DNA of 64,000 bases, taken from an uncultured Myxococcales bacterium (lineage in GTDB: Bacteria; Myxococcota_A; UBA9042; DTJE01). The notes beneath the pieces are model-generated. The model was not told the origin of the DNA. It did not search any database and saw only the letters and a list, made by a program, of their open reading frames with translations. The stretch is from the NCBI GenBank assembly GCA_903857665.1, contig CAIOFV010000069.1, positions 10,381 to 74,380 of the forward strand, in the 5' to 3' direction. This document shows positions 1 to 64,000 of the stretch, in pieces. The translations under genes were made by a program, and so were the position numbers. How positions within the stretch are numbered: position 1 is the stretch's first letter; every line of letters begins with the position of its first letter.

Positions 1-2134
1 ACACGCCCGACCAGCCCTTTTCCCACCGGTCCCGCAGCGCCGGGTCGGTCTCGTAGCGCAGCAGCGTCCACCACGCCCAGGACGACATCTCGTCGTTGTC
101 GGCCGACAGGGGCCGCGCGTCGTGCTGGATCTCGGTTTCCGCCGCGTCCGCGTACCCGTTCTCCTCGATCAGGAACCGCTTGGCCTCGGCGAACTTCGGG
201 TCGCCGGTCATCCAGTAGGTGGCCGTCAGCCCGCCCAGCAGGATCGCAGCCCGCAGCCCGCCGTCCCCGTACGCGCCCGCGATCCACACGTTGACGTAGT
301 CCGGGTCCATCTGCCCGTAGGTCGTCACCGCCATCGTGACCGGGTCCCACAGCTGGTACCCGTGGTCGATGACGCCGCCCATCAGGCCGGCCATGTGGGC
401 CGCGATGCGCTGGCGCTGGTCCGCGTCCGCGCAGAACTCGTACGCCATCGCCATCATCGACTCGTGGGCGACGATCTCGTCGTTCGACGTGTCGCGCTTG
501 ACCCACCACTTGCCGTCGGCGGACGTGTACCACTTGCCGTCGTCGGGGTTGTCGCAGTCGTCCAGGACGCAGCCCTCCTTGCGGATCACCGACCGGGCGA
601 TGAACCAGTCGGTCCCCGTGACGGTCCGCAGGAACAGCATCGCGTCCAGCGTCCTGTCGAAGTGCGCCTTCGCCTCCAGGTCGCCGGTGACCTTCCACCG
701 CGCGCACTCGCTCATCAGCCAGTAGGCCGACCACGAGCCGTCGTTGTCCGAATCCCACGGAATGTTCGACGTCACGTCGCCCCGGCGAGTCAGGTGGCTG
801 TCGGCCACCGCGCCATCGCGGTCGTGGCGCTGCGCGATGCGATCCACGAACGGGACCAGCTTCTCGGCGACCGTGATGCGCCGGGCCGTCACCGTCCCCA
901 GGCCCCCGGCCGTGGCGAAGTACAGCGGCGCCAGGTCGGCCGTCGCGTCGGTTGCCAGCCCGCGGACGTCCTCGCTGGGCAGCCACCGCTCGGCGCCGTA
1001 CACCCGCCATTCCGGCCCGTCGCCGCGATCCATCATCCGGTAGGCGCCGACCGCGGTCGCCACCACGAAGCCGCCATCCCACGCCTTCGCGGCAGCCCGC
1101 GGCTGATCCAGGGGCACCCGGTCCGCGGCAAACAGCGGGTCCACCACCGGCTCGGAAACCTTTCCGCCCCCGCCCAGCAAGTGCAGGCCCGCGATGCCGC
1201 CCCCGGACACCACGACGAGGTCGATGGCCTTCGGCAGGGTCACGTTCGCCACCAGGCCGACGACGGGCGCCGCAAGCAGTCCGTCGGACGCGCCGAGCGT
1301 CGCGATCTCGGCCCCGACCGGGTCGGCGCCCGGCAGCGGGTGCAGCGTCACCGACCCGTCCGGATGCCCGAGGTAGACGAGGTCGTCGATGATCGTCGCC
1401 GCGGTCGCCGCCGAGCCCCCCGTCGGCCACGCCACGGGGGTCCCGGAGGTCACCAGCGTCGCGCCCACGTCGGTGCGTACGACCGTGACGGCGCCCACCG
1501 CGTCCAACCCGAGGATCGTCAGGCCTTCGGGCGCGAGGTCCTTCGTCACCGTTCCGTCCGGCAACACCCGGTACAGGGTCGTCGGGGCGGCCAGCGCCAC
1601 GAAGCCCGCGCCGCTCGCGGCAGCCGAAACGTCCGCCTCCCCGTCCGCCGGCCCCTTGAACGTCCACGCGCCGCCGCCATCCCGGCTCCACGCCACGCCG
1701 CGCGGCGTCACCTGCAGCGGCCCCTCGCCCACCGGGAACCCCGCGGGCCGCGCGACCACGGCGACCAGCGGCTTCAGCGCCGGGTCCACCTCGTTGGTCG
1801 TGTGGTTGAACTCCTGCACGTAGGGCTCGTCCTTCACCGGGCTCGTTGGCGGCGGGAGGTAGTAGGGGATTTCCAGCGGCGGGAGGTCCGCGGGCGCCAC
1901 GTCGCCGGCCTCCGCGGGCAGGTCTGCGACGTCCCCCTGCGGCAGATCGCCGGCGACCTCCCCCGGACCCGGGTCCGACGGCACGGGGACCTCCGTCCCC
2001 GGATCCCCGGCATCCCCGACGTCCGGGACGTCCACCGCGTCCAGCCGTCCGGCATCGGTCCCGCTCCCGCCTCCGCACGCCATGAAACCGATCGTTCCGA
2101 TCGCCAGCACGATCACCCAAGCAAGCCGTCCCAT
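1..2134 (-). CDS. Lipoprotein of unknown function. The gene is partial: its C-terminus runs off the left edge of the window.
   Basis: The reading frame is open from the ATG at 2132-2134 to position 1. The N-terminus is MGRLAWVIVLAIGTIGFMACGG, a signal peptide with a lipobox Cys. A GGAGGG ribosome-binding site sits 5 nt upstream. It is absent from the ORF track only because it has no in-window stop. The amino-acid composition looks like a real protein rather than an antisense artefact. Confidence 0.6.
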   Translation of the reverse strand, partial: MGRLAWVIVLAIGTIGFMACGGGSGTDAGRLDAVDVPDVGDAGDPGTEVPVPSDPGPGEVAGDLPQGDVADLPAEAGDVAPADLPPLEIPYYLPPPTSPVKDEPYVQEFNHTTNEVDPALKPLVAVVARPAGFPVGEGPLQVTPRGVAWSRDGGGAWTFKGPADGEADVSAAASGAGFVALAAPTTLYRVLPDGTVTKDLAPEGLTILGLDAVGAVTVVRTDVGATLVTSGTPVAWPTGGSAATAATIIDDLVYLGHPDGSVTLHPLPGADPVGAEIATLGASDGLLAAPVVGLVANVTLPKAIDLVVVSGGGIAGLHLLGGGGKVSEPVVDPLFAADRVPLDQPRAAAKAWDGGFVVATAVGAYRMMDRGDGPEWRVYGAERWLPSEDVRGLATDATADLAPLYFATAGGLGTVTARRITVAEKLVPFVDRIAQRHDRDGAVADSHLTRRGDVTSNIPWDSDNDGSWSAYWLMSECARWKVTGDLEAKAHFDRTLDAMLFLRTVTGTDWFIARSVIRKEGCVLDDCDNPDDGKWYTSADGKWWVKRDTSNDEIVAHESMMAMAYEFCADADQRQRIAAHMAGLMGGVIDHGYQLWDPVTMAVTTYGQMDPDYVNVWIAGAYGDGGLRAAILLGGLTATYWMTGDPKFAEAKRFLIEENGYADAAETEIQHDARPLSADNDEMSSWAWWTLLRYETDPALRDRWEKGWSGV

Positions 2135-2299
2135 GGCGCCCTCCGGAAAATCCCACGCGAGTCTAGCAGACGGCGCTGGCGATCGCCTGCCACGCGCGAT
2201 TCTCGCATCCGCGCCGTTCGTCACGAAAATGCCACGGAGCCGTCATGAAATCCTCCCCGTTCGGGGGGCATGCTCCCCGCGTATCCCGAGGAGGAGCGC

Positions 2300-2929
2300 A
2301 TGTTCAACAAGCTGCGGCCGCATGAAATCGGGTTCTTCGACCTTTTCAGCCGCCACGCGACCCAGTCGCTGGATGCGGGGCGCACGCTGGTCCTGCTGCT
2401 GTCCGAATGGCCCGAGGGCGAAGGCCGCATCCGCCGGGTGGAGGAACTGGAGCACGAGTGCGACTCCACGGCGCACCTGGTCATCGACCTGTTGCACCGC
2501 ACCTTCATCACGCCGCTGGACCGCGACGAGACGATGAAGCTGATCACCAAGCAGGACGACGTGACGGACAGCATCGAGGCCGCGGCCCTCCGCCTGCAGA
2601 TGTACGACATCGGGAAGCTCCCGGGCAAGCTGATCGAGCTGGCCAAGGTGCTCGTCCGGGCCCAGGAGATCCTGGTCGAACTGGTCGCCCTGCTTCGCGA
2701 CTTCAAGCAGATGGACAAAATGAAGGAGCTGATCATCGAGGTCCAGCGGCTGGAGAACGAGGCCGACGGCCTGCATCGCTCGGGCCTGGCCGAACTGTTC
2801 CGACAGCACGCCAACGACCCGATGACGGTGATGAAGTTGAAGGAAATCTACGAGATCGTCGAGGAAGCCACGGACCAGTGCGAGGACGTGGCCGAAATCA
2901 TCGAGGGGATCGCGCTGGAGCACGTCTGA
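2300..2929 (+). CDS. DUF47 / PhoU-like phosphate-transport regulator (YkaA family)
   Basis: The ATG at 2300 follows a GAGGAGG ribosome-binding site. The N-terminus is MFNKLRPHEIGFFDLF and the protein is a helical, PhoU-like sequence of about 210 aa. Its stop overlaps the pit start (TGATG). The DUF47-pit gene pair is a conserved arrangement. Confidence 0.8.
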   Translation: MFNKLRPHEIGFFDLFSRHATQSLDAGRTLVLLLSEWPEGEGRIRRVEELEHECDSTAHLVIDLLHRTFITPLDRDETMKLITKQDDVTDSIEAAALRLQMYDIGKLPGKLIELAKVLVRAQEILVELVALLRDFKQMDKMKELIIEVQRLENEADGLHRSGLAELFRQHANDPMTVMKLKEIYEIVEEATDQCEDVAEIIEGIALEHV

Positions 2930-3960
2930 TGGAAATCTTCGGATTCCTGGCCGACAACCCCCTGATCGCGGTCACCTGCTTCATCGCCCTGGCCTTCGAT
3001 TTCGTGAACGGCTTCCACGACGCCGCAAACTCGATCGCGACCGTCGTCGCGACGCGCGTGCTGCACCCGAAATGGGCCGTGGCCTGGGCCGCGTTCTTCA
3101 ATTTCGCCGCGGCGCTCACATTCGGCGTTGCGGTGGCCAAGACGGTGGGCAGCGGCGTCGTCCACAAGGAGTTCGTGGAGGTCCCCGTCGTGCTGGCGGG
3201 CCTCGTCGGCGCCATCGCGTGGAACCTCATCACCTGGTGGCTCGGGTTGCCGTCGTCGTCGTCCCACGCCCTCATCGGCGGGTACGCGGGCGCCGCGGTG
3301 TCCCACGCCGGCTTCCAGGCGCTGATACCGGAGGGCCTGATCAAGGTCGCCCTCTTCATCGTGATCTCGCCGGTGCTGGGCATGGTGCTGGCGCTGGTGG
3401 TCCAGAAGATCACGCTCTTCCTCGTGAAGAGGGGCGCGCCCCGGAAGATGTCGCGGCTGTTCCGCAAGCTCCAACTGGTGTCCGCGGCCATCTACTCGTT
3501 CAGCCACGGCACCAACGACGCCCAGAAGACCATGGGCATCCTGTTCGCGCTGTTGATCGCCGGAAACATGAAGGTGAACGGCCTGCCCATGACGGTGGAC
3601 TCCCCGATCCCGCCCCTGGTCGTGTTCGCCTGTTTCACGATGATCTCGGCGGGCACGCTCTTCGGCGGCTACCGGATCATCCGAACGATGGGAATGAAGC
3701 TGACCAAATTGGACCCGATGCACGGCTTCTGTGCCGAGACGGGCGGCGGCGTGACGATCCTCGCCGTGTCGTATTTCGGCATCCCGGTTTCGACGACGCA
3801 CACCATCACGGGCGCCATCGTCGGCGTCGGCATGACCAGCGGCCTGTCGCAGGTGCGCTGGATCGTGGCAGGCCGCATCCTGTGGGCGTGGGTGCTGACG
3901 ATCCCGATGTCCGCCTTCCTCGCGGGCCTCTTCTACTACGTGGTGGGACGGTTCCTGTAG
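2929..3960 (+). CDS. pitA: Inorganic phosphate transporter, PiT family (PitA-like)
   Basis: N-terminus MEIFGFLADNPLIAVTCFIALAFDFVNGFHDAANSIAT, containing the GFHDAAN signature; a second GTNDAQKTMG motif; polytopic membrane protein of 343 aa. Confidence 0.85.
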   Translation: MEIFGFLADNPLIAVTCFIALAFDFVNGFHDAANSIATVVATRVLHPKWAVAWAAFFNFAAALTFGVAVAKTVGSGVVHKEFVEVPVVLAGLVGAIAWNLITWWLGLPSSSSHALIGGYAGAAVSHAGFQALIPEGLIKVALFIVISPVLGMVLALVVQKITLFLVKRGAPRKMSRLFRKLQLVSAAIYSFSHGTNDAQKTMGILFALLIAGNMKVNGLPMTVDSPIPPLVVFACFTMISAGTLFGGYRIIRTMGMKLTKLDPMHGFCAETGGGVTILAVSYFGIPVSTTHTITGAIVGVGMTSGLSQVRWIVAGRILWAWVLTIPMSAFLAGLFYYVVGRFL

Positions 3961-3982
3961 GCCCGCACCGCCCCGGAACGCG

Positions 3983-5026
3983 TCAAGTCCCGGTCTCGGC
4001 GGGAGGCTCGTCGTCGTCGGGCAGGTGACCCGCCAGCAGGTCGCCCACGAAGCGCGTGGATTCCATCCGATCCAGCACGATCTTGATCACGGCGGTGATG
4101 GGCGCCGCCAGGAACGCCCCCGGGATCCCCCACAGGACGCCCCAGAAGATCAGGCACAGCAGCACCGTCACGGGGTGCAGCTCGAGGGCCTTGCCCGTCA
4201 GGCGCGGCTCGACGAAGGTCCCCAGGATGACCTGGATCCCGCCGGGGATCAGCAGCACCAGCAGCGTCGTCGCCGACGGCCCGAACTGCACGTAGGCGAT
4301 GGGCAACGGCAGCAGCACCGACACGATGCCGCCTACGGTCGGCACGAAGTTCAGGAAGAACGCCAGCAGGCCCATCACCACCGCCAGGTCCAGGCCCAGC
4401 AGGAACAGGATGCCGCCGGTCAGGATGCCGGTCACCGCCGACGTGAACAGCTTCACCAGGAGGTAGCGGTTCACGCGATCGTCGATCTCGCGCCAGACGC
4501 CGCTCTTGTGGGCGTTGGGGGTGCGGCCGGCTACCAGGAACAGCACGAACACCAGCACCAGCAGCAGCGTCGATACCGACGACAGGACCTGGTTCACGGT
4601 CCCCATCAGGTAGTCGGTGACCGGAAGCTCCTGGATGCGCTGACGCAGGGGCGTATCGTCGATGGGCAGGCCCAGGTCCCGCAGGTACTGGACGCTCCCG
4701 TCGATGACCTCCACCAGCCGGGCCTGGTACTGGGGCCCGCGATCGGCCACGGCGCTGACCGACGACGCGACCAGCAGGCCCAGGGCGAAGGCCAGGCCGC
4801 CTGCCAGGCCCAGCGCGACGATGATGCCCAGGACGCGGGGCAGCCGCAGGCGCACCTGGAGCACATCGACCAGCGGCGACACCAGGTAGGACAGCAGGAG
4901 TGCCAGCGTCAGGGGAACCAGCACCGGGCGCAGGAAGTACAGCGCCGCCCCGATCCCGAGGGCGGCGAGGATCATCAGCGAACCCGCCATGACCCGGTTG
5001 TGCCCGTCACCCCCCGAAGAGGTCAT
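3983..5026 (-). CDS. AI-2E family transporter (PerM/YhhT-like permease)
   Basis: Polytopic membrane protein with the AI-2E C-terminal region (GLLWGIPGAFLAAPITAVIKIV). The ATG at 5026 follows a GCGAGGG ribosome-binding site. The track start at 5092 is a GTG. Confidence 0.7.
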   Translation of the reverse strand: MTSSGGDGHNRVMAGSLMILAALGIGAALYFLRPVLVPLTLALLLSYLVSPLVDVLQVRLRLPRVLGIIVALGLAGGLAFALGLLVASSVSAVADRGPQYQARLVEVIDGSVQYLRDLGLPIDDTPLRQRIQELPVTDYLMGTVNQVLSSVSTLLLVLVFVLFLVAGRTPNAHKSGVWREIDDRVNRYLLVKLFTSAVTGILTGGILFLLGLDLAVVMGLLAFFLNFVPTVGGIVSVLLPLPIAYVQFGPSATTLLVLLIPGGIQVILGTFVEPRLTGKALELHPVTVLLCLIFWGVLWGIPGAFLAAPITAVIKIVLDRMESTRFVGDLLAGHLPDDDEPPAETGT

Positions 5027-5132
5027 GTCAACCCTCGCTGCTGCCGGACCAGCGTAGCCGGAACGGGTGCCGAACGCCAAGGGGACGGGCACGCGGGACG
5101 CGCGGCCCCGGGGAAAGCGGCGGTTCGCGCGG

Positions 5133-6050
5133 TCAACAGTGCGCGTCCAGCCAGCCGATCAGGTCGCGGACGGCCTCGTCCCGGGCCGGGTCGTGGAAGA
5201 CCTCGTGACGGGCGCCCTCGTAGTATCTTTCGGTGACGTCGGTCAGGCCCAGCCCCCGGTAGCGCGCGGCCAGCGCCCGGACGCCGCGGCCGCCTCGGGA
5301 CACCGGGTCGGCGGTGCCGGTGATGGTCAGGACGGGCAGCCCCTTCGGGACGCGCGCCTCGGCGGAACGGCGCCAGGTCGCCTGCAGCAGGCGCACCAGT
5401 TCCAGGAAGAACGAGTTGGGGCACGGGAAGCCGCACCGCGGGTCGTCCACGTATCGCCGGACCTCATCGACGTCCCGGGACAGCCATTCCTTGCCCGTGG
5501 CGCCCGGCTCGAAGGCCTTGTTCAGGCCGCCGACCGACAGCTTGTCCAGCAGGACGGCCTGTCGATCCGGGCCACGCGAGGCCACCACCAGCCGTGCCAG
5601 CACCACGCCCGGGCCCACCAGCGGGTCCGAACCGTTGGAACCGCTGAGGATCAGGCCCTTCAGGATGGATCCCCACTGCTGGGCGTACGCCTGCGCCAGG
5701 AACGACCCCCACGAATGGCCCAGCAGGAACAGGGGCTGGCTGGGAAACGTCGCCCGGATCGCATCGGACAGCACGTGCAGGTCGCACAGCACGCCCTTCC
5801 ACCCGGCCGGTCCCAGGCGACCCAGGTCCCCGTCGTCCTTCACCGAGCCGCCGTGGCCCCGATGGTCGTCGGCGTAGACCGCGTAGCCGGCATCGACCAG
5901 CGCGAGGGCGACAGCCTCGTACCGCGCCGCGTGTTCCTGCATGCCGTGGGCGATCTGCACGACGCCCCGCACCGGGCCGTCGGGCGACCACCGCAGGCAG
6001 TACATCCGCCGGCCATCGCAGCGCTCCAGCTCGAACGACGTCGACGTCAT
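5133..6050 (-). CDS. Alpha/beta hydrolase, lysophospholipase / monoacylglycerol-lipase-like
   Basis: Nucleophile elbow GHSWG, HGxxEH-type motif (IAHGMQEHAARY), length of about 305 aa. The ATG at 6050 follows a GGAGG ribosome-binding site. Confidence 0.7.
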   Translation of the reverse strand: MTSTSFELERCDGRRMYCLRWSPDGPVRGVVQIAHGMQEHAARYEAVALALVDAGYAVYADDHRGHGGSVKDDGDLGRLGPAGWKGVLCDLHVLSDAIRATFPSQPLFLLGHSWGSFLAQAYAQQWGSILKGLILSGSNGSDPLVGPGVVLARLVVASRGPDRQAVLLDKLSVGGLNKAFEPGATGKEWLSRDVDEVRRYVDDPRCGFPCPNSFFLELVRLLQATWRRSAEARVPKGLPVLTITGTADPVSRGGRGVRALAARYRGLGLTDVTERYYEGARHEVFHDPARDEAVRDLIGWLDAHC

Positions 6051-6175
6051 GTCGTGTTCCTCCCCGGGGTCATCGTAGCCCTGCACCGCAGGGGATTCAA
6101 GGCGCGCGGGCCGCATCCTTGCCTCCCCCCCCGTGCGCATGCTACTCCGTAGGGGAAGGAACGAAGGAATTCGAA

Positions 6176-8092
6176 ATGTCCGGCCCGCCGGGCGAGGGCC
6201 TGTCGATGTCCGAGGTGCGCGGAAGCGTGCAGGTGCCCCGCTACGGGAACCTGTTCCGGCGCATCTTCGCCGTGTCCGGCCCCGCCTACCTCGTCGCCGT
6301 GGGGTACATGGACCCCGGCAACTGGGCGACGGACCTGGCGGCCGGGTCCGCGTTCAACAATTCCCTGCTCTGGGTCCTCGTGATGTCGAACCTGATGGCG
6401 CTGCTGCTGCAGAGCCTGTCCGTGCGCCTGGGCATCGTGCGCGGCCTGGACCTGGCCCAGGCCTGCCGCCGGGAGTATCCGCCCCTCGTCAACGGCATGC
6501 TGTGGGCCCTGTGCGAAATCGCCGTCGCGGCATGCGACCTGGCCGAGGTGCTCGGGTCGGCCATCGCGCTGCAACTGCTGTTCGGGCTGCCCCTGGCCTG
6601 GGGCGTGGTGCTGACCGCCGCGGACACGCTGCTGCTGCTGGTCCTCGGCCGGTACGGGATCCGCAAGGTCGAGGCCTTCATCATCGGCCTCGTCACGATC
6701 ATCGCGGGCGGCCTCCTGGTCGAGGTCGTCCTGGTGCGACCCGAATGGGGCGGCGTGGCGGCGGGCCTGATCCCCTCGCTGCCCGGTCCCGGCGCCCTGT
6801 ACGTCGCGATGGGCATGCTGGGCGCCACGATCATGCCCCACAACCTGTACCTGCACTCCTCGCTGGTCCAGACCCGGCATATCGGACCGTCGCCGGCCGA
6901 AAAGCGCACCGCCATCCGCTTCAACATCATCGACTCGGCGATCGCGCTGAACATGGCGATGCTGGTCAACGGCGCGATCCTGATCGTCGCGGCGTCGGCC
7001 TTCTTCCGGGCGGGCTACCACGAAATCACCAGCATCCAGGAAGCCAGCCACCTGCTGGAACCGATCCTGGGTTCCGCGATGGCGCCGATCATCTTCGCAG
7101 TGGCCCTGCTGGCCTCCGGGCAGTCCTCGACCATCACGGGCACCATGGCGGGCCAGATCGTGATGGAAGGCTTCCTGAACATCCGCATCCCGCCCTGGGT
7201 GCGGCGGATGATCACACGGCTCCTGGCCGTGATCCCGGCCGTCGTGGTCATCCTGGTCAGCGGCGAGGAAAGCACGGGTCCCCTGCTGGTGCTGTCGCAG
7301 GTGGTCCTTTCGGCCCAGTTGCCGTTCGCCATCATCCCGCTGGTGCACTTCGTGTCCGACCGCAAGACGATGGGCGAGTTCGCGCTGGGCCGCACGATGC
7401 GGGCGTTGGCGTGGCTGACGACGTTGATCATCGTGGGTTTGAACGGGTGGTTGCTGGTCGAAACCCTTCCGGGGCTGTCGACCGGGGAGGGCGCCATGTG
7501 GATCCAGGCCCTGGTGATCCCGTTCGCGGCGGCGCTGGCCGCGCTGCTGATGTATGTCTGGCTGCGGCCCTGGATCCGGCGGGTGTGGCGCAGGCGCCAG
7601 GTCGTGGCCGACGTCGGGATCCACGCGGCGGGGCTGCAGGCGGCAGGCCTGGCGGGCGCCATCGGCACCCCGTACGGGCACGTGGCGGTGGCGCTGGACT
7701 TCAGCGGTCGCGACGCAGAAATCCTGCGCGAAGCCGTGCGCTTCCTGGGGACCAACCGGCCCGCCGTCGCCCTGATGCACGTGGTCGAAAGCGCCCCGGC
7801 GGGCTTCCATGGGGCGGACTCGGGAGACGCCGAATCCCAGCAGGACGCGGCACGCCTCGAGGCCTGGGCGGCAGAGCTGCGGACCCTGGGCTTCGCCGCC
7901 ACGACCCACCTGGGTTCCGGACGGCCCGTGCCCGAGCTGGTGCGACTGATCGGCGAGACGCACGCGGACCTGGTCATCCTGGGCGCGCACGGTCACGGGT
8001 TCATCAAGGACCTGCTGCTGGGGACCACCGCGGACCGACTGCGCCACCGGGTGGACGCGCACGTGCTGGTCGTGGCGAAACGGAAGGGTTGA
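6176..8092 (+). CDS. mntH: NRAMP-family divalent metal (Mn2+/Fe2+) transporter fused to a C-terminal universal stress protein (UspA) domain
   Basis: NRAMP signatures are present (GPAYLVAVGYMDPGNWATDLAAGS and the GQSSTITGTMAGQIVMEGFL consensus transport motif). The C-terminal 150 aa or so have a UspA fold (VLVVAKR tail, ADLVILGAHGHG). The ATG at 6176 follows an AGGGGAAGGAACGAAGGAA ribosome-binding site. Confidence 0.8.
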   Translation: MSGPPGEGLSMSEVRGSVQVPRYGNLFRRIFAVSGPAYLVAVGYMDPGNWATDLAAGSAFNNSLLWVLVMSNLMALLLQSLSVRLGIVRGLDLAQACRREYPPLVNGMLWALCEIAVAACDLAEVLGSAIALQLLFGLPLAWGVVLTAADTLLLLVLGRYGIRKVEAFIIGLVTIIAGGLLVEVVLVRPEWGGVAAGLIPSLPGPGALYVAMGMLGATIMPHNLYLHSSLVQTRHIGPSPAEKRTAIRFNIIDSAIALNMAMLVNGAILIVAASAFFRAGYHEITSIQEASHLLEPILGSAMAPIIFAVALLASGQSSTITGTMAGQIVMEGFLNIRIPPWVRRMITRLLAVIPAVVVILVSGEESTGPLLVLSQVVLSAQLPFAIIPLVHFVSDRKTMGEFALGRTMRALAWLTTLIIVGLNGWLLVETLPGLSTGEGAMWIQALVIPFAAALAALLMYVWLRPWIRRVWRRRQVVADVGIHAAGLQAAGLAGAIGTPYGHVAVALDFSGRDAEILREAVRFLGTNRPAVALMHVVESAPAGFHGADSGDAESQQDAARLEAWAAELRTLGFAATTHLGSGRPVPELVRLIGETHADLVILGAHGHGFIKDLLLGTTADRLRHRVDAHVLVVAKRKG

Positions 8093-8111
8093 ACCCGGAC
8101 GTGACCGCGAG

Positions 8112-9470
8112 TCAGCGGGCCGCCCCGAAAAGCGTCGCCAGCCGACCCAGCGAACGAAGCAGCCTGATACGGGCGACCTCGAGGTCCAACTCGGCCTGGA
8201 TGACGCTGCTGCGGGCCTGCACCATCGTAGCCTGCGCGTCGGCCACCTCGGTCACGTTCCCGGAACCGATGGCGTAGCGCGCTTCCGCCAGTTCGAGCGT
8301 CTCGCGCGCAGCCGCCAGCAGTGCCTGCGCCGGGGCCTGCTTGTCCCGCGCCTCGCGCCAGGCGACCTCCGCGTTTTCGACCTCGGCCCGGATGGAATTC
8401 TGGAGGCCGGTGAGGTTCGCCTTCAAGGCCCGGACGTTTTCCTGGGATTCCTTCGCGGCGGCGTTCGCCTGCACGATGCTGGACACCAGGCCCCAGTTCA
8501 GCGACGCCCCGACGTACCAGTTCCACGCCAGGTCCTGGACCTTGTACCCCGTGTAGGTCAGCCCCGCGTTGGCCCCCAGGGTCGGGAAGAACCCGCCCCG
8601 CGCGGCCACGACCTGGGCCTCGGCCGCCTTGATCTGTTCCTGCAGTTGCCGCAACTCCGGTCGCCCGTCCATGGCCTCGCGGACCGACGCCTCCAGGTCC
8701 TCGGCGCCCGGCGGCTCCGATGCTGACGGACGCGCCAGGGTGACCCGGCCCAGCCCCGGCCGCCCCATGGCCGTCCCCAGCGAGATCAGCGCGGTGCGTT
8801 CGGCGTTGATCGCCTGGATCTGGGCGAGGTCGGCACTGGCCAGGTCGGCCTGGGCCCGGGTCACGTCGATGCGTGGGCGCAGGCCGGCGTCCACCCGACC
8901 CTGGGCCGCCGCCAGGTGCTCCGTCATCTGCCGCTTCGACTCCTCGGCCGCCTCGACGGTCTCCCGGGCGGCGATGGCCAGGAAGTAGGCCTGCCCGACC
9001 TGCAGGAAGGTGTCCTCGATGGTCGAGCGGACCGCCGCCGCGGCAGCGCGGTCCTGGGCCCTGGCGGCGTCGAACGGGCCCAGCGTGCGCCCGAAGTCCC
9101 AGATCGTCTGCTGCAACCCCAGCGTCGCGGAGTAGTTGTCGTACGACGCGCCCGAGGTTCGCGTACCCGTGGCCAGCAGCGTGCTGCTGCCGGCACCGGG
9201 GAACGACGCGCTGTTCTGGGTGGCCCGCCGGTAGCCCACCGTTCCCGTCACCTGGGGCAGGAACCCGGTCATCGCGACGTCCACGCCGTAGCCGGCAGCC
9301 GCGCCCGAGGCCCGGGACGCCGCGACGGTCGGGTTCGACTCCAGCGCGATCCGGATGGCAGAATCGAGGGTCAGCACGTCGGCCTGTGCCCGTGCCACCG
9401 GCGCCGCCAGCAGCACGACGGAAAGGGCCAGGGCCGCGAAGAGGCACGGCGGCCGAAGGTGGAGTTCCAT
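8112..9470 (-). CDS. TolC-family outer-membrane efflux protein
   Basis: Signal peptide MELHLRPPCLFAALALSVVLLAAPVARAQA, followed by two OEP repeats with the coiled-coil and barrel pattern. 453 aa, from the ATG at 9468-9470. Confidence 0.8.
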   Translation of the reverse strand: MELHLRPPCLFAALALSVVLLAAPVARAQADVLTLDSAIRIALESNPTVAASRASGAAAGYGVDVAMTGFLPQVTGTVGYRRATQNSASFPGAGSSTLLATGTRTSGASYDNYSATLGLQQTIWDFGRTLGPFDAARAQDRAAAAAVRSTIEDTFLQVGQAYFLAIAARETVEAAEESKRQMTEHLAAAQGRVDAGLRPRIDVTRAQADLASADLAQIQAINAERTALISLGTAMGRPGLGRVTLARPSASEPPGAEDLEASVREAMDGRPELRQLQEQIKAAEAQVVAARGGFFPTLGANAGLTYTGYKVQDLAWNWYVGASLNWGLVSSIVQANAAAKESQENVRALKANLTGLQNSIRAEVENAEVAWREARDKQAPAQALLAAARETLELAEARYAIGSGNVTEVADAQATMVQARSSVIQAELDLEVARIRLLRSLGRLATLFGAAR

Positions 9471-9566
9471 CAATCTTCCTCCCGTGAACGGTACCTGCCC
9501 GGCGTCGCTGGACACCGGGGCTCGAAACGGGGACAGTCGATACGGGCGATCCGTTAGCAGGGTCCG

Positions 9567-10238
9567 ATGAAACCGTCCACTAACGATCCGCCTTCCCCGA
9601 TTGTCATGGGTACGGAGGTCGCGCCAGACGTGCGGATGCCCGGAATGGACAACACGACGCGCGGGGCAGGCCCGTCGGACGACGCGACGCTGGTCCGGCG
9701 GATGCGCGGCGGGGACCGCGAGGCGGCGACGGCGCTGGTGGGCCGGTACCTTCGGGCCGCCTACGTGGTGGCCCTGGCCGTGCTGGGCAACCGGCACGAC
9801 GCCGAGGACGTGGCCCAGGAGGCCTTCGTGGTGGCGATCGAGCGCATCGAGGAATGCCGGGAACCCGAGCGGTTCGCCGGATGGCTGATGACGATCGTGC
9901 GCAACCGATCGAGGAACCTCCGGGGTGCGATGCCCGCGCGCCGATCGGTCCCGTGGGAGGACGACACCCTGGCCGACGGGATGCGCGTTCCGGACGCGCT
10001 GGAGGATGCCGAGCGCCGCGAGGATGCGGAGCGGCTGCTCGAGGGGCTCGCCGGCGTTTCCGAGGTCCAGCGGCAGGTGGTCCTGCTGCACGACCTGGAA
10101 GGCTGGCGCCATGCCGAGATCGGCGCCTCCCTGGGCCTGTCCGAAGGCATGTCGCGCCAGCACCTGTTCATCGCGCACCGGTTGCTCAGGGAGCGCCTGG
10201 CCGGATCGGGGTTCCCGGGAGGTTCCCATGGATTCTGA
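9567..10238 (+). CDS. ECF (sigma-70 family, group 4) RNA polymerase sigma factor
   Basis: Region 2 (RGGDREAATALVGRYLRAAYVVALAVLGNRHDAEDVAQEAFVVA) and region 4 (VVLLHDLEGWRHAEIGASLGLSEGMSRQHL) are both present. The start is uncertain: alternative ATGs lie at 9606, 9636 and 9645. Confidence 0.7.
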   Translation: MKPSTNDPPSPIVMGTEVAPDVRMPGMDNTTRGAGPSDDATLVRRMRGGDREAATALVGRYLRAAYVVALAVLGNRHDAEDVAQEAFVVAIERIEECREPERFAGWLMTIVRNRSRNLRGAMPARRSVPWEDDTLADGMRVPDALEDAERREDAERLLEGLAGVSEVQRQVVLLHDLEGWRHAEIGASLGLSEGMSRQHLFIAHRLLRERLAGSGFPGGSHGF

Positions 10239-10563
10239 ACGGCTGGACTTCGGTGCCCTGGATCCGTCCGTGGACGCCGTGCGCTGGGACCGGCTCGTCG
10301 CCTCGGTGGCGAACCGGGGGATGGCGGCCCGCGCGGCGGCCTCCCGGCGACCGTCGGTGACGGATCTCCTGGCGGGATGGAAGCGGCCCGCCCTGGCCCT
10401 GGCAGCCGTCCTGGCGCTGGTCGCGGTCCCGGTGCTGCTCTTCATCGACCCCGCGCCGCAGCCGGCTGGCACGGGCAAGGCGGAGGTCGCCCTGGCCGTC
10501 GTCGACTGGGCCTGGGCGGGCCCGTCCCAGCCCCTGGACCTTATGGATGCGGTAGGGAGGTGA
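10228..10563 (+). CDS. Putative anti-sigma factor, a single-pass membrane protein
   Basis: The ATG at 10228 follows a GGGAGG ribosome-binding site and overlaps the sigma-factor stop by 11 nt. The protein is 112 aa with one transmembrane helix (ALALAAVLALVAVPVLLF). Its position immediately after the ECF sigma gene supports the call. Confidence 0.5.
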   Translation: MDSERLDFGALDPSVDAVRWDRLVASVANRGMAARAAASRRPSVTDLLAGWKRPALALAAVLALVAVPVLLFIDPAPQPAGTGKAEVALAVVDWAWAGPSQPLDLMDAVGR

Positions 10564-10567
10564 AACC

Positions 10568-10972
10568 ATGAGCGCTCCGACCATGCCGACGACCCGCCGC
10601 ACCCGGTTGCTGGCCGCCGCCGTGCTGGCCTCCACGTTCGTCGCCGGCGGGCTGGCCGGCGCCGGCCTCGCCCACCTCCACCAGGCGTGCAGCGCCGGGG
10701 AAGGGGGGTTCGAGGGCCACAGGCTGCCGCCACCCCTCGCCGCCCTGGACCTGAACGAAGACCAGTTGCGGCAGGTCCAGGAAATCCGGGACCGCTACCA
10801 CCCCCGCGTCCAGCAGGCCATGCAGACCTCCTGGCCGGTGCTGAAGCCGCTCTTCGACGAGATGGCCGGCGAGATCAAGGCGTTCTTGACCGAGGATCAA
10901 CGGACCCTGTTCGACCGGCTTCGGAAGGAAATGGAAGCACAGCGATTCGGGAGCGACGGGAGGGTTCCATGA
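10568..10972 (+). CDS. Periplasmic LTXXQ-motif protein (Spy/CpxP/ZraP-like chaperone family)
   Basis: Signal peptide, then two LTXXQ-like helical repeats (LNEDQLRQVQEIRDRY and LTEDQRTLFDRLRKE). GGGAGG ribosome-binding site. Sits between the sigma/anti-sigma pair and the efflux genes. Confidence 0.6.
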   Translation: MSAPTMPTTRRTRLLAAAVLASTFVAGGLAGAGLAHLHQACSAGEGGFEGHRLPPPLAALDLNEDQLRQVQEIRDRYHPRVQQAMQTSWPVLKPLFDEMAGEIKAFLTEDQRTLFDRLRKEMEAQRFGSDGRVP

Positions 10973-12174
10973 AGCGAGTATGGATCGGGATCGCGACCCT
11001 CGCGGTCGTCGGGATTGGAGTCGGAGCCTGGCTGATCTTCGGTCGGGCGTCGGCCCCCGCACCGGGGTCGCAGTACGAAATGGTGGAATCGTCCAAGGGA
11101 CCCGTGCTGGCCCGCGTCACGGCCACCGGCACCCTGGCCGCGACGGTGACCGTCGTGGTGGGAACGCAGGTTTCGGGACGCATCCAGGAACTGCTGGCCG
11201 ACTTCAACTCGCCCGTGAAGAAGGGCCAGGTGGTCGCCCGGATCGATCCCCAACTGATCCAGGGCGACCTGGACCAGAAGCGCGCCAATCTCCTCGCGGC
11301 GCAGGCGAACCTGGTGCGGGCCCGGGTGCAGTCGGAGGACTCGACCCGGCAGTACGAGCGGGCGAAGGCCCTGCTGCCGAAGAAGTTCGTGGCCGACGCC
11401 GACGTGGACACCGCACGGGCGAATGCCGATGCAGCGAAGGCCGCGGTGCGTTCGGCCGAGGCGACGCTGGCGCAGGCCCGCGCCTCGATGAGGCAGGCCG
11501 AAGTGAACCTCGCGTATACCACCATCGTATCGCCCATCGACGGCGTGGTCATTTCGCGCACGGTCGATGTCGGCCAGACGGTCGCTGCGGCCTTCCAGGC
11601 GCCGACCCTGTTCACGATCGCCGAGGACCTGCGCAAGATGCAGGTCCACTGCAACGTGTCGGAAGCTGACGTGGGCAAACTGAAGCCCGACATGACCGCG
11701 ACGTTCACCGTCGATGCGTGGCCGTCCGAGCGTTTCACCGGCACGATCCACGAGGTGCGCTTCGCGCCCCAGACCGTGCAGAACGTGGTGACCTACGACG
11801 CCGTCATCGACGTGGACAACAACGAACTGAAACTGAAGCCCGGGATGACCGCCAGCGTGACGGTGGTGGTGGCCGAGCGCAAGGACGTCGTACGGATCCC
11901 GAACGCCGCCTTGCGCTTCCGACCACCCGCTGACATGCAGAAGCAGGTCCCTGCCGAGGCGAAGGCCGACCCCTCCCCCGATCGGCGGATCGCGTGGGTG
12001 TTCCGCACGGACAAGGCCCAGCCGATTTCGCTGCGAGTGGGCATCACGGATGGCACCCTGACCGAGGTCGTGGAGGGGGATCTGCAACCGGGCGAAAAGC
12101 TGGTGTCGGACCTCGCGGGCGGCACCCCCAGCGGCGCAGGCGGCAACGCGGCCCCGCGGATGCGGCCGTTCTAG
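10969..12174 (+). CDS. HlyD-family periplasmic adaptor (membrane fusion protein, MacA/DevB-like)
   Basis: The ATG overlaps the upstream stop (ATGA) and follows a GGGAGGG ribosome-binding site. N-terminal transmembrane anchor, coiled coil, lipoyl domain and beta-barrel regions (VSPIDGVVISRTVDVGQTV). Confidence 0.8.
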   Translation: MKRVWIGIATLAVVGIGVGAWLIFGRASAPAPGSQYEMVESSKGPVLARVTATGTLAATVTVVVGTQVSGRIQELLADFNSPVKKGQVVARIDPQLIQGDLDQKRANLLAAQANLVRARVQSEDSTRQYERAKALLPKKFVADADVDTARANADAAKAAVRSAEATLAQARASMRQAEVNLAYTTIVSPIDGVVISRTVDVGQTVAAAFQAPTLFTIAEDLRKMQVHCNVSEADVGKLKPDMTATFTVDAWPSERFTGTIHEVRFAPQTVQNVVTYDAVIDVDNNELKLKPGMTASVTVVVAERKDVVRIPNAALRFRPPADMQKQVPAEAKADPSPDRRIAWVFRTDKAQPISLRVGITDGTLTEVVEGDLQPGEKLVSDLAGGTPSGAGGNAAPRMRPF

Positions 12175-12182
12175 GAGGGACC

Positions 12183-12971
12183 ATGGCGACCGGTGAGCAG
12201 CCCATCGAACCGAACGTCCTCCTCCGCCTGGACGGGGTCACGAAGGTGTACAGCCTGGGCGACGGGGTGGAAGTCCATGCGCTGCGAGGCGTGTCGCTGA
12301 CCGTCCATACGGGCGAGTTCGTGGCGGTCATGGGGGCCTCGGGGTCGGGCAAGTCCACGTTGATGAGCCTTCTGGGGTGCCTGGACCGGCCGACCTCGGG
12401 GGCCTATTTCCTGGAAGGCCGGGACGTGTCCCGCCTGTCGCGCAACGAACTGGCGGACGTGCGCAACCGCACGATGGGCTTCGTGTTCCAGTCGTTCAAC
12501 CTGCTGTCCCGAACCAGCGCGAAGGAAAACGTCGAACTGCCGCTGCTGTACGCGGGGGCCTCGACGAAGGTCCGCAAGGAGCGGGCCATGGAGGCCCTGG
12601 GCCGGGTCGGGCTGGCCGACCGCTCCAACCACCATCCGAACCAGTTGTCCGGCGGCCAGCAGCAGCGCGTCGCCATCGCGCGGGCGCTGGTCAACCAGCC
12701 CAGGATCCTGCTGGCCGACGAGCCGACGGGCAACCTGGATTCCCGCACCAGCATCGAAATCATGGCGTTGTTCCAGGAACTCGGCCGATCGGGGATCACC
12801 GTGGTGGTGGTGACCCACGAGCCGGACATCGCCGCCTACGCCACGCGGGTCGTCATGATGCGGGACGGGCGCGTGGTGGACGACCATCGCCAGGTCCCGC
12901 TGGCCGCCGTAGTCCCGCCGGCCACCGTCGAGGACGTCGAGGGCGGCGTCCTCGCGGGAGGTGCCCCATGA
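12183..12971 (+). CDS. ABC transporter ATP-binding protein (MacB/LolD/DevA-like)
   Basis: Walker A (GASGSGKST), ABC signature (LSGGQQQRVAIARAL) and Walker B (ILLADEPTGNLD). AGGAGGG ribosome-binding site. Confidence 0.85.
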   Translation: MATGEQPIEPNVLLRLDGVTKVYSLGDGVEVHALRGVSLTVHTGEFVAVMGASGSGKSTLMSLLGCLDRPTSGAYFLEGRDVSRLSRNELADVRNRTMGFVFQSFNLLSRTSAKENVELPLLYAGASTKVRKERAMEALGRVGLADRSNHHPNQLSGGQQQRVAIARALVNQPRILLADEPTGNLDSRTSIEIMALFQELGRSGITVVVVTHEPDIAAYATRVVMMRDGRVVDDHRQVPLAAVVPPATVEDVEGGVLAGGAP

Positions 12972-14197
12972 ACCCGTGGGTGACGTTCAAGGTCGCGTTG
13001 CGGGCGCTGCTGCGAAACAAGACGCGGTCCGGCCTGACCATGCTGGGCATCGTCATCGGCGTGTCCGCGGTCATCGCGATGGTCGCGATCGGCGAGGGCG
13101 CCAAGGTCAAGGTCGCCCAGGCCTTCGACGCGATGGGCACGAACCTCCTGATCGTGATGTCGGGTTCCACCCAGGGCGGCGGCATGCGCGGCGGCGCGGG
13201 CACGATGCCGACGCTGACCTGGGGCGACCTGGCGTCGGTCCGGACCGAGGTCTCGTCCGTGAAGTACGCCGCGCCGGTCTGCCAGACGGGCGCATCGATC
13301 CAGAGCGACGAACAGAACTGGACGACCATGATCGTAGGGACCTCCCTCGACTACTTCGCGATCCGCAACTGGGCCATCGACAAAGGCGCGCTGTTCTCGC
13401 AGGCCGACATCGACTCGGGATCGAAGGTGCTGGTGATGGGGACCACCGTGGCCGAAAAGCTGTACGGCGCCGGGGTGGACCCGACGGGGCGGACCATCCG
13501 CGTCCGGGGCTCGCCGTTCCAGATCGTGGGCCTGCTGACCAGCAAGGGCCAGTCCCCCATGGGCCAGGACTACGACGACGCGGTCGTGATGCCGGTGACG
13601 ACGTTCCGGGCCAAGATCCAGGGCGGGCTGGCCCAGTACATCCCGGGCGTCGTCTTCGTGGGCGCCACGTCCTCGAAGACGACCTCGCGGGCCCAGCGGG
13701 ACATCGAGGACCTGCTGCGCGACCGGCACCACCTCCAGCCCGGCATCGAAAGCGACTTCTCGATCCGCAACCTCAGCGAACTGGCCGGCGCCAGCCAGCA
13801 GGGCACGCAGGTGATGACCAGCCTCCTGGCGGCGGTGGCGGCGGTGTCGCTGCTGGTGGGCGGCATCGGCATCATGAACATCCTGCTGGTCAGCGTGACC
13901 GAACGGACCCGCGAGATCGGGGTGCGCATGGCCATCGGCGCCAAGCCCCGGACCATCCTGGCCCAGTTCCTGGTGGAGGCGCTGACGCTGGCCGTGATGG
14001 GCGGCGTGGTCGGCATCGGGCTGGGCATCTTCGTCGCCCAGCGCCTTGCGGCGAGCTTCCAGTGGCCCCTGTTGATCCGCGGCGACATCATCGTGCTGGC
14101 CGTGGGCTTCTCGGCCGCGATCGGGATCGGGTTCGGCCTCTACCCGGCCTGGAAGGCCTCCCGCCTCGACCCCATCGACGCGCTTCGGTACGAGTAG
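12968..14197 (+). CDS. ABC transporter permease, FtsX/MacB periplasmic-domain type (DevC-like)
   Basis: ATGA overlap with the ATPase gene. N-terminal transmembrane helix, large periplasmic domain, and a C-terminal FtsX domain with three transmembrane helices (GIMNILLVSVTERTREIGVRMAIGA). Confidence 0.8.
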   Translation: MNPWVTFKVALRALLRNKTRSGLTMLGIVIGVSAVIAMVAIGEGAKVKVAQAFDAMGTNLLIVMSGSTQGGGMRGGAGTMPTLTWGDLASVRTEVSSVKYAAPVCQTGASIQSDEQNWTTMIVGTSLDYFAIRNWAIDKGALFSQADIDSGSKVLVMGTTVAEKLYGAGVDPTGRTIRVRGSPFQIVGLLTSKGQSPMGQDYDDAVVMPVTTFRAKIQGGLAQYIPGVVFVGATSSKTTSRAQRDIEDLLRDRHHLQPGIESDFSIRNLSELAGASQQGTQVMTSLLAAVAAVSLLVGGIGIMNILLVSVTERTREIGVRMAIGAKPRTILAQFLVEALTLAVMGGVVGIGLGIFVAQRLAASFQWPLLIRGDIIVLAVGFSAAIGIGFGLYPAWKASRLDPIDALRYE

Positions 14198-14218
14198 GAC
14201 GTTCGGCAGGAAGCCCGA

Positions 14219-16342
14219 TCAGAAGACGGGCGGAAGGCGGGGCTGCAGGCGCAGCGCGGCAGGCGGCGCCACCACGCGGATCGGCGCCGTCGCGGGATCC
14301 GGGAACACCGACGCGAACGGCTCTGCCGAGGACGCACGCGACACCGGTTGCGGACACGCCCCCCACTGGTCCGGAGCCGCCAGCAGGCACGTGCACGTGG
14401 CGATCTTCAGCGGCGCCAGGTACGCGTCGATCGCGGCGGCGTCCCACGTCATCGGCACCGTCCCGAACACCTTCAGCATCTCGCCCTCGACCAGAGCGCC
14501 GCCCGACCGGCACGCGGTGAGGCGCGACGGCTGCCTGGTGTCCGGAACGGCCACGATGCAGAACCTGTTCGCACTTCCCGTCGAGGCATCGGCCCAGTAG
14601 TCCATCACCACGGAGAACACCGCGTACGGCTGGCTGGAATCAATGACGGTCTCCGTTTCGGCGTTCAACCGCTGCACCACGCTGGAATCGATGCTGACCA
14701 GCCCCTGGCCCGCCAGCATTCCCGCGGCCCGGGGAGGGCCGAAGGACCCGACCTCGACCCGCGTCGTATAGGCGTCCTTCTTCAGCGTGGCGCTGGTGAA
14801 CGTCCCGTACAGCGGGTATCGCGTCTCGCCGTTCCACGCGCTGAGGTTTGCGACGGCCGCGGACGGGGAGGCCGCCCCCGTGGCGTTCACGAGTCCCCGG
14901 ACCCGGAACTCCAGGCGGTCCGGCTGGCCGCCGGCGAAAAATCCCGTGGGCGGATGGCACGTGACCGCAGGCTCGGTGGGCGGCTGCGCCTGCAACCGGT
15001 ACACCTCGGATTCGAACGCGCCGAACTGGGTCGGGTAGGCGCCGTTCATGTGGCTGAAGGTCAGGTCCGCGGCCGGGACGTCCACCGAGTTGGCCGAGTA
15101 TCCGTAGATCAGCCCCCCGTGGCCGAAGCCCTCGCCGGCCGGCGTGGTGAAGCGGGTCATGCCCAGCCCGTAGTCCTCCGGCTGGCCCAGGATGGTGCAC
15201 GGCGGGAACTGCATCATCGCGTCCAGCGATGCCTGCGACAGCAGGTCGCCTCGGACCACCGCCCGCAGGAAGCGCGCCATATCGTCCGTGGTGGTCACCA
15301 GGCCGCCCGCGGTCCAGGCCACCGACGGGTGGAACAGGTTGGCGCAGTCCAGCAGGTGATCGCTGACGAACATGTCGGACGGGATCACGCCCACCAGGTC
15401 CGGCGGCACGCCCAGGGCCGCGAAGGCCGGGCGCGGATCCATGTAGCCGTGCGCCAGCAGGGGGTCGTTCGCGCCGCCCATGTCCAGGTAGGTGTGCGCC
15501 AGCCCCAGGGGCGTGACGATGCGATCCCGGATCTGGTCCGCCACCGGTCGCCCCGTCGCCGCCTCGATGATCAGCCCCACGAGGATGTAGTTGGTGTTGG
15601 AATACAGGCACTGGCTCCCCGGCTCGAACTCCAGGGGCAGTTGCGACACGTAGGACAGGAGCCGGTCGGGAGCCATGGGCGTCTGGGGCGACGACAGGAT
15701 GTCCAGCCACATCGACTGATCGACCAGGTAGTCCTGGATGCCGCTGCGCATGCCCAGCAGTTGGCGAAGGGTGATGCCCTTCCACGCGTCGTAGCCCTTC
15801 ACCCACTTCCCGACGGTGTCGTCGAGGCCCAGCGTGCCCGCCTCGACCAGCAGCAGCGTCAGCGCGGCCATCACGGGCTTGGTGCTGCTGCCCACCCGGA
15901 AGGCCGCCCCTTCAGGCATCGCCTCGCCGGTCTGGAGGACCTTCACGCCCGACACCCCGGACCAGCGCTTCGCCCCGGGCACCTGCACGGTCAAGGCGGC
16001 GTTGTACTCGCCGCTGAACTGGAGGTATTCGTCCAGCAGGGACTGGAAGTGCTGGGCCAGCAGCGGGTCCACGGGGACCGGGCCCGGGTCGTCCGTCCCG
16101 TCGGTCGGCACGTCCCCGGGCAGGTCGGCGGGTGGCGCATCGGGAGGCGCGTCAACGGGCCCCGCTTCGGAGGGCACGTCCTGGGGCACGGGAACGTCCG
16201 CCGTTCCCGGATCGCCCGGCAGGTCCCAGAGCACGTCCGTCACGATCGTCGGCGACCCGTTCGACGACATGCACCCCGGGCCCGCCCAGGCCAGCGCAGC
16301 CGCCGCCAGGACCCATCCGACCCCGTTCGTCCGCATCCTCAT
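14219..16342 (-). CDS. Secreted serine hydrolase of the beta-lactamase / DD-peptidase family, with a C-terminal domain of unknown function of about 330 aa (lipoprotein)
   Basis: Lipobox LAWAGPGCMSS, S-x-x-K active-site motif (GSSTKP) and a YSNTNY motif. GGAGGA ribosome-binding site before the ATG at 16342. Confidence 0.65.
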   Translation of the reverse strand: MRMRTNGVGWVLAAAALAWAGPGCMSSNGSPTIVTDVLWDLPGDPGTADVPVPQDVPSEAGPVDAPPDAPPADLPGDVPTDGTDDPGPVPVDPLLAQHFQSLLDEYLQFSGEYNAALTVQVPGAKRWSGVSGVKVLQTGEAMPEGAAFRVGSSTKPVMAALTLLLVEAGTLGLDDTVGKWVKGYDAWKGITLRQLLGMRSGIQDYLVDQSMWLDILSSPQTPMAPDRLLSYVSQLPLEFEPGSQCLYSNTNYILVGLIIEAATGRPVADQIRDRIVTPLGLAHTYLDMGGANDPLLAHGYMDPRPAFAALGVPPDLVGVIPSDMFVSDHLLDCANLFHPSVAWTAGGLVTTTDDMARFLRAVVRGDLLSQASLDAMMQFPPCTILGQPEDYGLGMTRFTTPAGEGFGHGGLIYGYSANSVDVPAADLTFSHMNGAYPTQFGAFESEVYRLQAQPPTEPAVTCHPPTGFFAGGQPDRLEFRVRGLVNATGAASPSAAVANLSAWNGETRYPLYGTFTSATLKKDAYTTRVEVGSFGPPRAAGMLAGQGLVSIDSSVVQRLNAETETVIDSSQPYAVFSVVMDYWADASTGSANRFCIVAVPDTRQPSRLTACRSGGALVEGEMLKVFGTVPMTWDAAAIDAYLAPLKIATCTCLLAAPDQWGACPQPVSRASSAEPFASVFPDPATAPIRVVAPPAALRLQPRLPPVF

Positions 16343-16661
16343 CCGGTCCTCCGCCTCGCCCGGGACGCGCAATGCTACGCCCCGGAAGGCGGCGGGCCAA
16401 GAGGCTTGACCTCCGTGCAAGAAGCAGAGCAGATGTCCCGTTCAAACGCGGGAGCAGGCGTCCGGTCTTCGTCCCCGCGAATTCCCGGCCCGTTCCGCCG
16501 TCCAAACCGCCGTCTGCGAGGTGCGGGATGCGGCGTCACGCCGAGGCCCGGACGCAGGCCCCGTGCGGGGTCGAGGGTGTTGGAGGCACGCACTCCTCAC
16601 CTTGACAAATTCCCACCGGGTTGGGCACACTCGCGGGGTCTCGAACCCCCAAACGGAGGGA

Positions 16662-17033
16662 ATGATGTTTCTGAAGTCTTGGAAAGTGCTCGTGAGCGTC
16701 GTCGTTGGAGCCCTGTTCCTGATGGCGACGGTCGCCTTCGCCGCGGGCGCCCCGGACAAGGTGGACCTGGCGAAGTACAAGGGCGCCAAGAGCGTCGTTC
16801 CCTTCGACCACAAGCACCACGTGGACGCGAAGGTCCCCTGCGCCACCTGCCATCACAAGCAGAAGGACGGCAAGACGGTCCCGTGCCTCGAGTGCCACAA
16901 GAAGGACGCCGACGGCGCGACCCCGTCGTTCAAGGACGCCTTCCACAAGACGTGCAAGGGCTGCCACGAGAAGACCGTGAAGGAAAAGGCCGACTCCAAG
17001 GCCCCGACCAAGTGCGGCGACTGCCACAAGTAG
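16662..17033 (+). CDS. Periplasmic tetraheme cytochrome c (c3/c7 family)
   Basis: Signal peptide and four CxxCH motifs (CATCHH, CLECHK, CKGCHE, CGDCHK) in 123 aa. ACGGAGGG ribosome-binding site. Confidence 0.8.
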   Translation: MMFLKSWKVLVSVVVGALFLMATVAFAAGAPDKVDLAKYKGAKSVVPFDHKHHVDAKVPCATCHHKQKDGKTVPCLECHKKDADGATPSFKDAFHKTCKGCHEKTVKEKADSKAPTKCGDCHK

Positions 17034-17107
17034 CGCCCGGCTCCCCGAACACCTCGCCCCGCATTCTCGACGGAACACGAAGACAAGGCCCCGGTCCGCC
17101 CTCCCCT

Positions 17108-17962
17108 TCAGGCCGCAGGCGCGCGACGGGGCACCAGCCTGGACAGGCCCCAGATCGGCACGGCGAGGACCAGCGAGAACGTCAGGGAGAACGTCATCAC
17201 GCCCAGGAAGATCCCCAGGATCGGCGCGACGATCCTCAGCAACGGATCGGTCATGTTGCCGGCCCAGGCCGTGACGAGGTTCAACAGCAGCAGCCCGCCA
17301 GTCAGGACCAGGAAGCCCCACGCGGAGCCCTTCAAGTCGGACGGGCTCAGCCGAATCCCCGTTCCGATGGTGAACGCGAGGTACAGGAACACCCAGAACT
17401 GCCAGCGACCCAGGTTCTCGGTTCGGAACACGAGCCCGAGAGTCGAAAGGATCGTCCCCAGGACGCTGGATCCCAGGCTCCAGGCCGTCGCGAAGGAAGC
17501 CTCCGAAGTTTCGCCCAGTTGCACCTGCGGGACCCGTGCCAGCACGTCGGAGCCCAGCAGGAAGATCGACGCCAGGTACAGCACCAGGGTCCCCAGCACG
17601 ACCGGCCCGATGCCGATGAAGAAGTTCCCAAGGCCCGCCCACAGGCTGCGGCGGTTCCACTCGTGCTCGACGTACCCGAGGACGCCCGTGCGGGGATCCG
17701 GCGAAAAGGGCCGGAAGGCCGTGATGCGATGCCCGAACAGGGGGCAGAACATCGCGTGGCCGGTTTCGTGGATCACCGTGCCAAGCCACCCGAAGAGCAC
17801 GAGGTAGGCCGTCCGGCCCATCACCGCCAGCGCCCGGGATTCGACGAATCCCGCCAGCAGGTGCATCGCGAGGCCCAGGACCAGCGCGGGTCCCAGCAGC
17901 AGAAGCAACTGGAGGAGCGTCCGCACCGCGACCTCGGAAAGGTACTGCCCGACCGCGTCCAT
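17108..17962 (-). CDS. Polytopic membrane protein with an HExxH motif (putative M50/SpoIVFB-like metalloprotease)
   Basis: HETGHAMF sits inside a transmembrane helix and the protein has multiple transmembrane segments. GGAGGA ribosome-binding site before the ATG at 17960-17962. It lies 25 nt downstream of icmF on the same strand. Confidence 0.45.
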   Translation of the reverse strand: MDAVGQYLSEVAVRTLLQLLLLLGPALVLGLAMHLLAGFVESRALAVMGRTAYLVLFGWLGTVIHETGHAMFCPLFGHRITAFRPFSPDPRTGVLGYVEHEWNRRSLWAGLGNFFIGIGPVVLGTLVLYLASIFLLGSDVLARVPQVQLGETSEASFATAWSLGSSVLGTILSTLGLVFRTENLGRWQFWVFLYLAFTIGTGIRLSPSDLKGSAWGFLVLTGGLLLLNLVTAWAGNMTDPLLRIVAPILGIFLGVMTFSLTFSLVLAVPIWGLSRLVPRRAPAA

Positions 17963-17987
17963 GCCGTCCTCCGGAGTGCCACGCTTC

Positions 17988-20900
17988 CTAGAGGTTGCGC
18001 CGGTACTCGCCCCCGACCGCGTACAGGGTCTGCGTGATCTGCCCAAGGGTACAACAGGTGGCGGCACCGAGGATCGCCTCGAACACGTTCGCGCCGGTCA
18101 CCGCGGCGATCCGCAGCCGTTCCAGCGCGCCTTCCGCCGCGGCCTGGTGACGCCCCTGGAACGACCGCACCTGGCCCACCTGGGACCGCTTCTCGTCGTC
18201 GGTCGAGCGGATCAGTTGGCGAACGGTTCCGACCTTCGACTCCTGGGCCGGATCCAGGAAGGTGTTCACGCCCACGATGGGCAATTCGCCGCTGTGCTTC
18301 AGCGTTTCGTACCGCAGGCTTTCGTCCTGGATGCGGCCCCGCTGGTAGCGCGTCTCCATCGCGCCCAGCACGCCGCCCCGCTCGGACAGGCGGTCGAACT
18401 CCTCCAGCACCGCCTCCTCGACGAGGTCCGTCAGCCGCTCGATGACGAAGGACCCCTGCCAGGGGTTCTCGTTCGCCGACAACCCGAACTCCCGCTGCAG
18501 GATCAACTGGATGGCCAGCGCGCGGCGCACCGATTCCTCGGTGGGCGTCGTCACGGCCTCGTCGTAGGCGTTGGTGTGCAGGCTCTGGCAGTTGTCGAAG
18601 AACGCGTAAAGGGCCTGCAGCGTCGTCCGGACGTCGTTGAACTCGACCTCCCGGGCATGCAGGGAGCGCCCCGAGGTCTGGATGTGGTACTTCAGCTGCT
18701 GCGCCCGCTCCCCGGCGCCGTACAGGTCGCGCAGGGCCACCGCCCAAATCCGCCGGGCCACGCGCCCGATCACGGCGTACTCGGCGTCCATCCCGTTGCT
18801 GAAGAAGAACGACAGGTTCGGCGCGAAGTCCTCCACCGCCAGGCCGCGCGACCGGTAGTACTCCAGGTAGGTGAAGCCGTTCGCGAGGGTGAACGCGAGC
18901 TGCGTGACGGGGTTCGCGCCGGCCTCGGCGATGTGATAGCCGCTGATGCTGACGGAGTAGAAGTTCCGCACGCCCTCGCCGCAGAAGAACGCCTGCACGT
19001 CGCCCATCAATTTCAGGGCGAATTCCGTGCTGAAGATGCACGTGTTCTGGGCCTGGTCCTCCTTGAGGATGTCCGCCTGCACCGTACCGCGAACGTTCTG
19101 CAGCACCCGGGCGCGGATCCGCGCGTATTCCTCGGCCGGCACCAGGTCCGCACCCGACAGGCCCAGCAGCGCCAGGCCCGTCCCGTCGTGCCCCTCGGGC
19201 AGTGGGCCGCGGTACGTGGGAAGGGGGCCGGGAAGGCGCCGGCGGGCCGCATCGACCGCCGGTTCAAGGCGCCCCTCGGCCCGCAGGTGGCGTTCCACGC
19301 CCTGGTCGATCGCCGCGTGGAAGAAGAACGCCAGCACGATGGGCGCCGGCCCGTTGATCGTCATGGACACGCTGGTGCTGGGCGCGCACAGGTCGAAGCC
19401 CGAGTACAGGCGCTTCATGTCGTCCAGCGAACAGATGCTGACGCCGGAGTTGCCAACCTTGCCGTACACGTCGGGCCGAGGATCCGGGTCCTCCCCGTAC
19501 AGCGTGGGCGAATCGAACGCCGTGGACAGGCGCACCGCCGGCCGGCCGCGGCTGACGTAGTGGAACCGTCGATTGGTCCGCTCGGCGGTTCCCTCGCCGG
19601 CGAACATCCGGGTCGGGTCCTCGGCCAGGCGCTTGAAAGGGAACACACCCGCGGTGAACGGGAACCGGCCGGGCACGTTTTCGGTGCCCAGGAACCGCAC
19701 GCGATCGCCCCAGTCCCGGGTGGTCGGCAGCGCGACCTTTGGGATGCGGGTGCCGGAAAGGGTGGTTTCGGACGACGGGACGCGGACCTCCCTGCCCCGG
19801 ACGCGATAGGCGAATTCGTCCGCGGCGTACTCCGACGCGTCGGCATCCCACGAGGCCAGTCCCTGGCGGAAGTCCGGGCGCAGCCGATCCAGCGCGGCCG
19901 CGTGCTCCGCCTGCAGGACGCGACAGGCCGCCGCGCGGTCGACCGTGCCGTCCGGACAGTCGCCCAGCGCCCGCGACGCCCTCTGCAGGCCGTCGGCCTC
20001 CGCCGCGATCCCGGCCTGGGCTTCCACGGTCCGGCGCCAGGCACGGCAGGTGGCCGCGACCTCGGCCAGGTAGCGCTCCCGCCGCGGCGGCACCACCACG
20101 GGCACCTCGGCCGCCCGGGCCGGCAGCGAACCGGGGTCCCAGTCCCGCCCGGTCTTCGCCGCCAGCAGCCGGCACAGGGCCTCGAACAGGCGGTCGACCC
20201 CGTCGTCCGCGAAGCGGCTGGCACGGGTGGCGAACACGGGCAGCGATTCGTCCGGGGCGTCGAACGCCAGGCGGTTCCGGCGGCCCTGCTTGCGCACGTC
20301 ACGCACCGCGTCCGCGGCGCCCCGCCGATCGGACTTGTTCACGACCACCAGGTCCGCAAAATCCAGCATGTCGATCTTTTCGAGCTGGGTGGGAGCGCCG
20401 AACTCCGGCGTCATCACGTACATGGACAGGTCGCACAGGTCCACGACCTCGCTGTCGCCCTGGCCGATCCCGGCGGTCTCCAGGATCACCAGGTCGAAGC
20501 CCGAGGCCTTCAACACCCGCAGCAGGTCGGGGACCGCGCCGGCGGTGGCCAGGTGGGCGCGGCGGGTCGCGACGGAACGCACGAACGATCGCGGTCCCCG
20601 GGCCGCGTTCAGCCGGATGCGGTCGCCCAGCAGCGCGCCGCCCGTCCGCCGCCGCGTCGGGTCCACGGCCAGCAGGGCCACTGAGCGTTCCGGGAAGCGC
20701 TCCAGGAACCGGCGGATCAGCTCGTCCTCCAGGGACGACTTGCCGGCCCCCCCGGTCCCGGTGATGCCCAGCACCGGCGGCGGCGGGGACGGCAGCAGCC
20801 GGTCCAGGTCCGCCCGCAACGCCTCGATGCCGTCGCCCGGCTCCGAGGCGCCGGCCAGGGTCTCGGCCCGGGTCAGCGTTCGGGCGATGTCCAGGGATGC

Positions 20901-21386
20901 CCGGCGGGCCAGCCCGGCGGGCAGGGGGCCCGTTTCGGGCGGCGGCGGCGGTCCGCACCGCTCCAGCAGGTCGCGGATCATGCCTTTCGGCCCCAGGCGG
21001 CGACCGTCCTCGACCGAGTAGATCCTTTCCACGCCGGCCCGCTGGAGGGCCTCGGACTCCTCGTCCGTGATGGTCCCGCCCCCGCCGCCGAACACCTTCA
21101 CGCGGGAGGCGCCCTGGGCCCGAAGGCATTCCACGAGGTACGAAAAGAATTCCAGGTGCCCGCCCTGGTAGGACGAAACGCACACCCCGTCGGCGTCCTC
21201 CTGGATCGCCGCCTCGACGATCTCCGCCACCGAGCGGTTGTGGCCCAGGTGCACGACCTCCACGCCCTCGTCCTGCAGCAGGCGCCGCACGACGTGGATG
21301 GACGCGTCGTGCCCGTCGAAGAGCGACGTCGCCGTGACGAAGCGAAGAGGCCGCGTCGTGGCAGCCTCGGTCCTGCGGAGTTCCAT
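17988..21386 (-). CDS. icmF: Fused isobutyryl-CoA mutase (IcmF): B12-binding domain + MeaB-like GTPase + mutase catalytic domain
   Basis: N-terminal B12 domain (RFVTATSLFDGHDASIHVVRR), G-domain P-loop (GITGTGGAGKSS, NKSD) and a C-terminal methylmalonyl-CoA-mutase-like TIM barrel. Length about 1130 aa. Confidence 0.85.
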   Translation of the reverse strand: MELRRTEAATTRPLRFVTATSLFDGHDASIHVVRRLLQDEGVEVVHLGHNRSVAEIVEAAIQEDADGVCVSSYQGGHLEFFSYLVECLRAQGASRVKVFGGGGGTITDEESEALQRAGVERIYSVEDGRRLGPKGMIRDLLERCGPPPPPETGPLPAGLARRASLDIARTLTRAETLAGASEPGDGIEALRADLDRLLPSPPPPVLGITGTGGAGKSSLEDELIRRFLERFPERSVALLAVDPTRRRTGGALLGDRIRLNAARGPRSFVRSVATRRAHLATAGAVPDLLRVLKASGFDLVILETAGIGQGDSEVVDLCDLSMYVMTPEFGAPTQLEKIDMLDFADLVVVNKSDRRGAADAVRDVRKQGRRNRLAFDAPDESLPVFATRASRFADDGVDRLFEALCRLLAAKTGRDWDPGSLPARAAEVPVVVPPRRERYLAEVAATCRAWRRTVEAQAGIAAEADGLQRASRALGDCPDGTVDRAAACRVLQAEHAAALDRLRPDFRQGLASWDADASEYAADEFAYRVRGREVRVPSSETTLSGTRIPKVALPTTRDWGDRVRFLGTENVPGRFPFTAGVFPFKRLAEDPTRMFAGEGTAERTNRRFHYVSRGRPAVRLSTAFDSPTLYGEDPDPRPDVYGKVGNSGVSICSLDDMKRLYSGFDLCAPSTSVSMTINGPAPIVLAFFFHAAIDQGVERHLRAEGRLEPAVDAARRRLPGPLPTYRGPLPEGHDGTGLALLGLSGADLVPAEEYARIRARVLQNVRGTVQADILKEDQAQNTCIFSTEFALKLMGDVQAFFCGEGVRNFYSVSISGYHIAEAGANPVTQLAFTLANGFTYLEYYRSRGLAVEDFAPNLSFFFSNGMDAEYAVIGRVARRIWAVALRDLYGAGERAQQLKYHIQTSGRSLHAREVEFNDVRTTLQALYAFFDNCQSLHTNAYDEAVTTPTEESVRRALAIQLILQREFGLSANENPWQGSFVIERLTDLVEEAVLEEFDRLSERGGVLGAMETRYQRGRIQDESLRYETLKHSGELPIVGVNTFLDPAQESKVGTVRQLIRSTDDEKRSQVGQVRSFQGRHQAAAEGALERLRIAAVTGANVFEAILGAATCCTLGQITQTLYAVGGEYRRNL

Positions 21387-21535
21387 GGCCAGGATCTTCG
21401 GCGCTTGCCGGCGGGCCGTCAACGCACCGGCCCGTTCCGGCCGCACAGGCGCTGGAGATGGCCGCGAGCCCGTCGCGCGGGCCGCCCGCCCGGGCCTTCC
21501 GCGGTATCATCGTCGCGGGTGCGGTGGAGGACGCG

Positions 21536-22342
21536 ATGCGCGTGGGCTGGATCCAGACCCTGCCGCTCTTCGGTGATCCGGCGGCCAACCTGTCCGCGGT
21601 CGCGGCGACCCTCGACGACGCGACGACCACCGGGCGGGCGGCCGACCTGTGGGTGCTGCCCGAACTGTTTGCCACAGGCTACGTGTTCGCCGACCGGGAC
21701 GAGGCCCGACGAAATTGCGAACCCGTTCCCGGCGGTCCGACGGTGCGGGGCCTCGTCGCGCTGGCGCGCCGCACCGGGTGCGCCATCGTCGCGGGCGTCG
21801 CCGAATCCGCGCCCGACGGCCGCCTGTTCAACAGCGCCGTGGCCGTGGACGGCGCCGGCCTGCGGGCGCACTACCGGAAGGCGCACGTCTTCGGCGACGA
21901 GCGGCGCTGGGCCTCGCCGGGCGACCTGCCCTTCCCGGTCGTGGAGATCGCCGGCGCCCGCGTCGGCATCATGATCTGCTTCGACTGGCGCTTCCCGGAA
22001 ACGGCCCGGACGCTGGCCTTGGCCGGCGCGCAGGTGATCGCCCATCCCTCGAACCTGGTCCTGCCCCACTGCCCCGACGCCATGGTCACGCGGGCCCTGG
22101 AAAACGGCGTGTTCACGGTGACGTGTGACCGGGTCGGCACGGAGGAGCGCGCCGGGATGCGAGCCGCCTTCATCGGGCGCAGCCGCGTCATCGGGCCGGA
22201 CGGCGTCGTGCTGTCGGAGGGCCCGCCCGATCGAACCGCCTGGGGCACCGTGGACATCACCCCCTCCCGGGCCGACGACAAGCGCCTTTCGGGCGGCAAC
22301 GACATCCTCGCGGACAGGCGCACGGATCTGTACAGGCTGTAA
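21536..22342 (+). CDS. Carbon-nitrogen hydrolase family protein (nitrilase/amidase-like)
   Basis: Catalytic E-K-C triad context (LWVLPELFATGY, HYRKAHVF, GIMICFDWRFPE). GGAGG ribosome-binding site before the ATG at 21536. Confidence 0.75.
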   Translation: MRVGWIQTLPLFGDPAANLSAVAATLDDATTTGRAADLWVLPELFATGYVFADRDEARRNCEPVPGGPTVRGLVALARRTGCAIVAGVAESAPDGRLFNSAVAVDGAGLRAHYRKAHVFGDERRWASPGDLPFPVVEIAGARVGIMICFDWRFPETARTLALAGAQVIAHPSNLVLPHCPDAMVTRALENGVFTVTCDRVGTEERAGMRAAFIGRSRVIGPDGVVLSEGPPDRTAWGTVDITPSRADDKRLSGGNDILADRRTDLYRL

Positions 22343-22369
22343 CCTTCGCGGACCGCGGGTTGCCGGGGC

Positions 22370-23926
22370 CTACAGGGCGGCGGAAGCGGCGGGGGCGGGG
22401 GCGGCGGGAGCGGCAGGGGCGCCGGGCTTCTTCCCGTGCACCAGTTCCTCCCATCCGATCGTGATCCCGACGCTGACGATGTCAAAGGAAGACGTGTACT
22501 TGCCCTCGTTCACCGAGTAGCCGTCGTTCATGGTGCCCGCGAAATCCAGCACCTGCTGCTTGATCAGCCCGGTGCCCGCGGCGACGGTCCGCGCCAGTTG
22601 GAACACGTGGGCGTAGGAGATGCCGATCTGGACCCCGCGATAGGCGCCCGAAATGCCGGCGCCGATGCCGAAACGATCCCAGGAGGGCAGGTCGATGATC
22701 GTCCTGTTGTTGGGCTGGGCTCCCTTCTCCCACCATCCGCCCAGGCGCACCCACATGTGATCGGCGATAGGATTGTATGTGCCGCCCAGGCGCACGCTGT
22801 AGGTGTCGTTCAGGTTGCGCAGCAAGGTGATCTTCTTCAGCTTCAGCTGCGTCCCGAGCGCCTCGACGTCCTGCTTGTCGAACTTCACGTGGAAGCCGTC
22901 GTGGGCGGACCACTGCTCCCAGACGAAATCCGCCTCGATGTCGAACAGCTCCCGGTCGGCCCGCTTGTGGACGTACCGGCCGCCGACCTTCACGTCCACC
23001 GGGTAGGTGAACGACACGCGGCCCGGGACCTTCACCGGGACCATCCGGGCGTAGATGGAGTTTTCCGTGCCCGATATCGTGAGGTCCCCCGTCGCCGTGA
23101 CGTTGACGGGAATCACGCGCGCGGACATGCCGAACTCGAGGTACGGCAGGGGCCGGGCCCACCCGCCGACGACCGCCGAAAACTTCTTCCAGTCCGCCAT
23201 GTTGAGGTCCACCCGCAGGTCGTTGATGGTCTTCCCGGGGTCGTTCTGGGTGGACGCGCTGGCCGGACCGACGATGTCCAGCGAGTACTTCAGGTACGGC
23301 ACCGCCACGTACTGGAGGCTGACGCCAAGGCCGAACCATTCCTTGTACTTCCAGGCCGCCGCGGCCGACACGAAGATCAGCGCCGTGTCCATGCTGGAGA
23401 TGGAATACCGCGCGGCCGAGATCGCGCTCGGGTCGCCCTTCGACGGGTTGTCCGCATACGCCATCGTGCCGTAGGCCGCCGGCCCCTGGACCCCGAGGCC
23501 GAACCCCCAGTCCTTCAGGCCGAAGTCCGAGGTGAGGCCGAAGTTGATGCCCACCGGGAATACGCCATTCTGCTGCCGGGCCCTCGCGAACGTGGTGGGG
23601 GTGGCGTCGCCCTCGCAGGTGGAGTTGCCCGGACCGTTCGTGCACCTCTTGGCCGGGTCCCGGTCGAACGTCAACGAAAGGCTCGGCAGGTTGTGGTCGT
23701 ACAGCATCTGCGTGCCGCGCATCAGGGACAGGCGCGACGGGTTCCACCAGATGGCCGACGGGTCGTCGGCGCCCACCACGAACGCACCGCCCCGGCCGAT
23801 GGCATGAACACCCTGGGGACCGTACTCGATTCCCGCCGCGGAGGCTGCCGCGGGGAGGAGCAAGCCGATCAACGCAACGCACGCACACCGGACGGCAGGA
23901 GCGAGGCGGGGCATCGAATCCACCAT
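22370..23926 (-). CDS. Outer-membrane beta-barrel protein, possibly a FadL/OmpP1-type hydrophobic-compound channel
   Basis: Signal peptide ending AAASAAG, alternating amphipathic beta-strand pattern, and a Pro/Ala-rich C-terminal tail. Start uncertain: 23935 is a TTG, with ATGs at 23926 and 23914. Confidence 0.5.
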   Translation of the reverse strand: MVDSMPRLAPAVRCACVALIGLLLPAAASAAGIEYGPQGVHAIGRGGAFVVGADDPSAIWWNPSRLSLMRGTQMLYDHNLPSLSLTFDRDPAKRCTNGPGNSTCEGDATPTTFARARQQNGVFPVGINFGLTSDFGLKDWGFGLGVQGPAAYGTMAYADNPSKGDPSAISAARYSISSMDTALIFVSAAAAWKYKEWFGLGVSLQYVAVPYLKYSLDIVGPASASTQNDPGKTINDLRVDLNMADWKKFSAVVGGWARPLPYLEFGMSARVIPVNVTATGDLTISGTENSIYARMVPVKVPGRVSFTYPVDVKVGGRYVHKRADRELFDIEADFVWEQWSAHDGFHVKFDKQDVEALGTQLKLKKITLLRNLNDTYSVRLGGTYNPIADHMWVRLGGWWEKGAQPNNRTIIDLPSWDRFGIGAGISGAYRGVQIGISYAHVFQLARTVAAGTGLIKQQVLDFAGTMNDGYSVNEGKYTSSFDIVSVGITIGWEELVHGKKPGAPAAPAAPAPAASAAL

Positions 23927-24241
23927 TCTTGCCAAGGATTGCGGAAACCTAGCATGCGTCCGCGAAACGGGTCAAGGGACTTGCTGGGCCCCGGCGTCGA
24001 GCCGACGCGAAGCGGGCCGCAAAGTGCGACGAACCGGCTGCGCATCCTTTTCGCCCCTGGCCCCCTGATTGCCGAGGCTCCCCCCTCCCACGCCGCCGAG
24101 GAGCAGCGGAGAATCCCCTGATCCCCCGTCGCGCCACGCCCCTGGCGACACGCCATTTTTGCTGCAACAACGGAGGCTTCATGGTCTTCCGCCCCTCTGT
24201 CGCAGAAACCCGGGGAACATCCGCTCCGGGACAGGCATCAT

Positions 24242-24257
24242 TGGTACGCAAGTTGCA
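24242..24257 (+). promoter_or_regulatory. Candidate sigma54 (RpoN) -24/-12 promoter upstream of the giant lipoprotein gene
   Basis: TGGTAC-GCAAG-TTGCA matches the TGGCAC-N5-TTGCW consensus with one mismatch. It lies 160 nt upstream of the ATG at 24419, inside a 480-bp noncoding leader. Confidence 0.45.
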
Positions 24258-24418
24258 CCATCGGGCCTCGGCTCTCTTCCCCTCGGGCCGAGGTGCGCGC
24301 CCCGTTTGCGCATAACCGCCCGGAAGAGTTGGAAGGATCCGGGTTGGATCGGCCGTCCGGCGGTTTGGAGTGTGAAATGTTTGCGGGTTTGAGTGTCCGT
24401 AGCAGTCAAGGAGGCGCC

Positions 24419-27400
24419 ATGAAGCTCCGCAGTCGTCATCTTGGAACGCTGGTTCTCGTCTGCGCAGCCTTCGCCCTGGCGCAGGGTTGCTCCAGTTCGT
24501 CCGACGAGAAGGACGTCGCGACGGACCCGGGGCTGGGCAGCCAGGACACCGCGGCCGACCTCGGGCTCGACCTCGGGCTCGACGTCGGGCTCGACACCGG
24601 GCTCGACGTGCCGGATTCGCCGACTGCGACTCCCGACACCGGCTCCAGCGCCGCATCAAGGCGCCAGTCGGCGGCGACCCAGGCCTGTACCCAGCCGGTC
24701 AACGACCTCGTGATCAACGAGTTCAGCGTCTACTCGGCGTCGGGCCGGCAGTGGATTGAAATCTACAATCCCACCGCCCTGGCCATCGACCTGAAGGGCT
24801 GGACCGTCGGGAACGGGACCTCCAGCTTCACGATTCCGGTGACCGTCAACATCGCCGCGACCGGGTATGCCCTGCTCTGCAGCGACGGCGACGCCGCCTG
24901 CAGCTGGGGGCCCTGGGACACCGGGTTCGCCCTGGCGACGGCCAATGCCTCCATCACCCTGCAGAACAAGGTCCCAGCGACCGTCAACAGCATCGACTAC
25001 TCCAGCAACACCATTCCCGCCACGGGCGGAACGATCGAGTTGAAGAACGCCTACAAGGACAACGCGACCCTGTTCAACCAGGACGGCTCGCTGAACGCCA
25101 GCTTCTCGCTGTCCACCGCCGCGCTGGGCACCCCCGGCGTCAAGAACGACAACTGGGTCGTGGTCGAGGACCCGACCTGCTCCGACGACGGCAACATCTG
25201 CACCTTCCAGGTCTGCGAGAAGAGCGTCTGCACCTACGTCCCCGACATGACGTGCTGCCAGTCGAACTCCGACTGCCAGTCGAACACCGATTTCTGCCTG
25301 GTGCCGTTCTGCAACGTGAACGCCCACAAGTGCGAAAACGGCCGCAAGGCCAACTGCTGCACCCAGAACTCGGACTGCAACGACAACATCGCCTGCACGA
25401 CCGACTACTGCCTGTTCAACCAGTGCCAGTTCACGCTCGGCCCCGACTGCTGCATCGTCGATTCCGACTGCCCCAGCAAGGGCTTCTGCTCCGCAACGCG
25501 CTGCGGGACGGTCACGGCGAACCATTGCACCACGACCACCATCCCTGCGCCCGCCTGCTGCACCAGCCCGACCGACTGCAAGGATGACAATCCCTGCACG
25601 TTCGACAACTGCGACGGCAGCGCCCACAAGTGCGTGTTCAAGCAGATCCCCAACTGCTGCCTCAAGGACACGGATTGCAACGACGGCAACCCGTGCACCC
25701 TGGACACCTGCGTCATCAACGCGTGCCGTCCGATCTGGCAGACCGAGCAGTGCTGCTATGACGATCCCCAGTGTGCGGCGCAGGACACGAACCACAAGAT
25801 CTGCACCGACGACAAGTGCGTGCTGGATTCCGCCAGCGGGCACTACACCTGCATCACTCCCTTCAAGCCGGACTGCGCACTGCCCCTTCCCTACATCCAG
25901 TTGTTCAACAACGCCCAGTCCTTCACGGGCATCAACTGGGAACTGATCGACTACGGGACCTCCACCAGCCGCAACTGGTCGTTCGCGTACGGCTTCGGCG
26001 ACCTGGGTCCCGACGGGCACCTGATGTTCAACTGGAGCCCGACCGTCATCAACGTCAAGACCGTCGCCGTGACGCCCACTCTGGACGCCTCGACCGCGGC
26101 CAACGACGGCTTCAACTCCACCAAGAGCACGACCCTTCAGTGGCGGATGGCCTACCACCACAAGAATCCCGGCGCGACCATCAAGATCCGGGTCCGGATC
26201 TCCACCCTCAACGATTTCTCGACGCCCGGTAACTACAAGGAAGTGTACGTCAAGGACGCCATCGACGACGTGCCCTACGCCCTTTACTCCTACCAGCTGC
26301 CGGCGCCCGAAAAGGATGCCCAGAACCTCCGCGTCGGCTTCATGCTGGACACGGGGACCTCGCTGGCCGGTACCGCCAGCATGGATTCCCTGGAAGTCGA
26401 TGACGTGAAGGTGGCGTCCGGCGTGCCCTCCCGCCTGTGGAAGTACCGCCTGGTCCGCTGCACCGGAACGGAGGCAGAGGGCTGCGACAATGAAAACCAC
26501 TACGTCGCCGTGGACGAACTGGACGAGCAGCAGATCAAGGACGGGCAGGTGCCCTCGCTGACCGCCGGCGTCTGCGACTGGTACCGCGTCTACATGTGCA
26601 TGTACGACCAGGACGGATCCCAGACCACCTGGAACTTCTTCGGATTCCCGTCGTCCTACATCGACGGCCCGCCGATGGATCAGCCCTCCTTCATCCAGGC
26701 CCCCTACCCCTGGGGCGAAAACACCGGCTGTTCGACCTTCCCGCAAACCGTCCAGGGGATCTGCAACAGCCCGCTGACGGGCCCCGGCTACTACGTGTGC
26801 GCCCTCGACATCAAGCCGGATTGCTGCAATCCCACTGCGCCCGCGGACTGCGCGGTCAAGGCCGCCGGCGCGTACCTCCCGGCCCTCGTGACCAAGGACG
26901 AGGATGACCCGGGCAAGCAGCTCCACAGCCCCTTCGAAACCCAGACCAAGTTCGCCGTCACCCTGTTGATCCAGGACGGCTACCTCGTGTGGTCCCCGAA
27001 CGGCCGCAACGATCCGGCCGCCAATGCCATCGCCAACACCATCATGACCACGCGTGATCCGCGCGACAACAACAACTTCCGCAAGGCGCAGATCGTGGTC
27101 AACCTGAACCTCCTGTCGGATGCCGACCTGGCGCGCTTCCGCGGCGTCTTCGCGGTCCTCGGCGTGTCGGGGAACAACCATGTCGTGTCGGTGACGGAAG
27201 CGGCCACCCTCAAGCGCTACATGGACCAGGGCGGCCGGATGTACCTGGAAGGCGGCGACTTCTTCTACACGTCGACCCGCCCCGGCGCGCAGTTCAAGAC
27301 GGTCCTCCACGACCTGTTCAACATCGACTCGACCTCCGGCGGCCTCCCCGTGCTGGATGGCCCCATCGCCGGCCGCAACTTCCTCGATGGCTACTCGTTC

Positions 27401-30400
27401 GACTACGTGTCGGGAAGCCCGCATTTCAACTCGTATCTCGATCGGCTCGTGCACCGGGCCGCTTCGGGCAGCCGCGAAATCATGCGGAACGCGGGCACCA
27501 CCGCATTCGCGACGGCCATCTCGTTCGAAAGCACCCCGGCGACCCAGTCGGCTCCGTTCTACCGCACCATCGGTTCGTCGATCCTCTTCGGCGGCCTGGT
27601 CGAGCAGACGGGCCACACGACGCTCGTCAACCTGATGAGCCGGTACCTGGACTTCCTGGAAGTCGGCTATCCCGACTGCCTGACGGCTGCCAACTGCCAG
27701 GACGACGAGGCCTGCACGTCCGACACGTGCCTCCCGGCCAATGCCGAGAACCATCGGCTTTGCGGCTACTCGCTGCCCGCGGGCATGCTCACCTGCACGC
27801 CGTGCAAGAACGACGTCGAGGTCAAGGTCGGCAACGCCTCGGTCTGCGGCCTGAACGAAGCCTGCAACGTCGCGCTGGGCTACTGCGTCCCGATTCCGTT
27901 CCAGACGCGCTTCGACGCGGAAACCGGCACCGCCACGGGCTGCGGCGACTTCTTCGGCGACGCGGACGCCCACCCCGAGGCGCCGGCGTCGTCTTCCTGC
28001 ACTGCCACCGTCACGACCTCCGGCATCCTGGAAGGCATCCAGGTCAAGGCGAAGATCCCGCACCTGTACCGTGGCGACGTCCAGTTGTCCCTGACCAGCC
28101 CGAGCGGCACCGAGGTCAGGCTGAAGCCCGCGAACCCGCTGGACGCGGCCCCGAACATCTACGCGACCTACGACGTCGGCGTCCCGTCCGACCAGCCCCT
28201 GTCCAAGTACCTTGGCGAGCGCCTTCTGGGCGCCTGGACCCTGAAGGCCCTGGATACGTCGCCGACGTTCGCCGGCGGCACCATCCAGGAGTGGCACCTG
28301 TACACCCGTCAGCGCGCGGTCTCCTGCACCACGATCGCGGACTGCGGGGACGACCCCTGCGCCGCCAACGTGACCTGCGAGGACACGACCGTCCCGCCCG
28401 ACGGCGTCAAGGAATGCAAGTACCAGCCGCTGTGCGATGACTCCAACGTCTGCACGCTGGACGTCTGCACGCCCGGGACCCACATGGTCGGTGGGACCGC
28501 GGTCCCGAACACCGCCATGGCCACGGGTTCCTGCGCCTACAACACGATCCCGGGCGCGAACTGCTCCTGCACGAAGCACGACGACTGCCTGGCCGATCAG
28601 GCCTGCCTGAACCTCGCGCAGACGGCCACCTGCGCGGGCGAAGTGGATTGCCGGTGCGCCCCGGTCCCGGGCACCCCGCACGAACTGAGCCTGCCCTCGC
28701 CGCTGCCGATCCCCGACAACGACGCCGTCACGGGCGTCACCCGGTCCCTGACCATGACGGGCACGTCACCGATCAGCATCGTGAAGATCCGCATCGCGGT
28801 GAATCACCCGGCCGTCGAGGATCTTCGCGCCCGCGTCTGCCACCTCAGCACCTGCGTCACCTTGCGCAACGTCCGCCACAAGGGACTGATCGGCGGCGTT
28901 GACATGGAGGCGGCAGGCTTCCACGACGTGTACGACTTCGACGCCGTGGACGGCCCCGGCACCCTTCAGGACTTCCGCCGCCTGGCCGTTGCGGGCGCGT
29001 GGACAGTCACCCTCTTCGACGTGGTCCCGGGCAACACCGGCACCTTGCGGCGCTTCAATATCTATACGCAGGAGGCGGAGTGCTTCAGCGACTCCGACTG
29101 CTCGGACAACAACGCGTGCTCCACGGACACGTGCCGCGCGACCCCGAGTGGCGCGGGCATCTGCCTGCATACCTTCAAGGTCTGCCCGATGCCCGCCCTG
29201 CTGCCTGGCATCAGCGCGGACTGCGTCCAGACCCCGCAGTGCGTCGCGGCCACTGGGGTATGCCCGACCTCGACGACCCTGACCTTCAAGGACATCGGGA
29301 CGGCCTGCGAGGACGGGTTGTTCTGCACGGCGAACGACACGTGCGACGCGACCGGGCATTGCCTGGCCGGCGGTGCGCGGGATTGCTCGGGCGTCAGCGG
29401 CGCCTGCACCGAGGGGTGGTGCGACCCGGCCCTGTCCGAAACCACCCACCAGTGCCAGATCCGCAACCGCGCCGACGGCTTCGCATGCAATGACGGCGAG
29501 GCCTGCAATGGCGCCGACAGCTGCCTGGCGGGCGTCTGCAAGAGCGGCACGGATTGGATCTGTCCCTGCCAGGTCGATGCCAACTGCGTGGACGACGGCA
29601 ACCTGTGCAACGGCGACACCTGGTTCTGCAACGCCAGCAAGCTCTGCCAGCTGGACCTCGTGAACCACCCGGCGAAGCAGGACTCCTGCCTGTCCACCGG
29701 CCCCTGCCAGAAGAGGACCTGCGAACCGGCAACCGGGCTCTGCAAGGACACCTTCGCTCTTGCGAACTACTTCCCGTGCGACGACAACCGGTACTGCACG
29801 CTGGGCGACTACTGCCTGAGCGGCGTGTGCATGGGCGGCGATCTTCGCGACTGCTCGACGATGGCGCTGCCGGACGGGATGTCCGAAACGTGCGGAACCC
29901 GCCAGTGCGTGGGCACGCTGCCGGACTCGGGCTGCCAGTTCGTCCCCGAGGCGAGCACCAAGCCCTGCGACACCAACAGCCTGGGTTGCGACCTCGAGCA
30001 TTGCAGCAACGGCGCCTGCATCAACACCGATTGCGGCCCCTTCGACAACTGCACCATCGTCGGGGGCAAGGCGACTCGTGACTGCACGTCCTACGTGGAT
30101 GACTGCAACACGGCGGCCTGCCAGGAACTCGGCGGCGGCCTCGCGGCTTGCAAGCGTACGGCCAAGGGCGACGGGACCACCTGCACGCCGGACGCCGTCG
30201 ATTGCACCACGGACACCTGCCAGGCGGGCATCTGCAAGCACGACCGGCCGGCGACCTGCCCCGGCAAGATCTGCGGCGGGCGTCACCCGTACGACGCCGG
30301 CGACGACATGTGCGGCTTGCAGGATTCCTGCGTCCACCCGGCCCTGTCGCCGGTCGATCAGCAGAACGGCCTGTGCACCACGACCTGCGACCCGGCGCAG

Positions 30401-33400
30401 GATTGCCAGTCCTTCGCGTCAGGGCTTGTGGACCTGCCGATCATCGACTGGGCCCGCGTCGGCACCTGCGCCACCAGCAGCATCGTGATCCCCGCCGGCT
30501 ACCCGTTCACGTACGTCAAGTCGCTCCAGGCGAAGGTCCGCCTGTCCCACAGCTACCTGGGTGACCTGTTCATGACCCTGAAGGATCCGCAGGGATACAC
30601 CCACCCGATCTGGAACATGATCGGCGGCGCCAACGACGGGTTCGCGGACACCTTCGAACTGTCGTTCAACGTGCCCAACCGGGTCAACGACCCGGGCACC
30701 TTCACGGATGGCCGCGACATTGCGGGCGCCCCGATGTGCTCCTTCCAGGGCGAGTTGGCCCGGGGTTCCACCGGGACGTGGACGCTGGAAGTCTGCGACT
30801 ACGGCCTGACCAACAGCGGCGTCCTGCACGACTGGACCCTGGCCGTCCAGGGCACCAACAGCAACGCGAACCTCAACAGCGGCCACCGCTGCGAGGACGC
30901 GATCGATCTGACTCCCGTGTCCATCGGCCCCGACCCGCTGGTCTGGCCGGTCGCGACCGACTCCACGAAGTGCGGCATCAACGTGCTGTACAACTCCGGG
31001 TACGGCAAGACCGAAGGGCCCGAGCGCTGGTACAAGATGGTTCTGGACAAGGCGACCCGCGTCAAGGTGACGCTGAACCAGCCGATCCGCGACCTGGCGC
31101 TGATCCTGAAGGGCGGGCCCAGCGCGTCCTGCGCGACGGCGCCGGTGGTCGGCGGCAGCAATGCCTACCTGCCGATCAACCACCAGCCCGAGTACTTCAA
31201 CCTGCCGCTGCAGGCGGGCACGTACTTCCTGGCCATCGACACCGTCAGCGATCCCGTGCTCCCCAGCCTGGACCTCATCTCCAGCCGGCTCGCCGTGATG
31301 GACAACCTGTTCAACTACGGTCCGTACATCTTCGATATCAGCATGGAACTCCTGAGGGAGAACGGCAACACCTGCGGGAACAGCGAGTCCTGCCTCAGCA
31401 ACTACTGCGACGGCAAGTTCTGCTGCGACAACAGCCTGGGTACCAACCCGACGTGCTGCCCCGGCGCCTTCCCGGCGGACGGGGAGTCGTGGACGCTGGG
31501 CGCCGGCGCCATCCCGGTCGAAACATCGCTGTTCGAGTCGGCGAAGACGGTCTGCGGCGTGACGGCGCTGGCGGTTTGCCACAGCAACCAGCCCGGTTTC
31601 CTGCCCTGCGAGGGTCGCCGGGTGTTCCCGAACTGCAGCGTCGGCCACGACTGCTTCGAGGACGTCAGCAACGAGGCGCGGGACGACACGGCCTGCACGC
31701 CCCCCGTCGTGGTCAACGGCGCGCTCACCGGAGGCGTGACGGCGTATCACTGCGGCTACTACGACGACGTCTTCTGCGACGCAGGATTGCTGCAGACTCC
31801 GGTCACCTGCAAGACCGAGTGCGCGAGCGATGCGGACTGCAAGCACACGCCGGTCTATCCCGGCCAGTACAACCATTGCGAGGAAACCAACCCTGTCACC
31901 CACAAGATGGAATGCGTGCCGGACCGCGACAAGGGCGAACGTTGCGGCAGCGCCCATGAGTGCATCTCGGAATTCTGCGGAGTGAACAACCTCTGCTGCA
32001 TTCCCGGCAAGGTCTGCTGCCCGAGCCCCGACCCGCTGAATGGCCCCTTCACCAACGGCGCGGTGTGCCCGGATACGTTCCTCGGCATCACACTCAGGGA
32101 CTGGACGACCAAGACCTGCAGCACCCAGACCGAGTGCATCGGGCAGCGCACCGATCCCTTCTGCAGCGCCATCAAGGAATGCGTGCCCAAGTACCCGCGG
32201 GACGATTGCGGTTGCCAGGACGTCAAGCGGAACTGCACCCTGGTCAACGTCTTCTACGACGCACCCGAGTGCTTCGCTGACGCCGAAAAGACCACGTACT
32301 GCGCCGACGTCCCGATCGTCGCCGGCATCGAGCGACATGGCCCGACGGCCCCGGACTGCTTCACCAATTGCCTGGTTACCAGCAACCACGTGGTGGGTCC
32401 GCTGGGAGGCGTGGTCGATTGCTCGACCGACATCGAACCGGTCTGCAACGACACCGGGACCAACGGCCTGGAAACCGGCTTCCACTGCCTCCCGGACAAC
32501 CCGTCCTGCTGCTGCCAGGACGACTCCAAGTGCATCTACCTGGCCCACTGCGCGCCGGTTTCGGGCGCCCTCAGTTGGAAGCAGAAGTCCTGCGATGGCC
32601 CGATCCCGAACGGCGGCATGTGCAACCGCGGGCCCGACTGCGTGAACAAGAACTGGCTGCCGGCCCCCTACAGCGGCAAGAACGGCGGCTACTGCAACCA
32701 CAACGTCTGCTGCAACGGCGGCAACTGCTGCCTGACGGACAGCGTCCCGGGCATGTCGACGTTCTGCGCGGCGCAACCCGCGGACTGCAATGATCCGTTG
32801 AACTGCCATGGCCGCTTCTTCACGAACACCTGCAACCCGCCGCCGACCGGGTACGACATCCACAACCAGGATCTCGTGGATCCGTTGCTCTGGGACAACT
32901 GGAACGAGCGCGGCTCCCTGTTCACCTGCACCGAGAACATCGTGTCCGAGGACGACACGCAGTGCACGGGCGTGACGTCCAACACCTGCCCGAACTACTT
33001 CGCGTCCTACGTCTGCAAGGGCTCGGGCGCCGACGACCACCCGAGTCCGGCCGTGCTGAACCTGGGTGACCCGGACAACCGCTGCCGGACGGACTGCAAC
33101 AAGGCCCTTTGCGTGAAGGGGACGACCTCCTGCCTGCTCTGCTACGGCGTCCCGGGCGACGATCCGAACTGCTGCCCGCCCGACAACCCGGCCTGCTGCT
33201 GCGAGGACAACAGCGCCTGCAACCCCGCCGTCGGGCACTGCGACCCGAATCCCGCGAACCAGACGATTTCGGTCTGCGCGGCGAACGGCGTGTTCAATGA
33301 CCCGTGCAACGAGAATTCAGACTGCGGCACCGGCCTGCTCTGCCTGCTCCATTACTGCTGCACGTCGGCCCGCCTGACCGAGTGCAAGGGCTACCAGGTC

Positions 33401-33808
33401 ACGTCGGCGGACCTGGTGTTTGCGAGCGCCGGAGCCGTCGCCGCTCCCCCGGCGACCGCGAGCCTGACGGATCCGCGTTCCGAGCAGTTCGTCGTCGGGG
33501 AGGGTTCCCCGGTGGGCCGCGTGGTCGGTGCGTCGGACATCATCGACCTCGGCTTCGCCGCGTCGGCGGTGATCCCGGTGCAGTGCTACGACCTGAACAA
33601 GATCAACACGGGCATCAAGGGGCCGACGGAAACCGACATCAATTGCGGCGGCGCGATCTGCCCACCCTGCGACACGGGCAAGAAGTGCATCATGGACAGC
33701 GACTGCAAGACCGGCCTCTGCGACCCCACGGACGGCCTGTGCCATCTGTGCGGCGGCAGCAACCCCTGCCACGCCCCGAAGTCGTGCAGCGCAGGCTTCT
33801 GCGGATAG
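24419..33808 (+). CDS. Giant secreted lipoprotein (3129 aa): N-terminal lamin-tail domain, many myxobacterial Cys-rich repeats, at least three proprotein-convertase P-like domains, and a Cys-rich C-terminus
   Basis: Lipobox LAQGC; lamin-tail-domain motif (LVINEFSVYSASGRQWIEIYN...GWTV); repeated CxDDxNxCTxDxC modules; P-domain-like segments (GDVQLSLTSPSGTEVRL, LGDLFMTLKDPQGY); AGGAGG ribosome-binding site. Confidence 0.85.
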   Translation: MKLRSRHLGTLVLVCAAFALAQGCSSSSDEKDVATDPGLGSQDTAADLGLDLGLDVGLDTGLDVPDSPTATPDTGSSAASRRQSAATQACTQPVNDLVINEFSVYSASGRQWIEIYNPTALAIDLKGWTVGNGTSSFTIPVTVNIAATGYALLCSDGDAACSWGPWDTGFALATANASITLQNKVPATVNSIDYSSNTIPATGGTIELKNAYKDNATLFNQDGSLNASFSLSTAALGTPGVKNDNWVVVEDPTCSDDGNICTFQVCEKSVCTYVPDMTCCQSNSDCQSNTDFCLVPFCNVNAHKCENGRKANCCTQNSDCNDNIACTTDYCLFNQCQFTLGPDCCIVDSDCPSKGFCSATRCGTVTANHCTTTTIPAPACCTSPTDCKDDNPCTFDNCDGSAHKCVFKQIPNCCLKDTDCNDGNPCTLDTCVINACRPIWQTEQCCYDDPQCAAQDTNHKICTDDKCVLDSASGHYTCITPFKPDCALPLPYIQLFNNAQSFTGINWELIDYGTSTSRNWSFAYGFGDLGPDGHLMFNWSPTVINVKTVAVTPTLDASTAANDGFNSTKSTTLQWRMAYHHKNPGATIKIRVRISTLNDFSTPGNYKEVYVKDAIDDVPYALYSYQLPAPEKDAQNLRVGFMLDTGTSLAGTASMDSLEVDDVKVASGVPSRLWKYRLVRCTGTEAEGCDNENHYVAVDELDEQQIKDGQVPSLTAGVCDWYRVYMCMYDQDGSQTTWNFFGFPSSYIDGPPMDQPSFIQAPYPWGENTGCSTFPQTVQGICNSPLTGPGYYVCALDIKPDCCNPTAPADCAVKAAGAYLPALVTKDEDDPGKQLHSPFETQTKFAVTLLIQDGYLVWSPNGRNDPAANAIANTIMTTRDPRDNNNFRKAQIVVNLNLLSDADLARFRGVFAVLGVSGNNHVVSVTEAATLKRYMDQGGRMYLEGGDFFYTSTRPGAQFKTVLHDLFNIDSTSGGLPVLDGPIAGRNFLDGYSFDYVSGSPHFNSYLDRLVHRAASGSREIMRNAGTTAFATAISFESTPATQSAPFYRTIGSSILFGGLVEQTGHTTLVNLMSRYLDFLEVGYPDCLTAANCQDDEACTSDTCLPANAENHRLCGYSLPAGMLTCTPCKNDVEVKVGNASVCGLNEACNVALGYCVPIPFQTRFDAETGTATGCGDFFGDADAHPEAPASSSCTATVTTSGILEGIQVKAKIPHLYRGDVQLSLTSPSGTEVRLKPANPLDAAPNIYATYDVGVPSDQPLSKYLGERLLGAWTLKALDTSPTFAGGTIQEWHLYTRQRAVSCTTIADCGDDPCAANVTCEDTTVPPDGVKECKYQPLCDDSNVCTLDVCTPGTHMVGGTAVPNTAMATGSCAYNTIPGANCSCTKHDDCLADQACLNLAQTATCAGEVDCRCAPVPGTPHELSLPSPLPIPDNDAVTGVTRSLTMTGTSPISIVKIRIAVNHPAVEDLRARVCHLSTCVTLRNVRHKGLIGGVDMEAAGFHDVYDFDAVDGPGTLQDFRRLAVAGAWTVTLFDVVPGNTGTLRRFNIYTQEAECFSDSDCSDNNACSTDTCRATPSGAGICLHTFKVCPMPALLPGISADCVQTPQCVAATGVCPTSTTLTFKDIGTACEDGLFCTANDTCDATGHCLAGGARDCSGVSGACTEGWCDPALSETTHQCQIRNRADGFACNDGEACNGADSCLAGVCKSGTDWICPCQVDANCVDDGNLCNGDTWFCNASKLCQLDLVNHPAKQDSCLSTGPCQKRTCEPATGLCKDTFALANYFPCDDNRYCTLGDYCLSGVCMGGDLRDCSTMALPDGMSETCGTRQCVGTLPDSGCQFVPEASTKPCDTNSLGCDLEHCSNGACINTDCGPFDNCTIVGGKATRDCTSYVDDCNTAACQELGGGLAACKRTAKGDGTTCTPDAVDCTTDTCQAGICKHDRPATCPGKICGGRHPYDAGDDMCGLQDSCVHPALSPVDQQNGLCTTTCDPAQDCQSFASGLVDLPIIDWARVGTCATSSIVIPAGYPFTYVKSLQAKVRLSHSYLGDLFMTLKDPQGYTHPIWNMIGGANDGFADTFELSFNVPNRVNDPGTFTDGRDIAGAPMCSFQGELARGSTGTWTLEVCDYGLTNSGVLHDWTLAVQGTNSNANLNSGHRCEDAIDLTPVSIGPDPLVWPVATDSTKCGINVLYNSGYGKTEGPERWYKMVLDKATRVKVTLNQPIRDLALILKGGPSASCATAPVVGGSNAYLPINHQPEYFNLPLQAGTYFLAIDTVSDPVLPSLDLISSRLAVMDNLFNYGPYIFDISMELLRENGNTCGNSESCLSNYCDGKFCCDNSLGTNPTCCPGAFPADGESWTLGAGAIPVETSLFESAKTVCGVTALAVCHSNQPGFLPCEGRRVFPNCSVGHDCFEDVSNEARDDTACTPPVVVNGALTGGVTAYHCGYYDDVFCDAGLLQTPVTCKTECASDADCKHTPVYPGQYNHCEETNPVTHKMECVPDRDKGERCGSAHECISEFCGVNNLCCIPGKVCCPSPDPLNGPFTNGAVCPDTFLGITLRDWTTKTCSTQTECIGQRTDPFCSAIKECVPKYPRDDCGCQDVKRNCTLVNVFYDAPECFADAEKTTYCADVPIVAGIERHGPTAPDCFTNCLVTSNHVVGPLGGVVDCSTDIEPVCNDTGTNGLETGFHCLPDNPSCCCQDDSKCIYLAHCAPVSGALSWKQKSCDGPIPNGGMCNRGPDCVNKNWLPAPYSGKNGGYCNHNVCCNGGNCCLTDSVPGMSTFCAAQPADCNDPLNCHGRFFTNTCNPPPTGYDIHNQDLVDPLLWDNWNERGSLFTCTENIVSEDDTQCTGVTSNTCPNYFASYVCKGSGADDHPSPAVLNLGDPDNRCRTDCNKALCVKGTTSCLLCYGVPGDDPNCCPPDNPACCCEDNSACNPAVGHCDPNPANQTISVCAANGVFNDPCNENSDCGTGLLCLLHYCCTSARLTECKGYQVTSADLVFASAGAVAAPPATASLTDPRSEQFVVGEGSPVGRVVGASDIIDLGFAASAVIPVQCYDLNKINTGIKGPTETDINCGGAICPPCDTGKKCIMDSDCKTGLCDPTDGLCHLCGGSNPCHAPKSCSAGFCG
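24557..24610 (+). repeat. Tandem 12-bp coding repeat (ctcgggctcgac x about 4.5) encoding (GLD)n
   Basis: Direct reading of the sequence. The repeat encodes DLGLDLGLDVGLDTGLDV in the N-terminal linker of the giant lipoprotein. Confidence 0.6.
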
Positions 33809-34021
33809 GGTCGCGCCCTCTCCCCTCGCCTGGATTCCCACCTCCGTCCGGCGCGTGAATTGACGCCGGCGGAGTCCGTCCAGACGGTCCCGCCCATGAA
33901 CCCTTCCAAAGCCTGGGTCACAGGCCACCGCCGCAGTGCAAGGGCTGAAGCGCGAGGATGTGGGTTCAGGCGGCGATGGAAGTCGTTGAGGCTGCGACCC
34001 GAGGCGACGTTCGGCAGGGGG

Positions 34022-35119
34022 TCAGGAAGCCTGGGTGGGTTCCTTCCGTCGCATCTTCAAGGGCACGTAGTTGCAGAAGGGTTCCTCGTCCAGGACGTCG
34101 CCCGTCATCGCGTAGGCCCGGGCCCGGCAACCGCCGCACACGCGCTTGAACTCGCAGACGCCGCAGCGACCGTGATAGCCCTCGAAATCGCGCATGGACT
34201 TCAGCAGCGGCGAATCCTCCCAGATCGTGCGGAAGGGCTGTTCGAGGACGTTTCCGGCCACCTGCTCCATGTACGAACAGGGCCGCACATTCCCGAAGGC
34301 GTCGATCAGGCAGATCGTCTGTCCGGCGACGCAACCTTTCCCGGCACCGGTGCTGAACGTCAGGTCCCGGCGCTTGAAGCGGGAACCGTCCCGGGCCGAC
34401 AGTTGGGGAACCACGCGGTAGTAGTGCGGCGCGCAGGTGGGCCGCATCAGGATGTCCTTCTCGCGCTTCTCCTGTTCGTAGTGCCATTCGAGGATCATGT
34501 CGTAGTGCTCGGGATCGATCAGTTCCTCGAACAGTTCCTTCCCGCGCCCGGTGGGGACGATCATGAACATGTACCACGCCGTTGCGCCCAGGTCCTTGGC
34601 CACCCGGAAGGTGTCCCCGATGTACGGCTGGTTGCGCCGGGTGAAGGAGGAGTTGATCAGGAACGGGATCCCGTGCTCCTTGAACAGGTGCGCGGCGCGA
34701 ACCGTGCCCTCGAAGGCGCCAGGCATGCGGCGGAAGTCGTCGTGGATCGCGGCATTCGGCCCGTCCAGCGACAGGGACACCATGCGGATCCCCGCCGCCT
34801 TCATCTGGAGGCAGACCTCGTCGGTGACCAGCACACCGTTGGTCGCCATGCACATCCGGAACCCCTTCGAGGTCCCATAGGTGGCCAGTTCGAAGACATC
34901 CTTGCGCATCAGGGGCTCGCCGCCGGACAGCACCAGCACCGGCTTCACGAAGGACGCGATGTCATCGATCAGCGCCAGGCCCTTTTCGGTGGTGAACGCC
35001 CCTTCGGGCGAGGATCCGTCGGACGAGCACCGGCAATGGACGCAGTTCAGGTTGCAGCGCTGCGTCGTTTCCCACGCGATCCACTTCGGCAGGAACTGGC
35101 TTTCGGACGTCAATGCCAT
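34022..35119 (-). CDS. Radical SAM / SPASM-domain protein (AhbD/NirJ/PqqE-like)
   Basis: [14 protein letters not shown] carries the CxxxCxxC radical-SAM motif. The C-terminal Cys cluster (CxxCxxxxxCxxxC...CGGC) is typical of a SPASM domain. AGGAGG ribosome-binding site. Confidence 0.8.
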
Positions 35120-35277
35120 GGGAGCCTCCTGGCGGCATTGTGTTCGGCCGCGGCTGTTGGGTCAAGCGAACGGCCAAACGACGGCGCAACCGTTGCGGGC
35201 GAGGGTGGAGAGGGGGGGCAGGTTGACGAGGCGACGCGGAATCGTGTAGGGATGGACCGGGAGAGCGGAGAGTCGCG

Positions 35278-35739
35278 ATGGCAAACGGTGTGACGGCGCG
35301 AGAGATCCTGGAACTGGCGATCCGGATGGAGGAGAAGGGCCGGGAGTTCTATGCCCAGGCCGCGACGCTGGTGTCGATGCCCGGCGCGAAGGAACTGCTG
35401 GAGGAACTGGGTCGGGACGAGGTCGAGCACGAGGCGATGTTCCGGCAACTGCAGGCTCGCGAAGACTACGAAGCCCTCGCCATCGGCGAGGTGCCGCCGG
35501 ACCTTCACCTTTCGGACTACCTCGTGACCGCGCCGATCGGTCCCGATAGCACCCCCCAGGACGTGCTGATCCATGCCATCCGCATGGAGCAGGCCGCGAT
35601 CGACCTGTACTCTGCGTGGGCCTCCCTGTACGCCGGAAACGAGATCGAAACCCTGCTGGAAGGGTTGGTGGCCGAGGAGCGACGCCACAAGGCTCGCCTG
35701 GAGGCCGCGTACTCGGACCGGTTCCTGGAGGACTGGTAG
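35278..35739 (+). CDS. Rubrerythrin / ferritin-like diiron protein
   Basis: Paired ExxH motifs (EEKGREFY..DEVEHEAMF and EQAAIDLY..EERRHKARL) in a four-helix-bundle arrangement. Confidence 0.7.
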   Translation: MANGVTAREILELAIRMEEKGREFYAQAATLVSMPGAKELLEELGRDEVEHEAMFRQLQAREDYEALAIGEVPPDLHLSDYLVTAPIGPDSTPQDVLIHAIRMEQAAIDLYSAWASLYAGNEIETLLEGLVAEERRHKARLEAAYSDRFLEDW

Positions 35740-35774
35740 GCGTCCCGGGCGACGCCAACAACAGGAACCGCCAC

Positions 35775-36914
35775 GTGAATCCCTCGGAACAGACCCTGCC
35801 CGACCACGCGGACGTCGTGGTCGTCGGAGGCGGCTTCGCCGGCGCGGCAACCGCCTGCTTCCTGGCACGCCGTGGCGTTTCCGACATTCTCGTCCTGGAG
35901 GCTGCCGACCAGTTCGGTTCCGCCGCCAGTGGCCTCAACGCGTCGATGTTCCGACAGGTGGCGACCGACCCGGTGACCGGCGCACTGCTGCGGGCCTCGG
36001 TCGATCGGATCCGGAACGGGTGTTGGGACGATCCGGTCGACGTTCGGTGGAACGGCTCCCTTCTGCTGGTCGAAGGCGAGCGGGGCAGACCGGCTCTGGC
36101 GGCGGCGCAGGCAGCGGCGAGCGCCGGGTTCGACTGCCGGATCGTGGGAAGGGACGAGGCGACGGCGCGAGTGCCGATCCTGGCGTCCGCCCATTTCGAT
36201 CACGCGATCTGGACCCCGGGCGACGGTGTCGCCGACATCTCGGCGCTGCTCTGGCGATACCTCCGCGAGGCGAAGCGGCGCGGGGCGCGACTGGTGACGG
36301 GATGCCCGGTCGCCGCAGTCGAGGTCGAGTCGGGGCGGGTCGCCGCCGTGAGAACCCCGCTGGGACGGACGACCTGCCGGTTGCTGGTGGACGCCGCGGG
36401 CGCCTGGGCCGAGGAAATCGGGGCCTTGGCCGGATTGGGGCCCCTCCCCCTGACGCCCTTCCGGCGGCACCTCGTCGTGACTCCCCCGCAGGCGTGGGTG
36501 GACCCGAAATGGCCGTTGACGTGGCACCTGACGGACGACTGGTACTTCCGGCCCGAGGTGGGAGGACTGATGCTGTCGCCCTGCGACCAGACGCCCTGGT
36601 TCGCCGGCCCCACGCCCCGCGATCCGACCGTCCTGGAATCGCTGGCAGAAAAGCTGGCGGCCCGATGCCCCCCGCTGGCGAACCTGCCGATCCAGTCCTG
36701 GTGGGCAGGCTTGCGGACGCTGACGGCCGACGGGCGCTTCGCGATCGGGCCGGATCCCCGCCTGCCCGGCTTCTTCTGGGTGGCCGGCCTGGGCGGTCAT
36801 GGCATGACGGGCAGCGCCGCGGTGGGCGACCTTGCGGCCACCCTGCTCACCGGCGGTACGGTGGATCCGGGCCTTGCCCGGGCTGTCGATCCGGGGCGCT
36901 TTCTGGCCGGTTGA
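35775..36914 (+). CDS. FAD-dependent oxidoreductase (DAO / glycine-oxidase-like)
   Basis: Rossmann dinucleotide motif VVVVGGGFAGAATA near the N-terminus. GTG start at 35775, which is the first in-frame start after the rubrerythrin stop. Confidence 0.65.
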   Translation: MNPSEQTLPDHADVVVVGGGFAGAATACFLARRGVSDILVLEAADQFGSAASGLNASMFRQVATDPVTGALLRASVDRIRNGCWDDPVDVRWNGSLLLVEGERGRPALAAAQAAASAGFDCRIVGRDEATARVPILASAHFDHAIWTPGDGVADISALLWRYLREAKRRGARLVTGCPVAAVEVESGRVAAVRTPLGRTTCRLLVDAAGAWAEEIGALAGLGPLPLTPFRRHLVVTPPQAWVDPKWPLTWHLTDDWYFRPEVGGLMLSPCDQTPWFAGPTPRDPTVLESLAEKLAARCPPLANLPIQSWWAGLRTLTADGRFAIGPDPRLPGFFWVAGLGGHGMTGSAAVGDLAATLLTGGTVDPGLARAVDPGRFLAG

Positions 36915-36921
36915 GATCCGG

Positions 36922-37332
36922 CTAGGCCGAAGGCGTCGCCTTCTTGGCGCCCGTCTTGCGACCCCGGCGAGCCTTCTTCGGAGGGGCCTCCTCGGCGGCC
37001 AGTTCCTCTTCGTCGGCGTCGATCTGGGCCATTTCGGCCTTCAGTTCGACGATGGCCTCCCGAACGCCCTGGGCCTCGTTGAGCAGTTCCTTCAGGTACC
37101 ACTCGTAGGCTTCGAGCATTTCGGCATTGCTGACGAACTTGCGCTCGAACCCGAAGTCGGTCGGGTCCTCTTCGTCGATCGGTTGGTGGCAGTCGCACTC
37201 GCATTCGCGGGTATACCGGTCTTCAGACCGGTCCGGCGGCGGCAGGCGGTCCGGCCCACGGTCCCAGCCCCGGTTCTCGTCGCAATGGTCGTGGTGATGG
37301 TGATGGCTGTGATGCCTGTAGTCGTCACACAT
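36922..37332 (-). CDS. Small His/Cys-rich protein with an acidic coiled coil and a Lys/Arg-rich C-terminal tail (function unknown, putatively metal-binding)
   Basis: N-terminus MCDDYRHHSHHHHHDHCDE...CECDCH. AGGGAGGGA ribosome-binding site. 136 aa. Confidence 0.5.
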   Translation of the reverse strand: MCDDYRHHSHHHHHDHCDENRGWDRGPDRLPPPDRSEDRYTRECECDCHQPIDEEDPTDFGFERKFVSNAEMLEAYEWYLKELLNEAQGVREAIVELKAEMAQIDADEEELAAEEAPPKKARRGRKTGAKKATPSA

Positions 37333-37362
37333 GATTCCCTCCCTGGGTTTGAATCGCCGCAA

Positions 37363-38703
37363 CTAGGATAGAGCCTTCACCGGGGGAGCGTCAAACACCC
37401 ACTCAACCCCATCGCCAACGACCCGCCCCTTCAGGCCGGTCCGCTGGAACAGATCGGCCGAAGGCGACCCAGACGTGAGGGGGAGGACGAGGCGCCGGGA
37501 TACGGACACGCCCTGGATCGACACTTCGCCGTCCTCCTCGACGCGGGCACGCGTGCCCGGAAGGAGGGGCAGCGGTGCATCGACCGAGGGCAGCGATCCG
37601 AGTGCCGCGACCCCGGCAGTGGCGTCGTTCCCGGCGGCTGCCCAGGTGGACACGCCCAGGGCCCGGAGCAGCCGGACGGATTCCGGGTCCGGCCAGTTTC
37701 CGTTGACGACGATGCGGGTGAGCCGTCCACCCACGACGTCCGACAGGCCGACCACCCCCGTTGCGGCCGCCAGTTCCCTCAAGCTCCGGTCGAGGAAGCC
37801 CGGGGGATGATCGCGAAGCCCCTGCCGGAACATCCACCGCGAAAGCCTCCCCGAGGCCCCCTCGGCACGTTCCAGTTCGCCGGCAGCACGGCGGGCCAAC
37901 GATTCCGCGATGGATGCCGGGAACACGCCGATCGACGGGCTGGCCCTCCAAAGGATCTGGAGCGGGTCATCGAGTTCCGGGGCCAGCACCAGTTCCCCGC
38001 CTGACAGCCAGGCCGCCGCAACGCCGGCGGTCCGCTGGAACGCCTCGCGCCATGGGCCCGCCACCCACCAGGTGTCCTCCTCGCCGGCCCCCAGGGCGGC
38101 AGCCACCGCCCGACCCACGCCCAACAGGTTCCGCTGCGTCAGGACACGAGCCTGCGCCGGGTCCAGATCGTCCCCGGAAAGCAGCACCAGGGCGGCCGAG
38201 TCGGGGCCCCCATGCGAAAGCCTGTCTTCCAGCCGCGGGTCGTCGGACCACGGGTCCAGCCGTGATTCGTCGCCCGGGGGCGCCGGCGGCACGGACGGAA
38301 GGGTGCGAGCCTTCAGTCCCGGCCGGGCCTGGCAGGCGAGGTCGACCGCATCCGCGGGCGGCCCGAACACCAGGAGGCGACGGGCCCCCAGGGCCAGGGC
38401 CGCCTCCGCCACCCGGCCCGGATCGGAGGCCAGGGGAACGCGGATCACCAGCGCACCGACTGCCTGCAGCCCGACCTCGGCGAACAGCGCCTCCGGTTCA
38501 TCCCCGGCCCACAGGAGGACCGGCTCGCCTTCGTCCAGGCCTTCGTCCAGCGAGGCAAGGGCAAGAGTCCGCGCCGCCCCCCAGGTGTCCGACCAGGTCC
38601 AGCACAGATCGATTCCGCCAGCCACGCGCCGCAAGGCCGGCTTGGGCCCCAGGGTGCGGGAACGGGTACGTGCGAACATCGGGAGCGAGCGTGGCGGTTC
38701 CAT
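37363..38703 (-). CDS. Hypothetical protein (447 aa); faint resemblance to the C-terminal region of AMP-binding enzymes
   Basis: The frame is open from the ATG at 38701-38703 and overlaps no convincing gene on the other strand. Amino-acid composition is typical of high-GC coding sequence. Lies 30 nt upstream of the His-rich gene. Confidence 0.4.
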   Translation of the reverse strand: MEPPRSLPMFARTRSRTLGPKPALRRVAGGIDLCWTWSDTWGAARTLALASLDEGLDEGEPVLLWAGDEPEALFAEVGLQAVGALVIRVPLASDPGRVAEAALALGARRLLVFGPPADAVDLACQARPGLKARTLPSVPPAPPGDESRLDPWSDDPRLEDRLSHGGPDSAALVLLSGDDLDPAQARVLTQRNLLGVGRAVAAALGAGEEDTWWVAGPWREAFQRTAGVAAAWLSGGELVLAPELDDPLQILWRASPSIGVFPASIAESLARRAAGELERAEGASGRLSRWMFRQGLRDHPPGFLDRSLRELAAATGVVGLSDVVGGRLTRIVVNGNWPDPESVRLLRALGVSTWAAAGNDATAGVAALGSLPSVDAPLPLLPGTRARVEEDGEVSIQGVSVSRRLVLPLTSGSPSADLFQRTGLKGRVVGDGVEWVFDAPPVKALS

Positions 38704-38799
38704 CCGGGCTTCCTTCCGTCCTGCAAGGCCGCTCCCAGCCTTGCCATCCTGGGTTCCCATGTCAAGATCAGAATGGTCCGCGCTGCCCGTGGAGGTCCG

Positions 38800-39801
38800 A
38801 TGACTGCCCCCGACTTCGCGCCCTCGATCCCGCGAGGGTTCCTCGCCGCCGCCCGGGACCGCATGCTGGGGGCCGTGATGGACCCGACGGTGGCGGGTTC
38901 GTTCGGTCGCGGTGGCTTCCTGCGACATGCTCGCGGCTTCGTACCTGGCGACCTCGACGTGGACCTGTCGGGCCGGATCGCGCTGGTGACCGGCGGGCAC
39001 TCGGGCATCGGGAGGGCGGCCGCGGCGGCGCTGGCGGTCCGGGGCGCGGAGGTGCGCCTGCTGGGCCGTGACCTTGCACGGGTGGAGGCCGGCGCGGCGG
39101 AACTGCGGCACGAAACCGGCAGTCCGCACGTTTTCGCCGAACGCCTGGACGTGTCCGACCTGGACGGGATCCGGGAATGGGCGGCAGGCGACGACGCACG
39201 GCCGATCGACATCCTGGTCCACAACGCGGGCGTGATGCCGGATACGCGGACCGAGTCGCCACAGGGACACGAAACGACGCTCGCGACCCACGTGCTGGGG
39301 CCGTTCCTGATGACGCGCCTGCTGCTGCCGCGCGTGCGGGCGGCACGCGACGGCCGCGTGATCTGGGTGTCCTCGGGCGGGATGTACGCCAGGCGCCTTA
39401 GCCTGGCCGACCCCGAATGGCGCACGCGCCCCTGGGACGGCGTCGTGGCGTACGCCGAAACGAAGCGTATGCAGGTGGTGCTGTCGCGCCAATGGGCCAC
39501 GCGCCTGCACGGCACGACCGTCACGTCCAACGCGATGCATCCCGGCTGGGTGGACACCGGGGCCGTCCGGGTGTCCATGCCGCGTTTCCACCGGGTGACG
39601 CGCTCGATCCTCCGCGACGCGGCGCAGGGGGCCGACACGATCGTCTGGCTCGCCGCTTGCAACCGCGTGAAGGGGGTTTCCGGGCGTTTCTGGTTCGACC
39701 GGATGGCCCGCCGCGAGCACTGGCTTCCCGGGACCCGCGAAACGGCCACCGAAGCCGAGGCGCTGTGGGCTTTCTGCGAGCAGGACACCGGAACGGCCTG
39801 A
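38800..39801 (+). CDS. Short-chain dehydrogenase/reductase (SDR) family oxidoreductase
   Basis: TGGHSGIG cofactor motif, NAG motif, and the YxxxK catalytic motif (YAETK). GGAGG ribosome-binding site. Confidence 0.75.
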   Translation: MTAPDFAPSIPRGFLAAARDRMLGAVMDPTVAGSFGRGGFLRHARGFVPGDLDVDLSGRIALVTGGHSGIGRAAAAALAVRGAEVRLLGRDLARVEAGAAELRHETGSPHVFAERLDVSDLDGIREWAAGDDARPIDILVHNAGVMPDTRTESPQGHETTLATHVLGPFLMTRLLLPRVRAARDGRVIWVSSGGMYARRLSLADPEWRTRPWDGVVAYAETKRMQVVLSRQWATRLHGTTVTSNAMHPGWVDTGAVRVSMPRFHRVTRSILRDAAQGADTIVWLAACNRVKGVSGRFWFDRMARREHWLPGTRETATEAEALWAFCEQDTGTA

Positions 39802-39882
39802 ATCCAGCCCCCCGCCTCGACGCATCCTGGGTGCAAAAAGATTCGGCAGTTCGCAATGTTCCGACGTACTTCACCGAAAGGC

Positions 39883-39910
39883 TGGACAAGAATCGCGAGT
39901 TGCCCTATCC
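39883..39910 (+). promoter_or_regulatory. Putative sigma70-type promoter for tRNA-Lys
   Basis: TGGACA - 16 nt - TATCCT, about 20 nt upstream of the mature tRNA 5' end. Confidence 0.35.
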
Positions 39911-39930
39911 TCTGCCCTGCCTTTCGGCGT

Positions 39931-40003
39931 TGGGCCCATAGCTCAATTGGTAGAGCAGCGGACTCTTAATCCGGAGGTTGAAGGTTCGATTCCTTCTGGG
40001 CTC
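39931..40003 (+). tRNA. tRNA-Lys (anticodon CTT)
   Basis: 73 nt. The 7-bp acceptor stem GGGCCCA/TGGGCTC pairs. D-arm GCTCAATTGGTAGAGC. Anticodon loop CTCTTAA with U33 and A37. T-arm GAAGGTTCGATTCCTTC. CCA is not encoded. Confidence 0.9.
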
Positions 40004-40028
40004 ACTGACGTGACGTAGGCACGGAGAA

Positions 40029-40055
40029 GGCGACCGAAAGGTCGCCTTTTTCGTT
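40029..40055 (+). terminator. Rho-independent terminator after tRNA-Lys
   Basis: Perfect 7-bp stem GGCGACC, GAAA tetraloop, GGTCGCC, followed by TTTTTCGTTTT. On the opposite strand only a weak U-tract follows, so termination of the convergent guaA is uncertain. Confidence 0.65.
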
Positions 40056-40064
40056 TTCAGGCCC

Positions 40065-41885
40065 TCATTCCCACTCGATCGTGCCCGGCGGCTTCGACGT
40101 GAGGTCGTAGGCCAGGGCGGACACCCCGGGCAGCACCAGCAGGTCCCTGCGCAGCTCGGCGACCAGCGCCTGCGGCAGGTTGGCCGCCGTGGCCGTCATC
40201 GCCCGCTCGGACTGGATCGGGCGAACCACGACCAGTTCCCGGCCCTTCCCATCGACCGACAGGGGGACCAGCGCGGTCGGGCACTGCCATACCTGGTCGT
40301 AGATGCCGTGGCGCCGCAGGCCGTCCATCACGATGGCGTCGGCCTCCCGGCACAGGTCCAGGCGATCCTTCGTCATCGTGGCCGGCAGGGGCTGCGCGTC
40401 TGCGAACATCTGCGGGCCCAGGTTCCACAGGCACCGGTTGATGCCCTGCACCTGCTTGAGGATCGAGCCGACCGCCTCCTGCAGGCGGTCCCAGGGGAGG
40501 TCGCCCGTCAGCACGACGGGGTGTTCGTAGGACCGCAGGTCCGCCTTCACGCCCACGGATTTGATCGGCAGCACCCGCGCCTCCAGCCCGAACGGCGCCG
40601 CCAGCGCCTGCACCTGGGTCTGCAGGGCGTCGATGCCCGCGCGGTCCGCCTGGCCGTTCGAGCACAGCACCCGCACGCCCAGGCCCGGCCCCGGGAAGGG
40701 GTGGCGCCACAGGGCGTCGTGGGGGATGCCCAGCCGCTCGCCCAGTTCCCGGACCTCGACCTTGTACAGTTCGGACAGCGGCTCGACGACCTTCCCGGCC
40801 TGGATCATGGCCTCGATGATCGGCACCCGGTTGTGGTGCGTCTTGATCGTGTCCGCGCGCCTGGTGGCGCCGGACTCGATGGTGTCCGGATAGATGGTCC
40901 CCTGGCCCAGCAGGTGGCCCTCGATGCCCAGGCGCTTCGCCTCGCGCTCGAACACTGCGACGAACGTGTCGCCGATGATGCGGCGCTTGCGCTCGGGTTC
41001 GACCACGCCTGCCAGCGCGCCCAGGAAGTCGTCGGTGGCGTCGATGAAATGGAGGTTCCTGCCGAGGCCCATTTCCTTGTACATGGTGATGACGGCGGCG
41101 CTTTCGCCCTTGCGCATCAGGCCGTTGTCCACGTGCAGCAGGTGCAGTCGGTCGGCGCCGATGGCCAGGCCGAACAGCTTCGCCGCCACCGTGGAATCCA
41201 CGCCGCCGGAGGCCAGCAGGAACACCGAGTTGTCGCCGACCTGCTTCCGCACGGCCTCGATCTGCTCTTCGAGGTACTGCTCCATGGTCCACGACGGCTT
41301 GCAGCCGCAGATGTCCAGCACGAAATTGGCGATCATCTCGCCGCCGTGGGTCGTGTCGTCCACCTCGGCGTGGTACTGGAAACCGTATCGCTTCAACTTG
41401 TCGGACCCGATCGCGGCGAAGCGGTGCGAGTGGCCACCTTCGCCCAGCGTCGTGTAGCCCAGCTCCTCGAAGTCCGGCCCGACCGACACCACCGAATCGA
41501 AGTGGCTCATGAAGACCTGCTCGACCTCGCCGCAGCCCTTGAACAACGGGTGCGGGCGAGCGATGCGCATGTCGGCGCGGCCCCACTCGCGGCCGCCATG
41601 GATGACGGTGCCGCCGTAGTGCTTGGCGATTTCCTGGTGGCCGAAGCAGAAGCCCAGGATCGGGACGGGCAGGTCGAAGATGGCCTTGGTGAAGTCGTCA
41701 TCCTCACCCTGGGAGGCCAGCGCCGGACTGCCCGACAGGATGACGCCCTTGTAACCCGCGAACTTCTCGATGGGGTCCTCGGGCTGGCGGATTTCCGCCA
41801 GCACGCGGAGCCGCCGGACCTTCGTGGCGATCAAGTGGGCGTACTGCCCGCCGAAGTCGACAACGGCGATGGTGTCGTGCTGCAT
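40065..41885 (-). CDS. guaA: GMP synthase (glutamine-hydrolysing)
   Basis: Glutamine amidotransferase class I domain (GFCFGHQ) plus an ATP-pyrophosphatase P-loop (SGGVDSTV). The ATG at 41885 follows an AGGAGG ribosome-binding site. The track start at 41900 is a TTG. Confidence 0.9.
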   Translation of the reverse strand: MQHDTIAVVDFGGQYAHLIATKVRRLRVLAEIRQPEDPIEKFAGYKGVILSGSPALASQGEDDDFTKAIFDLPVPILGFCFGHQEIAKHYGGTVIHGGREWGRADMRIARPHPLFKGCGEVEQVFMSHFDSVVSVGPDFEELGYTTLGEGGHSHRFAAIGSDKLKRYGFQYHAEVDDTTHGGEMIANFVLDICGCKPSWTMEQYLEEQIEAVRKQVGDNSVFLLASGGVDSTVAAKLFGLAIGADRLHLLHVDNGLMRKGESAAVITMYKEMGLGRNLHFIDATDDFLGALAGVVEPERKRRIIGDTFVAVFEREAKRLGIEGHLLGQGTIYPDTIESGATRRADTIKTHHNRVPIIEAMIQAGKVVEPLSELYKVEVRELGERLGIPHDALWRHPFPGPGLGVRVLCSNGQADRAGIDALQTQVQALAAPFGLEARVLPIKSVGVKADLRSYEHPVVLTGDLPWDRLQEAVGSILKQVQGINRCLWNLGPQMFADAQPLPATMTKDRLDLCREADAIVMDGLRRHGIYDQVWQCPTALVPLSVDGKGRELVVVRPIQSERAMTATAANLPQALVAELRRDLLVLPGVSALAYDLTSKPPGTIEWE

Positions 41886-42020
41886 GGGCACCTCCTGCAA
41901 GCGGGCGACCGGAAGCAGGGTGATACCCTATTTCCGCCACTTCGGGAAGGGTCGGCTTGCCGCGCCCGCCTGGATCCGGGACAATCCCGCGCCGACCCGG
42001 GCAGGGCAGGAGAGACGCGA

Positions 42021-43922
42021 ATGGGGGTTCGGGACACAGTCCAGGGAAGGCCGGAAATCCTGGCCCCCGGCGGAAGCCTCGAGGCCATCGAGGTCGCCGC
42101 GGGCCACGGCGCGGACGCGGTGTATGCCGGCATCGGGACCCTCAACGCGCGCGCCCGGTCCGCCAACCTCACCGAAGCCCAACTGCCCGGGGTGATCGAC
42201 TTCCTTCATGGTTCGGGCACGAGGCTGTATGTCCCCATCAATGTGCCGCTGCGACCCGAAGACCGCGAGGAAACGGCGCGCGTGCTGGCCCTGTGCGAAG
42301 CCGGCGGCGTCGATGCGGTGATCCTGCGGGACCCGGCGTTGATGCGGCTGTGCCGCGACCGGTTCCCCGCCCTCGCGATCCACGCCAGCACCCAGGCCGG
42401 CGTCCATTCCGTCGAAACCGCCCGGCGGGCGGCCGAACTGGGCTGCCGACGGGTGATCCTGGCCCGTGAATGCAGCCGCGACGACATCGCCCGGATCCGC
42501 GACGCCCTGCCGGACCTCGAGGTGGAGGTCTTCGTCTTCGGCGCGCAGTGCTTCGCGGTGTCGGGGCTGTGCCTGCTGGGCGAGGCGACCACCGGCCGCT
42601 CCGGGAACTACGGCGCGTGCTCGCAGGCCTGCCGGCTGCCGTACACGGACGAGTCCGGCCGGAACGTCGGGCATCCCTTCAGCATGAAGGACCTGGACCT
42701 GGTCGGGGACGTGCAGGCCCTGGTGGACCTGGGCGTGGCGGCGCTGAAGATCGAGGGCCGCATGAAGTCGCCCGCGTGGGTCGGATGCGTGGTTTCGTGG
42801 CTGCGAAAGGCCGTGGACCGGCCGATCCCCGGCCTGTCGTCGGAGGAGCTGGACGCGTTCCACCGCGACGTGTCGGTGCTGTTTTCGAGGCCTCGGACCG
42901 GCGGGTTCTTCCACGGGCGCACGGACGCCGCCGATCAGATCGACGTCGATGCGCCCGGCCACCGGGGATGCGACGTGGGCGACGTGAGGACGCGATCGAC
43001 GCCCGAGGGCCAGATCCTGTGCTTCCGGACGCCCGTGGACCTGAACATCCGGGACGGGTTGCTGCTGGAGCTCTCCCCCGAGCGCGGAGGCAGAGGCGAC
43101 GGGTTTGCCAAGGAAACGCTCGCCGGAGGCGGAGCCGCCTCGGGTGCCTCCAGAACCCATGCCCCGGAAGCACCGGGCGGCATCGAGTTCGTGCCGCTGG
43201 GCATCCGGGAGCTGTTCGACGAGCAGCGTCGCCCCGCGATGCGGCTGCCCGCCGGGAGGAACGTGGAAATCCCAGTCGATGTCCGTCGGCCCGTCGCCCG
43301 GGTCGCAATCCACTCGTCCGACGGCGTCCGGGTCCGCTACGACCGCGTCGATCGCCGCGTGCCGGGAACGGTCGTCGAGGGCCACCCCCCAACACCGCGG
43401 TTCGAGGCGGTCGAGATCCGGGCCGACCGGATCCGGGCCACCCTGTCCCGGGGGCGCGTGCGCCGCGTGCTGGAACTGCCCGTCGCGTCCCAGCCCGCCC
43501 GGGGCGAGGGCCTGTCGTGTTCCCGGCTGCAGAAGCATTTCGGCGACGCAGCCTACGACCTGGATCCGGGCCTGTTCGTGAACCCGTCGGACCTGAAGCA
43601 GGTGCGGCGGGCGATGGAGGCGTCCTTCGAGGCCGAAGTGGCGGCATCCGTGGCCGCGAAGGCCCGCGAGGCCATCGAAGCGCTGGTCGCGGATCCGCAG
43701 CCGCCGCCGCGGACCGACGCCGAACTGCTGGCGAAGGGCCCTGCCGCGATCAGCCGCGTGACGGGCATGGGAGGCAGGATCATCGTCGCCCCGAACGGGA
43801 CCCGGTTCGAACTGGTGCCGACGGCCACGGGCACGACGGTGCGCCTGGCGAGCGCTGGATTCCGCAAGCCCGACGCCCCTCCCGACGGCCCCGATGCGGA
43901 TCCCGCAGAATCGCCCGATTGA
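42021..43922 (+). CDS. Peptidase U32 family protein, long form (RlhA/YdcP-like, about 633 aa)
   Basis: U32 core (VDAVILRDPAL, ALKIEGRMKSP and conserved Cys residues) followed by a C-terminal extension of about 250 aa. AGGAGA ribosome-binding site. Confidence 0.75.
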   Translation: MGVRDTVQGRPEILAPGGSLEAIEVAAGHGADAVYAGIGTLNARARSANLTEAQLPGVIDFLHGSGTRLYVPINVPLRPEDREETARVLALCEAGGVDAVILRDPALMRLCRDRFPALAIHASTQAGVHSVETARRAAELGCRRVILARECSRDDIARIRDALPDLEVEVFVFGAQCFAVSGLCLLGEATTGRSGNYGACSQACRLPYTDESGRNVGHPFSMKDLDLVGDVQALVDLGVAALKIEGRMKSPAWVGCVVSWLRKAVDRPIPGLSSEELDAFHRDVSVLFSRPRTGGFFHGRTDAADQIDVDAPGHRGCDVGDVRTRSTPEGQILCFRTPVDLNIRDGLLLELSPERGGRGDGFAKETLAGGGAASGASRTHAPEAPGGIEFVPLGIRELFDEQRRPAMRLPAGRNVEIPVDVRRPVARVAIHSSDGVRVRYDRVDRRVPGTVVEGHPPTPRFEAVEIRADRIRATLSRGRVRRVLELPVASQPARGEGLSCSRLQKHFGDAAYDLDPGLFVNPSDLKQVRRAMEASFEAEVAASVAAKAREAIEALVADPQPPPRTDAELLAKGPAAISRVTGMGGRIIVAPNGTRFELVPTATGTTVRLASAGFRKPDAPPDGPDADPAESPD

Positions 43923-43995
43923 AGGGCATCGCCCCCCGCGCTAGACTACCGCCGCGTTGGCCATCGACGGCCGATGACAGCAAGGAGGCTTCCCC

Positions 43996-44745
43996 ATGTA
44001 CAAGCTGGTCCTCGTTCGCCATGGCGAAAGTTCCTGGAACATGGAAAACCGGTTCACGGGCTGGACCGACGTCGATCTGTCCGCGAAGGGCCTGGAAGAG
44101 GCGCAGCGCGCCGGCAAGACCCTGAAGGACATGGGCTTCGTCTTCGACGTGGCGTACACGTCGGTCCTGAAGCGCGCGATCCGCACCCTGTGGTTCGTGC
44201 TGGACGCGATGGACCTGATGTGGATCCCCGTGTACCGCCGGTGGCGCCTGAACGAGCGTCACTACGGCGCGCTGCAGGGCCTCAACAAGGCCGAAACGGC
44301 GGCGCTGCACGGCGAGGACCAGGTCAAGAGCTGGCGGCGCTCGTACGACATCCCGCCGCCGCCCCTGGACGTGACCGACCCGCGCTTCCCAGGCTTCGAC
44401 CCGCGGTACGCCGACCTGAAACCCGAGGAGCTTCCGAGGTCCGAGGCCCTGAAGGACACCGTCGCGCGCTTCCTGCCCCTGTGGCACGAGGAAATCGCCC
44501 CGGCCATCAAGTCCGGCAAGCGCGTCCTGATCGCCGCCCACGGCAACAGCATCCGGGCGCTGGTGAAGTTCCTGGACAACGTGTCCGACGCGGACATCGT
44601 CGAACTGAACATCCCGACGGGCATCCCGCTGCTGTACGAACTGGACGCCGACCTGAAGCCCATCCGCCACGAGTACCTGGCCGACCCGGAGCTGGTGAAG
44701 GCCCAGATGGACGCCGTCGCGAAGCAGGGTGCGAAGAAGGCCTAG
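43996..44745 (+). CDS. gpmA: 2,3-bisphosphoglycerate-dependent phosphoglycerate mutase
   Basis: [12 protein letters not shown] phosphohistidine motif with collinear similarity across the full length. AAGGAGG ribosome-binding site. Confidence 0.9.
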
Positions 44746-44759
44746 GCTGTCCGGGGTCG

Positions 44760-45860
44760 TCAGGTCAGCGCCAGGTCGGTGAACTGCACGAATTTCATGT
44801 ACCGCGTCACGATGCCCGGACTGCCCCCCTCGTCGATCGAAAGGACGCGCAGCAGGAGCCCCGGGCCCGGCTCGACTTCCTCGGCCTGCGCCTCGAGGAG
44901 GCGGCATCGGCACTCGACCTGGGAGGACCCGCGCCGGACCGGGATGTCGAACTGCAGCCTCAGATCGGCCTCGCGGTTCATCGGCACGAACGCCGTCTGC
45001 ACGAACACCCGAACTTCGCCGAGCTGCCGCAAGGTGACGGACAGCTTTTCGTCCCCCAGGATGAGCGCGCCATGCAGCGAAACCGGGACGTCCTCGCGGG
45101 CGACCATCGCCGAAACCGGGCCCGAGTCGCGCTTCGCCGGGGGCGCTTCCGGCCCCGTGGTTTCCCGCGTCGGCGTGCCGTCGCGTTCGAGGGCAATGAC
45201 CTTCACTTCGAGGGCGTCGAGGTCCCGGGACGTCACCTCCAACCGGTCGGCGCCCAGCGCCACCGCATCGAAGGGGTCGGGGATTTCCACTTCGACAGGC
45301 GGAGCCGGCGGGCGCCTGGGCGGCACCGGTGATGGCGTCTGGAAGAGCCTGGCGGGGTCCTGGGATTTCTGCAGTTCCCGTGAAGGCGCGGTGGTTTCAC
45401 CCGACCACGGGACCGGCGCAACGGAATGCGCCGCGATCGAGCCGAACGAGAAGACGCTCCGCTCGGTCCCGCGAGGGCCCGAAGCCTCCCGCCGGATCGT
45501 CGGCGACTGGATCCCGAAGACGGAATCGAGGAATCGCGCAAGGTCCTCGGGGGGGGCGATCGTGACCGCCTTTTCCCAGGCCAGCGCGATCCCCTCGATC
45601 GGCTCGGGCTGGATCCGCACCACCCGCCCGAACAGGAACGTCGTCTGCAACACCTGGGGATGGCGTAGGAAGACCACTCCAACCAGGGCGCCCGGAGACA
45701 CGGCGCGGGCGCGGGTCATCCGCACGAAGGATCCGCTGGCACTGATGTCCAGCGTGCGTGCGTCTACACGGACGCCGTCGATATAGCAGTGGACCTCCTG
45801 GGACAGCGGTTGACGCGGGAATTCACGGCGCTCGACCATCACAGGCAGGCTCCACACCAT
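44760..45860 (-). CDS. PilZ-domain protein (putative c-di-GMP receptor)
   Basis: N-terminal RREFPRQPL...DISASGSFV carries the RxxxR / DxSxxG PilZ motifs. A second, degenerate PilZ-like segment lies at the C-terminus. Confidence 0.6.
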   Translation of the reverse strand: MVWSLPVMVERREFPRQPLSQEVHCYIDGVRVDARTLDISASGSFVRMTRARAVSPGALVGVVFLRHPQVLQTTFLFGRVVRIQPEPIEGIALAWEKAVTIAPPEDLARFLDSVFGIQSPTIRREASGPRGTERSVFSFGSIAAHSVAPVPWSGETTAPSRELQKSQDPARLFQTPSPVPPRRPPAPPVEVEIPDPFDAVALGADRLEVTSRDLDALEVKVIALERDGTPTRETTGPEAPPAKRDSGPVSAMVAREDVPVSLHGALILGDEKLSVTLRQLGEVRVFVQTAFVPMNREADLRLQFDIPVRRGSSQVECRCRLLEAQAEEVEPGPGLLLRVLSIDEGGSPGIVTRYMKFVQFTDLALT

Positions 45861-46114
45861 AACGTGTCAAGTATCATCGGCCAGCGACGTGCGCAAGCGC
45901 AGTCCGATCAAAACGAAGAGAAACCCGATCGGAATCCCGGCAACACGCGCGATATTCCGCCAGCCCGTGCGAATCCGCACGCCAGCCTCTTGTCGAGGCC
46001 GGCATCCGTGTGGGAACGCACGGGGCCGTCGCCAGCCCAGGCATCCCGGCGACACCCCGTAACCGGTCCTGGATGCACCCGTTTCGGGGTTCGACACCCC
46101 GGGGCGGCATCGTC

Positions 46115-46130
46115 TGGCATGGCTCGTGCT
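46115..46130 (+). promoter_or_regulatory. Candidate sigma54 -24/-12 element upstream of the LolA-like / DUF1302 / MMPL cluster
   Basis: TGGCAT-GGCTC-GTGCT, a GG-N10-GC arrangement, 145 nt upstream of the ATG at 46275. Confidence 0.3.
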
Positions 46131-46274
46131 GAAGTCAGGCAACCAGCGGGGGTGCGGCCCCGGAAGAAACTTTGCATATTCGGGAGATCGATGGCAAATG
46201 GGGGACGAAGCGGTACGGTCCCCATGAGGCCGACGCGAACCGGGCCGCGACCCAGTCCAGGAAGGAGGCAGAAC

Positions 46275-47027
46275 ATGCGTCGAGTACCCTTGACCCTTCT
46301 GGCAGCATTCATCGCCGTGGCGGCGGCGGTCCCGAGGGCCGCCCACGCCGAGACCGCGGACGAGATCCTGGCCAAGGCCGACAAGCTGACCAACGGCTGG
46401 GACGACCAGTACATGAAATCGACGATGACGATCATCGACATCGACGGCAGCAAGAAGTCCTACATCTTTTCCATCGCCCAGAAGGGCGAAAAGCGCCTGG
46501 TCCGCTTCGAGTCGGGCGAGTTGAAGGGAATGGCGACGCTGATCCTGAACCGGGACAGCGTGTACGCCTACCTTCCCGGCTTCAAGAAGGTCCGGCGCGT
46601 GGCCGCCCACAACATGAACCAGTCCTTCGCGGGTTCCGACTTCAGCAACGACGACATGGCGTTCACGTCGTGGACGAACTCCTACGTCGCCACGATCGAC
46701 CACGAGGACGCGGACCACTGGTTCCTGTCCTGCCTGCCGCGGCCCGGCGGCGTCAAGCCCCCGCACCCGAAGGCGATCGCCAAGATCGACAAGAAGAACT
46801 ACCAGTTGATGGGCTACGAGTTCTTCGACGAGGCCGGCAAGAAGGTCAAGACGTTCGACAACAACGACCTGACCGACTGGGGCGGCGGCAAGTTCCGAAA
46901 CAAGATCATCGTCGTCACAGACAACCAGACCGGCCACAAGACCCGCCTGGACCTGATCGAGGCGAAGTTCAACGACGGGATCAAGGATTCCCTGTTCACC
47001 GAGCGCGAACTGGAGTGGGGCAAATGA
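46275..47027 (+). CDS. LolA-like outer-membrane lipoprotein-sorting-family protein
   Basis: Signal peptide (AAAVPRAAHA) and an open beta-barrel, LolA-like fold of about 250 aa. AGGAAGGAGG ribosome-binding site. This family typically partners with MMPL/RND exporters. Confidence 0.6.
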   Translation: MRRVPLTLLAAFIAVAAAVPRAAHAETADEILAKADKLTNGWDDQYMKSTMTIIDIDGSKKSYIFSIAQKGEKRLVRFESGELKGMATLILNRDSVYAYLPGFKKVRRVAAHNMNQSFAGSDFSNDDMAFTSWTNSYVATIDHEDADHWFLSCLPRPGGVKPPHPKAIAKIDKKNYQLMGYEFFDEAGKKVKTFDNNDLTDWGGGKFRNKIIVVTDNQTGHKTRLDLIEAKFNDGIKDSLFTERELEWGK

Positions 47028-48604
47028 CGACGGGGGCGAAAGTCCTGGGCGCGGTGCTGGTGCTGGCGACGATGGCAGAGGCCCCGGCCCGGGCCGAGGG
47101 ATGGTCGGATCGCCTGTCCATCAGCGGGTCGATCCAGAGCGACATCCGATACGTGACCGACACCTTCCGCGGCGAGCGCCCGGGCCAGGGTCACGAATTC
47201 GAAATGAACCGCAACGACGTGAACCTGCGTTTGCGGGCCGACCCGTTCGACGGCGTGCAGGCGGTGATCGACACGCGGATGCGGTACTACGGCTTCAACA
47301 AGGCGGCGAGCCTGCCGGAGTTGATCGGCCGCAGCAAGATCGACCCGTTCGACCTGATGCTGAACGAGGCCTACCTGTCGGTCCGCGGCCTGCCGTGGTC
47401 CAAGATGGACATCAAGATCGGCCGCATGATCCAGACGTGGGGCACCGCCGACATGTTCAACCCCACGGACAACCTGAACTCCCGCGACTTTTCGGACCCG
47501 CTGGACTACACCGGCAAAGTCCCGAACCAGATGATCGAGCTGGACCTGTACCCGTCTGACTGGCTGACCCTGCAACTGGTCTGGGTGCCCGTCTTCAAGC
47601 CCGCGAACCTGCCCCCGTCCGCGGTCCAGGGCTTTGCCATGACCTACAACAGCCGCGGCGAGGTGACCGACTTCCCGGCGCCGCCGCTGAACGCGGACGG
47701 GCAGACGAAGCTGATGGGCCTGAAGGACAGGCTGGGCGGCGCGTCCGGCGGGTCCGACAACCCCCTGGCGGGCGTGCATTTCACGACCCCCGAGGTCCGA
47801 ACCATCAACCCCAAGGCCACGCTGGCGAATTCCCAGTTCGGGGCCCGGGCCAAGTTCAAGACCGGGCCGGTGGACTTCAGCCTGTCGTACTACTACGGAC
47901 GCTTCGGCTTCCCGGTGGCCTACACCGCGGTGGCCGACGTGCTCAGCCCCGGCAACGCGCCGGCCCCCTCGAAGTTCGTCACGGCCGTCAACGAACTGGA
48001 TAGCACGAAGTACAACGTCCGCTACATCGCCGAAATCATGTACCCGCGGATGCAGGTGATCGGCGCGGACTTCGCGTACGCGTCGGAAAACCAATGGGTG
48101 CCCGGCTTCAGCGCCGAGGCGGCGCTGATCCTGCCGGAGCGGGTCGATTTCGGCCTGGAGGCCTTCCTGGACGGGCAGAGCATCCTGCGCCAAACCAACC
48201 CGAACGTGCCGACCACGCCCTTCGTGAAGGCCACGGCGGGCCTGGACTGGTCGTACCACGACTGGTTCTACATCAACCTGATGTACGTCCGCGGGTTCTT
48301 CGACGAGTTCAACGACAAGTACGGCATCCACAACTATCTGGTCTTCGCCACCGAGTTCAAGTTCAAGCAGAACGAGGTCCAGATCCGGTTCGCTGGCGCG
48401 TTCGACGGCGACGACAAGTCGGCCGTGCTGTACCCGCAGCTGACGTGGATCGTGGCCCCGGCCGTGGAGCTGGTCGGCGGCTACATGCACTTCCTGGGCG
48501 AAACGCAGCCCAAGAACTCGCTGGACTATGCCGGCAAGTCGAAGTTCGGCATGAAGGCCAACGGGCGCGACGTCGCCTTCTTCCGCGGCAAGGTCACCTT
48601 CTAG
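47024..48604 (+). CDS. DUF1302-family outer-membrane beta-barrel protein
   Basis: ATGA overlap with the upstream gene. Signal peptide. 526 aa with alternating beta-strands. Confidence 0.6.
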   Translation: MTTGAKVLGAVLVLATMAEAPARAEGWSDRLSISGSIQSDIRYVTDTFRGERPGQGHEFEMNRNDVNLRLRADPFDGVQAVIDTRMRYYGFNKAASLPELIGRSKIDPFDLMLNEAYLSVRGLPWSKMDIKIGRMIQTWGTADMFNPTDNLNSRDFSDPLDYTGKVPNQMIELDLYPSDWLTLQLVWVPVFKPANLPPSAVQGFAMTYNSRGEVTDFPAPPLNADGQTKLMGLKDRLGGASGGSDNPLAGVHFTTPEVRTINPKATLANSQFGARAKFKTGPVDFSLSYYYGRFGFPVAYTAVADVLSPGNAPAPSKFVTAVNELDSTKYNVRYIAEIMYPRMQVIGADFAYASENQWVPGFSAEAALILPERVDFGLEAFLDGQSILRQTNPNVPTTPFVKATAGLDWSYHDWFYINLMYVRGFFDEFNDKYGIHNYLVFATEFKFKQNEVQIRFAGAFDGDDKSAVLYPQLTWIVAPAVELVGGYMHFLGETQPKNSLDYAGKSKFGMKANGRDVAFFRGKVTF

Positions 48605-48614
48605 GAGTCGGTCG

Positions 48615-49535
48615 ATGCGGACTCTATCGAACATCGTTGGGGCGGCCTTCGCGGCCACCCTGCTCCTGGGCCCGGCTGCGTGCGGCTGGAAGAGCGACGG
48701 CCAGGCGCGGCTGGACGGGCTGTACCACCCGGACAACGGACCGAAGGACGCGGTCGCGGACCTGGGGACGGACGTTGTCGTGCCGGATTCGCCGGACGGG
48801 TTCGCGGCCGACGTGGTCCCGGCCGACGAGGGCGGGTTCGACCTGTCCCCCGGCGACGTCCCGGCAACGGGGCTGGCCGGCCTGTGGGCCGTGCGCATCG
48901 TCCAACTGGGCGAAATATCCCCGATTTCGGACGCCTACCCGATCACGACCCCGGACTACTTCCTGGCGCGCGTGGAACCGGGTGCGGGCCAGATGTCGCT
49001 GACGTTCTGCGACGAGATCCCGGTCGTCGATACCGGCGATTCGGGGCTCGCGTTCGTCACCAGCACCACGCCGGCCCTGCGCGACGCGCTGGGGAAGGTC
49101 CCGGTCGTCGTGACGCTGGCCGACAGCGGCGCATCGCTGCCGGCCCAGAAGATCGTCTGGACCTGGGGACTGCAGAACCTCGCCGAGGCCGACCCGCTGC
49201 CGACCAGCGGAACCGACGCGAAGGTGTTCGACCAGGACCAGGACGGCAACCCCGGCGACACCGTGCTGGTCGAGGGACTGGCGTCCGGCAAGCGCTACAT
49301 GGTCAAGCGGGCGGTGTGGAACCTGGCCGCCGGAACCCTGTCGGGCGACGGGACGCGGCTGTCCGGGACCCTCACGTACACCCTCGACGAGGAACCCCTG
49401 GGCGCCGATCCGACGATGCTCGACCAGAAGACGCCCATCACGCCGAAGGACGGAAGCACGTACCTGCTGCGGCGCGTAGGCGACCTGAGCTGCGCGACGC
49501 TGCTGCAGCACGTGGACGAGGTCTTCGCGCCGTGA
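48615..49535 (+). CDS. Lipoprotein, function unknown
   Basis: Lipobox LLLGPAACG. AGGAG ribosome-binding site. Lies between the DUF1302 and MMPL genes. Confidence 0.55.
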   Translation: MRTLSNIVGAAFAATLLLGPAACGWKSDGQARLDGLYHPDNGPKDAVADLGTDVVVPDSPDGFAADVVPADEGGFDLSPGDVPATGLAGLWAVRIVQLGEISPISDAYPITTPDYFLARVEPGAGQMSLTFCDEIPVVDTGDSGLAFVTSTTPALRDALGKVPVVVTLADSGASLPAQKIVWTWGLQNLAEADPLPTSGTDAKVFDQDQDGNPGDTVLVEGLASGKRYMVKRAVWNLAAGTLSGDGTRLSGTLTYTLDEEPLGADPTMLDQKTPITPKDGSTYLLRRVGDLSCATLLQHVDEVFAP

Positions 49536-49601
49536 CGCCCGCGACGCGCTGCTCTTCCCGCGGGCTGCCGTCCCCCTTTTCCCGGACGCGATGAGGGCAC
49601 C

Positions 49602-52274
49602 ATGAACGACCGCACGTCCAGCCGCTGGGACCGCTTCGGGACCTACGTCGCCCGCCATCGCTGGGTGTTCCTCGGGCTGGCCCTCGGCGTGACGGGCCTG
49701 TGCGCCGGCTTCGCCCCCACCGTCACGATGTCCACCGATGCCACGGCCTACCTTCCCAACGATCGCCCCGAGGTGCCGTTCTGGCGGGACATGACCCGGC
49801 GCTTCGGGGGGTTCGAAACCCTGATGGTCGGCCTGGAAGAGCCGGAGAAGCCCCTGACATCCGACGGGTTGGCGCGGCTGGCACGGATCACCGACCTGCT
49901 GTCGGGGATGAAGGCGCAGGGCATCCTGAACGCCCGCAGCGTGACCAACCTGGAAACCCTGCGCGAGGACGAGGAAGGGACCGTCAACGCCGAGATGATG
50001 ATCCCGGCGATCCCGCGCTCCGCGGCGGACCTCGACGCGCTGGGACAGCGGATCCTGGGGGATACCCAGGTGCCCGGCGTGATGGTCAGCCGCGACCTGC
50101 GGGCGTACGTGATCATCCTGTCGATGGATTCGCGGCAGGACATGGGCACCACCGCGAACCGGATCATGGACGTGGTCGAGGCCGAACGGGGGCCGCTGAA
50201 GGCCTACTACTTCGGCGCATCGTTCGTGACCAACCAGATCGGCAAGCGCGTGTATGCCGCGCTGGCCTGGGTCGTGCCCATCTTCGCCGCGGGACTGCTG
50301 CTGCTGCTGTTCCTGTGGCTGCGGAAGCCTGTGGCGAGCCTGCTGGTGCTGGCCTGCGCCCTCCTGCCGCTGCTGTGGTGGCTGGGATTCCTGCGGCTGT
50401 TCGACCTCCCGGTGACCGTCGCGGTCCTCAACGGAGCGCTGCTCCTGCTGCCCATCGGCGCGGTGGCCTTCGGTCGCGCCGCGGAAGCGCGGCTGCGGGG
50501 ATGCGCGGCGCCGGTGTCCCGACGGACGGCCGAGCTGATGGCCGCCGCGGCCGCAGCCTATGGAGTCCTGGCGCTGCTGAACCGGACGACGCCCGACTCC
50601 CTGCCCTACCTGGCCCAGTTCGGCGAAGGCATGATGGTCGGCATGGTCGCCATGCTGGTGTTCGCGATCATCGGCGCCACGCCCCTGCTGTCGTTCCTGC
50701 CGATCGACCCGCGCCTGGCGCCTGCATCTCGGCCCCGTCGCGCCACGGCAGGTCGTCGCACGATCGGCATCGCCCTGGTGCTCATCCTGTCCAGTGTCTC
50801 GATCTTCGGGGCCTGGCGCATGCAGTTCGCCGTCACCTTGCGGGACCTGTTCTCGGCCGGGGAGGACACCGGCGCAGCGGTCGCCTTCTTCGATCGCCGG
50901 TTCGGGGGCGCCGACCTCATCCAGGTCAGCGTGAAAGGCGATTTCCGTGACCCGGGCGTCGTCCAGCGGGTGATGCGCCTGTCGGACCTGCTGGAGGGAA
51001 CGAAGGCCTTCCCGGACGTGCGGGCGATCCCCCAGGTCCTGGGCTTCATCGCGAAGGGCATGACCGGAACCTACTGGATCCCTCCCGAAAGGGACGCGCT
51101 GGGCACCCTGTGGACGTTCCTGGAGGGAAAACCGGACGTCCGGCCCCTGATCACCGACGCCCGCGACGAGGCCATGATCACCCTGCGCATCCCGGGCGGC
51201 GGGGGCGTGCCTGCGCCGGCCCTCACCGAAACCGTGCGACGGACCATCGAGGCGTCGGCTGCGACCGGAGTCCCGGCCGCGCGGATTCGCCTGGAGTCCC
51301 TGGCACGGGCGTATGACGTCCAGGTTCCCCCCGAGCGGACCCAGCGCCTCCTCGCCGCGGCCACCGGCGAGGAGGCGCCCGCCGACCGGGAGGCCCGACG
51401 GAGGCAGATCCTTGCAAGCCTCCAGGAATACATGGCTTCCAGCGCCTCGCCATTCACACCCACCGGCAGGGAATGGTCCGATCTGGCCGCGGTCCTGTCG
51501 GGCCCGCTGGCGGACATGGCCCAGCGCCTGGCCGCGACCCTCCCCGGGTTCCCGTCTTACAAGGCGGCGGGACTTTCCGACGACGTCGCAGGCCGGCTGG
51601 CCGACACCCTGGCCATGCAGGTGCGGGACCGCGAGGAGTCCCTCCTGTCGGAGTCCCTGGCGTCGAAATGGCTCGATGGCCTGGATCCGGCGAAGGTACG
51701 GGACAGCCTTCGCGCCCGGATCAAGGGCGTGTTCTCGACACTGATCGCGGGCGAGCCGAAGCCCGACCAGGAACCGGTCTTCACGATCAGCGGCTTCCCG
51801 GCCATGGGACCGGTGGTCGAGGCGCAGTTGATGAGCGGGCTGCAGCGGTCCGTGGCCGTGGTGCTGGGGGTCTTCCTGGTGCTGGCCATCCTGGCAGGCA
51901 TCACGCGACCGGGGCACCTGCGAGCCATCCCGGAGGCTGTCATCGCCACCCTCGTCACGTTCGCGCTGGGCACGGCCCTGGGCCTGAACGTGGATTCGAA
52001 CTCCGCGACGCTGTACCTGCTGCCGCCGACCATCACCTGGTTCCTTTCGCCGGGCCTCGCCGACCCGGAGGGCTACCACGGGCAGTTCCCGTGGGCCTTC
52101 GCCGTGGCCCTCGCCTTCGCGGCAACCAGCATCACCCTCCTGGGGGTCCTTCCGGTCGTGCGCCTGGGGGCCGTGATGGCCCTGGGCCTGCTGGCATCCG
52201 CAGGCAGCGCGGCCCTGGGGTCGTACCTCTGGGAGGGACCCGCCCAACCCGACGCGCCGCGAAAGACCCCATGA
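49602..52274 (+). CDS. MMPL / RND-superfamily exporter (HpnN-like, 12 transmembrane segments with two large periplasmic loops)
   Basis: Two 6-transmembrane bundles, each followed by a large periplasmic domain. 890 aa. GAGGG ribosome-binding site. Confidence 0.8.
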   Translation: MNDRTSSRWDRFGTYVARHRWVFLGLALGVTGLCAGFAPTVTMSTDATAYLPNDRPEVPFWRDMTRRFGGFETLMVGLEEPEKPLTSDGLARLARITDLLSGMKAQGILNARSVTNLETLREDEEGTVNAEMMIPAIPRSAADLDALGQRILGDTQVPGVMVSRDLRAYVIILSMDSRQDMGTTANRIMDVVEAERGPLKAYYFGASFVTNQIGKRVYAALAWVVPIFAAGLLLLLFLWLRKPVASLLVLACALLPLLWWLGFLRLFDLPVTVAVLNGALLLLPIGAVAFGRAAEARLRGCAAPVSRRTAELMAAAAAAYGVLALLNRTTPDSLPYLAQFGEGMMVGMVAMLVFAIIGATPLLSFLPIDPRLAPASRPRRATAGRRTIGIALVLILSSVSIFGAWRMQFAVTLRDLFSAGEDTGAAVAFFDRRFGGADLIQVSVKGDFRDPGVVQRVMRLSDLLEGTKAFPDVRAIPQVLGFIAKGMTGTYWIPPERDALGTLWTFLEGKPDVRPLITDARDEAMITLRIPGGGGVPAPALTETVRRTIEASAATGVPAARIRLESLARAYDVQVPPERTQRLLAAATGEEAPADREARRRQILASLQEYMASSASPFTPTGREWSDLAAVLSGPLADMAQRLAATLPGFPSYKAAGLSDDVAGRLADTLAMQVRDREESLLSESLASKWLDGLDPAKVRDSLRARIKGVFSTLIAGEPKPDQEPVFTISGFPAMGPVVEAQLMSGLQRSVAVVLGVFLVLAILAGITRPGHLRAIPEAVIATLVTFALGTALGLNVDSNSATLYLLPPTITWFLSPGLADPEGYHGQFPWAFAVALAFAATSITLLGVLPVVRLGAVMALGLLASAGSAALGSYLWEGPAQPDAPRKTP

Positions 52275-52370
52275 GGCCCTTGCTTCCCGCCGCCCTGCAC
52301 CGCAGCACCTTTTCGCCAGCCCCGTTTTCCGCTACGATTTCGTTACCATGACACATGGACTGAAGGATTC

Positions 52371-55300
52371 ATGGCCCTGGGAATCCCGGCTCGGCGCCGA
52401 CAGGGAAGCACGCCCTGGCACCTGCCCGTGGCGGCGGCCTCGCTGCTGCTGACGCTGGCCCTGCCGATCCCGGTTCGCGGGTCCGAGGATCCGTCCGCGA
52501 GCGCCTCCTCGGCGATCCGGGAACCCACCGAACCCGCCGCGCCATCAACCACCCGTCGCACGGTTCTGTATGGCGGCGATCGCGACTTCTATCCGTATGA
52601 ATGGCTGGACGAGGGCGGGACTCCCCACGGCTTCAACATCGACCTGGTGAACGCGCTGGCCGACGTCCTTGGGTTCGAACCGCGCTTCGAACTGGATCAG
52701 TGGGACCGGATCCGCAACGGGATCGAGGTCGAACGGCGCATCGACCTTTCGGACATGTACGCCTCCGAATCGCGGGCGCAGGTCGTGGACATCGCCGAAC
52801 CGGTCGCGGTCGTCTGGGAGCAGGCCTGGGTGCGGCGAGGCGGTCCCCGTATCAAGGGCCTGGAAGACCTGCGAGGGCTGCGCATCCTCGTTCATCGGGC
52901 CGGGTACATCGATCAGTTCCTGGGGAACTGGGACCCGACCCAGACACTGATCCCGGTGGACAGCGAGATGCTCGGACTGCGGGAACTGGCCCGCGGGCAC
53001 GGGGACTGCGCCCTGGCGACGCAGTGGGTCGGCCAGCAGTTGGTTTCCGGGCGCCCCGAGTTCATCGACCTGATGCCGGCCGGGCCGCCCATGCTGCCCC
53101 GCCCCTATGGCCTGGTGGTTCGCAAGGGTGACGAGGCCTTCCTGGCGGACATCAACCGGGGAATGGGGATCCTCAGGACCTCGGGGCGGCTGGCGGAACT
53201 GCGGGACCGGTGGCTGGAGCAGCCCGAACCTTCCGGCCCGGGCGTCCGGTTCATTTCGGAAAACCTTCGGGCGCTGCTGGCGGGGATTTCCCTGCTGCTG
53301 GCAATCGGCCTGGGGGTGACGCTCGCGCTGTCCCGCAAGGTCCGCCGGCAGGCCCGGCGGCTGCGGGCCGAACTGGACGAGCGACGCCAGGCGGAGGTGG
53401 CCCTGGAGCAGTCCCGGGAGCAGTTTCGCCTGGCGTTCCAGAACAGCCCGGCGGTGATGGGAATCAGCGACCTGGAAACCGGCAAGTACCTGGACGTGAA
53501 CCTGGCGTTCCAGTCCGTGCTGGGATTCAGCCGGGACGAAGTCATCGGCCGGACGTCCCTCGACCTGAACCTGTGGTTCGATCCCGGCGATCGCGAAAGC
53601 ATGCGCCAGGTCGTGGAGCGGGACGGCACCGTCCGCAACCTCCAGATCGTCCTCAGAACGCGGGCCGGTGACCTGCGCAGTTTCCTGTTCATCGCGGACC
53701 TGATCACGCTCAACGGCCGCACGTGCCTCGTCACCAACGCCCTGGACATTTCGGAACGGGCACAGATGGAAAAGGCGCTGCGGGACAGCGAAGAACGCTG
53801 GAAGTTCGCGCTGGAGGGAGCCGGCGAGGGCGTGTGGGACTGGGACGTCCCGTCGAATCGCATCTTCGCGTCGCGGCGCTACAAGGAAATCCTGGGATAC
53901 CCTGACGAGGCCTTCGACCTGGACCCGGTGCCCTGGCGGGCCCGCATCCACCCCGACGACGTGGATCGGATGGAACAGGATTTCACCGCCTACTCGAAAG
54001 GCCGGACTCCCCTGTTCCAGACCGAGGTCCGGATGATCTGCCGGGACGGCACGTTCCGCCGGGTCAGCGTCCGGGGACGAACCGTGGCGCGGGACGCGCA
54101 GAACCATCCGAAGCGGGTGATCGGCACCATCCTGGACGTCACCGATCAGCATCGTGCGGAGGAGGAGCGCGCATCCCTCGAGGACCAGTTGCGCCAATCC
54201 CAGAAGATGGAGGTGGTGGGCCAGTTGGCCGGCGGGATCGCACACGATTTCAACAACCAGTTGATGGTGATCCGCGGCTACTCCGACCTGCTCCAGAACC
54301 AGGGCCTGGATGCGCGATCGCAGGCTCTCCTGAACGAGGTCGTCCTGGCCTCGGACCGCGCGGCAGCGCTGACGGGCCGGCTGCTGGCCTTCAGCCGCAA
54401 GCAGGTGCGACGCCTGTCCGTCTTCAACCTGAACAACGTCCTGACCGAGATGTCGGGCGCCCTGGGCATGATGCTCGGGGAGAGTGTCGCCATCTCGGTC
54501 GAGGCGGCGGCGAACCTGGGATTCGTGCGCGCGGACCGGGACCAGCTGGAGCAGGTCATCGCGAACATCGCGGTCAACGCCCGCGACGCGATGCCCGGCG
54601 GCGGCCGCCTGACGATCCGCACCCGCAACATCGTGCTGGACCAGGAATATGTCAGGCATCACGTCGGTGTGAAGACCGGTCCCCACGTGCTGCTGTCGTT
54701 CCAGGACTCGGGCGTCGGCATGGGCGAGGATGTCGCCGCCCGGATCTTCGAGCCGTTCTTCACGACCAAGCAGGAGGGCCTGGGGTCGGGCCTGGGACTG
54801 GCCATCGTCTACGGGATCGTGAAGCAGAGCAACGGACACGTCACCGTCGATAGCGAACCCGGCCGGGGATCCACGTTCAAGGTGTTCCTGCCGCGCGTGG
54901 AGGATGTGCCCACCGAGTCGCGGGCGCCATCGCGAATCGCGGTCGATCGCGCGAAGCCCGCGACGCTGCTGTTCGTCGAGGACGACACGAACCTGTTCTC
55001 GCTGTTGCGGGGGATCCTGGAAAGCGCGGGCTACGAGGTGCTGGCGTCGCCGATGCCGGACCAGGCCCTCGCGCTGGCCGCCCGTCACGCGGGCCCGATC
55101 GACCTCCTGATTTCCGACGTGGTGATGCCGGGGATGAGCGGGCCGGTGCTGGCCGAACACCTGCGGAAAACGCGGCCGGGGATCCGGCTGCTGTTCATTT
55201 CGGGCTATCCGAAGGACGTCCTGGAGCGACAGACCGTGCTGCCGGCGGACATCCAACTGCTGGGCAAGCCGTTTTCGCCGCGGGAACTGATCGCGACGAT

Positions 55301-55397
55301 CCGGAAGATGCTGGAGTCGCCAGAGGCGGGCAAGGCAGCGGGCCCGTCCCCGCCCGAAGGGTCCGACCCGGCGGGGATCACTGCGCGCAGGGAATGA
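52371..55397 (+). CDS. Hybrid sensor histidine kinase / response regulator with a periplasmic solute-binding (SBP_bac_3-like) sensor domain and two PAS domains
   Basis: Signal peptide, periplasmic domain of about 250 aa, transmembrane segment, PAS x2, HisKA (GGIAHDFNNQL), HATPase (GLGLAIVYGIV) and a C-terminal receiver domain (LLFVEDD...ISGY). Confidence 0.85.
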   Translation: MALGIPARRRQGSTPWHLPVAAASLLLTLALPIPVRGSEDPSASASSAIREPTEPAAPSTTRRTVLYGGDRDFYPYEWLDEGGTPHGFNIDLVNALADVLGFEPRFELDQWDRIRNGIEVERRIDLSDMYASESRAQVVDIAEPVAVVWEQAWVRRGGPRIKGLEDLRGLRILVHRAGYIDQFLGNWDPTQTLIPVDSEMLGLRELARGHGDCALATQWVGQQLVSGRPEFIDLMPAGPPMLPRPYGLVVRKGDEAFLADINRGMGILRTSGRLAELRDRWLEQPEPSGPGVRFISENLRALLAGISLLLAIGLGVTLALSRKVRRQARRLRAELDERRQAEVALEQSREQFRLAFQNSPAVMGISDLETGKYLDVNLAFQSVLGFSRDEVIGRTSLDLNLWFDPGDRESMRQVVERDGTVRNLQIVLRTRAGDLRSFLFIADLITLNGRTCLVTNALDISERAQMEKALRDSEERWKFALEGAGEGVWDWDVPSNRIFASRRYKEILGYPDEAFDLDPVPWRARIHPDDVDRMEQDFTAYSKGRTPLFQTEVRMICRDGTFRRVSVRGRTVARDAQNHPKRVIGTILDVTDQHRAEEERASLEDQLRQSQKMEVVGQLAGGIAHDFNNQLMVIRGYSDLLQNQGLDARSQALLNEVVLASDRAAALTGRLLAFSRKQVRRLSVFNLNNVLTEMSGALGMMLGESVAISVEAAANLGFVRADRDQLEQVIANIAVNARDAMPGGGRLTIRTRNIVLDQEYVRHHVGVKTGPHVLLSFQDSGVGMGEDVAARIFEPFFTTKQEGLGSGLGLAIVYGIVKQSNGHVTVDSEPGRGSTFKVFLPRVEDVPTESRAPSRIAVDRAKPATLLFVEDDTNLFSLLRGILESAGYEVLASPMPDQALALAARHAGPIDLLISDVVMPGMSGPVLAEHLRKTRPGIRLLFISGYPKDVLERQTVLPADIQLLGKPFSPRELIATIRKMLESPEAGKAAGPSPPEGSDPAGITARRE

Positions 55398-58300
55398 TGT
55401 TCTTCAAGTAGGTCAACGTCTTGCCGGTCGCATCCACCGTCACGATGTCCGGGCATCCATTCCCGTCCAGGTCCGCGACGATCATCTGCTGGGGATTCAC
55501 CCCGGTGGCGAAGTCGTAGGGCGTGCTGAAGTTCCTGGAACCCAGGTTCAGGTAGATCGAAACCGTGGAATCCTGCGAGTTCAATACCAAGATATCGATG
55601 TTCCCATCGTGGTTCATGTCCGCCAGGGCGAGGTCCACCGGCCCGTGGCCCTTGTGCCCCAGCGAGACAGGCGGCTCGAAGGACAGGAGGTCCGGATTGG
55701 ACGGGACCAGCGCGGCGTCGCTGCTGTTGTAGGAAATGACGACGTCCTGGTCCAGCAGCGTCGCGACGTCGGGCAGCGCCTTGGCCGCCTGATCGGGCGG
55801 CAGGCTGCCGTCCACCGGCACCGCCAGGAAGGCCACGGCGAGCAACTTCGGGTTCGCGCCCACGGCGAAATGCTTGAAGGTGTTGGCCAGGTAGCCCGGG
55901 ACCGCGGAACTCGCGTAGACGGTAAAGTCCCCGGTCGATGCGTCCGGGGACAGAACGTCGTACGGAGTTCGCTGGCCGACGTTCTTGATGATCCACTTGT
56001 AGAGTGAAAGACGCAGGGGAGCCGCGACCAGCTCACGCTGGGAACGTGTCGAGTCCACGGTTTCCCCCTTCGTCGTGGCTTGCGCGCTGATCTTCGTCGT
56101 GAACGAGCCATCGTTCTGGTTGATGAACGGCTTGATCTGGACGAACCTTCCCGGATTTGATCCCGTCACGTTGAACGTCGCGATCGTCACCAGGTCCGGC
56201 CGCCAGGGATCCGAGGCGGAACGGGAGGAGAAGTCCCCCAGCGCCACCAGGTTCGGGGAATCCCCCCAGTCATTCGCGATCGGCGTAGCCGCGATCTTCG
56301 TGTGACTGACCCCGTCCTCCTTCAGCAGGAAGACCTGGCCCGTGATCCGGGTGCCCGTCGTCGGTCCCGTGGCCGCCGCGGCAACCACCAGATCGTCCAG
56401 GCCGGTGTTGGTGCCGGAACCCGGGTCCAGGTTCGCGGCCAGCAACTTGCGAGGGGAGGCGACATCGACATTGAGGGTGGGGTTCGCCAGGGTCAGCGCC
56501 ATTCCGGTCGTGATTTCCGCCGTGAACACGGAAATGACGTTCTTGTTGCTCTGGGTGCCCAGGACGGCCAGGTCCAGGAGCCGGGTCTTTTCGGCCGTGA
56601 GCGGCCGCGAGAAGCGGCCGGCCGCGATCGAGATCGGGGCCAGGTTGAGGCCGACCATCGGGGCGCCGGAAAACGCGAGCTTCCCGCTGTTCTTCAGCCA
56701 TGTCAAAGACTTGCCATCAGAAGACAGCGTGACGACGTCCAGCACCCCGTCGTCGTCCACGTCCGCGAGGGTCATGTCCAGGGCGGACCCGACGAGAAAG
56801 GACGGGCCCGACACGAGGAACGTGGTGCCGCTGGTTGGAATGCTGCCGGAAAAGACGTGGACCAGGTTTCCGCCCTTGCACAACACCGCGATATCGGTGA
56901 CACCGTCGCCGTCCAGGTCGCCGGCCACGATCCGTGCCGGCTGGACGCCCGCGGGCAGGGTGAGGAAGCCGTTGAGAGCCGTCGATGACCCCGAGCTTTC
57001 GGCCCGGAACAGCGAGATCCGGTCCCGCTCGCCATCGCCGAACGCGAGCAGGGTCTGAGGACGCGTGGAACCCAACGTGAACGTGGTGGCAGTGAGGATC
57101 CTCGACAGCGCCGCGCCGTCCAGGATGGTCGTGAGCGAACTGTTGAGGCCCGCCGACAACAGGCCCTTGGAGTCCGCGACGAAGCGCGTCACGGTGGACG
57201 ATCCGCTCGGTGCAACAACGACGGCGCTTTCGCGAGCGTCGCCCACGCCGGTCAGGTCGCCGAACTGGCCGATCGCGATGAACCGGGGGTCCTGGGCGCC
57301 GCCGTACTGCTTCAGCGGCCCCCACGTGAACGTGTTGGTTGCAGTGATGAAGCTGGACAAGACCACACCGACGGTCTGGGACGTTTCGGCCAGCGCCAGG
57401 GCCATGTCCAGCCTTCCGTCGCCGTTCAGATCGCCCAGCGCCAGCGCCGTCACGCTGGTCGGCACCGTCACGACGACCGGCTTGGCGAAGGTCGAGCCGG
57501 CGGTCTGAAGGAACAGGTTCAGGTTGTGCCCGGTACCGGTCGCGGGATTGCAGACCGCCACCACGTCGTCGAGGCCGTCCCCGTCCAGGTCCTGGACCAC
57601 CAGGTTCCCGCAGGCGGTCTTCAGCAGGTCCTGCTTCTTGACCAGCTTCTCGGTGGCGGCATCCCGGGTGAAGATCGACAGTCCCGACGCGGCGGAAACC
57701 ACCACTGCGCCGGTATTGTCCGACGCCAGCCCCAGGTGGATGCCCGCAATGGCCGAGCCGACGACGTCGGTCGGAAGCGCGTACACCGTGCCGCCCTGGA
57801 AGCGCGGGACCTGGGAATACGAGAAGTTCAACACGAACGAACCGTTGTGGTCCGGGATGCCGTCGGTGGAGGTGACGGTCAGAACCTTGTCGCCGGCCGT
57901 CCACGAACCGCTCGGGATCACGATCTCCCCTGTATCCACCTTCACTGCCCCGGCCTTGGTGCTGCCGGTCGGCCAGTCCCAGACGAATCCCAGGTCCTGC
58001 TGGGTGGTTGCATCACTGACGCGGATGTGGATTTCCGAAACACCGGCACCCGCGTCCTTGACCACGAACTGCACCTTGAGGTCCCCCAGGATGCTGCCGA
58101 GCTCGACGGGGGTCGAGCCGGCGGGAGTGATGATGGGACCGCTGTTGTCCACGGTGATCAGGACCTGGTCCGTGGCTTCGGTCGCGTCGGAATCCCGGGT
58201 CGCCGTCACCTTCACGGTCCACTTGCGGCCGTCCGGGATCAGGCTCGTGTCCACTTCGATGTTCGTCGCCTGGGCAAAGGGCAGTTTCAGTTCGACCGGC

Positions 58301-58599
58301 GTGAACGCGCCGGCCTTCAGCACCTCGACCCGCAGCGTGACGGGCGTCTTCAGGTCGTCGGTGACGAGGATCCCCAGTTCCAGCTTGCCGGACACGGGGG
58401 TGGTGACACCCTGCGCGGGACTGGTGATCGTCACGTTGAGGCCGACGGGAGCCACCTCGGCCCCCTCGGTTTCGTCGAGCACGTCGCAGTCGATGCAGTA
58501 ATCCGGCTGCGTGGTCTTGGCCTTCGAACAGCCGAAGGCCCCCAGGGCGACCAGCATCGCGACAAGGGGAAGGGCGTTGGAACCATTTCGACGGAACAT
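55378..58599 (-). CDS. Large FG-GAP/VCBS-repeat lipoprotein (1074 aa)
   Basis: Lipobox LGAFGC. Multiple GDLDGDGxxD / DxDxDG integrin-alpha-type repeats. GGGAGG ribosome-binding site before the ATG at 58597-58599. Confidence 0.7.
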   Translation of the reverse strand: MFRRNGSNALPLVAMLVALGAFGCSKAKTTQPDYCIDCDVLDETEGAEVAPVGLNVTITSPAQGVTTPVSGKLELGILVTDDLKTPVTLRVEVLKAGAFTPVELKLPFAQATNIEVDTSLIPDGRKWTVKVTATRDSDATEATDQVLITVDNSGPIITPAGSTPVELGSILGDLKVQFVVKDAGAGVSEIHIRVSDATTQQDLGFVWDWPTGSTKAGAVKVDTGEIVIPSGSWTAGDKVLTVTSTDGIPDHNGSFVLNFSYSQVPRFQGGTVYALPTDVVGSAIAGIHLGLASDNTGAVVVSAASGLSIFTRDAATEKLVKKQDLLKTACGNLVVQDLDGDGLDDVVAVCNPATGTGHNLNLFLQTAGSTFAKPVVVTVPTSVTALALGDLNGDGRLDMALALAETSQTVGVVLSSFITATNTFTWGPLKQYGGAQDPRFIAIGQFGDLTGVGDARESAVVVAPSGSSTVTRFVADSKGLLSAGLNSSLTTILDGAALSRILTATTFTLGSTRPQTLLAFGDGERDRISLFRAESSGSSTALNGFLTLPAGVQPARIVAGDLDGDGVTDIAVLCKGGNLVHVFSGSIPTSGTTFLVSGPSFLVGSALDMTLADVDDDGVLDVVTLSSDGKSLTWLKNSGKLAFSGAPMVGLNLAPISIAAGRFSRPLTAEKTRLLDLAVLGTQSNKNVISVFTAEITTGMALTLANPTLNVDVASPRKLLAANLDPGSGTNTGLDDLVVAAAATGPTTGTRITGQVFLLKEDGVSHTKIAATPIANDWGDSPNLVALGDFSSRSASDPWRPDLVTIATFNVTGSNPGRFVQIKPFINQNDGSFTTKISAQATTKGETVDSTRSQRELVAAPLRLSLYKWIIKNVGQRTPYDVLSPDASTGDFTVYASSAVPGYLANTFKHFAVGANPKLLAVAFLAVPVDGSLPPDQAAKALPDVATLLDQDVVISYNSSDAALVPSNPDLLSFEPPVSLGHKGHGPVDLALADMNHDGNIDILVLNSQDSTVSIYLNLGSRNFSTPYDFATGVNPQQMIVADLDGNGCPDIVTVDATGKTLTYLKNIIPCAQ

Positions 58600-58629
58600 C
58601 CGGGGCCTCCCCGCACTCTGGGCGCATAC

Positions 58630-58658
58630 ATTCTTGCGGAAGGGAGGGGGATCGTCAA
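58630..58658 (-). promoter_or_regulatory. Possible sigma70-like promoter for the FG-GAP lipoprotein gene
   Basis: On the minus strand: TTGACG - 17 nt - AAGAAT, about 30 nt upstream of the ATG. Confidence 0.25.
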
Positions 58659-58723
58659 GAAATCGGCCGCTGTGGCGGACGAGGCGCATTCCCGGGGGTG
58701 GCCCGCCCGGGTGGTTCCGGCCG

Positions 58724-59014
58724 TCAGTCGGCACCTGGGGTGGACGAGCCGTCGATGACCTGGACGACGGCCGCGTCAACCAGCACGTCACGGCTGCCCG
58801 GCGACTCGGCGTTGCGGGCGCCGCTGCCGAACGCCACCACCACCGTGTCGCCCTGCCCGGCATCGAGGAGGTCCGTGGCCACCACGACCCGCCCCGTCGG
58901 TCGCTCGCCGTCGGACGTCACGCAGGTTTCGGCGACCAGCAGCAGCTTCCTGCCCGCGAGGCGCGGGGCCTTCTTCGTGGCCCAGACCTCCCCCATCACC
59001 CGGCCGCGAATCAC
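58724..59014 (-). CDS. EutN/CcmL/PduN-family protein (bacterial microcompartment vertex, BMC-P), paralog 3
   Basis: N-terminus (V/M)IRGRVMGEVWATKK, with ...DAGQGDTVVVAFGSGAR...DAAVVQVIDG collinear with CcmL/EutN. The GTG start at 59014 overlaps the upstream stop (GTGA). 97 aa. Confidence 0.75.
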   Translation of the reverse strand: MIRGRVMGEVWATKKAPRLAGRKLLLVAETCVTSDGERPTGRVVVATDLLDAGQGDTVVVAFGSGARNAESPGSRDVLVDAAVVQVIDGSSTPGAD

Positions 59015-59433
59015 GTCAGTGCTCCTGCTCCCCCCGAGCGCGCAGGCGCCGGCGACGGGTTTCCGGCGGAAACTCTCGCCGAAGACGAAGCCGACTCGGG
59101 GACATTCAATAGACTTTCCGGCGCGTGCCCCGGCGCGAAGGCGAAGGCCGGCCCGCCGGCGTCCCGGAGGACCTCGACGCCATCGACGATCGCCGCGATG
59201 GACGCCTCCACCGGGGTCCGGGTGTCCCCCAGCGCAAGGCGCGCCGGCAGGCCCATGCAAACCACCACGTCCTGCCCGACCTCCGCGCCCACCGGGTCCA
59301 CGCAGACCAGGTGGTCCGAAGGATGATCGGGGTCGTACCACGCCAGCGGCTGCACCAGCAACAGCTTCTGTCCGTCCAGGCGAGGGCTGTGCCGGGTCGC
59401 CCAGCACTGGCCGATGACGCGTCCCAGGATCAC
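59011..59433 (-). CDS. EutN/CcmL-family protein, paralog 2, with a C-terminal extension of about 50 aa
   Basis: MILGRVIGQCWATRH...VGAEVGQDVVVCMG...ASIAAIVDGVEV. GTG start with an AGGGGGA ribosome-binding site. The tail is encoded partly by repeat element A. Confidence 0.7.
   Translation of the reverse strand: MILGRVIGQCWATRHSPRLDGQKLLLVQPLAWYDPDHPSDHLVCVDPVGAEVGQDVVVCMGLPARLALGDTRTPVEASIAAIVDGVEVLRDAGGPAFAFAPGHAPESLLNVPESASSSARVSAGNPSPAPARSGGAGALT
59030..59107 (-). repeat. Copy A of the 78-nt structured repeat element (minus sense)
   Basis: CCCCGAG...CTCGGGG terminal inverted repeats and an internal GGCGAG-AGTTTCC / GGAAAC-CCGTCGCC hairpin. About 80% identical to copies B and C. Confidence 0.6.
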
Positions 59434-59762
59434 GGCGCCGTCCCCCTGGCCGTGGCCTCGACCACCGCCTCGTCCACGATCGCGATCACGCAGGCCTTGG
59501 TGGTCGCCTCGGGCCCGATCACCAGGTCGCGCACCCGGCTTCCGACACCGATCAGCACCAGTTGCCCCACGTCAGCCCCCAGCGGGTCCAGGGCCAGCAT
59601 CGACGACTGCCGGAGGTGCCCGTCGTCGCAATCCGCGGAGAACCGGGTCCCGTCACGCGCCATCGCCAGCCCCAGAGGGCGGACCTCGACGACCCGGCGG
59701 CCGTTCATGCCGTCGGATTGGTTCGCGCCCCACACGGTGCCGACCACGCGGGCGAGCTTCAT
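59430..59762 (-). CDS. EutN/CcmL-family protein, paralog 1
   Basis: MKLARVVGTVWGANQ...VGADVGQLVLIGVGSRVRDL...ACVIAIVDE. ATGA overlap with the upstream gene. 110 aa. Confidence 0.8.
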   Translation of the reverse strand: MKLARVVGTVWGANQSDGMNGRRVVEVRPLGLAMARDGTRFSADCDDGHLRQSSMLALDPLGADVGQLVLIGVGSRVRDLVIGPEATTKACVIAIVDEAVVEATARGTAP

Positions 59763-60274
59763 TTCTTCGAGTTCCTTTCCTGGATCAGCCGGGCCAGGGC
59801 CGCGGCCTCCTCGTTGACGATCTCGGCGGCATACGAATAGATGACGCGCTCGGCCACGGCACCGATGATGAACACCTGGACCTTCAGTTCGCCCGACAGG
59901 ATGCGGCGGGTCCGGCCCGGCCCGGCGGACTCGAACTGCATGTCGCCGTGGTTTTTCAGGAGTTCCGCCACCTTATGGGTTGTCGGCACGTTGACGTACG
60001 TCGCGGTGCCGCGCACCAGGTCCAGTTTGGATTCCTCGACCCATTCCATCCACCGGGGCTCGATCTTCTTGGGACCCACCGAATGGATCTTCGGAACGGG
60101 CATGTACCGGACCTTGCGCACGATCCGGCCGGGTTCCTCGGCCCACGAAAGCGTTTCGGCTTCCTGGACGTGTGTCATCCTCGGTTTGAGGACCTCGATC
60201 ACCCCCTTTTCGAACATGATCTTCATCAGGGTGTCGCGGTCGCAGGCGAACTCGTGCTCGAAGCGGTACTTCAT
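59759..60274 (-). CDS. Hypothetical protein, possibly SRPBCC/DUF2505-like (171 aa); first gene of the EutN-paralog operon
   Basis: The ATG at 60272-60274 follows a GGAGG ribosome-binding site. N-terminus MKYRFEHEFACDRDTLMKIMFEKG. Confidence 0.45.
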   Translation of the reverse strand: MKYRFEHEFACDRDTLMKIMFEKGVIEVLKPRMTHVQEAETLSWAEEPGRIVRKVRYMPVPKIHSVGPKKIEPRWMEWVEESKLDLVRGTATYVNVPTTHKVAELLKNHGDMQFESAGPGRTRRILSGELKVQVFIIGAVAERVIYSYAAEIVNEEAAALARLIQERNSKK

Positions 60275-60381
60275 GGCAGGACCTCCGTTGCCCCCGGCCG
60301 CCTTGTCCGACCGGCCCGGGCATGATACCGTTGGGGTGGTCCCGATGGCAATCCCCGCTCCGGCGCGAGCGGGCGCCGTAT

Positions 60382-60459
60382 CTCCCCGAGGGCGTATTCG
60401 CAGGCGACGGGTTCCCGTAGGAAACTCTCGCCGGAACCGAAGCCGACTGGGGGGCATCC
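60382..60459 (-). repeat. Copy B of the 78-nt structured repeat element (minus sense)
   Basis: Same architecture as copy A. Lies in the intergenic region between the SRPBCC-like gene and rluB. Confidence 0.6.
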
Positions 60460-60498
60460 GTGATGGGCGTCCTGTCGCGGACCCCGGAGGAACAACCC

Positions 60499-62304
60499 AT
60501 GATTCGTCTGCAACGCTACCTCGTCGAGGGCGGCAAACTGTCCAGGCGCGAGGCCGAGGAACGGATCGCCCAGGGGCGCGTCACCGTCAACGGGACGGTC
60601 GCCGAGCTTGGCACGATGATCGACCCGGACAACGACCGCATCAAACTGGACATGGAAACGGTCCGTCCGACGCGGCATCACATCGTGCTGGTGATGCACA
60701 AGCCCAAGGGGGTGGTCTGCAGCGAAAAGGACCCCGAGGGGCGCCGCAACGCCAACTCGCTGCTGCCGGACCTGCCCGTCCGGGTCCATACCATCGGCCG
60801 CCTGGACATCATGAGCGAAGGCCTTCTGCTGTTCACCAACGACGGCGACCTGACCCGGCAATTGACGCAGTCGGGCAGCGGCGTCGAACGGGTGTACGAG
60901 GTCAAGATCCAGGGCGGCGTTCCCGCCTGGGCGATGGAACGCATCGAGCGCGGCGTGAACCTGGAGGACGGGCGGGCGAAGGCGGCGTCGTGCAAGCGCC
61001 TGCGGCTGGCCCGGACCAACGAGTGGCTCGAGGTCGTGATGACCGAGGGCCGGTATCGCGAAGTGCGACGCATGTTCCAGACGCTCGGCATGAACGTGCT
61101 GAAGTTGAAGCGCGTGCGGTTCGGGCCGATCCGCCTGGGCAAGCTGCCGGCAGGGGCATCGCGGATCCTGACGCCGGACGAAGTCACGGCGCTGACCGAG
61201 AACCGGCCGCCGAAGCCCGTGCGACCCCCGAAGAACCAGCGGGCGGCACGAGGGACACGGTCGTCACGGGCCGGAGTGCCCGAGCGGCAGGGCAAGCCCG
61301 CCGGGGCCGAGAAGCCGGAACGGACGGAAAAGGCCGGGACGACCCGGTCGCCCGACCGCCCGGCGCGCACCGGTCGGACGGCGCGACCGACGGTGCCAGC
61401 GGCTCCGTCCGAGCGGTCCCAGTTGCCGGGGCACGCGACCCCGCCCGAACCCGGGTTCAGGGGCGTGCGTGGCACGCGTCCGGCACGTCCGGCGCGGCCC
61501 GAAGCCACGGAGCGTCGGCCCCGGACGTTGCACGGCGGGACCGCGCCGATGCGCGGGAGGCCCGAGACGGCTCGCGGAAGGTCGGATGCCGAACGTGGGC
61601 GGCCGGACGCCTCGCGGGGGAGGCCCGAGGCGCCACGCGGCCGGCCGGAAGCGACACGCGGTCGGCCTGCCGCGGCACAGGGGAGGCCGGAACTCGAGCG
61701 ACGCCCGCCACGGGAGCCGGCGCGCAGGTTCGATGCGGGTCGGGATTCGGGTGATGAGGACTACGTGGGCGACAGCGGCGCGGCCGCACGGCGCTTCGAA
61801 GCCGAAGTGGCGGATGCCGTCCGGAAGGCTGCGGCCCTGAAGGGGGCCCGTCCCGCGACACGGATCGACGGAACCGGCCAGGGCGCCCCGGATCGGGGCC
61901 ATGCTGCGAGCACGGGGGCACCGCGAGCGACGTCCGACCGAGGCGCCGGCCGAGGCCCGGGTCGCGGCGGACGCACCGGCGGATCCGGCTCACGACCCGG
62001 CTCGGCGGCTCGTCCCTCGCGGCCCGAAGGTCGCCCGGACAGAACCGGCTCTGCCGCCCGTCCCTCGCGGCCCGAAGGTCGCCCGGACAGATCCGCCGCA
62101 CCTGCCCGTCCATCGCGGCCCGCAGGCCGTTTGGAGCGGTCCGAAGCCTCTGCCGAGCGCCCCGCACGCACCGGGCGCCCCGCGCACCACGGCGGACGGC
62201 CGGCCAAGACGTCGCGCTCCCCCGCGAAGCCCGTCGCCCGGCCGAAGAAGCCTTCCGGCAAGCCGCAGCGCTCCCTGCACGCCAACAAGCCTCAGAAGGT
62301 GTAG
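60499..62304 (+). CDS. rluB: 23S rRNA pseudouridine synthase RluB-like, with an Arg/Pro-rich low-complexity C-terminal tail of about 370 aa
   Basis: S4 domain (RLQRYLVEGGKLSRREAEERI) and a PseudoU_synth_2 core (VHTIGRLDIMSEGLLLFTNDG with the catalytic Asp). GGAGG ribosome-binding site. The tail carries tandem peptide repeats. Confidence 0.8.
   Translation: MIRLQRYLVEGGKLSRREAEERIAQGRVTVNGTVAELGTMIDPDNDRIKLDMETVRPTRHHIVLVMHKPKGVVCSEKDPEGRRNANSLLPDLPVRVHTIGRLDIMSEGLLLFTNDGDLTRQLTQSGSGVERVYEVKIQGGVPAWAMERIERGVNLEDGRAKAASCKRLRLARTNEWLEVVMTEGRYREVRRMFQTLGMNVLKLKRVRFGPIRLGKLPAGASRILTPDEVTALTENRPPKPVRPPKNQRAARGTRSSRAGVPERQGKPAGAEKPERTEKAGTTRSPDRPARTGRTARPTVPAAPSERSQLPGHATPPEPGFRGVRGTRPARPARPEATERRPRTLHGGTAPMRGRPETARGRSDAERGRPDASRGRPEAPRGRPEATRGRPAAAQGRPELERRPPREPARRFDAGRDSGDEDYVGDSGAAARRFEAEVADAVRKAAALKGARPATRIDGTGQGAPDRGHAASTGAPRATSDRGAGRGPGRGGRTGGSGSRPGSAARPSRPEGRPDRTGSAARPSRPEGRPDRSAAPARPSRPAGRLERSEASAERPARTGRPAHHGGRPAKTSRSPAKPVARPKKPSGKPQRSLHANKPQKV
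61985..62140 (+). repeat. Tandem coding repeat of about 51 bp (about 3 units) in the rluB tail
   Basis: GCCCGTCCCTCGCGGCCCGAAGGTCGCCCGGACAGA.. is iterated, encoding SAARPSRPEGRPDR(T/S)G units. Confidence 0.5.
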
Positions 62305-64000
62305 AGCACCCCGAAGTGGATGTTGCCGACCTCTTCGCGGGCCGAGCACTTCCCCGTGGTTGAATCCACGCTCTTGCACCTGCGGTCCAGGATGATCCCG
62401 TAGTCGAGGCGGATCGGCACCACGCCGCCCAGCAGGTAGCGCAGGCCCACGCCGACCGAGTGGCGCAGCGACTTCGCGTGCAGGTCGGTCGGGCTTTCGG
62501 CCAGTGCGCCGACGTCATAGAACAGCGCGCCGTGGAGGTCGAGGCTGCGCAGGATCGGGAAGCGCAGTTCGAAGGTGCCCGACACCACCATGTCCCCGCT
62601 GTTGACCTTCGCGATCGTCGGGACCGTGACCGGCAGGCCGGTGCCAGGATCGACGTATACGGTGCCGTCCGCGTTCTTCTTCTGGCTGGTGGTCGTCTGC
62701 ACTCGCAAGCTGCCGTCGGAGTTGTACTGGGCCACCCCGTCGTTCGCGAACCCTCGCACCCCGCGGTTGCCGCCCAGCGAGTAGCGCTCCTCGGCGGGCA
62801 ACTGGCCCGCGCCGCCGAACGCCTTCGACCCGCCGTAGTGCGCGGTCAGGCCGATCGTGAGGAACTTCCGGATCGTCACGAAGCCCTTGAGGAGCACCTC
62901 GTACTTGAGGAAGTTCCCCTGGCTGAGCGCGTTGATGTACGCCAGCGAGACCTGTGCGAAGCCGCCGTTCTGCGGGTCGATCGGGTGATCCAGGCGGTCG
63001 TAGGTCAGCGTCGGGACGATCTTGTTTTCGTATCGCCACGACGAGTAGGTCGCATTCGGAATGCTGGGGTCGCGCGTCCGCACCACGCCGGTTTCCCAGG
63101 CCAGCGACCCGTACAGGTGCCTGACCAGCTCGCGAGACACGACGAACTCGGCCCCGAATTGCACCTGGTCGAGGCGCGAGGTGGCCCGGTCGTAGAGCGC
63201 GAACGGCGTCACGCGGAAGGAAAGGCCCTTGGAAAAGAAGTTGGGGTCCAGGTAGGTCGGGGCGAAGGACGCGTACCGGTCCCAGGCCGTGAACGACAGG
63301 CCGTACTTCACCGGCAGGTACAAGCGCTTCCCGCGACCCAGGAAGTTCTGGTCGACGTACCGGGCCTCGACCGTCAGGAGGATGTCCGGGAGGGGCAGGT
63401 CCAGCGTTCGGCCCGAACCCGACGTCGATACGTCCGAAAGGGCGATCGACGTCGACAGGCCGTCGGTGACGCCCTTGGGCAACGACGAATTCGGCCGGTC
63501 CCCGTTCAGCGTCTCGAAGCCGATCGCGAAGTCTACGAACTGGCTCTTCACCTCGCGGCACTCGACCACCAGCGCGACGCGGTCCCGCGGCGGGTCCTCG
63601 TCCGTGCCCAGGGCGGAAACCTGGACCGATGCGAAGATTCCGAGATTGTTCAGGAACCGCACGCCTTCGGCCACCCGCACCACGTCGTAGGGCTCACCGG
63701 GGCCGGGGAGGCGCGACGTGACGGTCTCGCGGATCGTGCGGTTGAGCCCCTGGACGAACACCGATCCGACCGTCGCCGGCGTTCCCTCGTCCACCGAGAT
63801 CCGCAGTGCGACGCTCCGGTCCGACACCTGTTCCAGGTCGCAGGAACCGTTGGATGCCCCCGAGGCGACTCCGTCTCCGGCGGGAGTTTCCTTCGGAAAC
63901 CCGCCGCCTGCGCCTGCGTGCTCGGGGGGGGGCACGTCCTCCGGGCCGCAGGCCACCTTCACCGAGGTCCGCAGGTAGCCCGCCGCCGCATACCACCGCG
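62292..64000 (-). CDS. bamA: Omp85-family outer-membrane protein assembly factor (BamA-like). The gene is partial: its N-terminus lies beyond the right edge of the window.
   Basis: C-terminal Bac_surface_Ag barrel (RYSLGGNRGVRGF, ALFYDVGAL, PIRLDYG, terminal ...GVLYTF) preceded by a POTRA domain. The frame stays open through position 64000. Confidence 0.8.
   Translation of the reverse strand, partial: RWYAAAGYLRTSVKVACGPEDVPPPEHAGAGGGFPKETPAGDGVASGASNGSCDLEQVSDRSVALRISVDEGTPATVGSVFVQGLNRTIRETVTSRLPGPGEPYDVVRVAEGVRFLNNLGIFASVQVSALGTDEDPPRDRVALVVECREVKSQFVDFAIGFETLNGDRPNSSLPKGVTDGLSTSIALSDVSTSGSGRTLDLPLPDILLTVEARYVDQNFLGRGKRLYLPVKYGLSFTAWDRYASFAPTYLDPNFFSKGLSFRVTPFALYDRATSRLDQVQFGAEFVVSRELVRHLYGSLAWETGVVRTRDPSIPNATYSSWRYENKIVPTLTYDRLDHPIDPQNGGFAQVSLAYINALSQGNFLKYEVLLKGFVTIRKFLTIGLTAHYGGSKAFGGAGQLPAEERYSLGGNRGVRGFANDGVAQYNSDGSLRVQTTTSQKKNADGTVYVDPGTGLPVTVPTIAKVNSGDMVVSGTFELRFPILRSLDLHGALFYDVGALAESPTDLHAKSLRHSVGVGLRYLLGGVVPIRLDYGIILDRRCKSVDSTTGKCSAREEVGNIHFGVLYTF
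63852..63930 (+). repeat. Copy C of the 78-nt structured repeat element (plus sense), inside the bamA reading frame
   Basis: GGATGCCCCCGAG...GGCGGGAGTTTCC-TTCG-GGAAACCCGCC...CTCGGGGGGG. The conserved stem has a UUCG loop. Confidence 0.6.

Follow-up and report, generated by a model that had tools for sequence, protein, structure and literature searches.

A putative satellite or fragmented-locus triplet of microcompartment vertex-protein genes in an uncultured Myxococcota bacterium

Within the 64-kb stretch of DNA that was analysed (the window), three consecutive minus-strand open reading frames encode proteins of the EutN/CcmL family (BMC-P), the vertex proteins of bacterial microcompartments (BMC). 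A sequence-only reading had assigned all three to PF03319, and a search with this profile bore the assignment out: each protein, here called paralog A, B or C, matched the full model (positions 1-83 of 83) with a score above the cut-off of 25 bits (Table 1). The start/stop overlaps that had been claimed as translational coupling can be read directly in the window sequence as ATGA between an upstream DUF2505/SRPBCC-like gene and A, GTGA between A and B, and GTGA between B and C. Downstream of C lies a gene for a protein with FG-GAP repeats, and all five proteins are called genes in public assemblies.

Table 1. Features of the vertex-protein locus (window coordinates).
Feature	Position	Strand	Evidence or remark
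FG-GAP/VCBS-repeat secreted protein, 1073 aa, signal peptide with Cys24	55378..58599	-	PF13517 126 bits
BMC-P paralog C, 96 aa	58724..59014	-	PF03319 75.4 bits; AF2 model
BMC-P paralog B, 140 aa	59011..59433	-	PF03319 80.8 bits; domain = residues 1-84
Palindromic repeat element, ~82 nt, at B/C junction	59029..59109		Hairpin; absent in L017-L019
BMC-P paralog A, 110 aa	59430..59762	-	PF03319 56.9 bits; position 1 of arrays
DUF2505/SRPBCC-family protein, 171 aa, first gene of unit	59759..60274	-	PF10698 24.7 bits; orthologs
Sigma-70-like promoter hexamers, ~50 nt upstream of DUF2505 gene	60322..60351	-	Consensus scan only

Sequence matches of A, B and C in the PDB were exclusively to BMC-P proteins. 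Paralog A, which carries an insertion of ~20 aa between strands, was closest to CcmL proteins, and paralog B to the Haliangium ochraceum (HO) shell BMC-P 5v74 (E 7e-13). Paralog C bears the signature motifs GRVVVA.D and FGSGARN; its AF2 model (pLDDT 87) has the BMC-P fold, a predicted five-stranded beta-barrel as in CcmL and EutN, and the best 47 Foldseek matches of this model against the PDB were all BMC-P pentamer proteins (TM ~0.7). EutN, PduN, CcmL and CsoS4A/B belong to the same Pfam family and share the fold; however, they are encoded singly or in pairs within operons that contain BMC-H and enzyme genes, whereas A, B and C stand alone. The canonical motifs GAGxGE and GSSAR are altered in a different way in each of the three; in strand 1, where VV is canonical, A and C have VW and B has CW. 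The strand-1 tryptophan (G.VW) was considered as a Myxococcota-specific mark and rejected, being widespread in other BMC-P representatives. In a blast matrix, A, B and C diverged from one another, and each had orthologs across species; the 100 homologs of paralog C were all found on Myxococcota-type metagenomic contigs. Purifying selection on the three paralogs and the DUF2505 gene is strong, with dN/dS values of 0.08-0.16 (0.16 for paralog A; 0.08 for the DUF2505 gene against L017). A, B and C are putative pentamer-forming, shell-capping proteins.

The GTGA overlap between B and C, together with the last 28 residues of B, exists because the palindromic repeat has inserted at this junction in the window species. 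In the related loci L017-L019 the repeat is absent from the junction; in relatives the two genes are separated by a stop codon, one nucleotide and GTG, and paralog B of close relatives is 112 aa long, ending in ...ESLQEH. The tail of the window paralog has a non-coding-like GC distribution over codon positions. Other copies of the repeat (hairpin dG -30 to -45 kcal/mol) lie at 60381-60457, 63858-63929 (inverted) and 43075-43144. The insertion left intact both the domain of B and the start codon and Shine-Dalgarno sequence of C.

The assignment of the upstream gene to DUF2505/SRPBCC is putative: the window protein itself falls just below the PF10698 cut-off of 26.9 bits, whereas 16 of its 17 orthologs match the profile (best E 4e-9). 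Every window-like locus, and L035 as well, keeps the gene upstream of A. A single-sequence structure model of the protein reached a pLDDT of 31, no homolog was found in HO main loci, and no riboswitch or other RNA family was found near the locus. The DUF2505 protein is a putative cargo or accessory protein. For the FG-GAP lipoprotein, the size (1073 aa rather than 1,074) and the distance from C (124 nt rather than 125) differ slightly from the earlier reading; its proposed place in the functional unit is unsupported. The protein is secreted, its gene evolves 3-6 times faster than the DUF2505, A, B and C genes (dN/dS 0.53 vs 0.08-0.16) and is preceded by its own promoter-like site at 58658-58630 (consensus scan), and it occurs only in window-like loci and is missing from more distant array loci. 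It is probably a conserved neighbour and not part of the functional unit.

The window genes belong to a wider pattern. An ordered paralog array, A-B-C and often also D, was found in 63 uncultured Myxococcota species (species-level genomes), and a blast matrix resolved A, B, C and D as separate orthologous groups that keep the same order. Judged by orthology, the window genes are positions 1-3 of this array, and the window layout recurs with intact reading frames and conserved order in ~20 species. The array is led either by the DUF2505/SRPBCC gene or, in Polyangia, by a protein "X" without a Pfam match. One candidate was discarded: for the MAG ADurb.Bin058, considered as an anaerobic-digester lineage with a window-like locus, the catalogued BMC-P lengths of 96 and 143 aa disagree with such a locus.

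Paralog D is, in most relatives, linked to a further pair of genes. The order D, then ACT, then DUF711 was observed at ~40 genome loci and ~70 metagenome loci. In 23 of the 29 distinct ACT proteins the N-terminus contains a helix resembling an encapsulation peptide, D.LR(R/E)L(V/I)A(E/R)V(T/S)R.V, and the N-terminal motif of the remainder gives weak matches to the EutQ N-terminus, TIGR02536 and PF15953; both assignments are based on similarity of motifs and on HMM matches below threshold. The EutQ N-terminus has been shown by experiment to link shell and cargo (PMC12487888). The window locus is without paralog D and ACT-DUF711. Stand-alone D-ACT-DUF711 loci could be paired with window-like loci (L107 with L033, L104 with L021, and L103-105 with the L006 group) by metagenome, GC and tetranucleotide composition, a pairing that is compositional, not physical. 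On these compositional grounds, lineages with the window layout appear to have D-ACT-DUF711 at a separate locus, and the window genome presumably carries such a locus elsewhere.

Genes for shell facets were sought throughout the window. A Pfam scan that covered nearly every other gene detected no PF00936 protein, aldehyde dehydrogenase or class II aldolase, and tblastn with three BMC-H queries against the 64 kb gave no match, although the same queries detected BMC-H in control loci (E 1e-28 to 1e-54); the claim that the window lacks a PF00936 shell gene and an aldehyde dehydrogenase is thereby confirmed. Likewise, no BMC-H, BMC-T or aldehyde dehydrogenase gene was found within 10 kb at 79 array loci and 80 ACT loci. 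A genome-level match came via the BMC-H protein P0198: in the Polyangia MAG SMAG_U9502 (WGS prefix DATFWX01), contig 73 bears an A-D array (L048) and contig 3 an HO-type main locus, T-H-P-AldDH-PduS-like (L080). This co-occurrence of array and BMC-H was seen in one MAG, of the four-paralog architecture, and MAG bins can be chimeric. The abundant BMC-H proteins P0130 and P0133 occurred only on unrelated metagenome and marine contigs.

Sets of this kind have precedents. A BMC-P triplet has been described as a combination of grey, orange and third-clade proteins (Sutter 2021, PMC8217296), and A, B and C are likewise three distinct co-occurring paralogs. Triplets, the triplet-only loci FRAG6/7, and FRAG4 are all described in the same study and its Supplementary Data 2 (PMC8217296). 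The window locus resembles FRAG6 and FRAG7 in that several distinct BMC-P proteins are encoded together, remote from BMC-H and recognisable enzymes. The wider Myxococcota family, with four paralogs and an ACT protein with an N-terminal extension, resembles FRAG4, which comprises four BMC-P and an ACT-domain protein whose N-terminus is BMC-specific (PMC8217296). In contrast to the FRAG sets, which occur in Hydrogenedentes, Marinimicrobia and similar phyla, the present array is found in Myxococcota, its paralogs are translationally coupled in a strictly fixed order, the leading gene encodes a DUF2505/SRPBCC protein or protein X, and DUF711 follows ACT. The type I system of H. ochraceum, with a main locus and a satellite containing two BMC-P and an aldolase, lies in the same phylum and also encodes vertex paralogs away from its single BMC-H; moreover, it is an HO-type main locus (T-H-P-AldDH) that accompanies the array in SMAG_U9502. 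The array differs from the HO satellite in having three (or four) paralogs rather than two, and no pfam00596 aldolase was found among the window Pfam matches beside its three BMC-P. Identity between paralogs A-D and the HO main-locus BMC-P is only ~30-45%, and the paralogs fall into groups of their own.

The sequence-only reading had offered two explanations, a satellite locus and a use of the EutN fold outside microcompartments, and had called either unusual. The latter judgement does not stand, since BMC-P triplets and triplet-only loci were already published (PMC8217296). We favour the satellite explanation because of the co-occurrence in one MAG of the array and an HO-type locus, the linkage to ACT-DUF711 with its targeting-like N-termini, and the published triplets. 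The window locus is thus likely to be a satellite or fragmented-locus vertex triplet tied to a shell encoded elsewhere, and it adds a further example to the described pattern of vertex triplets in fragmented gene sets, not a new type of system. According to this model, the three genes encode distinct BMC-P paralogs, the A, B and C members of a Myxococcota-specific array A-B-C-D that would be both ancient and ordered. They would be produced, along with the DUF2505/SRPBCC protein, at a constant ratio from a single, tightly coupled transcript. The array would have been split in the window lineage, A-B-C staying in place and D with ACT-DUF711 probably residing at a second locus. The BMC-H/BMC-T facet proteins and core enzymes would be encoded at further sites, as in the FRAG and HO gene sets, and A, B and C, as pentamers, would close the vertices of the shell built from these distant facet genes. 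The window genome presumably encodes BMC-H.

Alternatively, the EutN-fold paralogs could act independently of BMC-H, together with DUF2505 and perhaps ACT-DUF711, as a hexamer-free assembly or as OB-fold-like oligomeric scaffolds. This would accord with the lack of a visible PF00936 gene near 159 related loci and in the window, with conserved partners (DUF2505, protein X, ACT-DUF711) that are not classic metabolosome enzymes, and with the derivation of BMC-P from a generic OB fold (PMC5683377). However, one array-bearing MAG has a full HO-type locus, sequences like the encapsulation-peptide-like and EutQ-N-like extensions of the ACT partner bind hexameric shell proteins in studied systems, the dispersal of shell genes has been documented (PMC8217296), and the literature knows no BMC-P function beyond microcompartments. 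We consider this alternative unlikely, and judge it quite improbable that genomes with the window layout (DUF2505-A-B-C) lack any BMC-H or BMC-T and that the paralogs act outside any shell; if true, a fold now regarded as unique to microcompartments would for the first time have a role independent of them.

Given TamB and Omp85 neighbours, the DUF2505, EutN and FG-GAP proteins might instead serve a cell-surface or outer-membrane process. The order Omp85 - RluB - DUF2505 - A - B - C - FG-GAP is indeed conserved in ~20 window-like loci and no terminator-like site separates C from the FG-GAP gene, but this synteny is limited to one related clade and may reflect inheritance only. The EutN and DUF2505 proteins have no signal peptides whereas the FG-GAP protein is secreted, its gene differs in selection and promoter as described above, and all four-paralog loci lack it and have ACT-DUF711 instead; an envelope-related operon is thus very unlikely. 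Least credible of all is a decaying, functionless remnant of a lost microcompartment locus, as might be read from the missing D and ACT-DUF711 and the repeat in the end of B, because selection on A, B, C and the DUF2505 gene is strongly purifying, frames and order are preserved across the ~20 species, and the insertion spared the B domain and the initiation signals of C.

As regards the window, the main outcome is its annotation as a probable satellite or fragmented vertex-protein locus rather than an orphan system. In the wider family, the ACT protein with targeting-like N-termini, which is paired with DUF711, becomes a candidate cargo for the functionally enigmatic Haliangium-type and FRAG4-like compartments. 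A shell is capped by only 12 pentamers, and the reason why microcompartment-bearing bacteria retain at least three vertex paralogs is a recognised puzzle (PMC8217296; PMC11585597). The Myxococcota array offers an unusually clean case, with up to four paralogs (five with that of the main locus) in 63 species. Its fixed order, coupling and purifying selection argue for co-production at a fixed ratio, and therefore for distinct, non-redundant roles of the paralogs.

A DUF2505-like gene and three genes for EutN/CcmL vertex pentamer proteins (BMC-P), termed A, B and C, lie closely packed within the window. The sequence-only reading had called three consecutive EutN/CcmL paralogs here and proposed an HMM search as a check. 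In a Pfam search A, B and C scored 56.9, 80.8 and 75.4 bits against PF03319 (EutN_CcmL; gathering score 25), each spanning the entire 83-position model, confirming that the cluster had been read correctly. Their matches among PDB sequences were vertex proteins only: the Haliangium ochraceum (HO) shell pentamer 5v74 was closest to B (E 7e-13) and C (E 9e-12), and CcmL was closest to A. An AlphaFold model of C, built with a 58-sequence alignment as input, reached a pLDDT of 87, and its best 47 Foldseek matches in the PDB were all BMC-P proteins. The three ORFs encode 110, 140 and 96 aa; the stop of the leading 171-aa protein is shared with the start of A as an ATGA overlap, and GTGA overlaps follow between A, B and C, as previously described. 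The leader had been called SRPBCC/DUF2505-like, which holds for 16 of 17 orthologs (best E 4e-9), although the window protein itself scores slightly under the DUF2505 cut-off. The downstream FG-GAP repeat protein was also present, with a signal peptide, but is 1073 aa long and not 1,074. All five proteins are called genes in public assemblies (141,927-bp contig), identical copies occur in lake metagenomes labelled BUCK21, and the nearest species representative is 'uncultured Myxococcales bacterium Loclat_bin-06029'. The G+C content of the window is 69%. From this the DNA is assigned to an uncultured myxobacterium.

Features of the window (nucleotide positions) and of related loci (L-numbers)
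Feature	Location	Strand	Remarks
Four closely packed genes	58724-60274	minus	DUF2505-like, then A, B, C
Promoter-like hexamers	60351-60322		ahead of DUF2505 gene; sequence motif scan
Palindromic repeat, ~80 nt	59029-59109, 60381-60457, 63858-63929 (inverted), 43075-43144		REP/MITE-like hairpin; four copies in 64 kb
RluB-like pseudouridine synthase	60460-62304	plus	S4 + PseudoU_synth_2
Tandem repeats in RluB-like tail	61530-61697, 61994-62137		21-nt and 48-nt units
IcmF-like fusion	17991-21506	minus	1172 aa
Giant ORF	24122-33805	plus	3228 aa
Radical-SAM/SPASM enzyme	34025-35161	minus	adjoins giant ORF
B/C insertion, ~390 nt	L007:9537-10000, L008, L027, L182, L185-L187		truncates B tail; creates spurious 110-aa ORF
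Protein X, 110-160 aa	L013:7325-7810, L048:9021-9404, 41 other loci		conserved, no Pfam match (MSQISPLARVKEEFGGKDKLVD...)
A-B-C-D, then ACT, then DUF711 (PF05167)	L011-L016, L035-L078, L101-L180		related loci
Stand-alone D-ACT-DUF711	L103, L104, L105, L107, L110		G+C and tetranucleotides resemble window-type loci

Several other genes of the window were also noted. The RluB-like protein carries a ~310-aa C-terminal tail rich in Arg/Pro/Gly/Ala and made of tandem repeats (relatives are 300 to 601 aa long). The IcmF-like protein combines B12-binding, MeaB GTPase and methylmalonyl-CoA-mutase domains and is encoded 38 kb away from the BMC-P cluster, without evident link. The giant ORF has a lamin-tail domain together with proprotein-convertase P-domains.

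Essentially all remaining genes of the window were scanned against Pfam, and no PF00936 domain, aldehyde dehydrogenase or aldolase was detected. Likewise, tblastn with PduA, HO BMC-H and CcmK2 queries, which recovered BMC-H from control loci at E 1e-28 to 1e-54, gave no match to this shell facet protein in the window. The earlier claim that the 64 kb hold no shell hexamer gene or aldehyde dehydrogenase is therefore borne out, and the description 'orphan' is correct at this scale. None of 79 array loci had BMC-H within 10 kb. That the paralogs serve a role free of hexamers is a reading we regard as unlikely; the sequence-only reading had set such a use beside a satellite locus for a distant shell, and the satellite is the better supported of the two.

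The GTGA overlap between B and C proved to be species-specific. It is the product of an 82-nt copy of the palindromic repeat (folding energy dG -30 to -45 kcal/mol) inserted at the 3' end of the B frame, ~12 nt before the ancestral stop codon. The insertion supplies the last 28 residues of B, whose codon-position G+C resembles non-coding DNA; in relatives lacking it, B is 112 aa long and stops one nucleotide ahead of the GTG of C. Strains of another lineage, which is abundant, has 49% G+C and includes one MAG from an anaerobic-digester dataset, carry a different insertion of ~390 nt at this junction as well. The B/C junction appears to be a hot spot for insertions.

Scanning one genome per species identified 63 array loci, all in uncultured Myxococcota, and homologs of C were found only on Myxococcota-type contigs. 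All-against-all comparison separated A, B and C into three distinct orthologous groups of invariant order, with a fourth, D, at position 4 in many genomes. The window-type architecture (Omp85, RluB, DUF2505-A-B-C, FG-GAP) occurs in about 20 species; a commoner one (X, A-B-C-D, ACT-domain protein, DUF711) occurs in about 40, mostly Polyangia, where X adjoins A on its upstream side and occupies the place of the DUF2505 gene. Locus L035 is intermediate (RluB, DUF2505, A-B-C-D, ACT, DUF711). Compared with its nearest relative (dS about 0.5), the window shows dN/dS of 0.08-0.16 in the DUF2505 gene and in A, B and C, indicating that the array is functional; the value for FG-GAP is 0.53, so this gene is under a different evolutionary regime. 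An envelope operon formed together with the FG-GAP gene is very improbable, as localisation, evolutionary rate and restricted synteny speak against it; a decaying remnant, contradicted by purifying selection, deserves even less credence.

The usual UPF0237 ACT protein is 90 aa long, and the ACT protein encoded after D differs from it by an N-terminal extension. Among 29 distinct sequences, 23 have an extension whose first element is the amphipathic helix D.LR(R/E)L(V/I)A(E/R)V(T/S)R.V, and a linker with a CxxC motif often comes next; judged by motif, the helix is encapsulation-peptide-like, following the pattern of the classical examples. In the lineages nearest the window the extension begins MKK.ITE.D(I/L)...TPLA.DYASR.GI, a motif that weakly but consistently matches the EutQ N-terminus (E 0.008) and TIGR02536 (E 6e-5), and 9 of 11 sequences match PF15953 weakly (best E 9e-4). 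Bridging of shell and cargo by the EutQ N-terminus has been demonstrated experimentally (PMC12487888). We regard the ACT-DUF711 pair as candidate cargo of an enigmatic microcompartment in Myxococcota.

A metagenome scan with extended ACT proteins returned 80 loci, with D immediately 5' of ACT in 57. The full array was seen wherever the contig was long enough, apart from a split subset in which D-ACT-DUF711 stands alone and A-C are absent from at least 9.5 kb upstream. Stand-alone locus L107 and window-type locus L033 share a metagenome of origin and differ little in G+C (74.5% and 74.9%); each is the other's nearest tetranucleotide neighbour, with a two-fold margin. Stand-alone locus L104 pairs with the window-type locus L021, and L103/L105 with the window-type L006 group. 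This compositional pairing suggests that the array is distributed over two loci in the genomes of the five stand-alone loci, and the simplest reading is that window-layout lineages retain D-ACT-DUF711 at a second locus rather than having lost it. Co-occurrence of array and BMC-H at the genome level is based on one MAG, DATFWX01: contig 73 carries an A-D array (L048), and on contig 3 an HO-like search found BMC-H inside a classic HO-type main locus with BMC-T, BMC-P, aldehyde dehydrogenase and a PduS-like protein.

The 2021 microcompartment catalogue describes a recurrent 'BMC-P triplet', divided between main and satellite loci in HO loci of Deltaproteobacteria, and fragmented 'FRAG' types with shell genes at up to six places; FRAG6 and FRAG7 have the triplet on its own, and FRAG4 has four BMC-P and an ACT-domain protein with a BMC-specific N-terminal domain (PMC8217296). 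The window locus therefore fits a documented organisation, and a satellite here is not unusual in the way that had been supposed. It differs from the HO type I satellite, defined by two BMC-P and an aldolase, and the HO main-locus pentamer shares just about 30-45% identity with A-D. Why several BMC-P paralogs exist is stated to be unknown (PMC8217296; PMC11585597).

Domain identity, conservation and linkage of the genes are established, and we consider it probable that A, B and C are a satellite vertex triplet for a shell encoded elsewhere. One transcript would yield DUF2505, A, B and C by coupled translation, with the DUF2505 protein (a ligand-binding fold) acting as cargo or accessory protein. 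A, B and C would form homo- or heteromeric vertex pentamers that close a shell of BMC-T and BMC-H, the latter presumably encoded in the window's own genome, and a second locus would supply D and the ACT-DUF711 cargo. No paper connecting DUF711 with microcompartments was found in the literature searched, and three features appear to be undescribed so far: an ordered array of this kind across Myxococcota, the genes that lead it (DUF2505 or X), and the pairing of the ACT protein with DUF711. The value of the locus lies chiefly in this conserved ordered array and in the ACT-DUF711 lead from related loci.

Follow-up and report, generated by a model that had tools for sequence, protein, structure and literature searches.

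RPEs, as summarised in PMC10969869 (Ogata et al. 2000, 2002), are short palindromic repeats that lie in frame in unrelated and often essential genes. MIRUs, in the account given in PMC12548453, are short and often tandem repeats found at gene junctions and start codons, with an ORF that is coupled to the downstream gene through a -4 overlap. REP and REPIN sequences are imperfect palindromes of high copy number, which insert without target-site duplication and are mobilised by RAYTs (PMC3116915, PMC3337134), and the classical bacterial MITEs covered by the review PMC10969869 include Correia/NEMIS, ERIC, RUP and Nezha, with occasional in-frame fusions between MITEs and host ORFs among the cases it mentions. 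In-frame palindromes have so far been treated as a Rickettsia peculiarity, and junction-coupled repeats as a mycobacterial one. Here, we find both behaviors in a single 81-nt element of large, GC-rich, free-living genomes. It represents a hitherto undescribed family of small mobile DNA elements that form hairpins and are present in myxobacteria-like genomes. The family probably consists of non-autonomous palindromic mobile elements, built on this 81-nt unit, that combine RPE-like with MIRU-like behavior.

The element was recognised in a window of 64,000 nt (the whole stretch of DNA analysed) from an uncultured Myxococcales bacterium. A first-pass annotation had reported a repeat of about 78 nt in three copies within 5 kb and in both orientations. 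All three were recovered, at 59029-59109 (c1, minus strand), 60381-60461 (c2, minus) and 63850-63930 (c3, plus), although the unit proved to be exactly 81 nt, or 27 codons, and a fourth copy at 43073-43153 (c4, minus) had been missed. Self-comparison of the window gave 85% identity over 80 nt for the inverted-repeat arms 59030-59109/63850-63929, 80% over 76 nt for the arms 60384-60459/63852-63927, and 82% for the direct pair that starts at 59029 and 60381. A profile built from the copies matched them at E = 1e-21 to 3e-24 and found no further match in the window below E = 0.08, while the central 30-nt pattern occurs four times in the window against a chance expectation of 0.02. Since their flanks are unrelated, the copies do not belong to a single larger duplicated segment, an alternative that the annotation had itself raised.

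Fourteen copies are present in the Myxococcales MAG Loclat_bin-06029, and the whole collection, drawn from the window, this MAG and lake metagenome contigs, comes to 49 copies at 44 places, with no ORF of its own carried by the 81-nt unit. The copies are scattered in unrelated contexts across several related Myxococcota-like genomes; the element-bearing genomes share 82-95% identity, and persistence of the element across them appears to be vertical. The related DNA comes mostly from metagenome assemblies, in which repeats can produce chimeras. Copies may be densely packed, with three in 5 kb of the window and five in 2.3 kb of locus L035. The viral contigs that were scanned contained 0 copies. 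Matches to the 30-nt pattern in Sphingomonas, Streptomyces, Desulfatitalea and Alphaproteobacteria are due to chance, and the element profile does not recognise them.

The unit follows the pattern (T/C)TGGATCGN-CCCGAG...CTCGGG-NGGA, has a G+C content of 70%, and carries TTGGAT as a conserved short motif at one end. It is an imperfect palindrome of 19 conserved pairs, comprising an outer stem of 7 bp (CCCGAG/CTCGGG plus one covarying pair) and a central stem of 12 bp around a loop of 3-4 nt, with non-complementary internal segments of 14 nt and 12 nt. The inverted CCCGAG/CTCGGG is subterminal, and outside it lie unpaired, non-complementary tails of 9 nt (5' TTGGATCGN) and 4 nt (3' NGGA). In c3 the central hairpin spans 63879-63908 (plus strand) and reads GGCGGGAGTTTCC-loop-GGAAACCCGCCGCC; the equivalent hairpins of the other window copies are at 59051-59080, 60403-60432 and 43095-43124 (all minus). 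The inverted ends and the internal hairpin with its variable loop, both noted in the first pass, are real features of the unit.

Across 47 copies, 96.8% of the cells in the stem pairs are paired, against 31-55% in slid controls, none of 500 shuffles reached the observed pairing score, and double changes occur in 6 of the 19 pairs (pair 12:82, for example, is GC in 20 copies, UA in 10 and CG in 5), although these covariation counts are inflated by the common ancestry of sub-families. Both stems are kept by compensatory substitutions, in agreement with the earlier suggestion of selection on structure. Single-sequence fold energies are ordinary when compared with dinucleotide shuffles of this GC-rich DNA (z 0.1 to -2.4), so that thermodynamics alone is uninformative and the evidence for the stems comes from the pair counts over the 47 copies and not from folding energy. 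An RNAalifold cloverleaf with two additional side hairpins was rejected, as those helices are 81-87% paired and contain many mismatches.

Two helices kept by compensatory changes, together with the several copies located in 5' leaders or between the genes of operons, would be consistent with a structured non-coding or cis-regulatory RNA motif selected at the RNA level, and a structured-RNA family had been one of the options offered by the first-pass annotation. However, 13-14 of the translated copies are antisense to their host gene and 7-9 are sense, and with both orientations represented there is no one strand of the element that is regularly transcribed as 'the' RNA. Coding sequence holds many of the copies, the fold energies are ordinary, a terminator-like T run is absent, and Rfam gave no match, either at gathering thresholds across the whole window or at E<=1 across 58950-60550. 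Selection of the element as an RNA is accordingly very unlikely, and the structured-RNA option was not upheld.

The earlier description of the element as not explained by coding features is misleading, as three of the four window copies (c1, c3 and c4) lie inside ORFs of recognisable genes. Copy c1 falls in the 3'-terminal part of the middle EutN/CcmL gene (59011-59433, minus strand; 140 aa, with the Pfam EutN_CcmL domain at residues 1-84), where the in-frame peptide is LNVPESASSSARVSAGNPSPAPARSGG (element sense, frame C). The extended ORF runs on to a TGA at 59011-59013 that overlaps the GTG start (59014) of the third EutN/CcmL gene (58724-59014, minus). EutN orthologues in L022 and L024, at 115-117 aa, are shorter at their ends by 23-25 residues and show the same stop/start overlap. 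Copy c2 is intergenic, between a divergent DUF2505 gene (start 60274, minus) and an RluB gene (start 60499, plus), and the spacer between these genes is 224 nt in the window compared with 107 nt in L022 and 170 nt in L024.

Copy c3 is in frame in a BamA-like (Omp85) gene (62292-64000, minus strand, running past the window end; Pfam confirmed), where it is read in element antisense, frame A, and adds 27 residues, PPEHAGAGGGFPKETPAGDGVASGASN-like. The insert sits in a loop between two Cys residues, upstream of the last POTRA/Omp85 part, and is absent from all six aligned BamA orthologues; when the 81 nt are subtracted, the host is left with an 8-residue Cys-Cys loop, equal in length to that of its closest orthologue, P0128. 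Copy c4 lies in frame in a U32 family peptidase gene (42021-43922, plus strand; Pfam confirmed), is also read in element antisense, frame A, and adds approximately 27 residues (SPERGGRGDGFAKETLAGGGAASGASR). In the AlphaFold model of the U32 protein, pLDDT falls below 50 at residues 356-385, a loop between the strands 346-351 and 388-394, and disorder is predicted for the insert. The identical U32 protein is also encoded on a 3.2-kb ENA contig. The inserts are missing from the orthologues of BamA, EutN and U32. Searches for closer c1-c3 orthologues with the BamA and RluB proteins gave only relatives of at most 67% identity, and for this reason the empty c1-c3 sites are read from protein alignments and spacer lengths.

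Context analyses with manual curation indicate that the element is part of a protein-coding ORF at about 20 of the 44 places (~45%), where both orientations and four of the six frames are used; translation of these inserts is suggested by their reading frames, by GC content at codon positions and by alignment with orthologues. By our own tally, 11-12 of the 44 places have in-frame copies at internal or N-terminal positions, and 9 have read-throughs at the 3' end, located at gene junctions with an ORF that stays open up to the next start. In-frame copies inside genes include those in BamA (c3) and U32 (c4) as well as in L010, L002, L047, L050, L035 and L011. At the junctions, the ORF upstream continues across the element and stops right next to the start codon of the following gene or in overlap with it, and an ATGA/GTGA stop-start overlap is seen in four of the read-throughs (c1, L036, L037 parA-parB and L039 ACP-KAS). 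Further hosts, named by motif inspection of ORF translations, include alanine racemase, ParA, ACP, a NuoF-like protein, radical SAM enzymes and a VIT-domain protein, while BamA and U32 were confirmed by Pfam domain matches. Of 47 copies, 26 are free of stops in all six frames, as are 17% of 81-mers drawn at random from genomic DNA and 5% of shuffles. The element was also considered as a source of Shine-Dalgarno sequences at both ends, an idea that was dropped because GGAG lies just outside the 81-nt unit in most junction cases.

Head-to-tail arrays have periods of 81, 81, 81, 81 and 84 nt. Arrays of 2-3 units (period 81 or 84 nt) occur in L035, L033 and L026, with other partial arrays elsewhere, and their copy number is variable; in one sub-family the unit keeps its length but has its boundary displaced by 5 nt. 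As the arrays are multiples of 27 codons, and the frame A peptide PPERAGxGDGFPxETLAGxxxASGxS recurs in 10-11 proteins, the repeat could in principle exist at the protein level, as a selected 27-residue peptide module duplicated among genes. This is extremely improbable: this DNA is read in four frames and in either orientation and is found between genes as well, what is conserved is its nucleotide sequence and base pairing, disorder is predicted for the insert, and the hosts are functionally unrelated.

The 81-nt element is or was mobile, since its presence or absence differs at orthologous sites. L010 contains a precise 81-nt (27-codon) insertion for which the orthologous L030 site is empty, with no flank duplicated, and at a second site 3.6 kb away the pattern is reversed between the two loci. 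The U32 gene of the window has its copy at codon ~351, and the U32 gene of L020, 93% identical to that of the window, has an independent copy of 81 nt elsewhere, at a position left unoccupied both in the window and in L021. Comparison of orthologous loci, a check proposed in the first pass, has revealed insertions that are polymorphic. L010/L030 is the one completely clean filled/empty pair; at two other 'empty' sites the relatives keep 12-21 nt identical to an element end, remnants that fit secondary deletion but could also mean homology-guided insertion.

Target-site duplication was absent from the L010/L030 insertion, and the flank alignments of other copies contained no flanking direct repeats. 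A possible 5-nt GGCGC repeat was seen at the L020 insertion. The window and ~400 kb of element-bearing loci yielded neither an autonomous partner nor a transposase, all-against-all BLAST of these loci gave no common IS-like repeat, and no longer element or parent IS with the same ends was present in the window or the related loci examined. When the neighbours of the partial copy in L011 were inspected for a partner gene, they proved to be AmmeMemoRadiSam genes only.

These data bear directly on the MITE/REP-like label of the first-pass annotation, which was right in pointing to a small non-autonomous mobile element but does not accommodate the missing MITE-type target-site duplication or the intragenic copies. 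A classical MITE, derived by deletion from an IS with a DDE transposase and moved by cut-and-paste via terminal inverted repeats, would explain the small size, the inverted CCCGAG/CTCGGG near the ends, the many dispersed copies and the lack of an encoded transposase. It is nevertheless a decidedly unlikely source, given that the clean insertion (L010/L030) has no target-site duplication, that the inverted repeats are subterminal with non-complementary tails, that exact head-to-tail arrays are atypical of the class, and that no locus examined contains a longer element with the same ends.

A REPIN-like element served by a single-copy RAYT, and hence a true member of the REP/REPIN class, is a more serious candidate, if still a doubtful one. 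The long imperfect palindrome with two partly symmetrical arms, the absence of target-site duplication, the high density of copies and the apparently vertical persistence across genomes 82-95% identical are all as expected for this class. On the other hand, neither the window nor the ~400 kb of element-bearing loci revealed a RAYT, and ~45% of the 81-nt copies are inside ORFs, whereas REPs and REPINs are by definition extragenic. The arms are only about half symmetrical, with no obvious pair of identical REP 25-mers. The literature that we searched contained no paper linking RAYT or REPIN with Myxococcota, which also counts against this assignment.

The element could alternatively be of benefit to its host, either as a site that acts in DNA or RNA (for protein binding, mRNA stabilisation or processing, as some REP, ERIC and Correia elements do) or as a translational-coupling cassette retained between the genes of operons, and spread by recombination. 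Nine copies exactly at gene junctions with an ORF open to the next start, a conserved hairpin and variable array copy number might all be expected of such a module. Yet orthologous junctions in relatives work without the element, the copies in the loops of BamA, alanine racemase and U32 cannot serve a junction function, and polymorphic insertion among close relatives would sooner be expected of passengers that are neutral or mildly deleterious, making a beneficial module unlikely.

We therefore favor a family of non-autonomous palindromic mobile elements, and propose a model for its spread. In this model, the unit would fold, as single-stranded DNA or RNA, into the outer and central stems, and an enzyme supplied in trans would recognise the hairpin and copy the element. 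The mechanism would most likely be single-stranded, free of target-site duplication and of the HUH/tyrosine type, like that of RAYT-REPIN or IS200/IS605; it is the missing duplication and the hairpins that point to this, with no mobilising gene found in ~400 kb. The encoded peptides, rich in Gly/Ala/Ser/Pro, are likely to be flexible and to land in loops, linkers and tails. Copies in genes would survive because their length is a multiple of three, because they are stop-free in six frames (as holds for 26 of 47 copies) and because their peptides are flexible, and junction insertions would survive because translational coupling is preserved. These survival filters suggest that the element is mainly selfish DNA selected for translational neutrality, with the side effect that host proteins may gain loops of 27 residues or multiples thereof.

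It is possible, and we put this forward tentatively, that the family represents an unrecognised class of 'translation-neutral', six-frame-open mobile hairpin that moves without target duplication through a single-stranded, circular or tandem intermediate of one unit, as hinted by the exact head-to-tail arrays and by the sub-family with the 5-nt boundary shift. If so, the element would systematically supply essential Myxococcota proteins with new surface loops, linkers and C-terminal tails and would keep the translational coupling of operons while uniting RPE-like and MIRU-like behavior, and the enzyme that moves it might be new or domesticated. More broadly, our results suggest that selection for translational neutrality is a general route for small mobile DNA into gene-dense bacterial genomes. 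There are practical consequences too, as copies inflate or split gene calls and can break metagenome assemblies, and the 27-residue inserts, predicted to be disordered, in BamA, alanine racemase, ParA and ACP confuse alignments and structure prediction. The family provides a tractable system in which to look for the enzyme of duplication-free hairpin transposition outside Proteobacteria, and is also suited to testing the co-option of inserted loops.

Each of the known systems shares part of this behavior. IS200/IS605-derived palindrome-associated elements have hairpin-dependent ends and insert without duplication, and ISDra2 inserts 3' of TTGAT, which the TTGGAT at the end of the 81-nt element resembles; this similarity is a lead only. 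The 81-nt element differs from them in having one compound hairpin in place of separate left- and right-end hairpins, and neither TnpA nor TnpB was seen. Like MITEs, it is small and non-autonomous with inverted ends, but it shows no target-site duplication in the clean case, its inverted repeats are subterminal, its length is an exact multiple of three, and far more of its copies are translated. With REPINs it has in common an imperfect palindrome that lacks both a target-site duplication and its own transposase and that persists in related genomes; REPINs, however, are extragenic and composed of two near-identical inverted REPs, whereas nearly half of the 81-nt copies are intragenic and the arms are partly symmetrical.

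The resemblance to MIRUs lies in the ATGA/GTGA overlaps at c1, L036, L037 and L039 and in the tandem arrays of variable copy number. MIRUs are non-palindromic and have a single orientation relative to transcription, whereas the 81-nt element is a hairpin found in both orientations and also deep inside coding sequences. As far as RPEs are described in the review, the likeness is that of a short palindrome in many copies, about half of which are in frame in protein genes at positions compatible with the fold, where they lengthen the protein by a peptide but leave it intact. The 81-nt element differs in its 70% G+C and its free-living Myxococcota-like genomes, as well as in its use of four frames, both orientations, tandem arrays and operon junctions. 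From this composition and the Myxococcota context, common descent of the 81-nt element with RPEs is implausible.

The three segments of about 78 nt that the first-pass annotation had read as a MITE/REP-like or structured-RNA family are genuine repeats. A repeat search of the window aligned 59030-59109 with 63850-63929 (80 nt, 85% complementary) and 60384-60459 with 63852-63927 (76 nt, 80% complementary), identified the copies starting at 59029 and 60381 as a direct pair of 82% identity, and revealed a fourth copy at 43073-43149. Each of these copies is matched at E = 1e-21 to 3e-24 by a profile HMM made from all four, which has no other hit below E = 0.08 in the 64 kb, self-palindromic echoes aside. 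For the central 30-nt pattern GGCGNGNGTTTCCNNNNNNAACCCGNCGCC, the window contains four occurrences against 0.02 expected. The flanks of the copies are mutually unrelated; the copies are therefore not fragments of one larger duplication, the case in which, according to the annotation, the repeat family would fall. The element has no match in Rfam at gathering scores or at E<=1.

The unit can be exactly defined because its limits are set by tandem arrays. Among the related loci used for comparison (L-numbers), L035 contains three head-to-tail units with a period of 81 nt, two-unit arrays elsewhere share this period, and the arrays of L033 and L026 repeat every 81 and 84 nt, respectively. The layout is (T/C)TGGATCGN - CCCGAG ... 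CTCGGG - NGGA, with information content falling to background beyond these limits in a flank analysis. Under the definition (T/C)TGGATCGN...NGGA the window copies c1 (59029-59109, -), c2 (60381-60461, -), c3 (63850-63930, +) and c4 (43073-43153, -) are all exactly 81 nt. In a 47-copy alignment, a model of two helices (a 7-bp outer and a 12-bp central stem) has 96.8% of its cells paired, compared with 31-55% when the helices are slid, and none of 500 shuffles matches the observed score. Six pairs are changed on both sides, including 12:82 (GC 20, UA 10, CG 5) and 37:59, where A-U becomes G-C eight times. Two additional side hairpins proposed by RNAalifold are unsupported by the alignment, and the folding energies of single sequences do not stand out for DNA of this composition. 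In a divergent sub-family (L020 4094-4178 and copies in L042, L026, L051 and L039) the unit boundary is displaced by 5 nt, leaving 4 nt ahead of CCCGAG and 9 nt (CGGGCTGCA) behind CTCGGG, with the insert still 81 nt long (84 in the L026 array). This shift at constant length is a hint of an intermediate of one unit, either circular or tandem.

Three of the four window copies lie within genes, as mapped by Pfam and orthologue comparisons. C4 is in frame within a U32 peptidase gene (42021-43922, +) and adds 27-29 residues that are missing in all nine aligned orthologues, one of them 93% identical. In an AlphaFold model of this protein (mean pLDDT 74.7), the insert residues 356-385 fall below pLDDT 50 and form a loop joining strands 346-351 and 388-394. 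C3 is in frame within a BamA-like Omp85 gene (62292 to past the window end, -), in a loop flanked by two cysteines; the insert is missing in six of six orthologues, and removing exactly 81 nt brings the loop back to 8 residues, its length in the closest orthologue. C1 occupies the final codons of the middle of three tandem EutN/CcmL genes (58724-59762, -), whose ORF passes through it to a TGA overlapping the GTG of the next gene. The protein is 140 aa long as opposed to 115-117 aa in relatives, with the same stop/start overlap in both. Only c2 is intergenic, in the divergent spacer between a DUF2505 gene (59759-60274, -) and an RluB gene (60499-62304, +), which measures 224 nt in the window and 107 and 170 nt in syntenic relatives.

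Several neighboring features may be recorded alongside. The stop of one EutN/CcmL (microcompartment vertex) gene overlaps the start of the next; the genes are flanked by an FG-GAP repeat protein gene and the DUF2505 gene, with other shell genes not adjacent, and relatives (L022/L024) keep this arrangement. At its C terminus the RluB-like pseudouridine synthase is extended by ~350 residues, rich in Arg, Pro, Gly and Ala and partly encoded by tandem repeats of 21 nt and 48 nt (61530-61697, 61994-62137); the orthologues found are only 242-435 aa. At ~25180-33233, several families of 35-78-nt direct repeats (D2, D5, D6, D8, D16) encode Cys-rich modules (C..D.N.C T.D.C), apparently inside one or more very large ORFs, and a tRNA gene (39932-40004, +; Rfam tRNA, 71.5 bits) lies upstream of the GMP-synthase/U32 region.

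Beyond the window, the MAG 'uncultured Myxococcales bacterium Loclat_bin-06029' contains 14 copies, recovered in a scan of species-representative genomes; a few pattern matches in other phyla are not recognized by the profile and are due to chance. Metagenome contigs, scanned once, contributed ~30 more copies, most of which come from a few JGI samples, and the viral contigs scanned contained none. In total, 49 copies at 44 places were analyzed, from collections that do not include the window's own genome. In the MAG contig L019, a long gene (~2650-7400) adjoining a copy displays extensive internal periodicity, seen as many shifted self-matches of 75-83%.

The presence/absence comparison proposed in the first-pass annotation as an indicator of mobility proved informative. 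L010 (MAG) and L030 (metagenome) are orthologous across 8 kb at 81-84% identity. A radical-SAM gene that is uninterrupted in L030 contains in L010, between two of its codons, an insertion of exactly 81 nt (27 codons), with no duplicated flank relative to the empty site. At a second site, 3.6 kb from the first, the situation is reversed: the copy is in L030 and is missing from L010. The window at 38-54 kb is 95% identical to L020 and 82-89% identical to L021; L020 lacks c4 but carries its own 81-nt copy elsewhere in the U32 gene, at a position empty in the window and L021. Repeated and fairly recent movement of the element is shown by these reciprocal differences, which separate close relatives, by the scatter of copies over unrelated contexts and by the arrays. 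Elsewhere, contigs L028 (1549-1633) and L036 (462-546) are identical up to the 3' end of a copy and then unrelated, a result either of recombination at the element or of chimeric metagenome assembly at the repeat.

Not all empty sites are clean. At the c4 site, L020 (~5040-5061) and L021 (~3240-3262) lack the unit, but native codons are replaced there by 20-21 nt identical to its end; L020 has the window sequence without 87 nt that lie between two GGC triplets. The 'empty' L010 site likewise retains a GGCTCGGGAGG remnant. From the sequences, we read these remnants as probable secondary microhomology deletions of older insertions. When the canonical 81 nt at c4 are taken out of the window, the result is ELTHAPEAPGGIEF, in agreement with the outgroup pattern xxPxxPGG. 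On the tree, however, this reading requires two deletions, or one deletion plus recombination, and homology-guided insertion is for that reason a possible alternative.

The more interesting property, overlooked in the first-pass annotation, is residence in frame within essential genes and at coupled gene junctions. Translation was called from codon-position G+C and open frames on both flanks, with manual curation. By our tally of the 44 places, the element is internal or N-terminal and in frame within ORFs at 11-12, is read through by the 3' end of an ORF that stops 2-27 nt later at nine, and is intergenic or undecidable, often on short contigs, at ~23. An ATGA or GTGA stop-start overlap is present in four junction cases (c1, L036, L037 and L039b). 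Hosts outside the window, named by eye from motifs in ORF translations rather than by domain search, include alanine racemase, a NuoF-like protein, an ABC ATPase, several radical-SAM enzymes, a VIT-domain protein and a lipoprotein linker, with ParA (followed by ParB) and acyl carrier protein (followed by ketosynthase) at junctions. Four of the six frames are used as protein: antisense frame A (PPERAGxGDGFPxETLAGxxxASGxS) at 10-11 places, sense frame C (PExASxxARVSxGNPSPxPARSGG) at seven, sense frame B at two and antisense frame D at one; the two arginine-rich frames are never used among the translated places. All six frames are stop-free in 26 of 47 copies, against 17% of random same-locus 81-mers and 5% of composition-matched shuffles.

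Because identical DNA is translated in four frames and is also present in intergenic positions, a protein-level module is unlikely. Both orientations are found in transcribed and translated positions, which makes a strand-specific RNA function unlikely too. The original 'MITE/REP-like structured repeat' reading was broadly right; its structured-RNA alternative is unsupported. Our results fit a non-autonomous palindromic mobile element subject to a filter for translational neutrality, through which its surviving copies have passed and which has probably shaped the element itself as well. Neutrality would stem from a whole number of codons, the lack of stops, flexible peptides and a stop/start arrangement preserved at operon junctions. 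The absence of a target-site duplication (TSD), the conservation of the hairpins and of their unpaired tails, and arrays in which units follow each other exactly head to tail suggest movement by a single-strand, hairpin-recognizing mechanism of the RAYT/IS200-IS605 type, a step that we infer, as no mobilizing enzyme was found in the window or in the element-bearing loci examined.

Compared with known systems, the element departs from each in a defining feature. Its intragenic behavior is most closely paralleled by the Rickettsia palindromic elements (RPEs), nearly half of whose copies are in-frame fusions with host ORFs (review PMC10969869), although RPEs are AT-rich and by composition unrelated to it. 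At gene junctions the closest analogue is the mycobacterial interspersed repetitive unit (MIRU), whose insertion at start codons gives an ORF coupled at -4 (PMC12548453); unlike MIRU, our element is palindromic and bidirectional. It resembles REPINs in its architecture and missing TSD but is not extragenic, the defining feature of REPs and REPINs, and it differs from classical MITEs in lacking both a TSD and strictly terminal inverted repeats. Literature searches returned no description of such an element in myxobacteria. The phenomenon has precedents; what is new is this combination of features, together with the exact 27-codon design and the lineage of the host.
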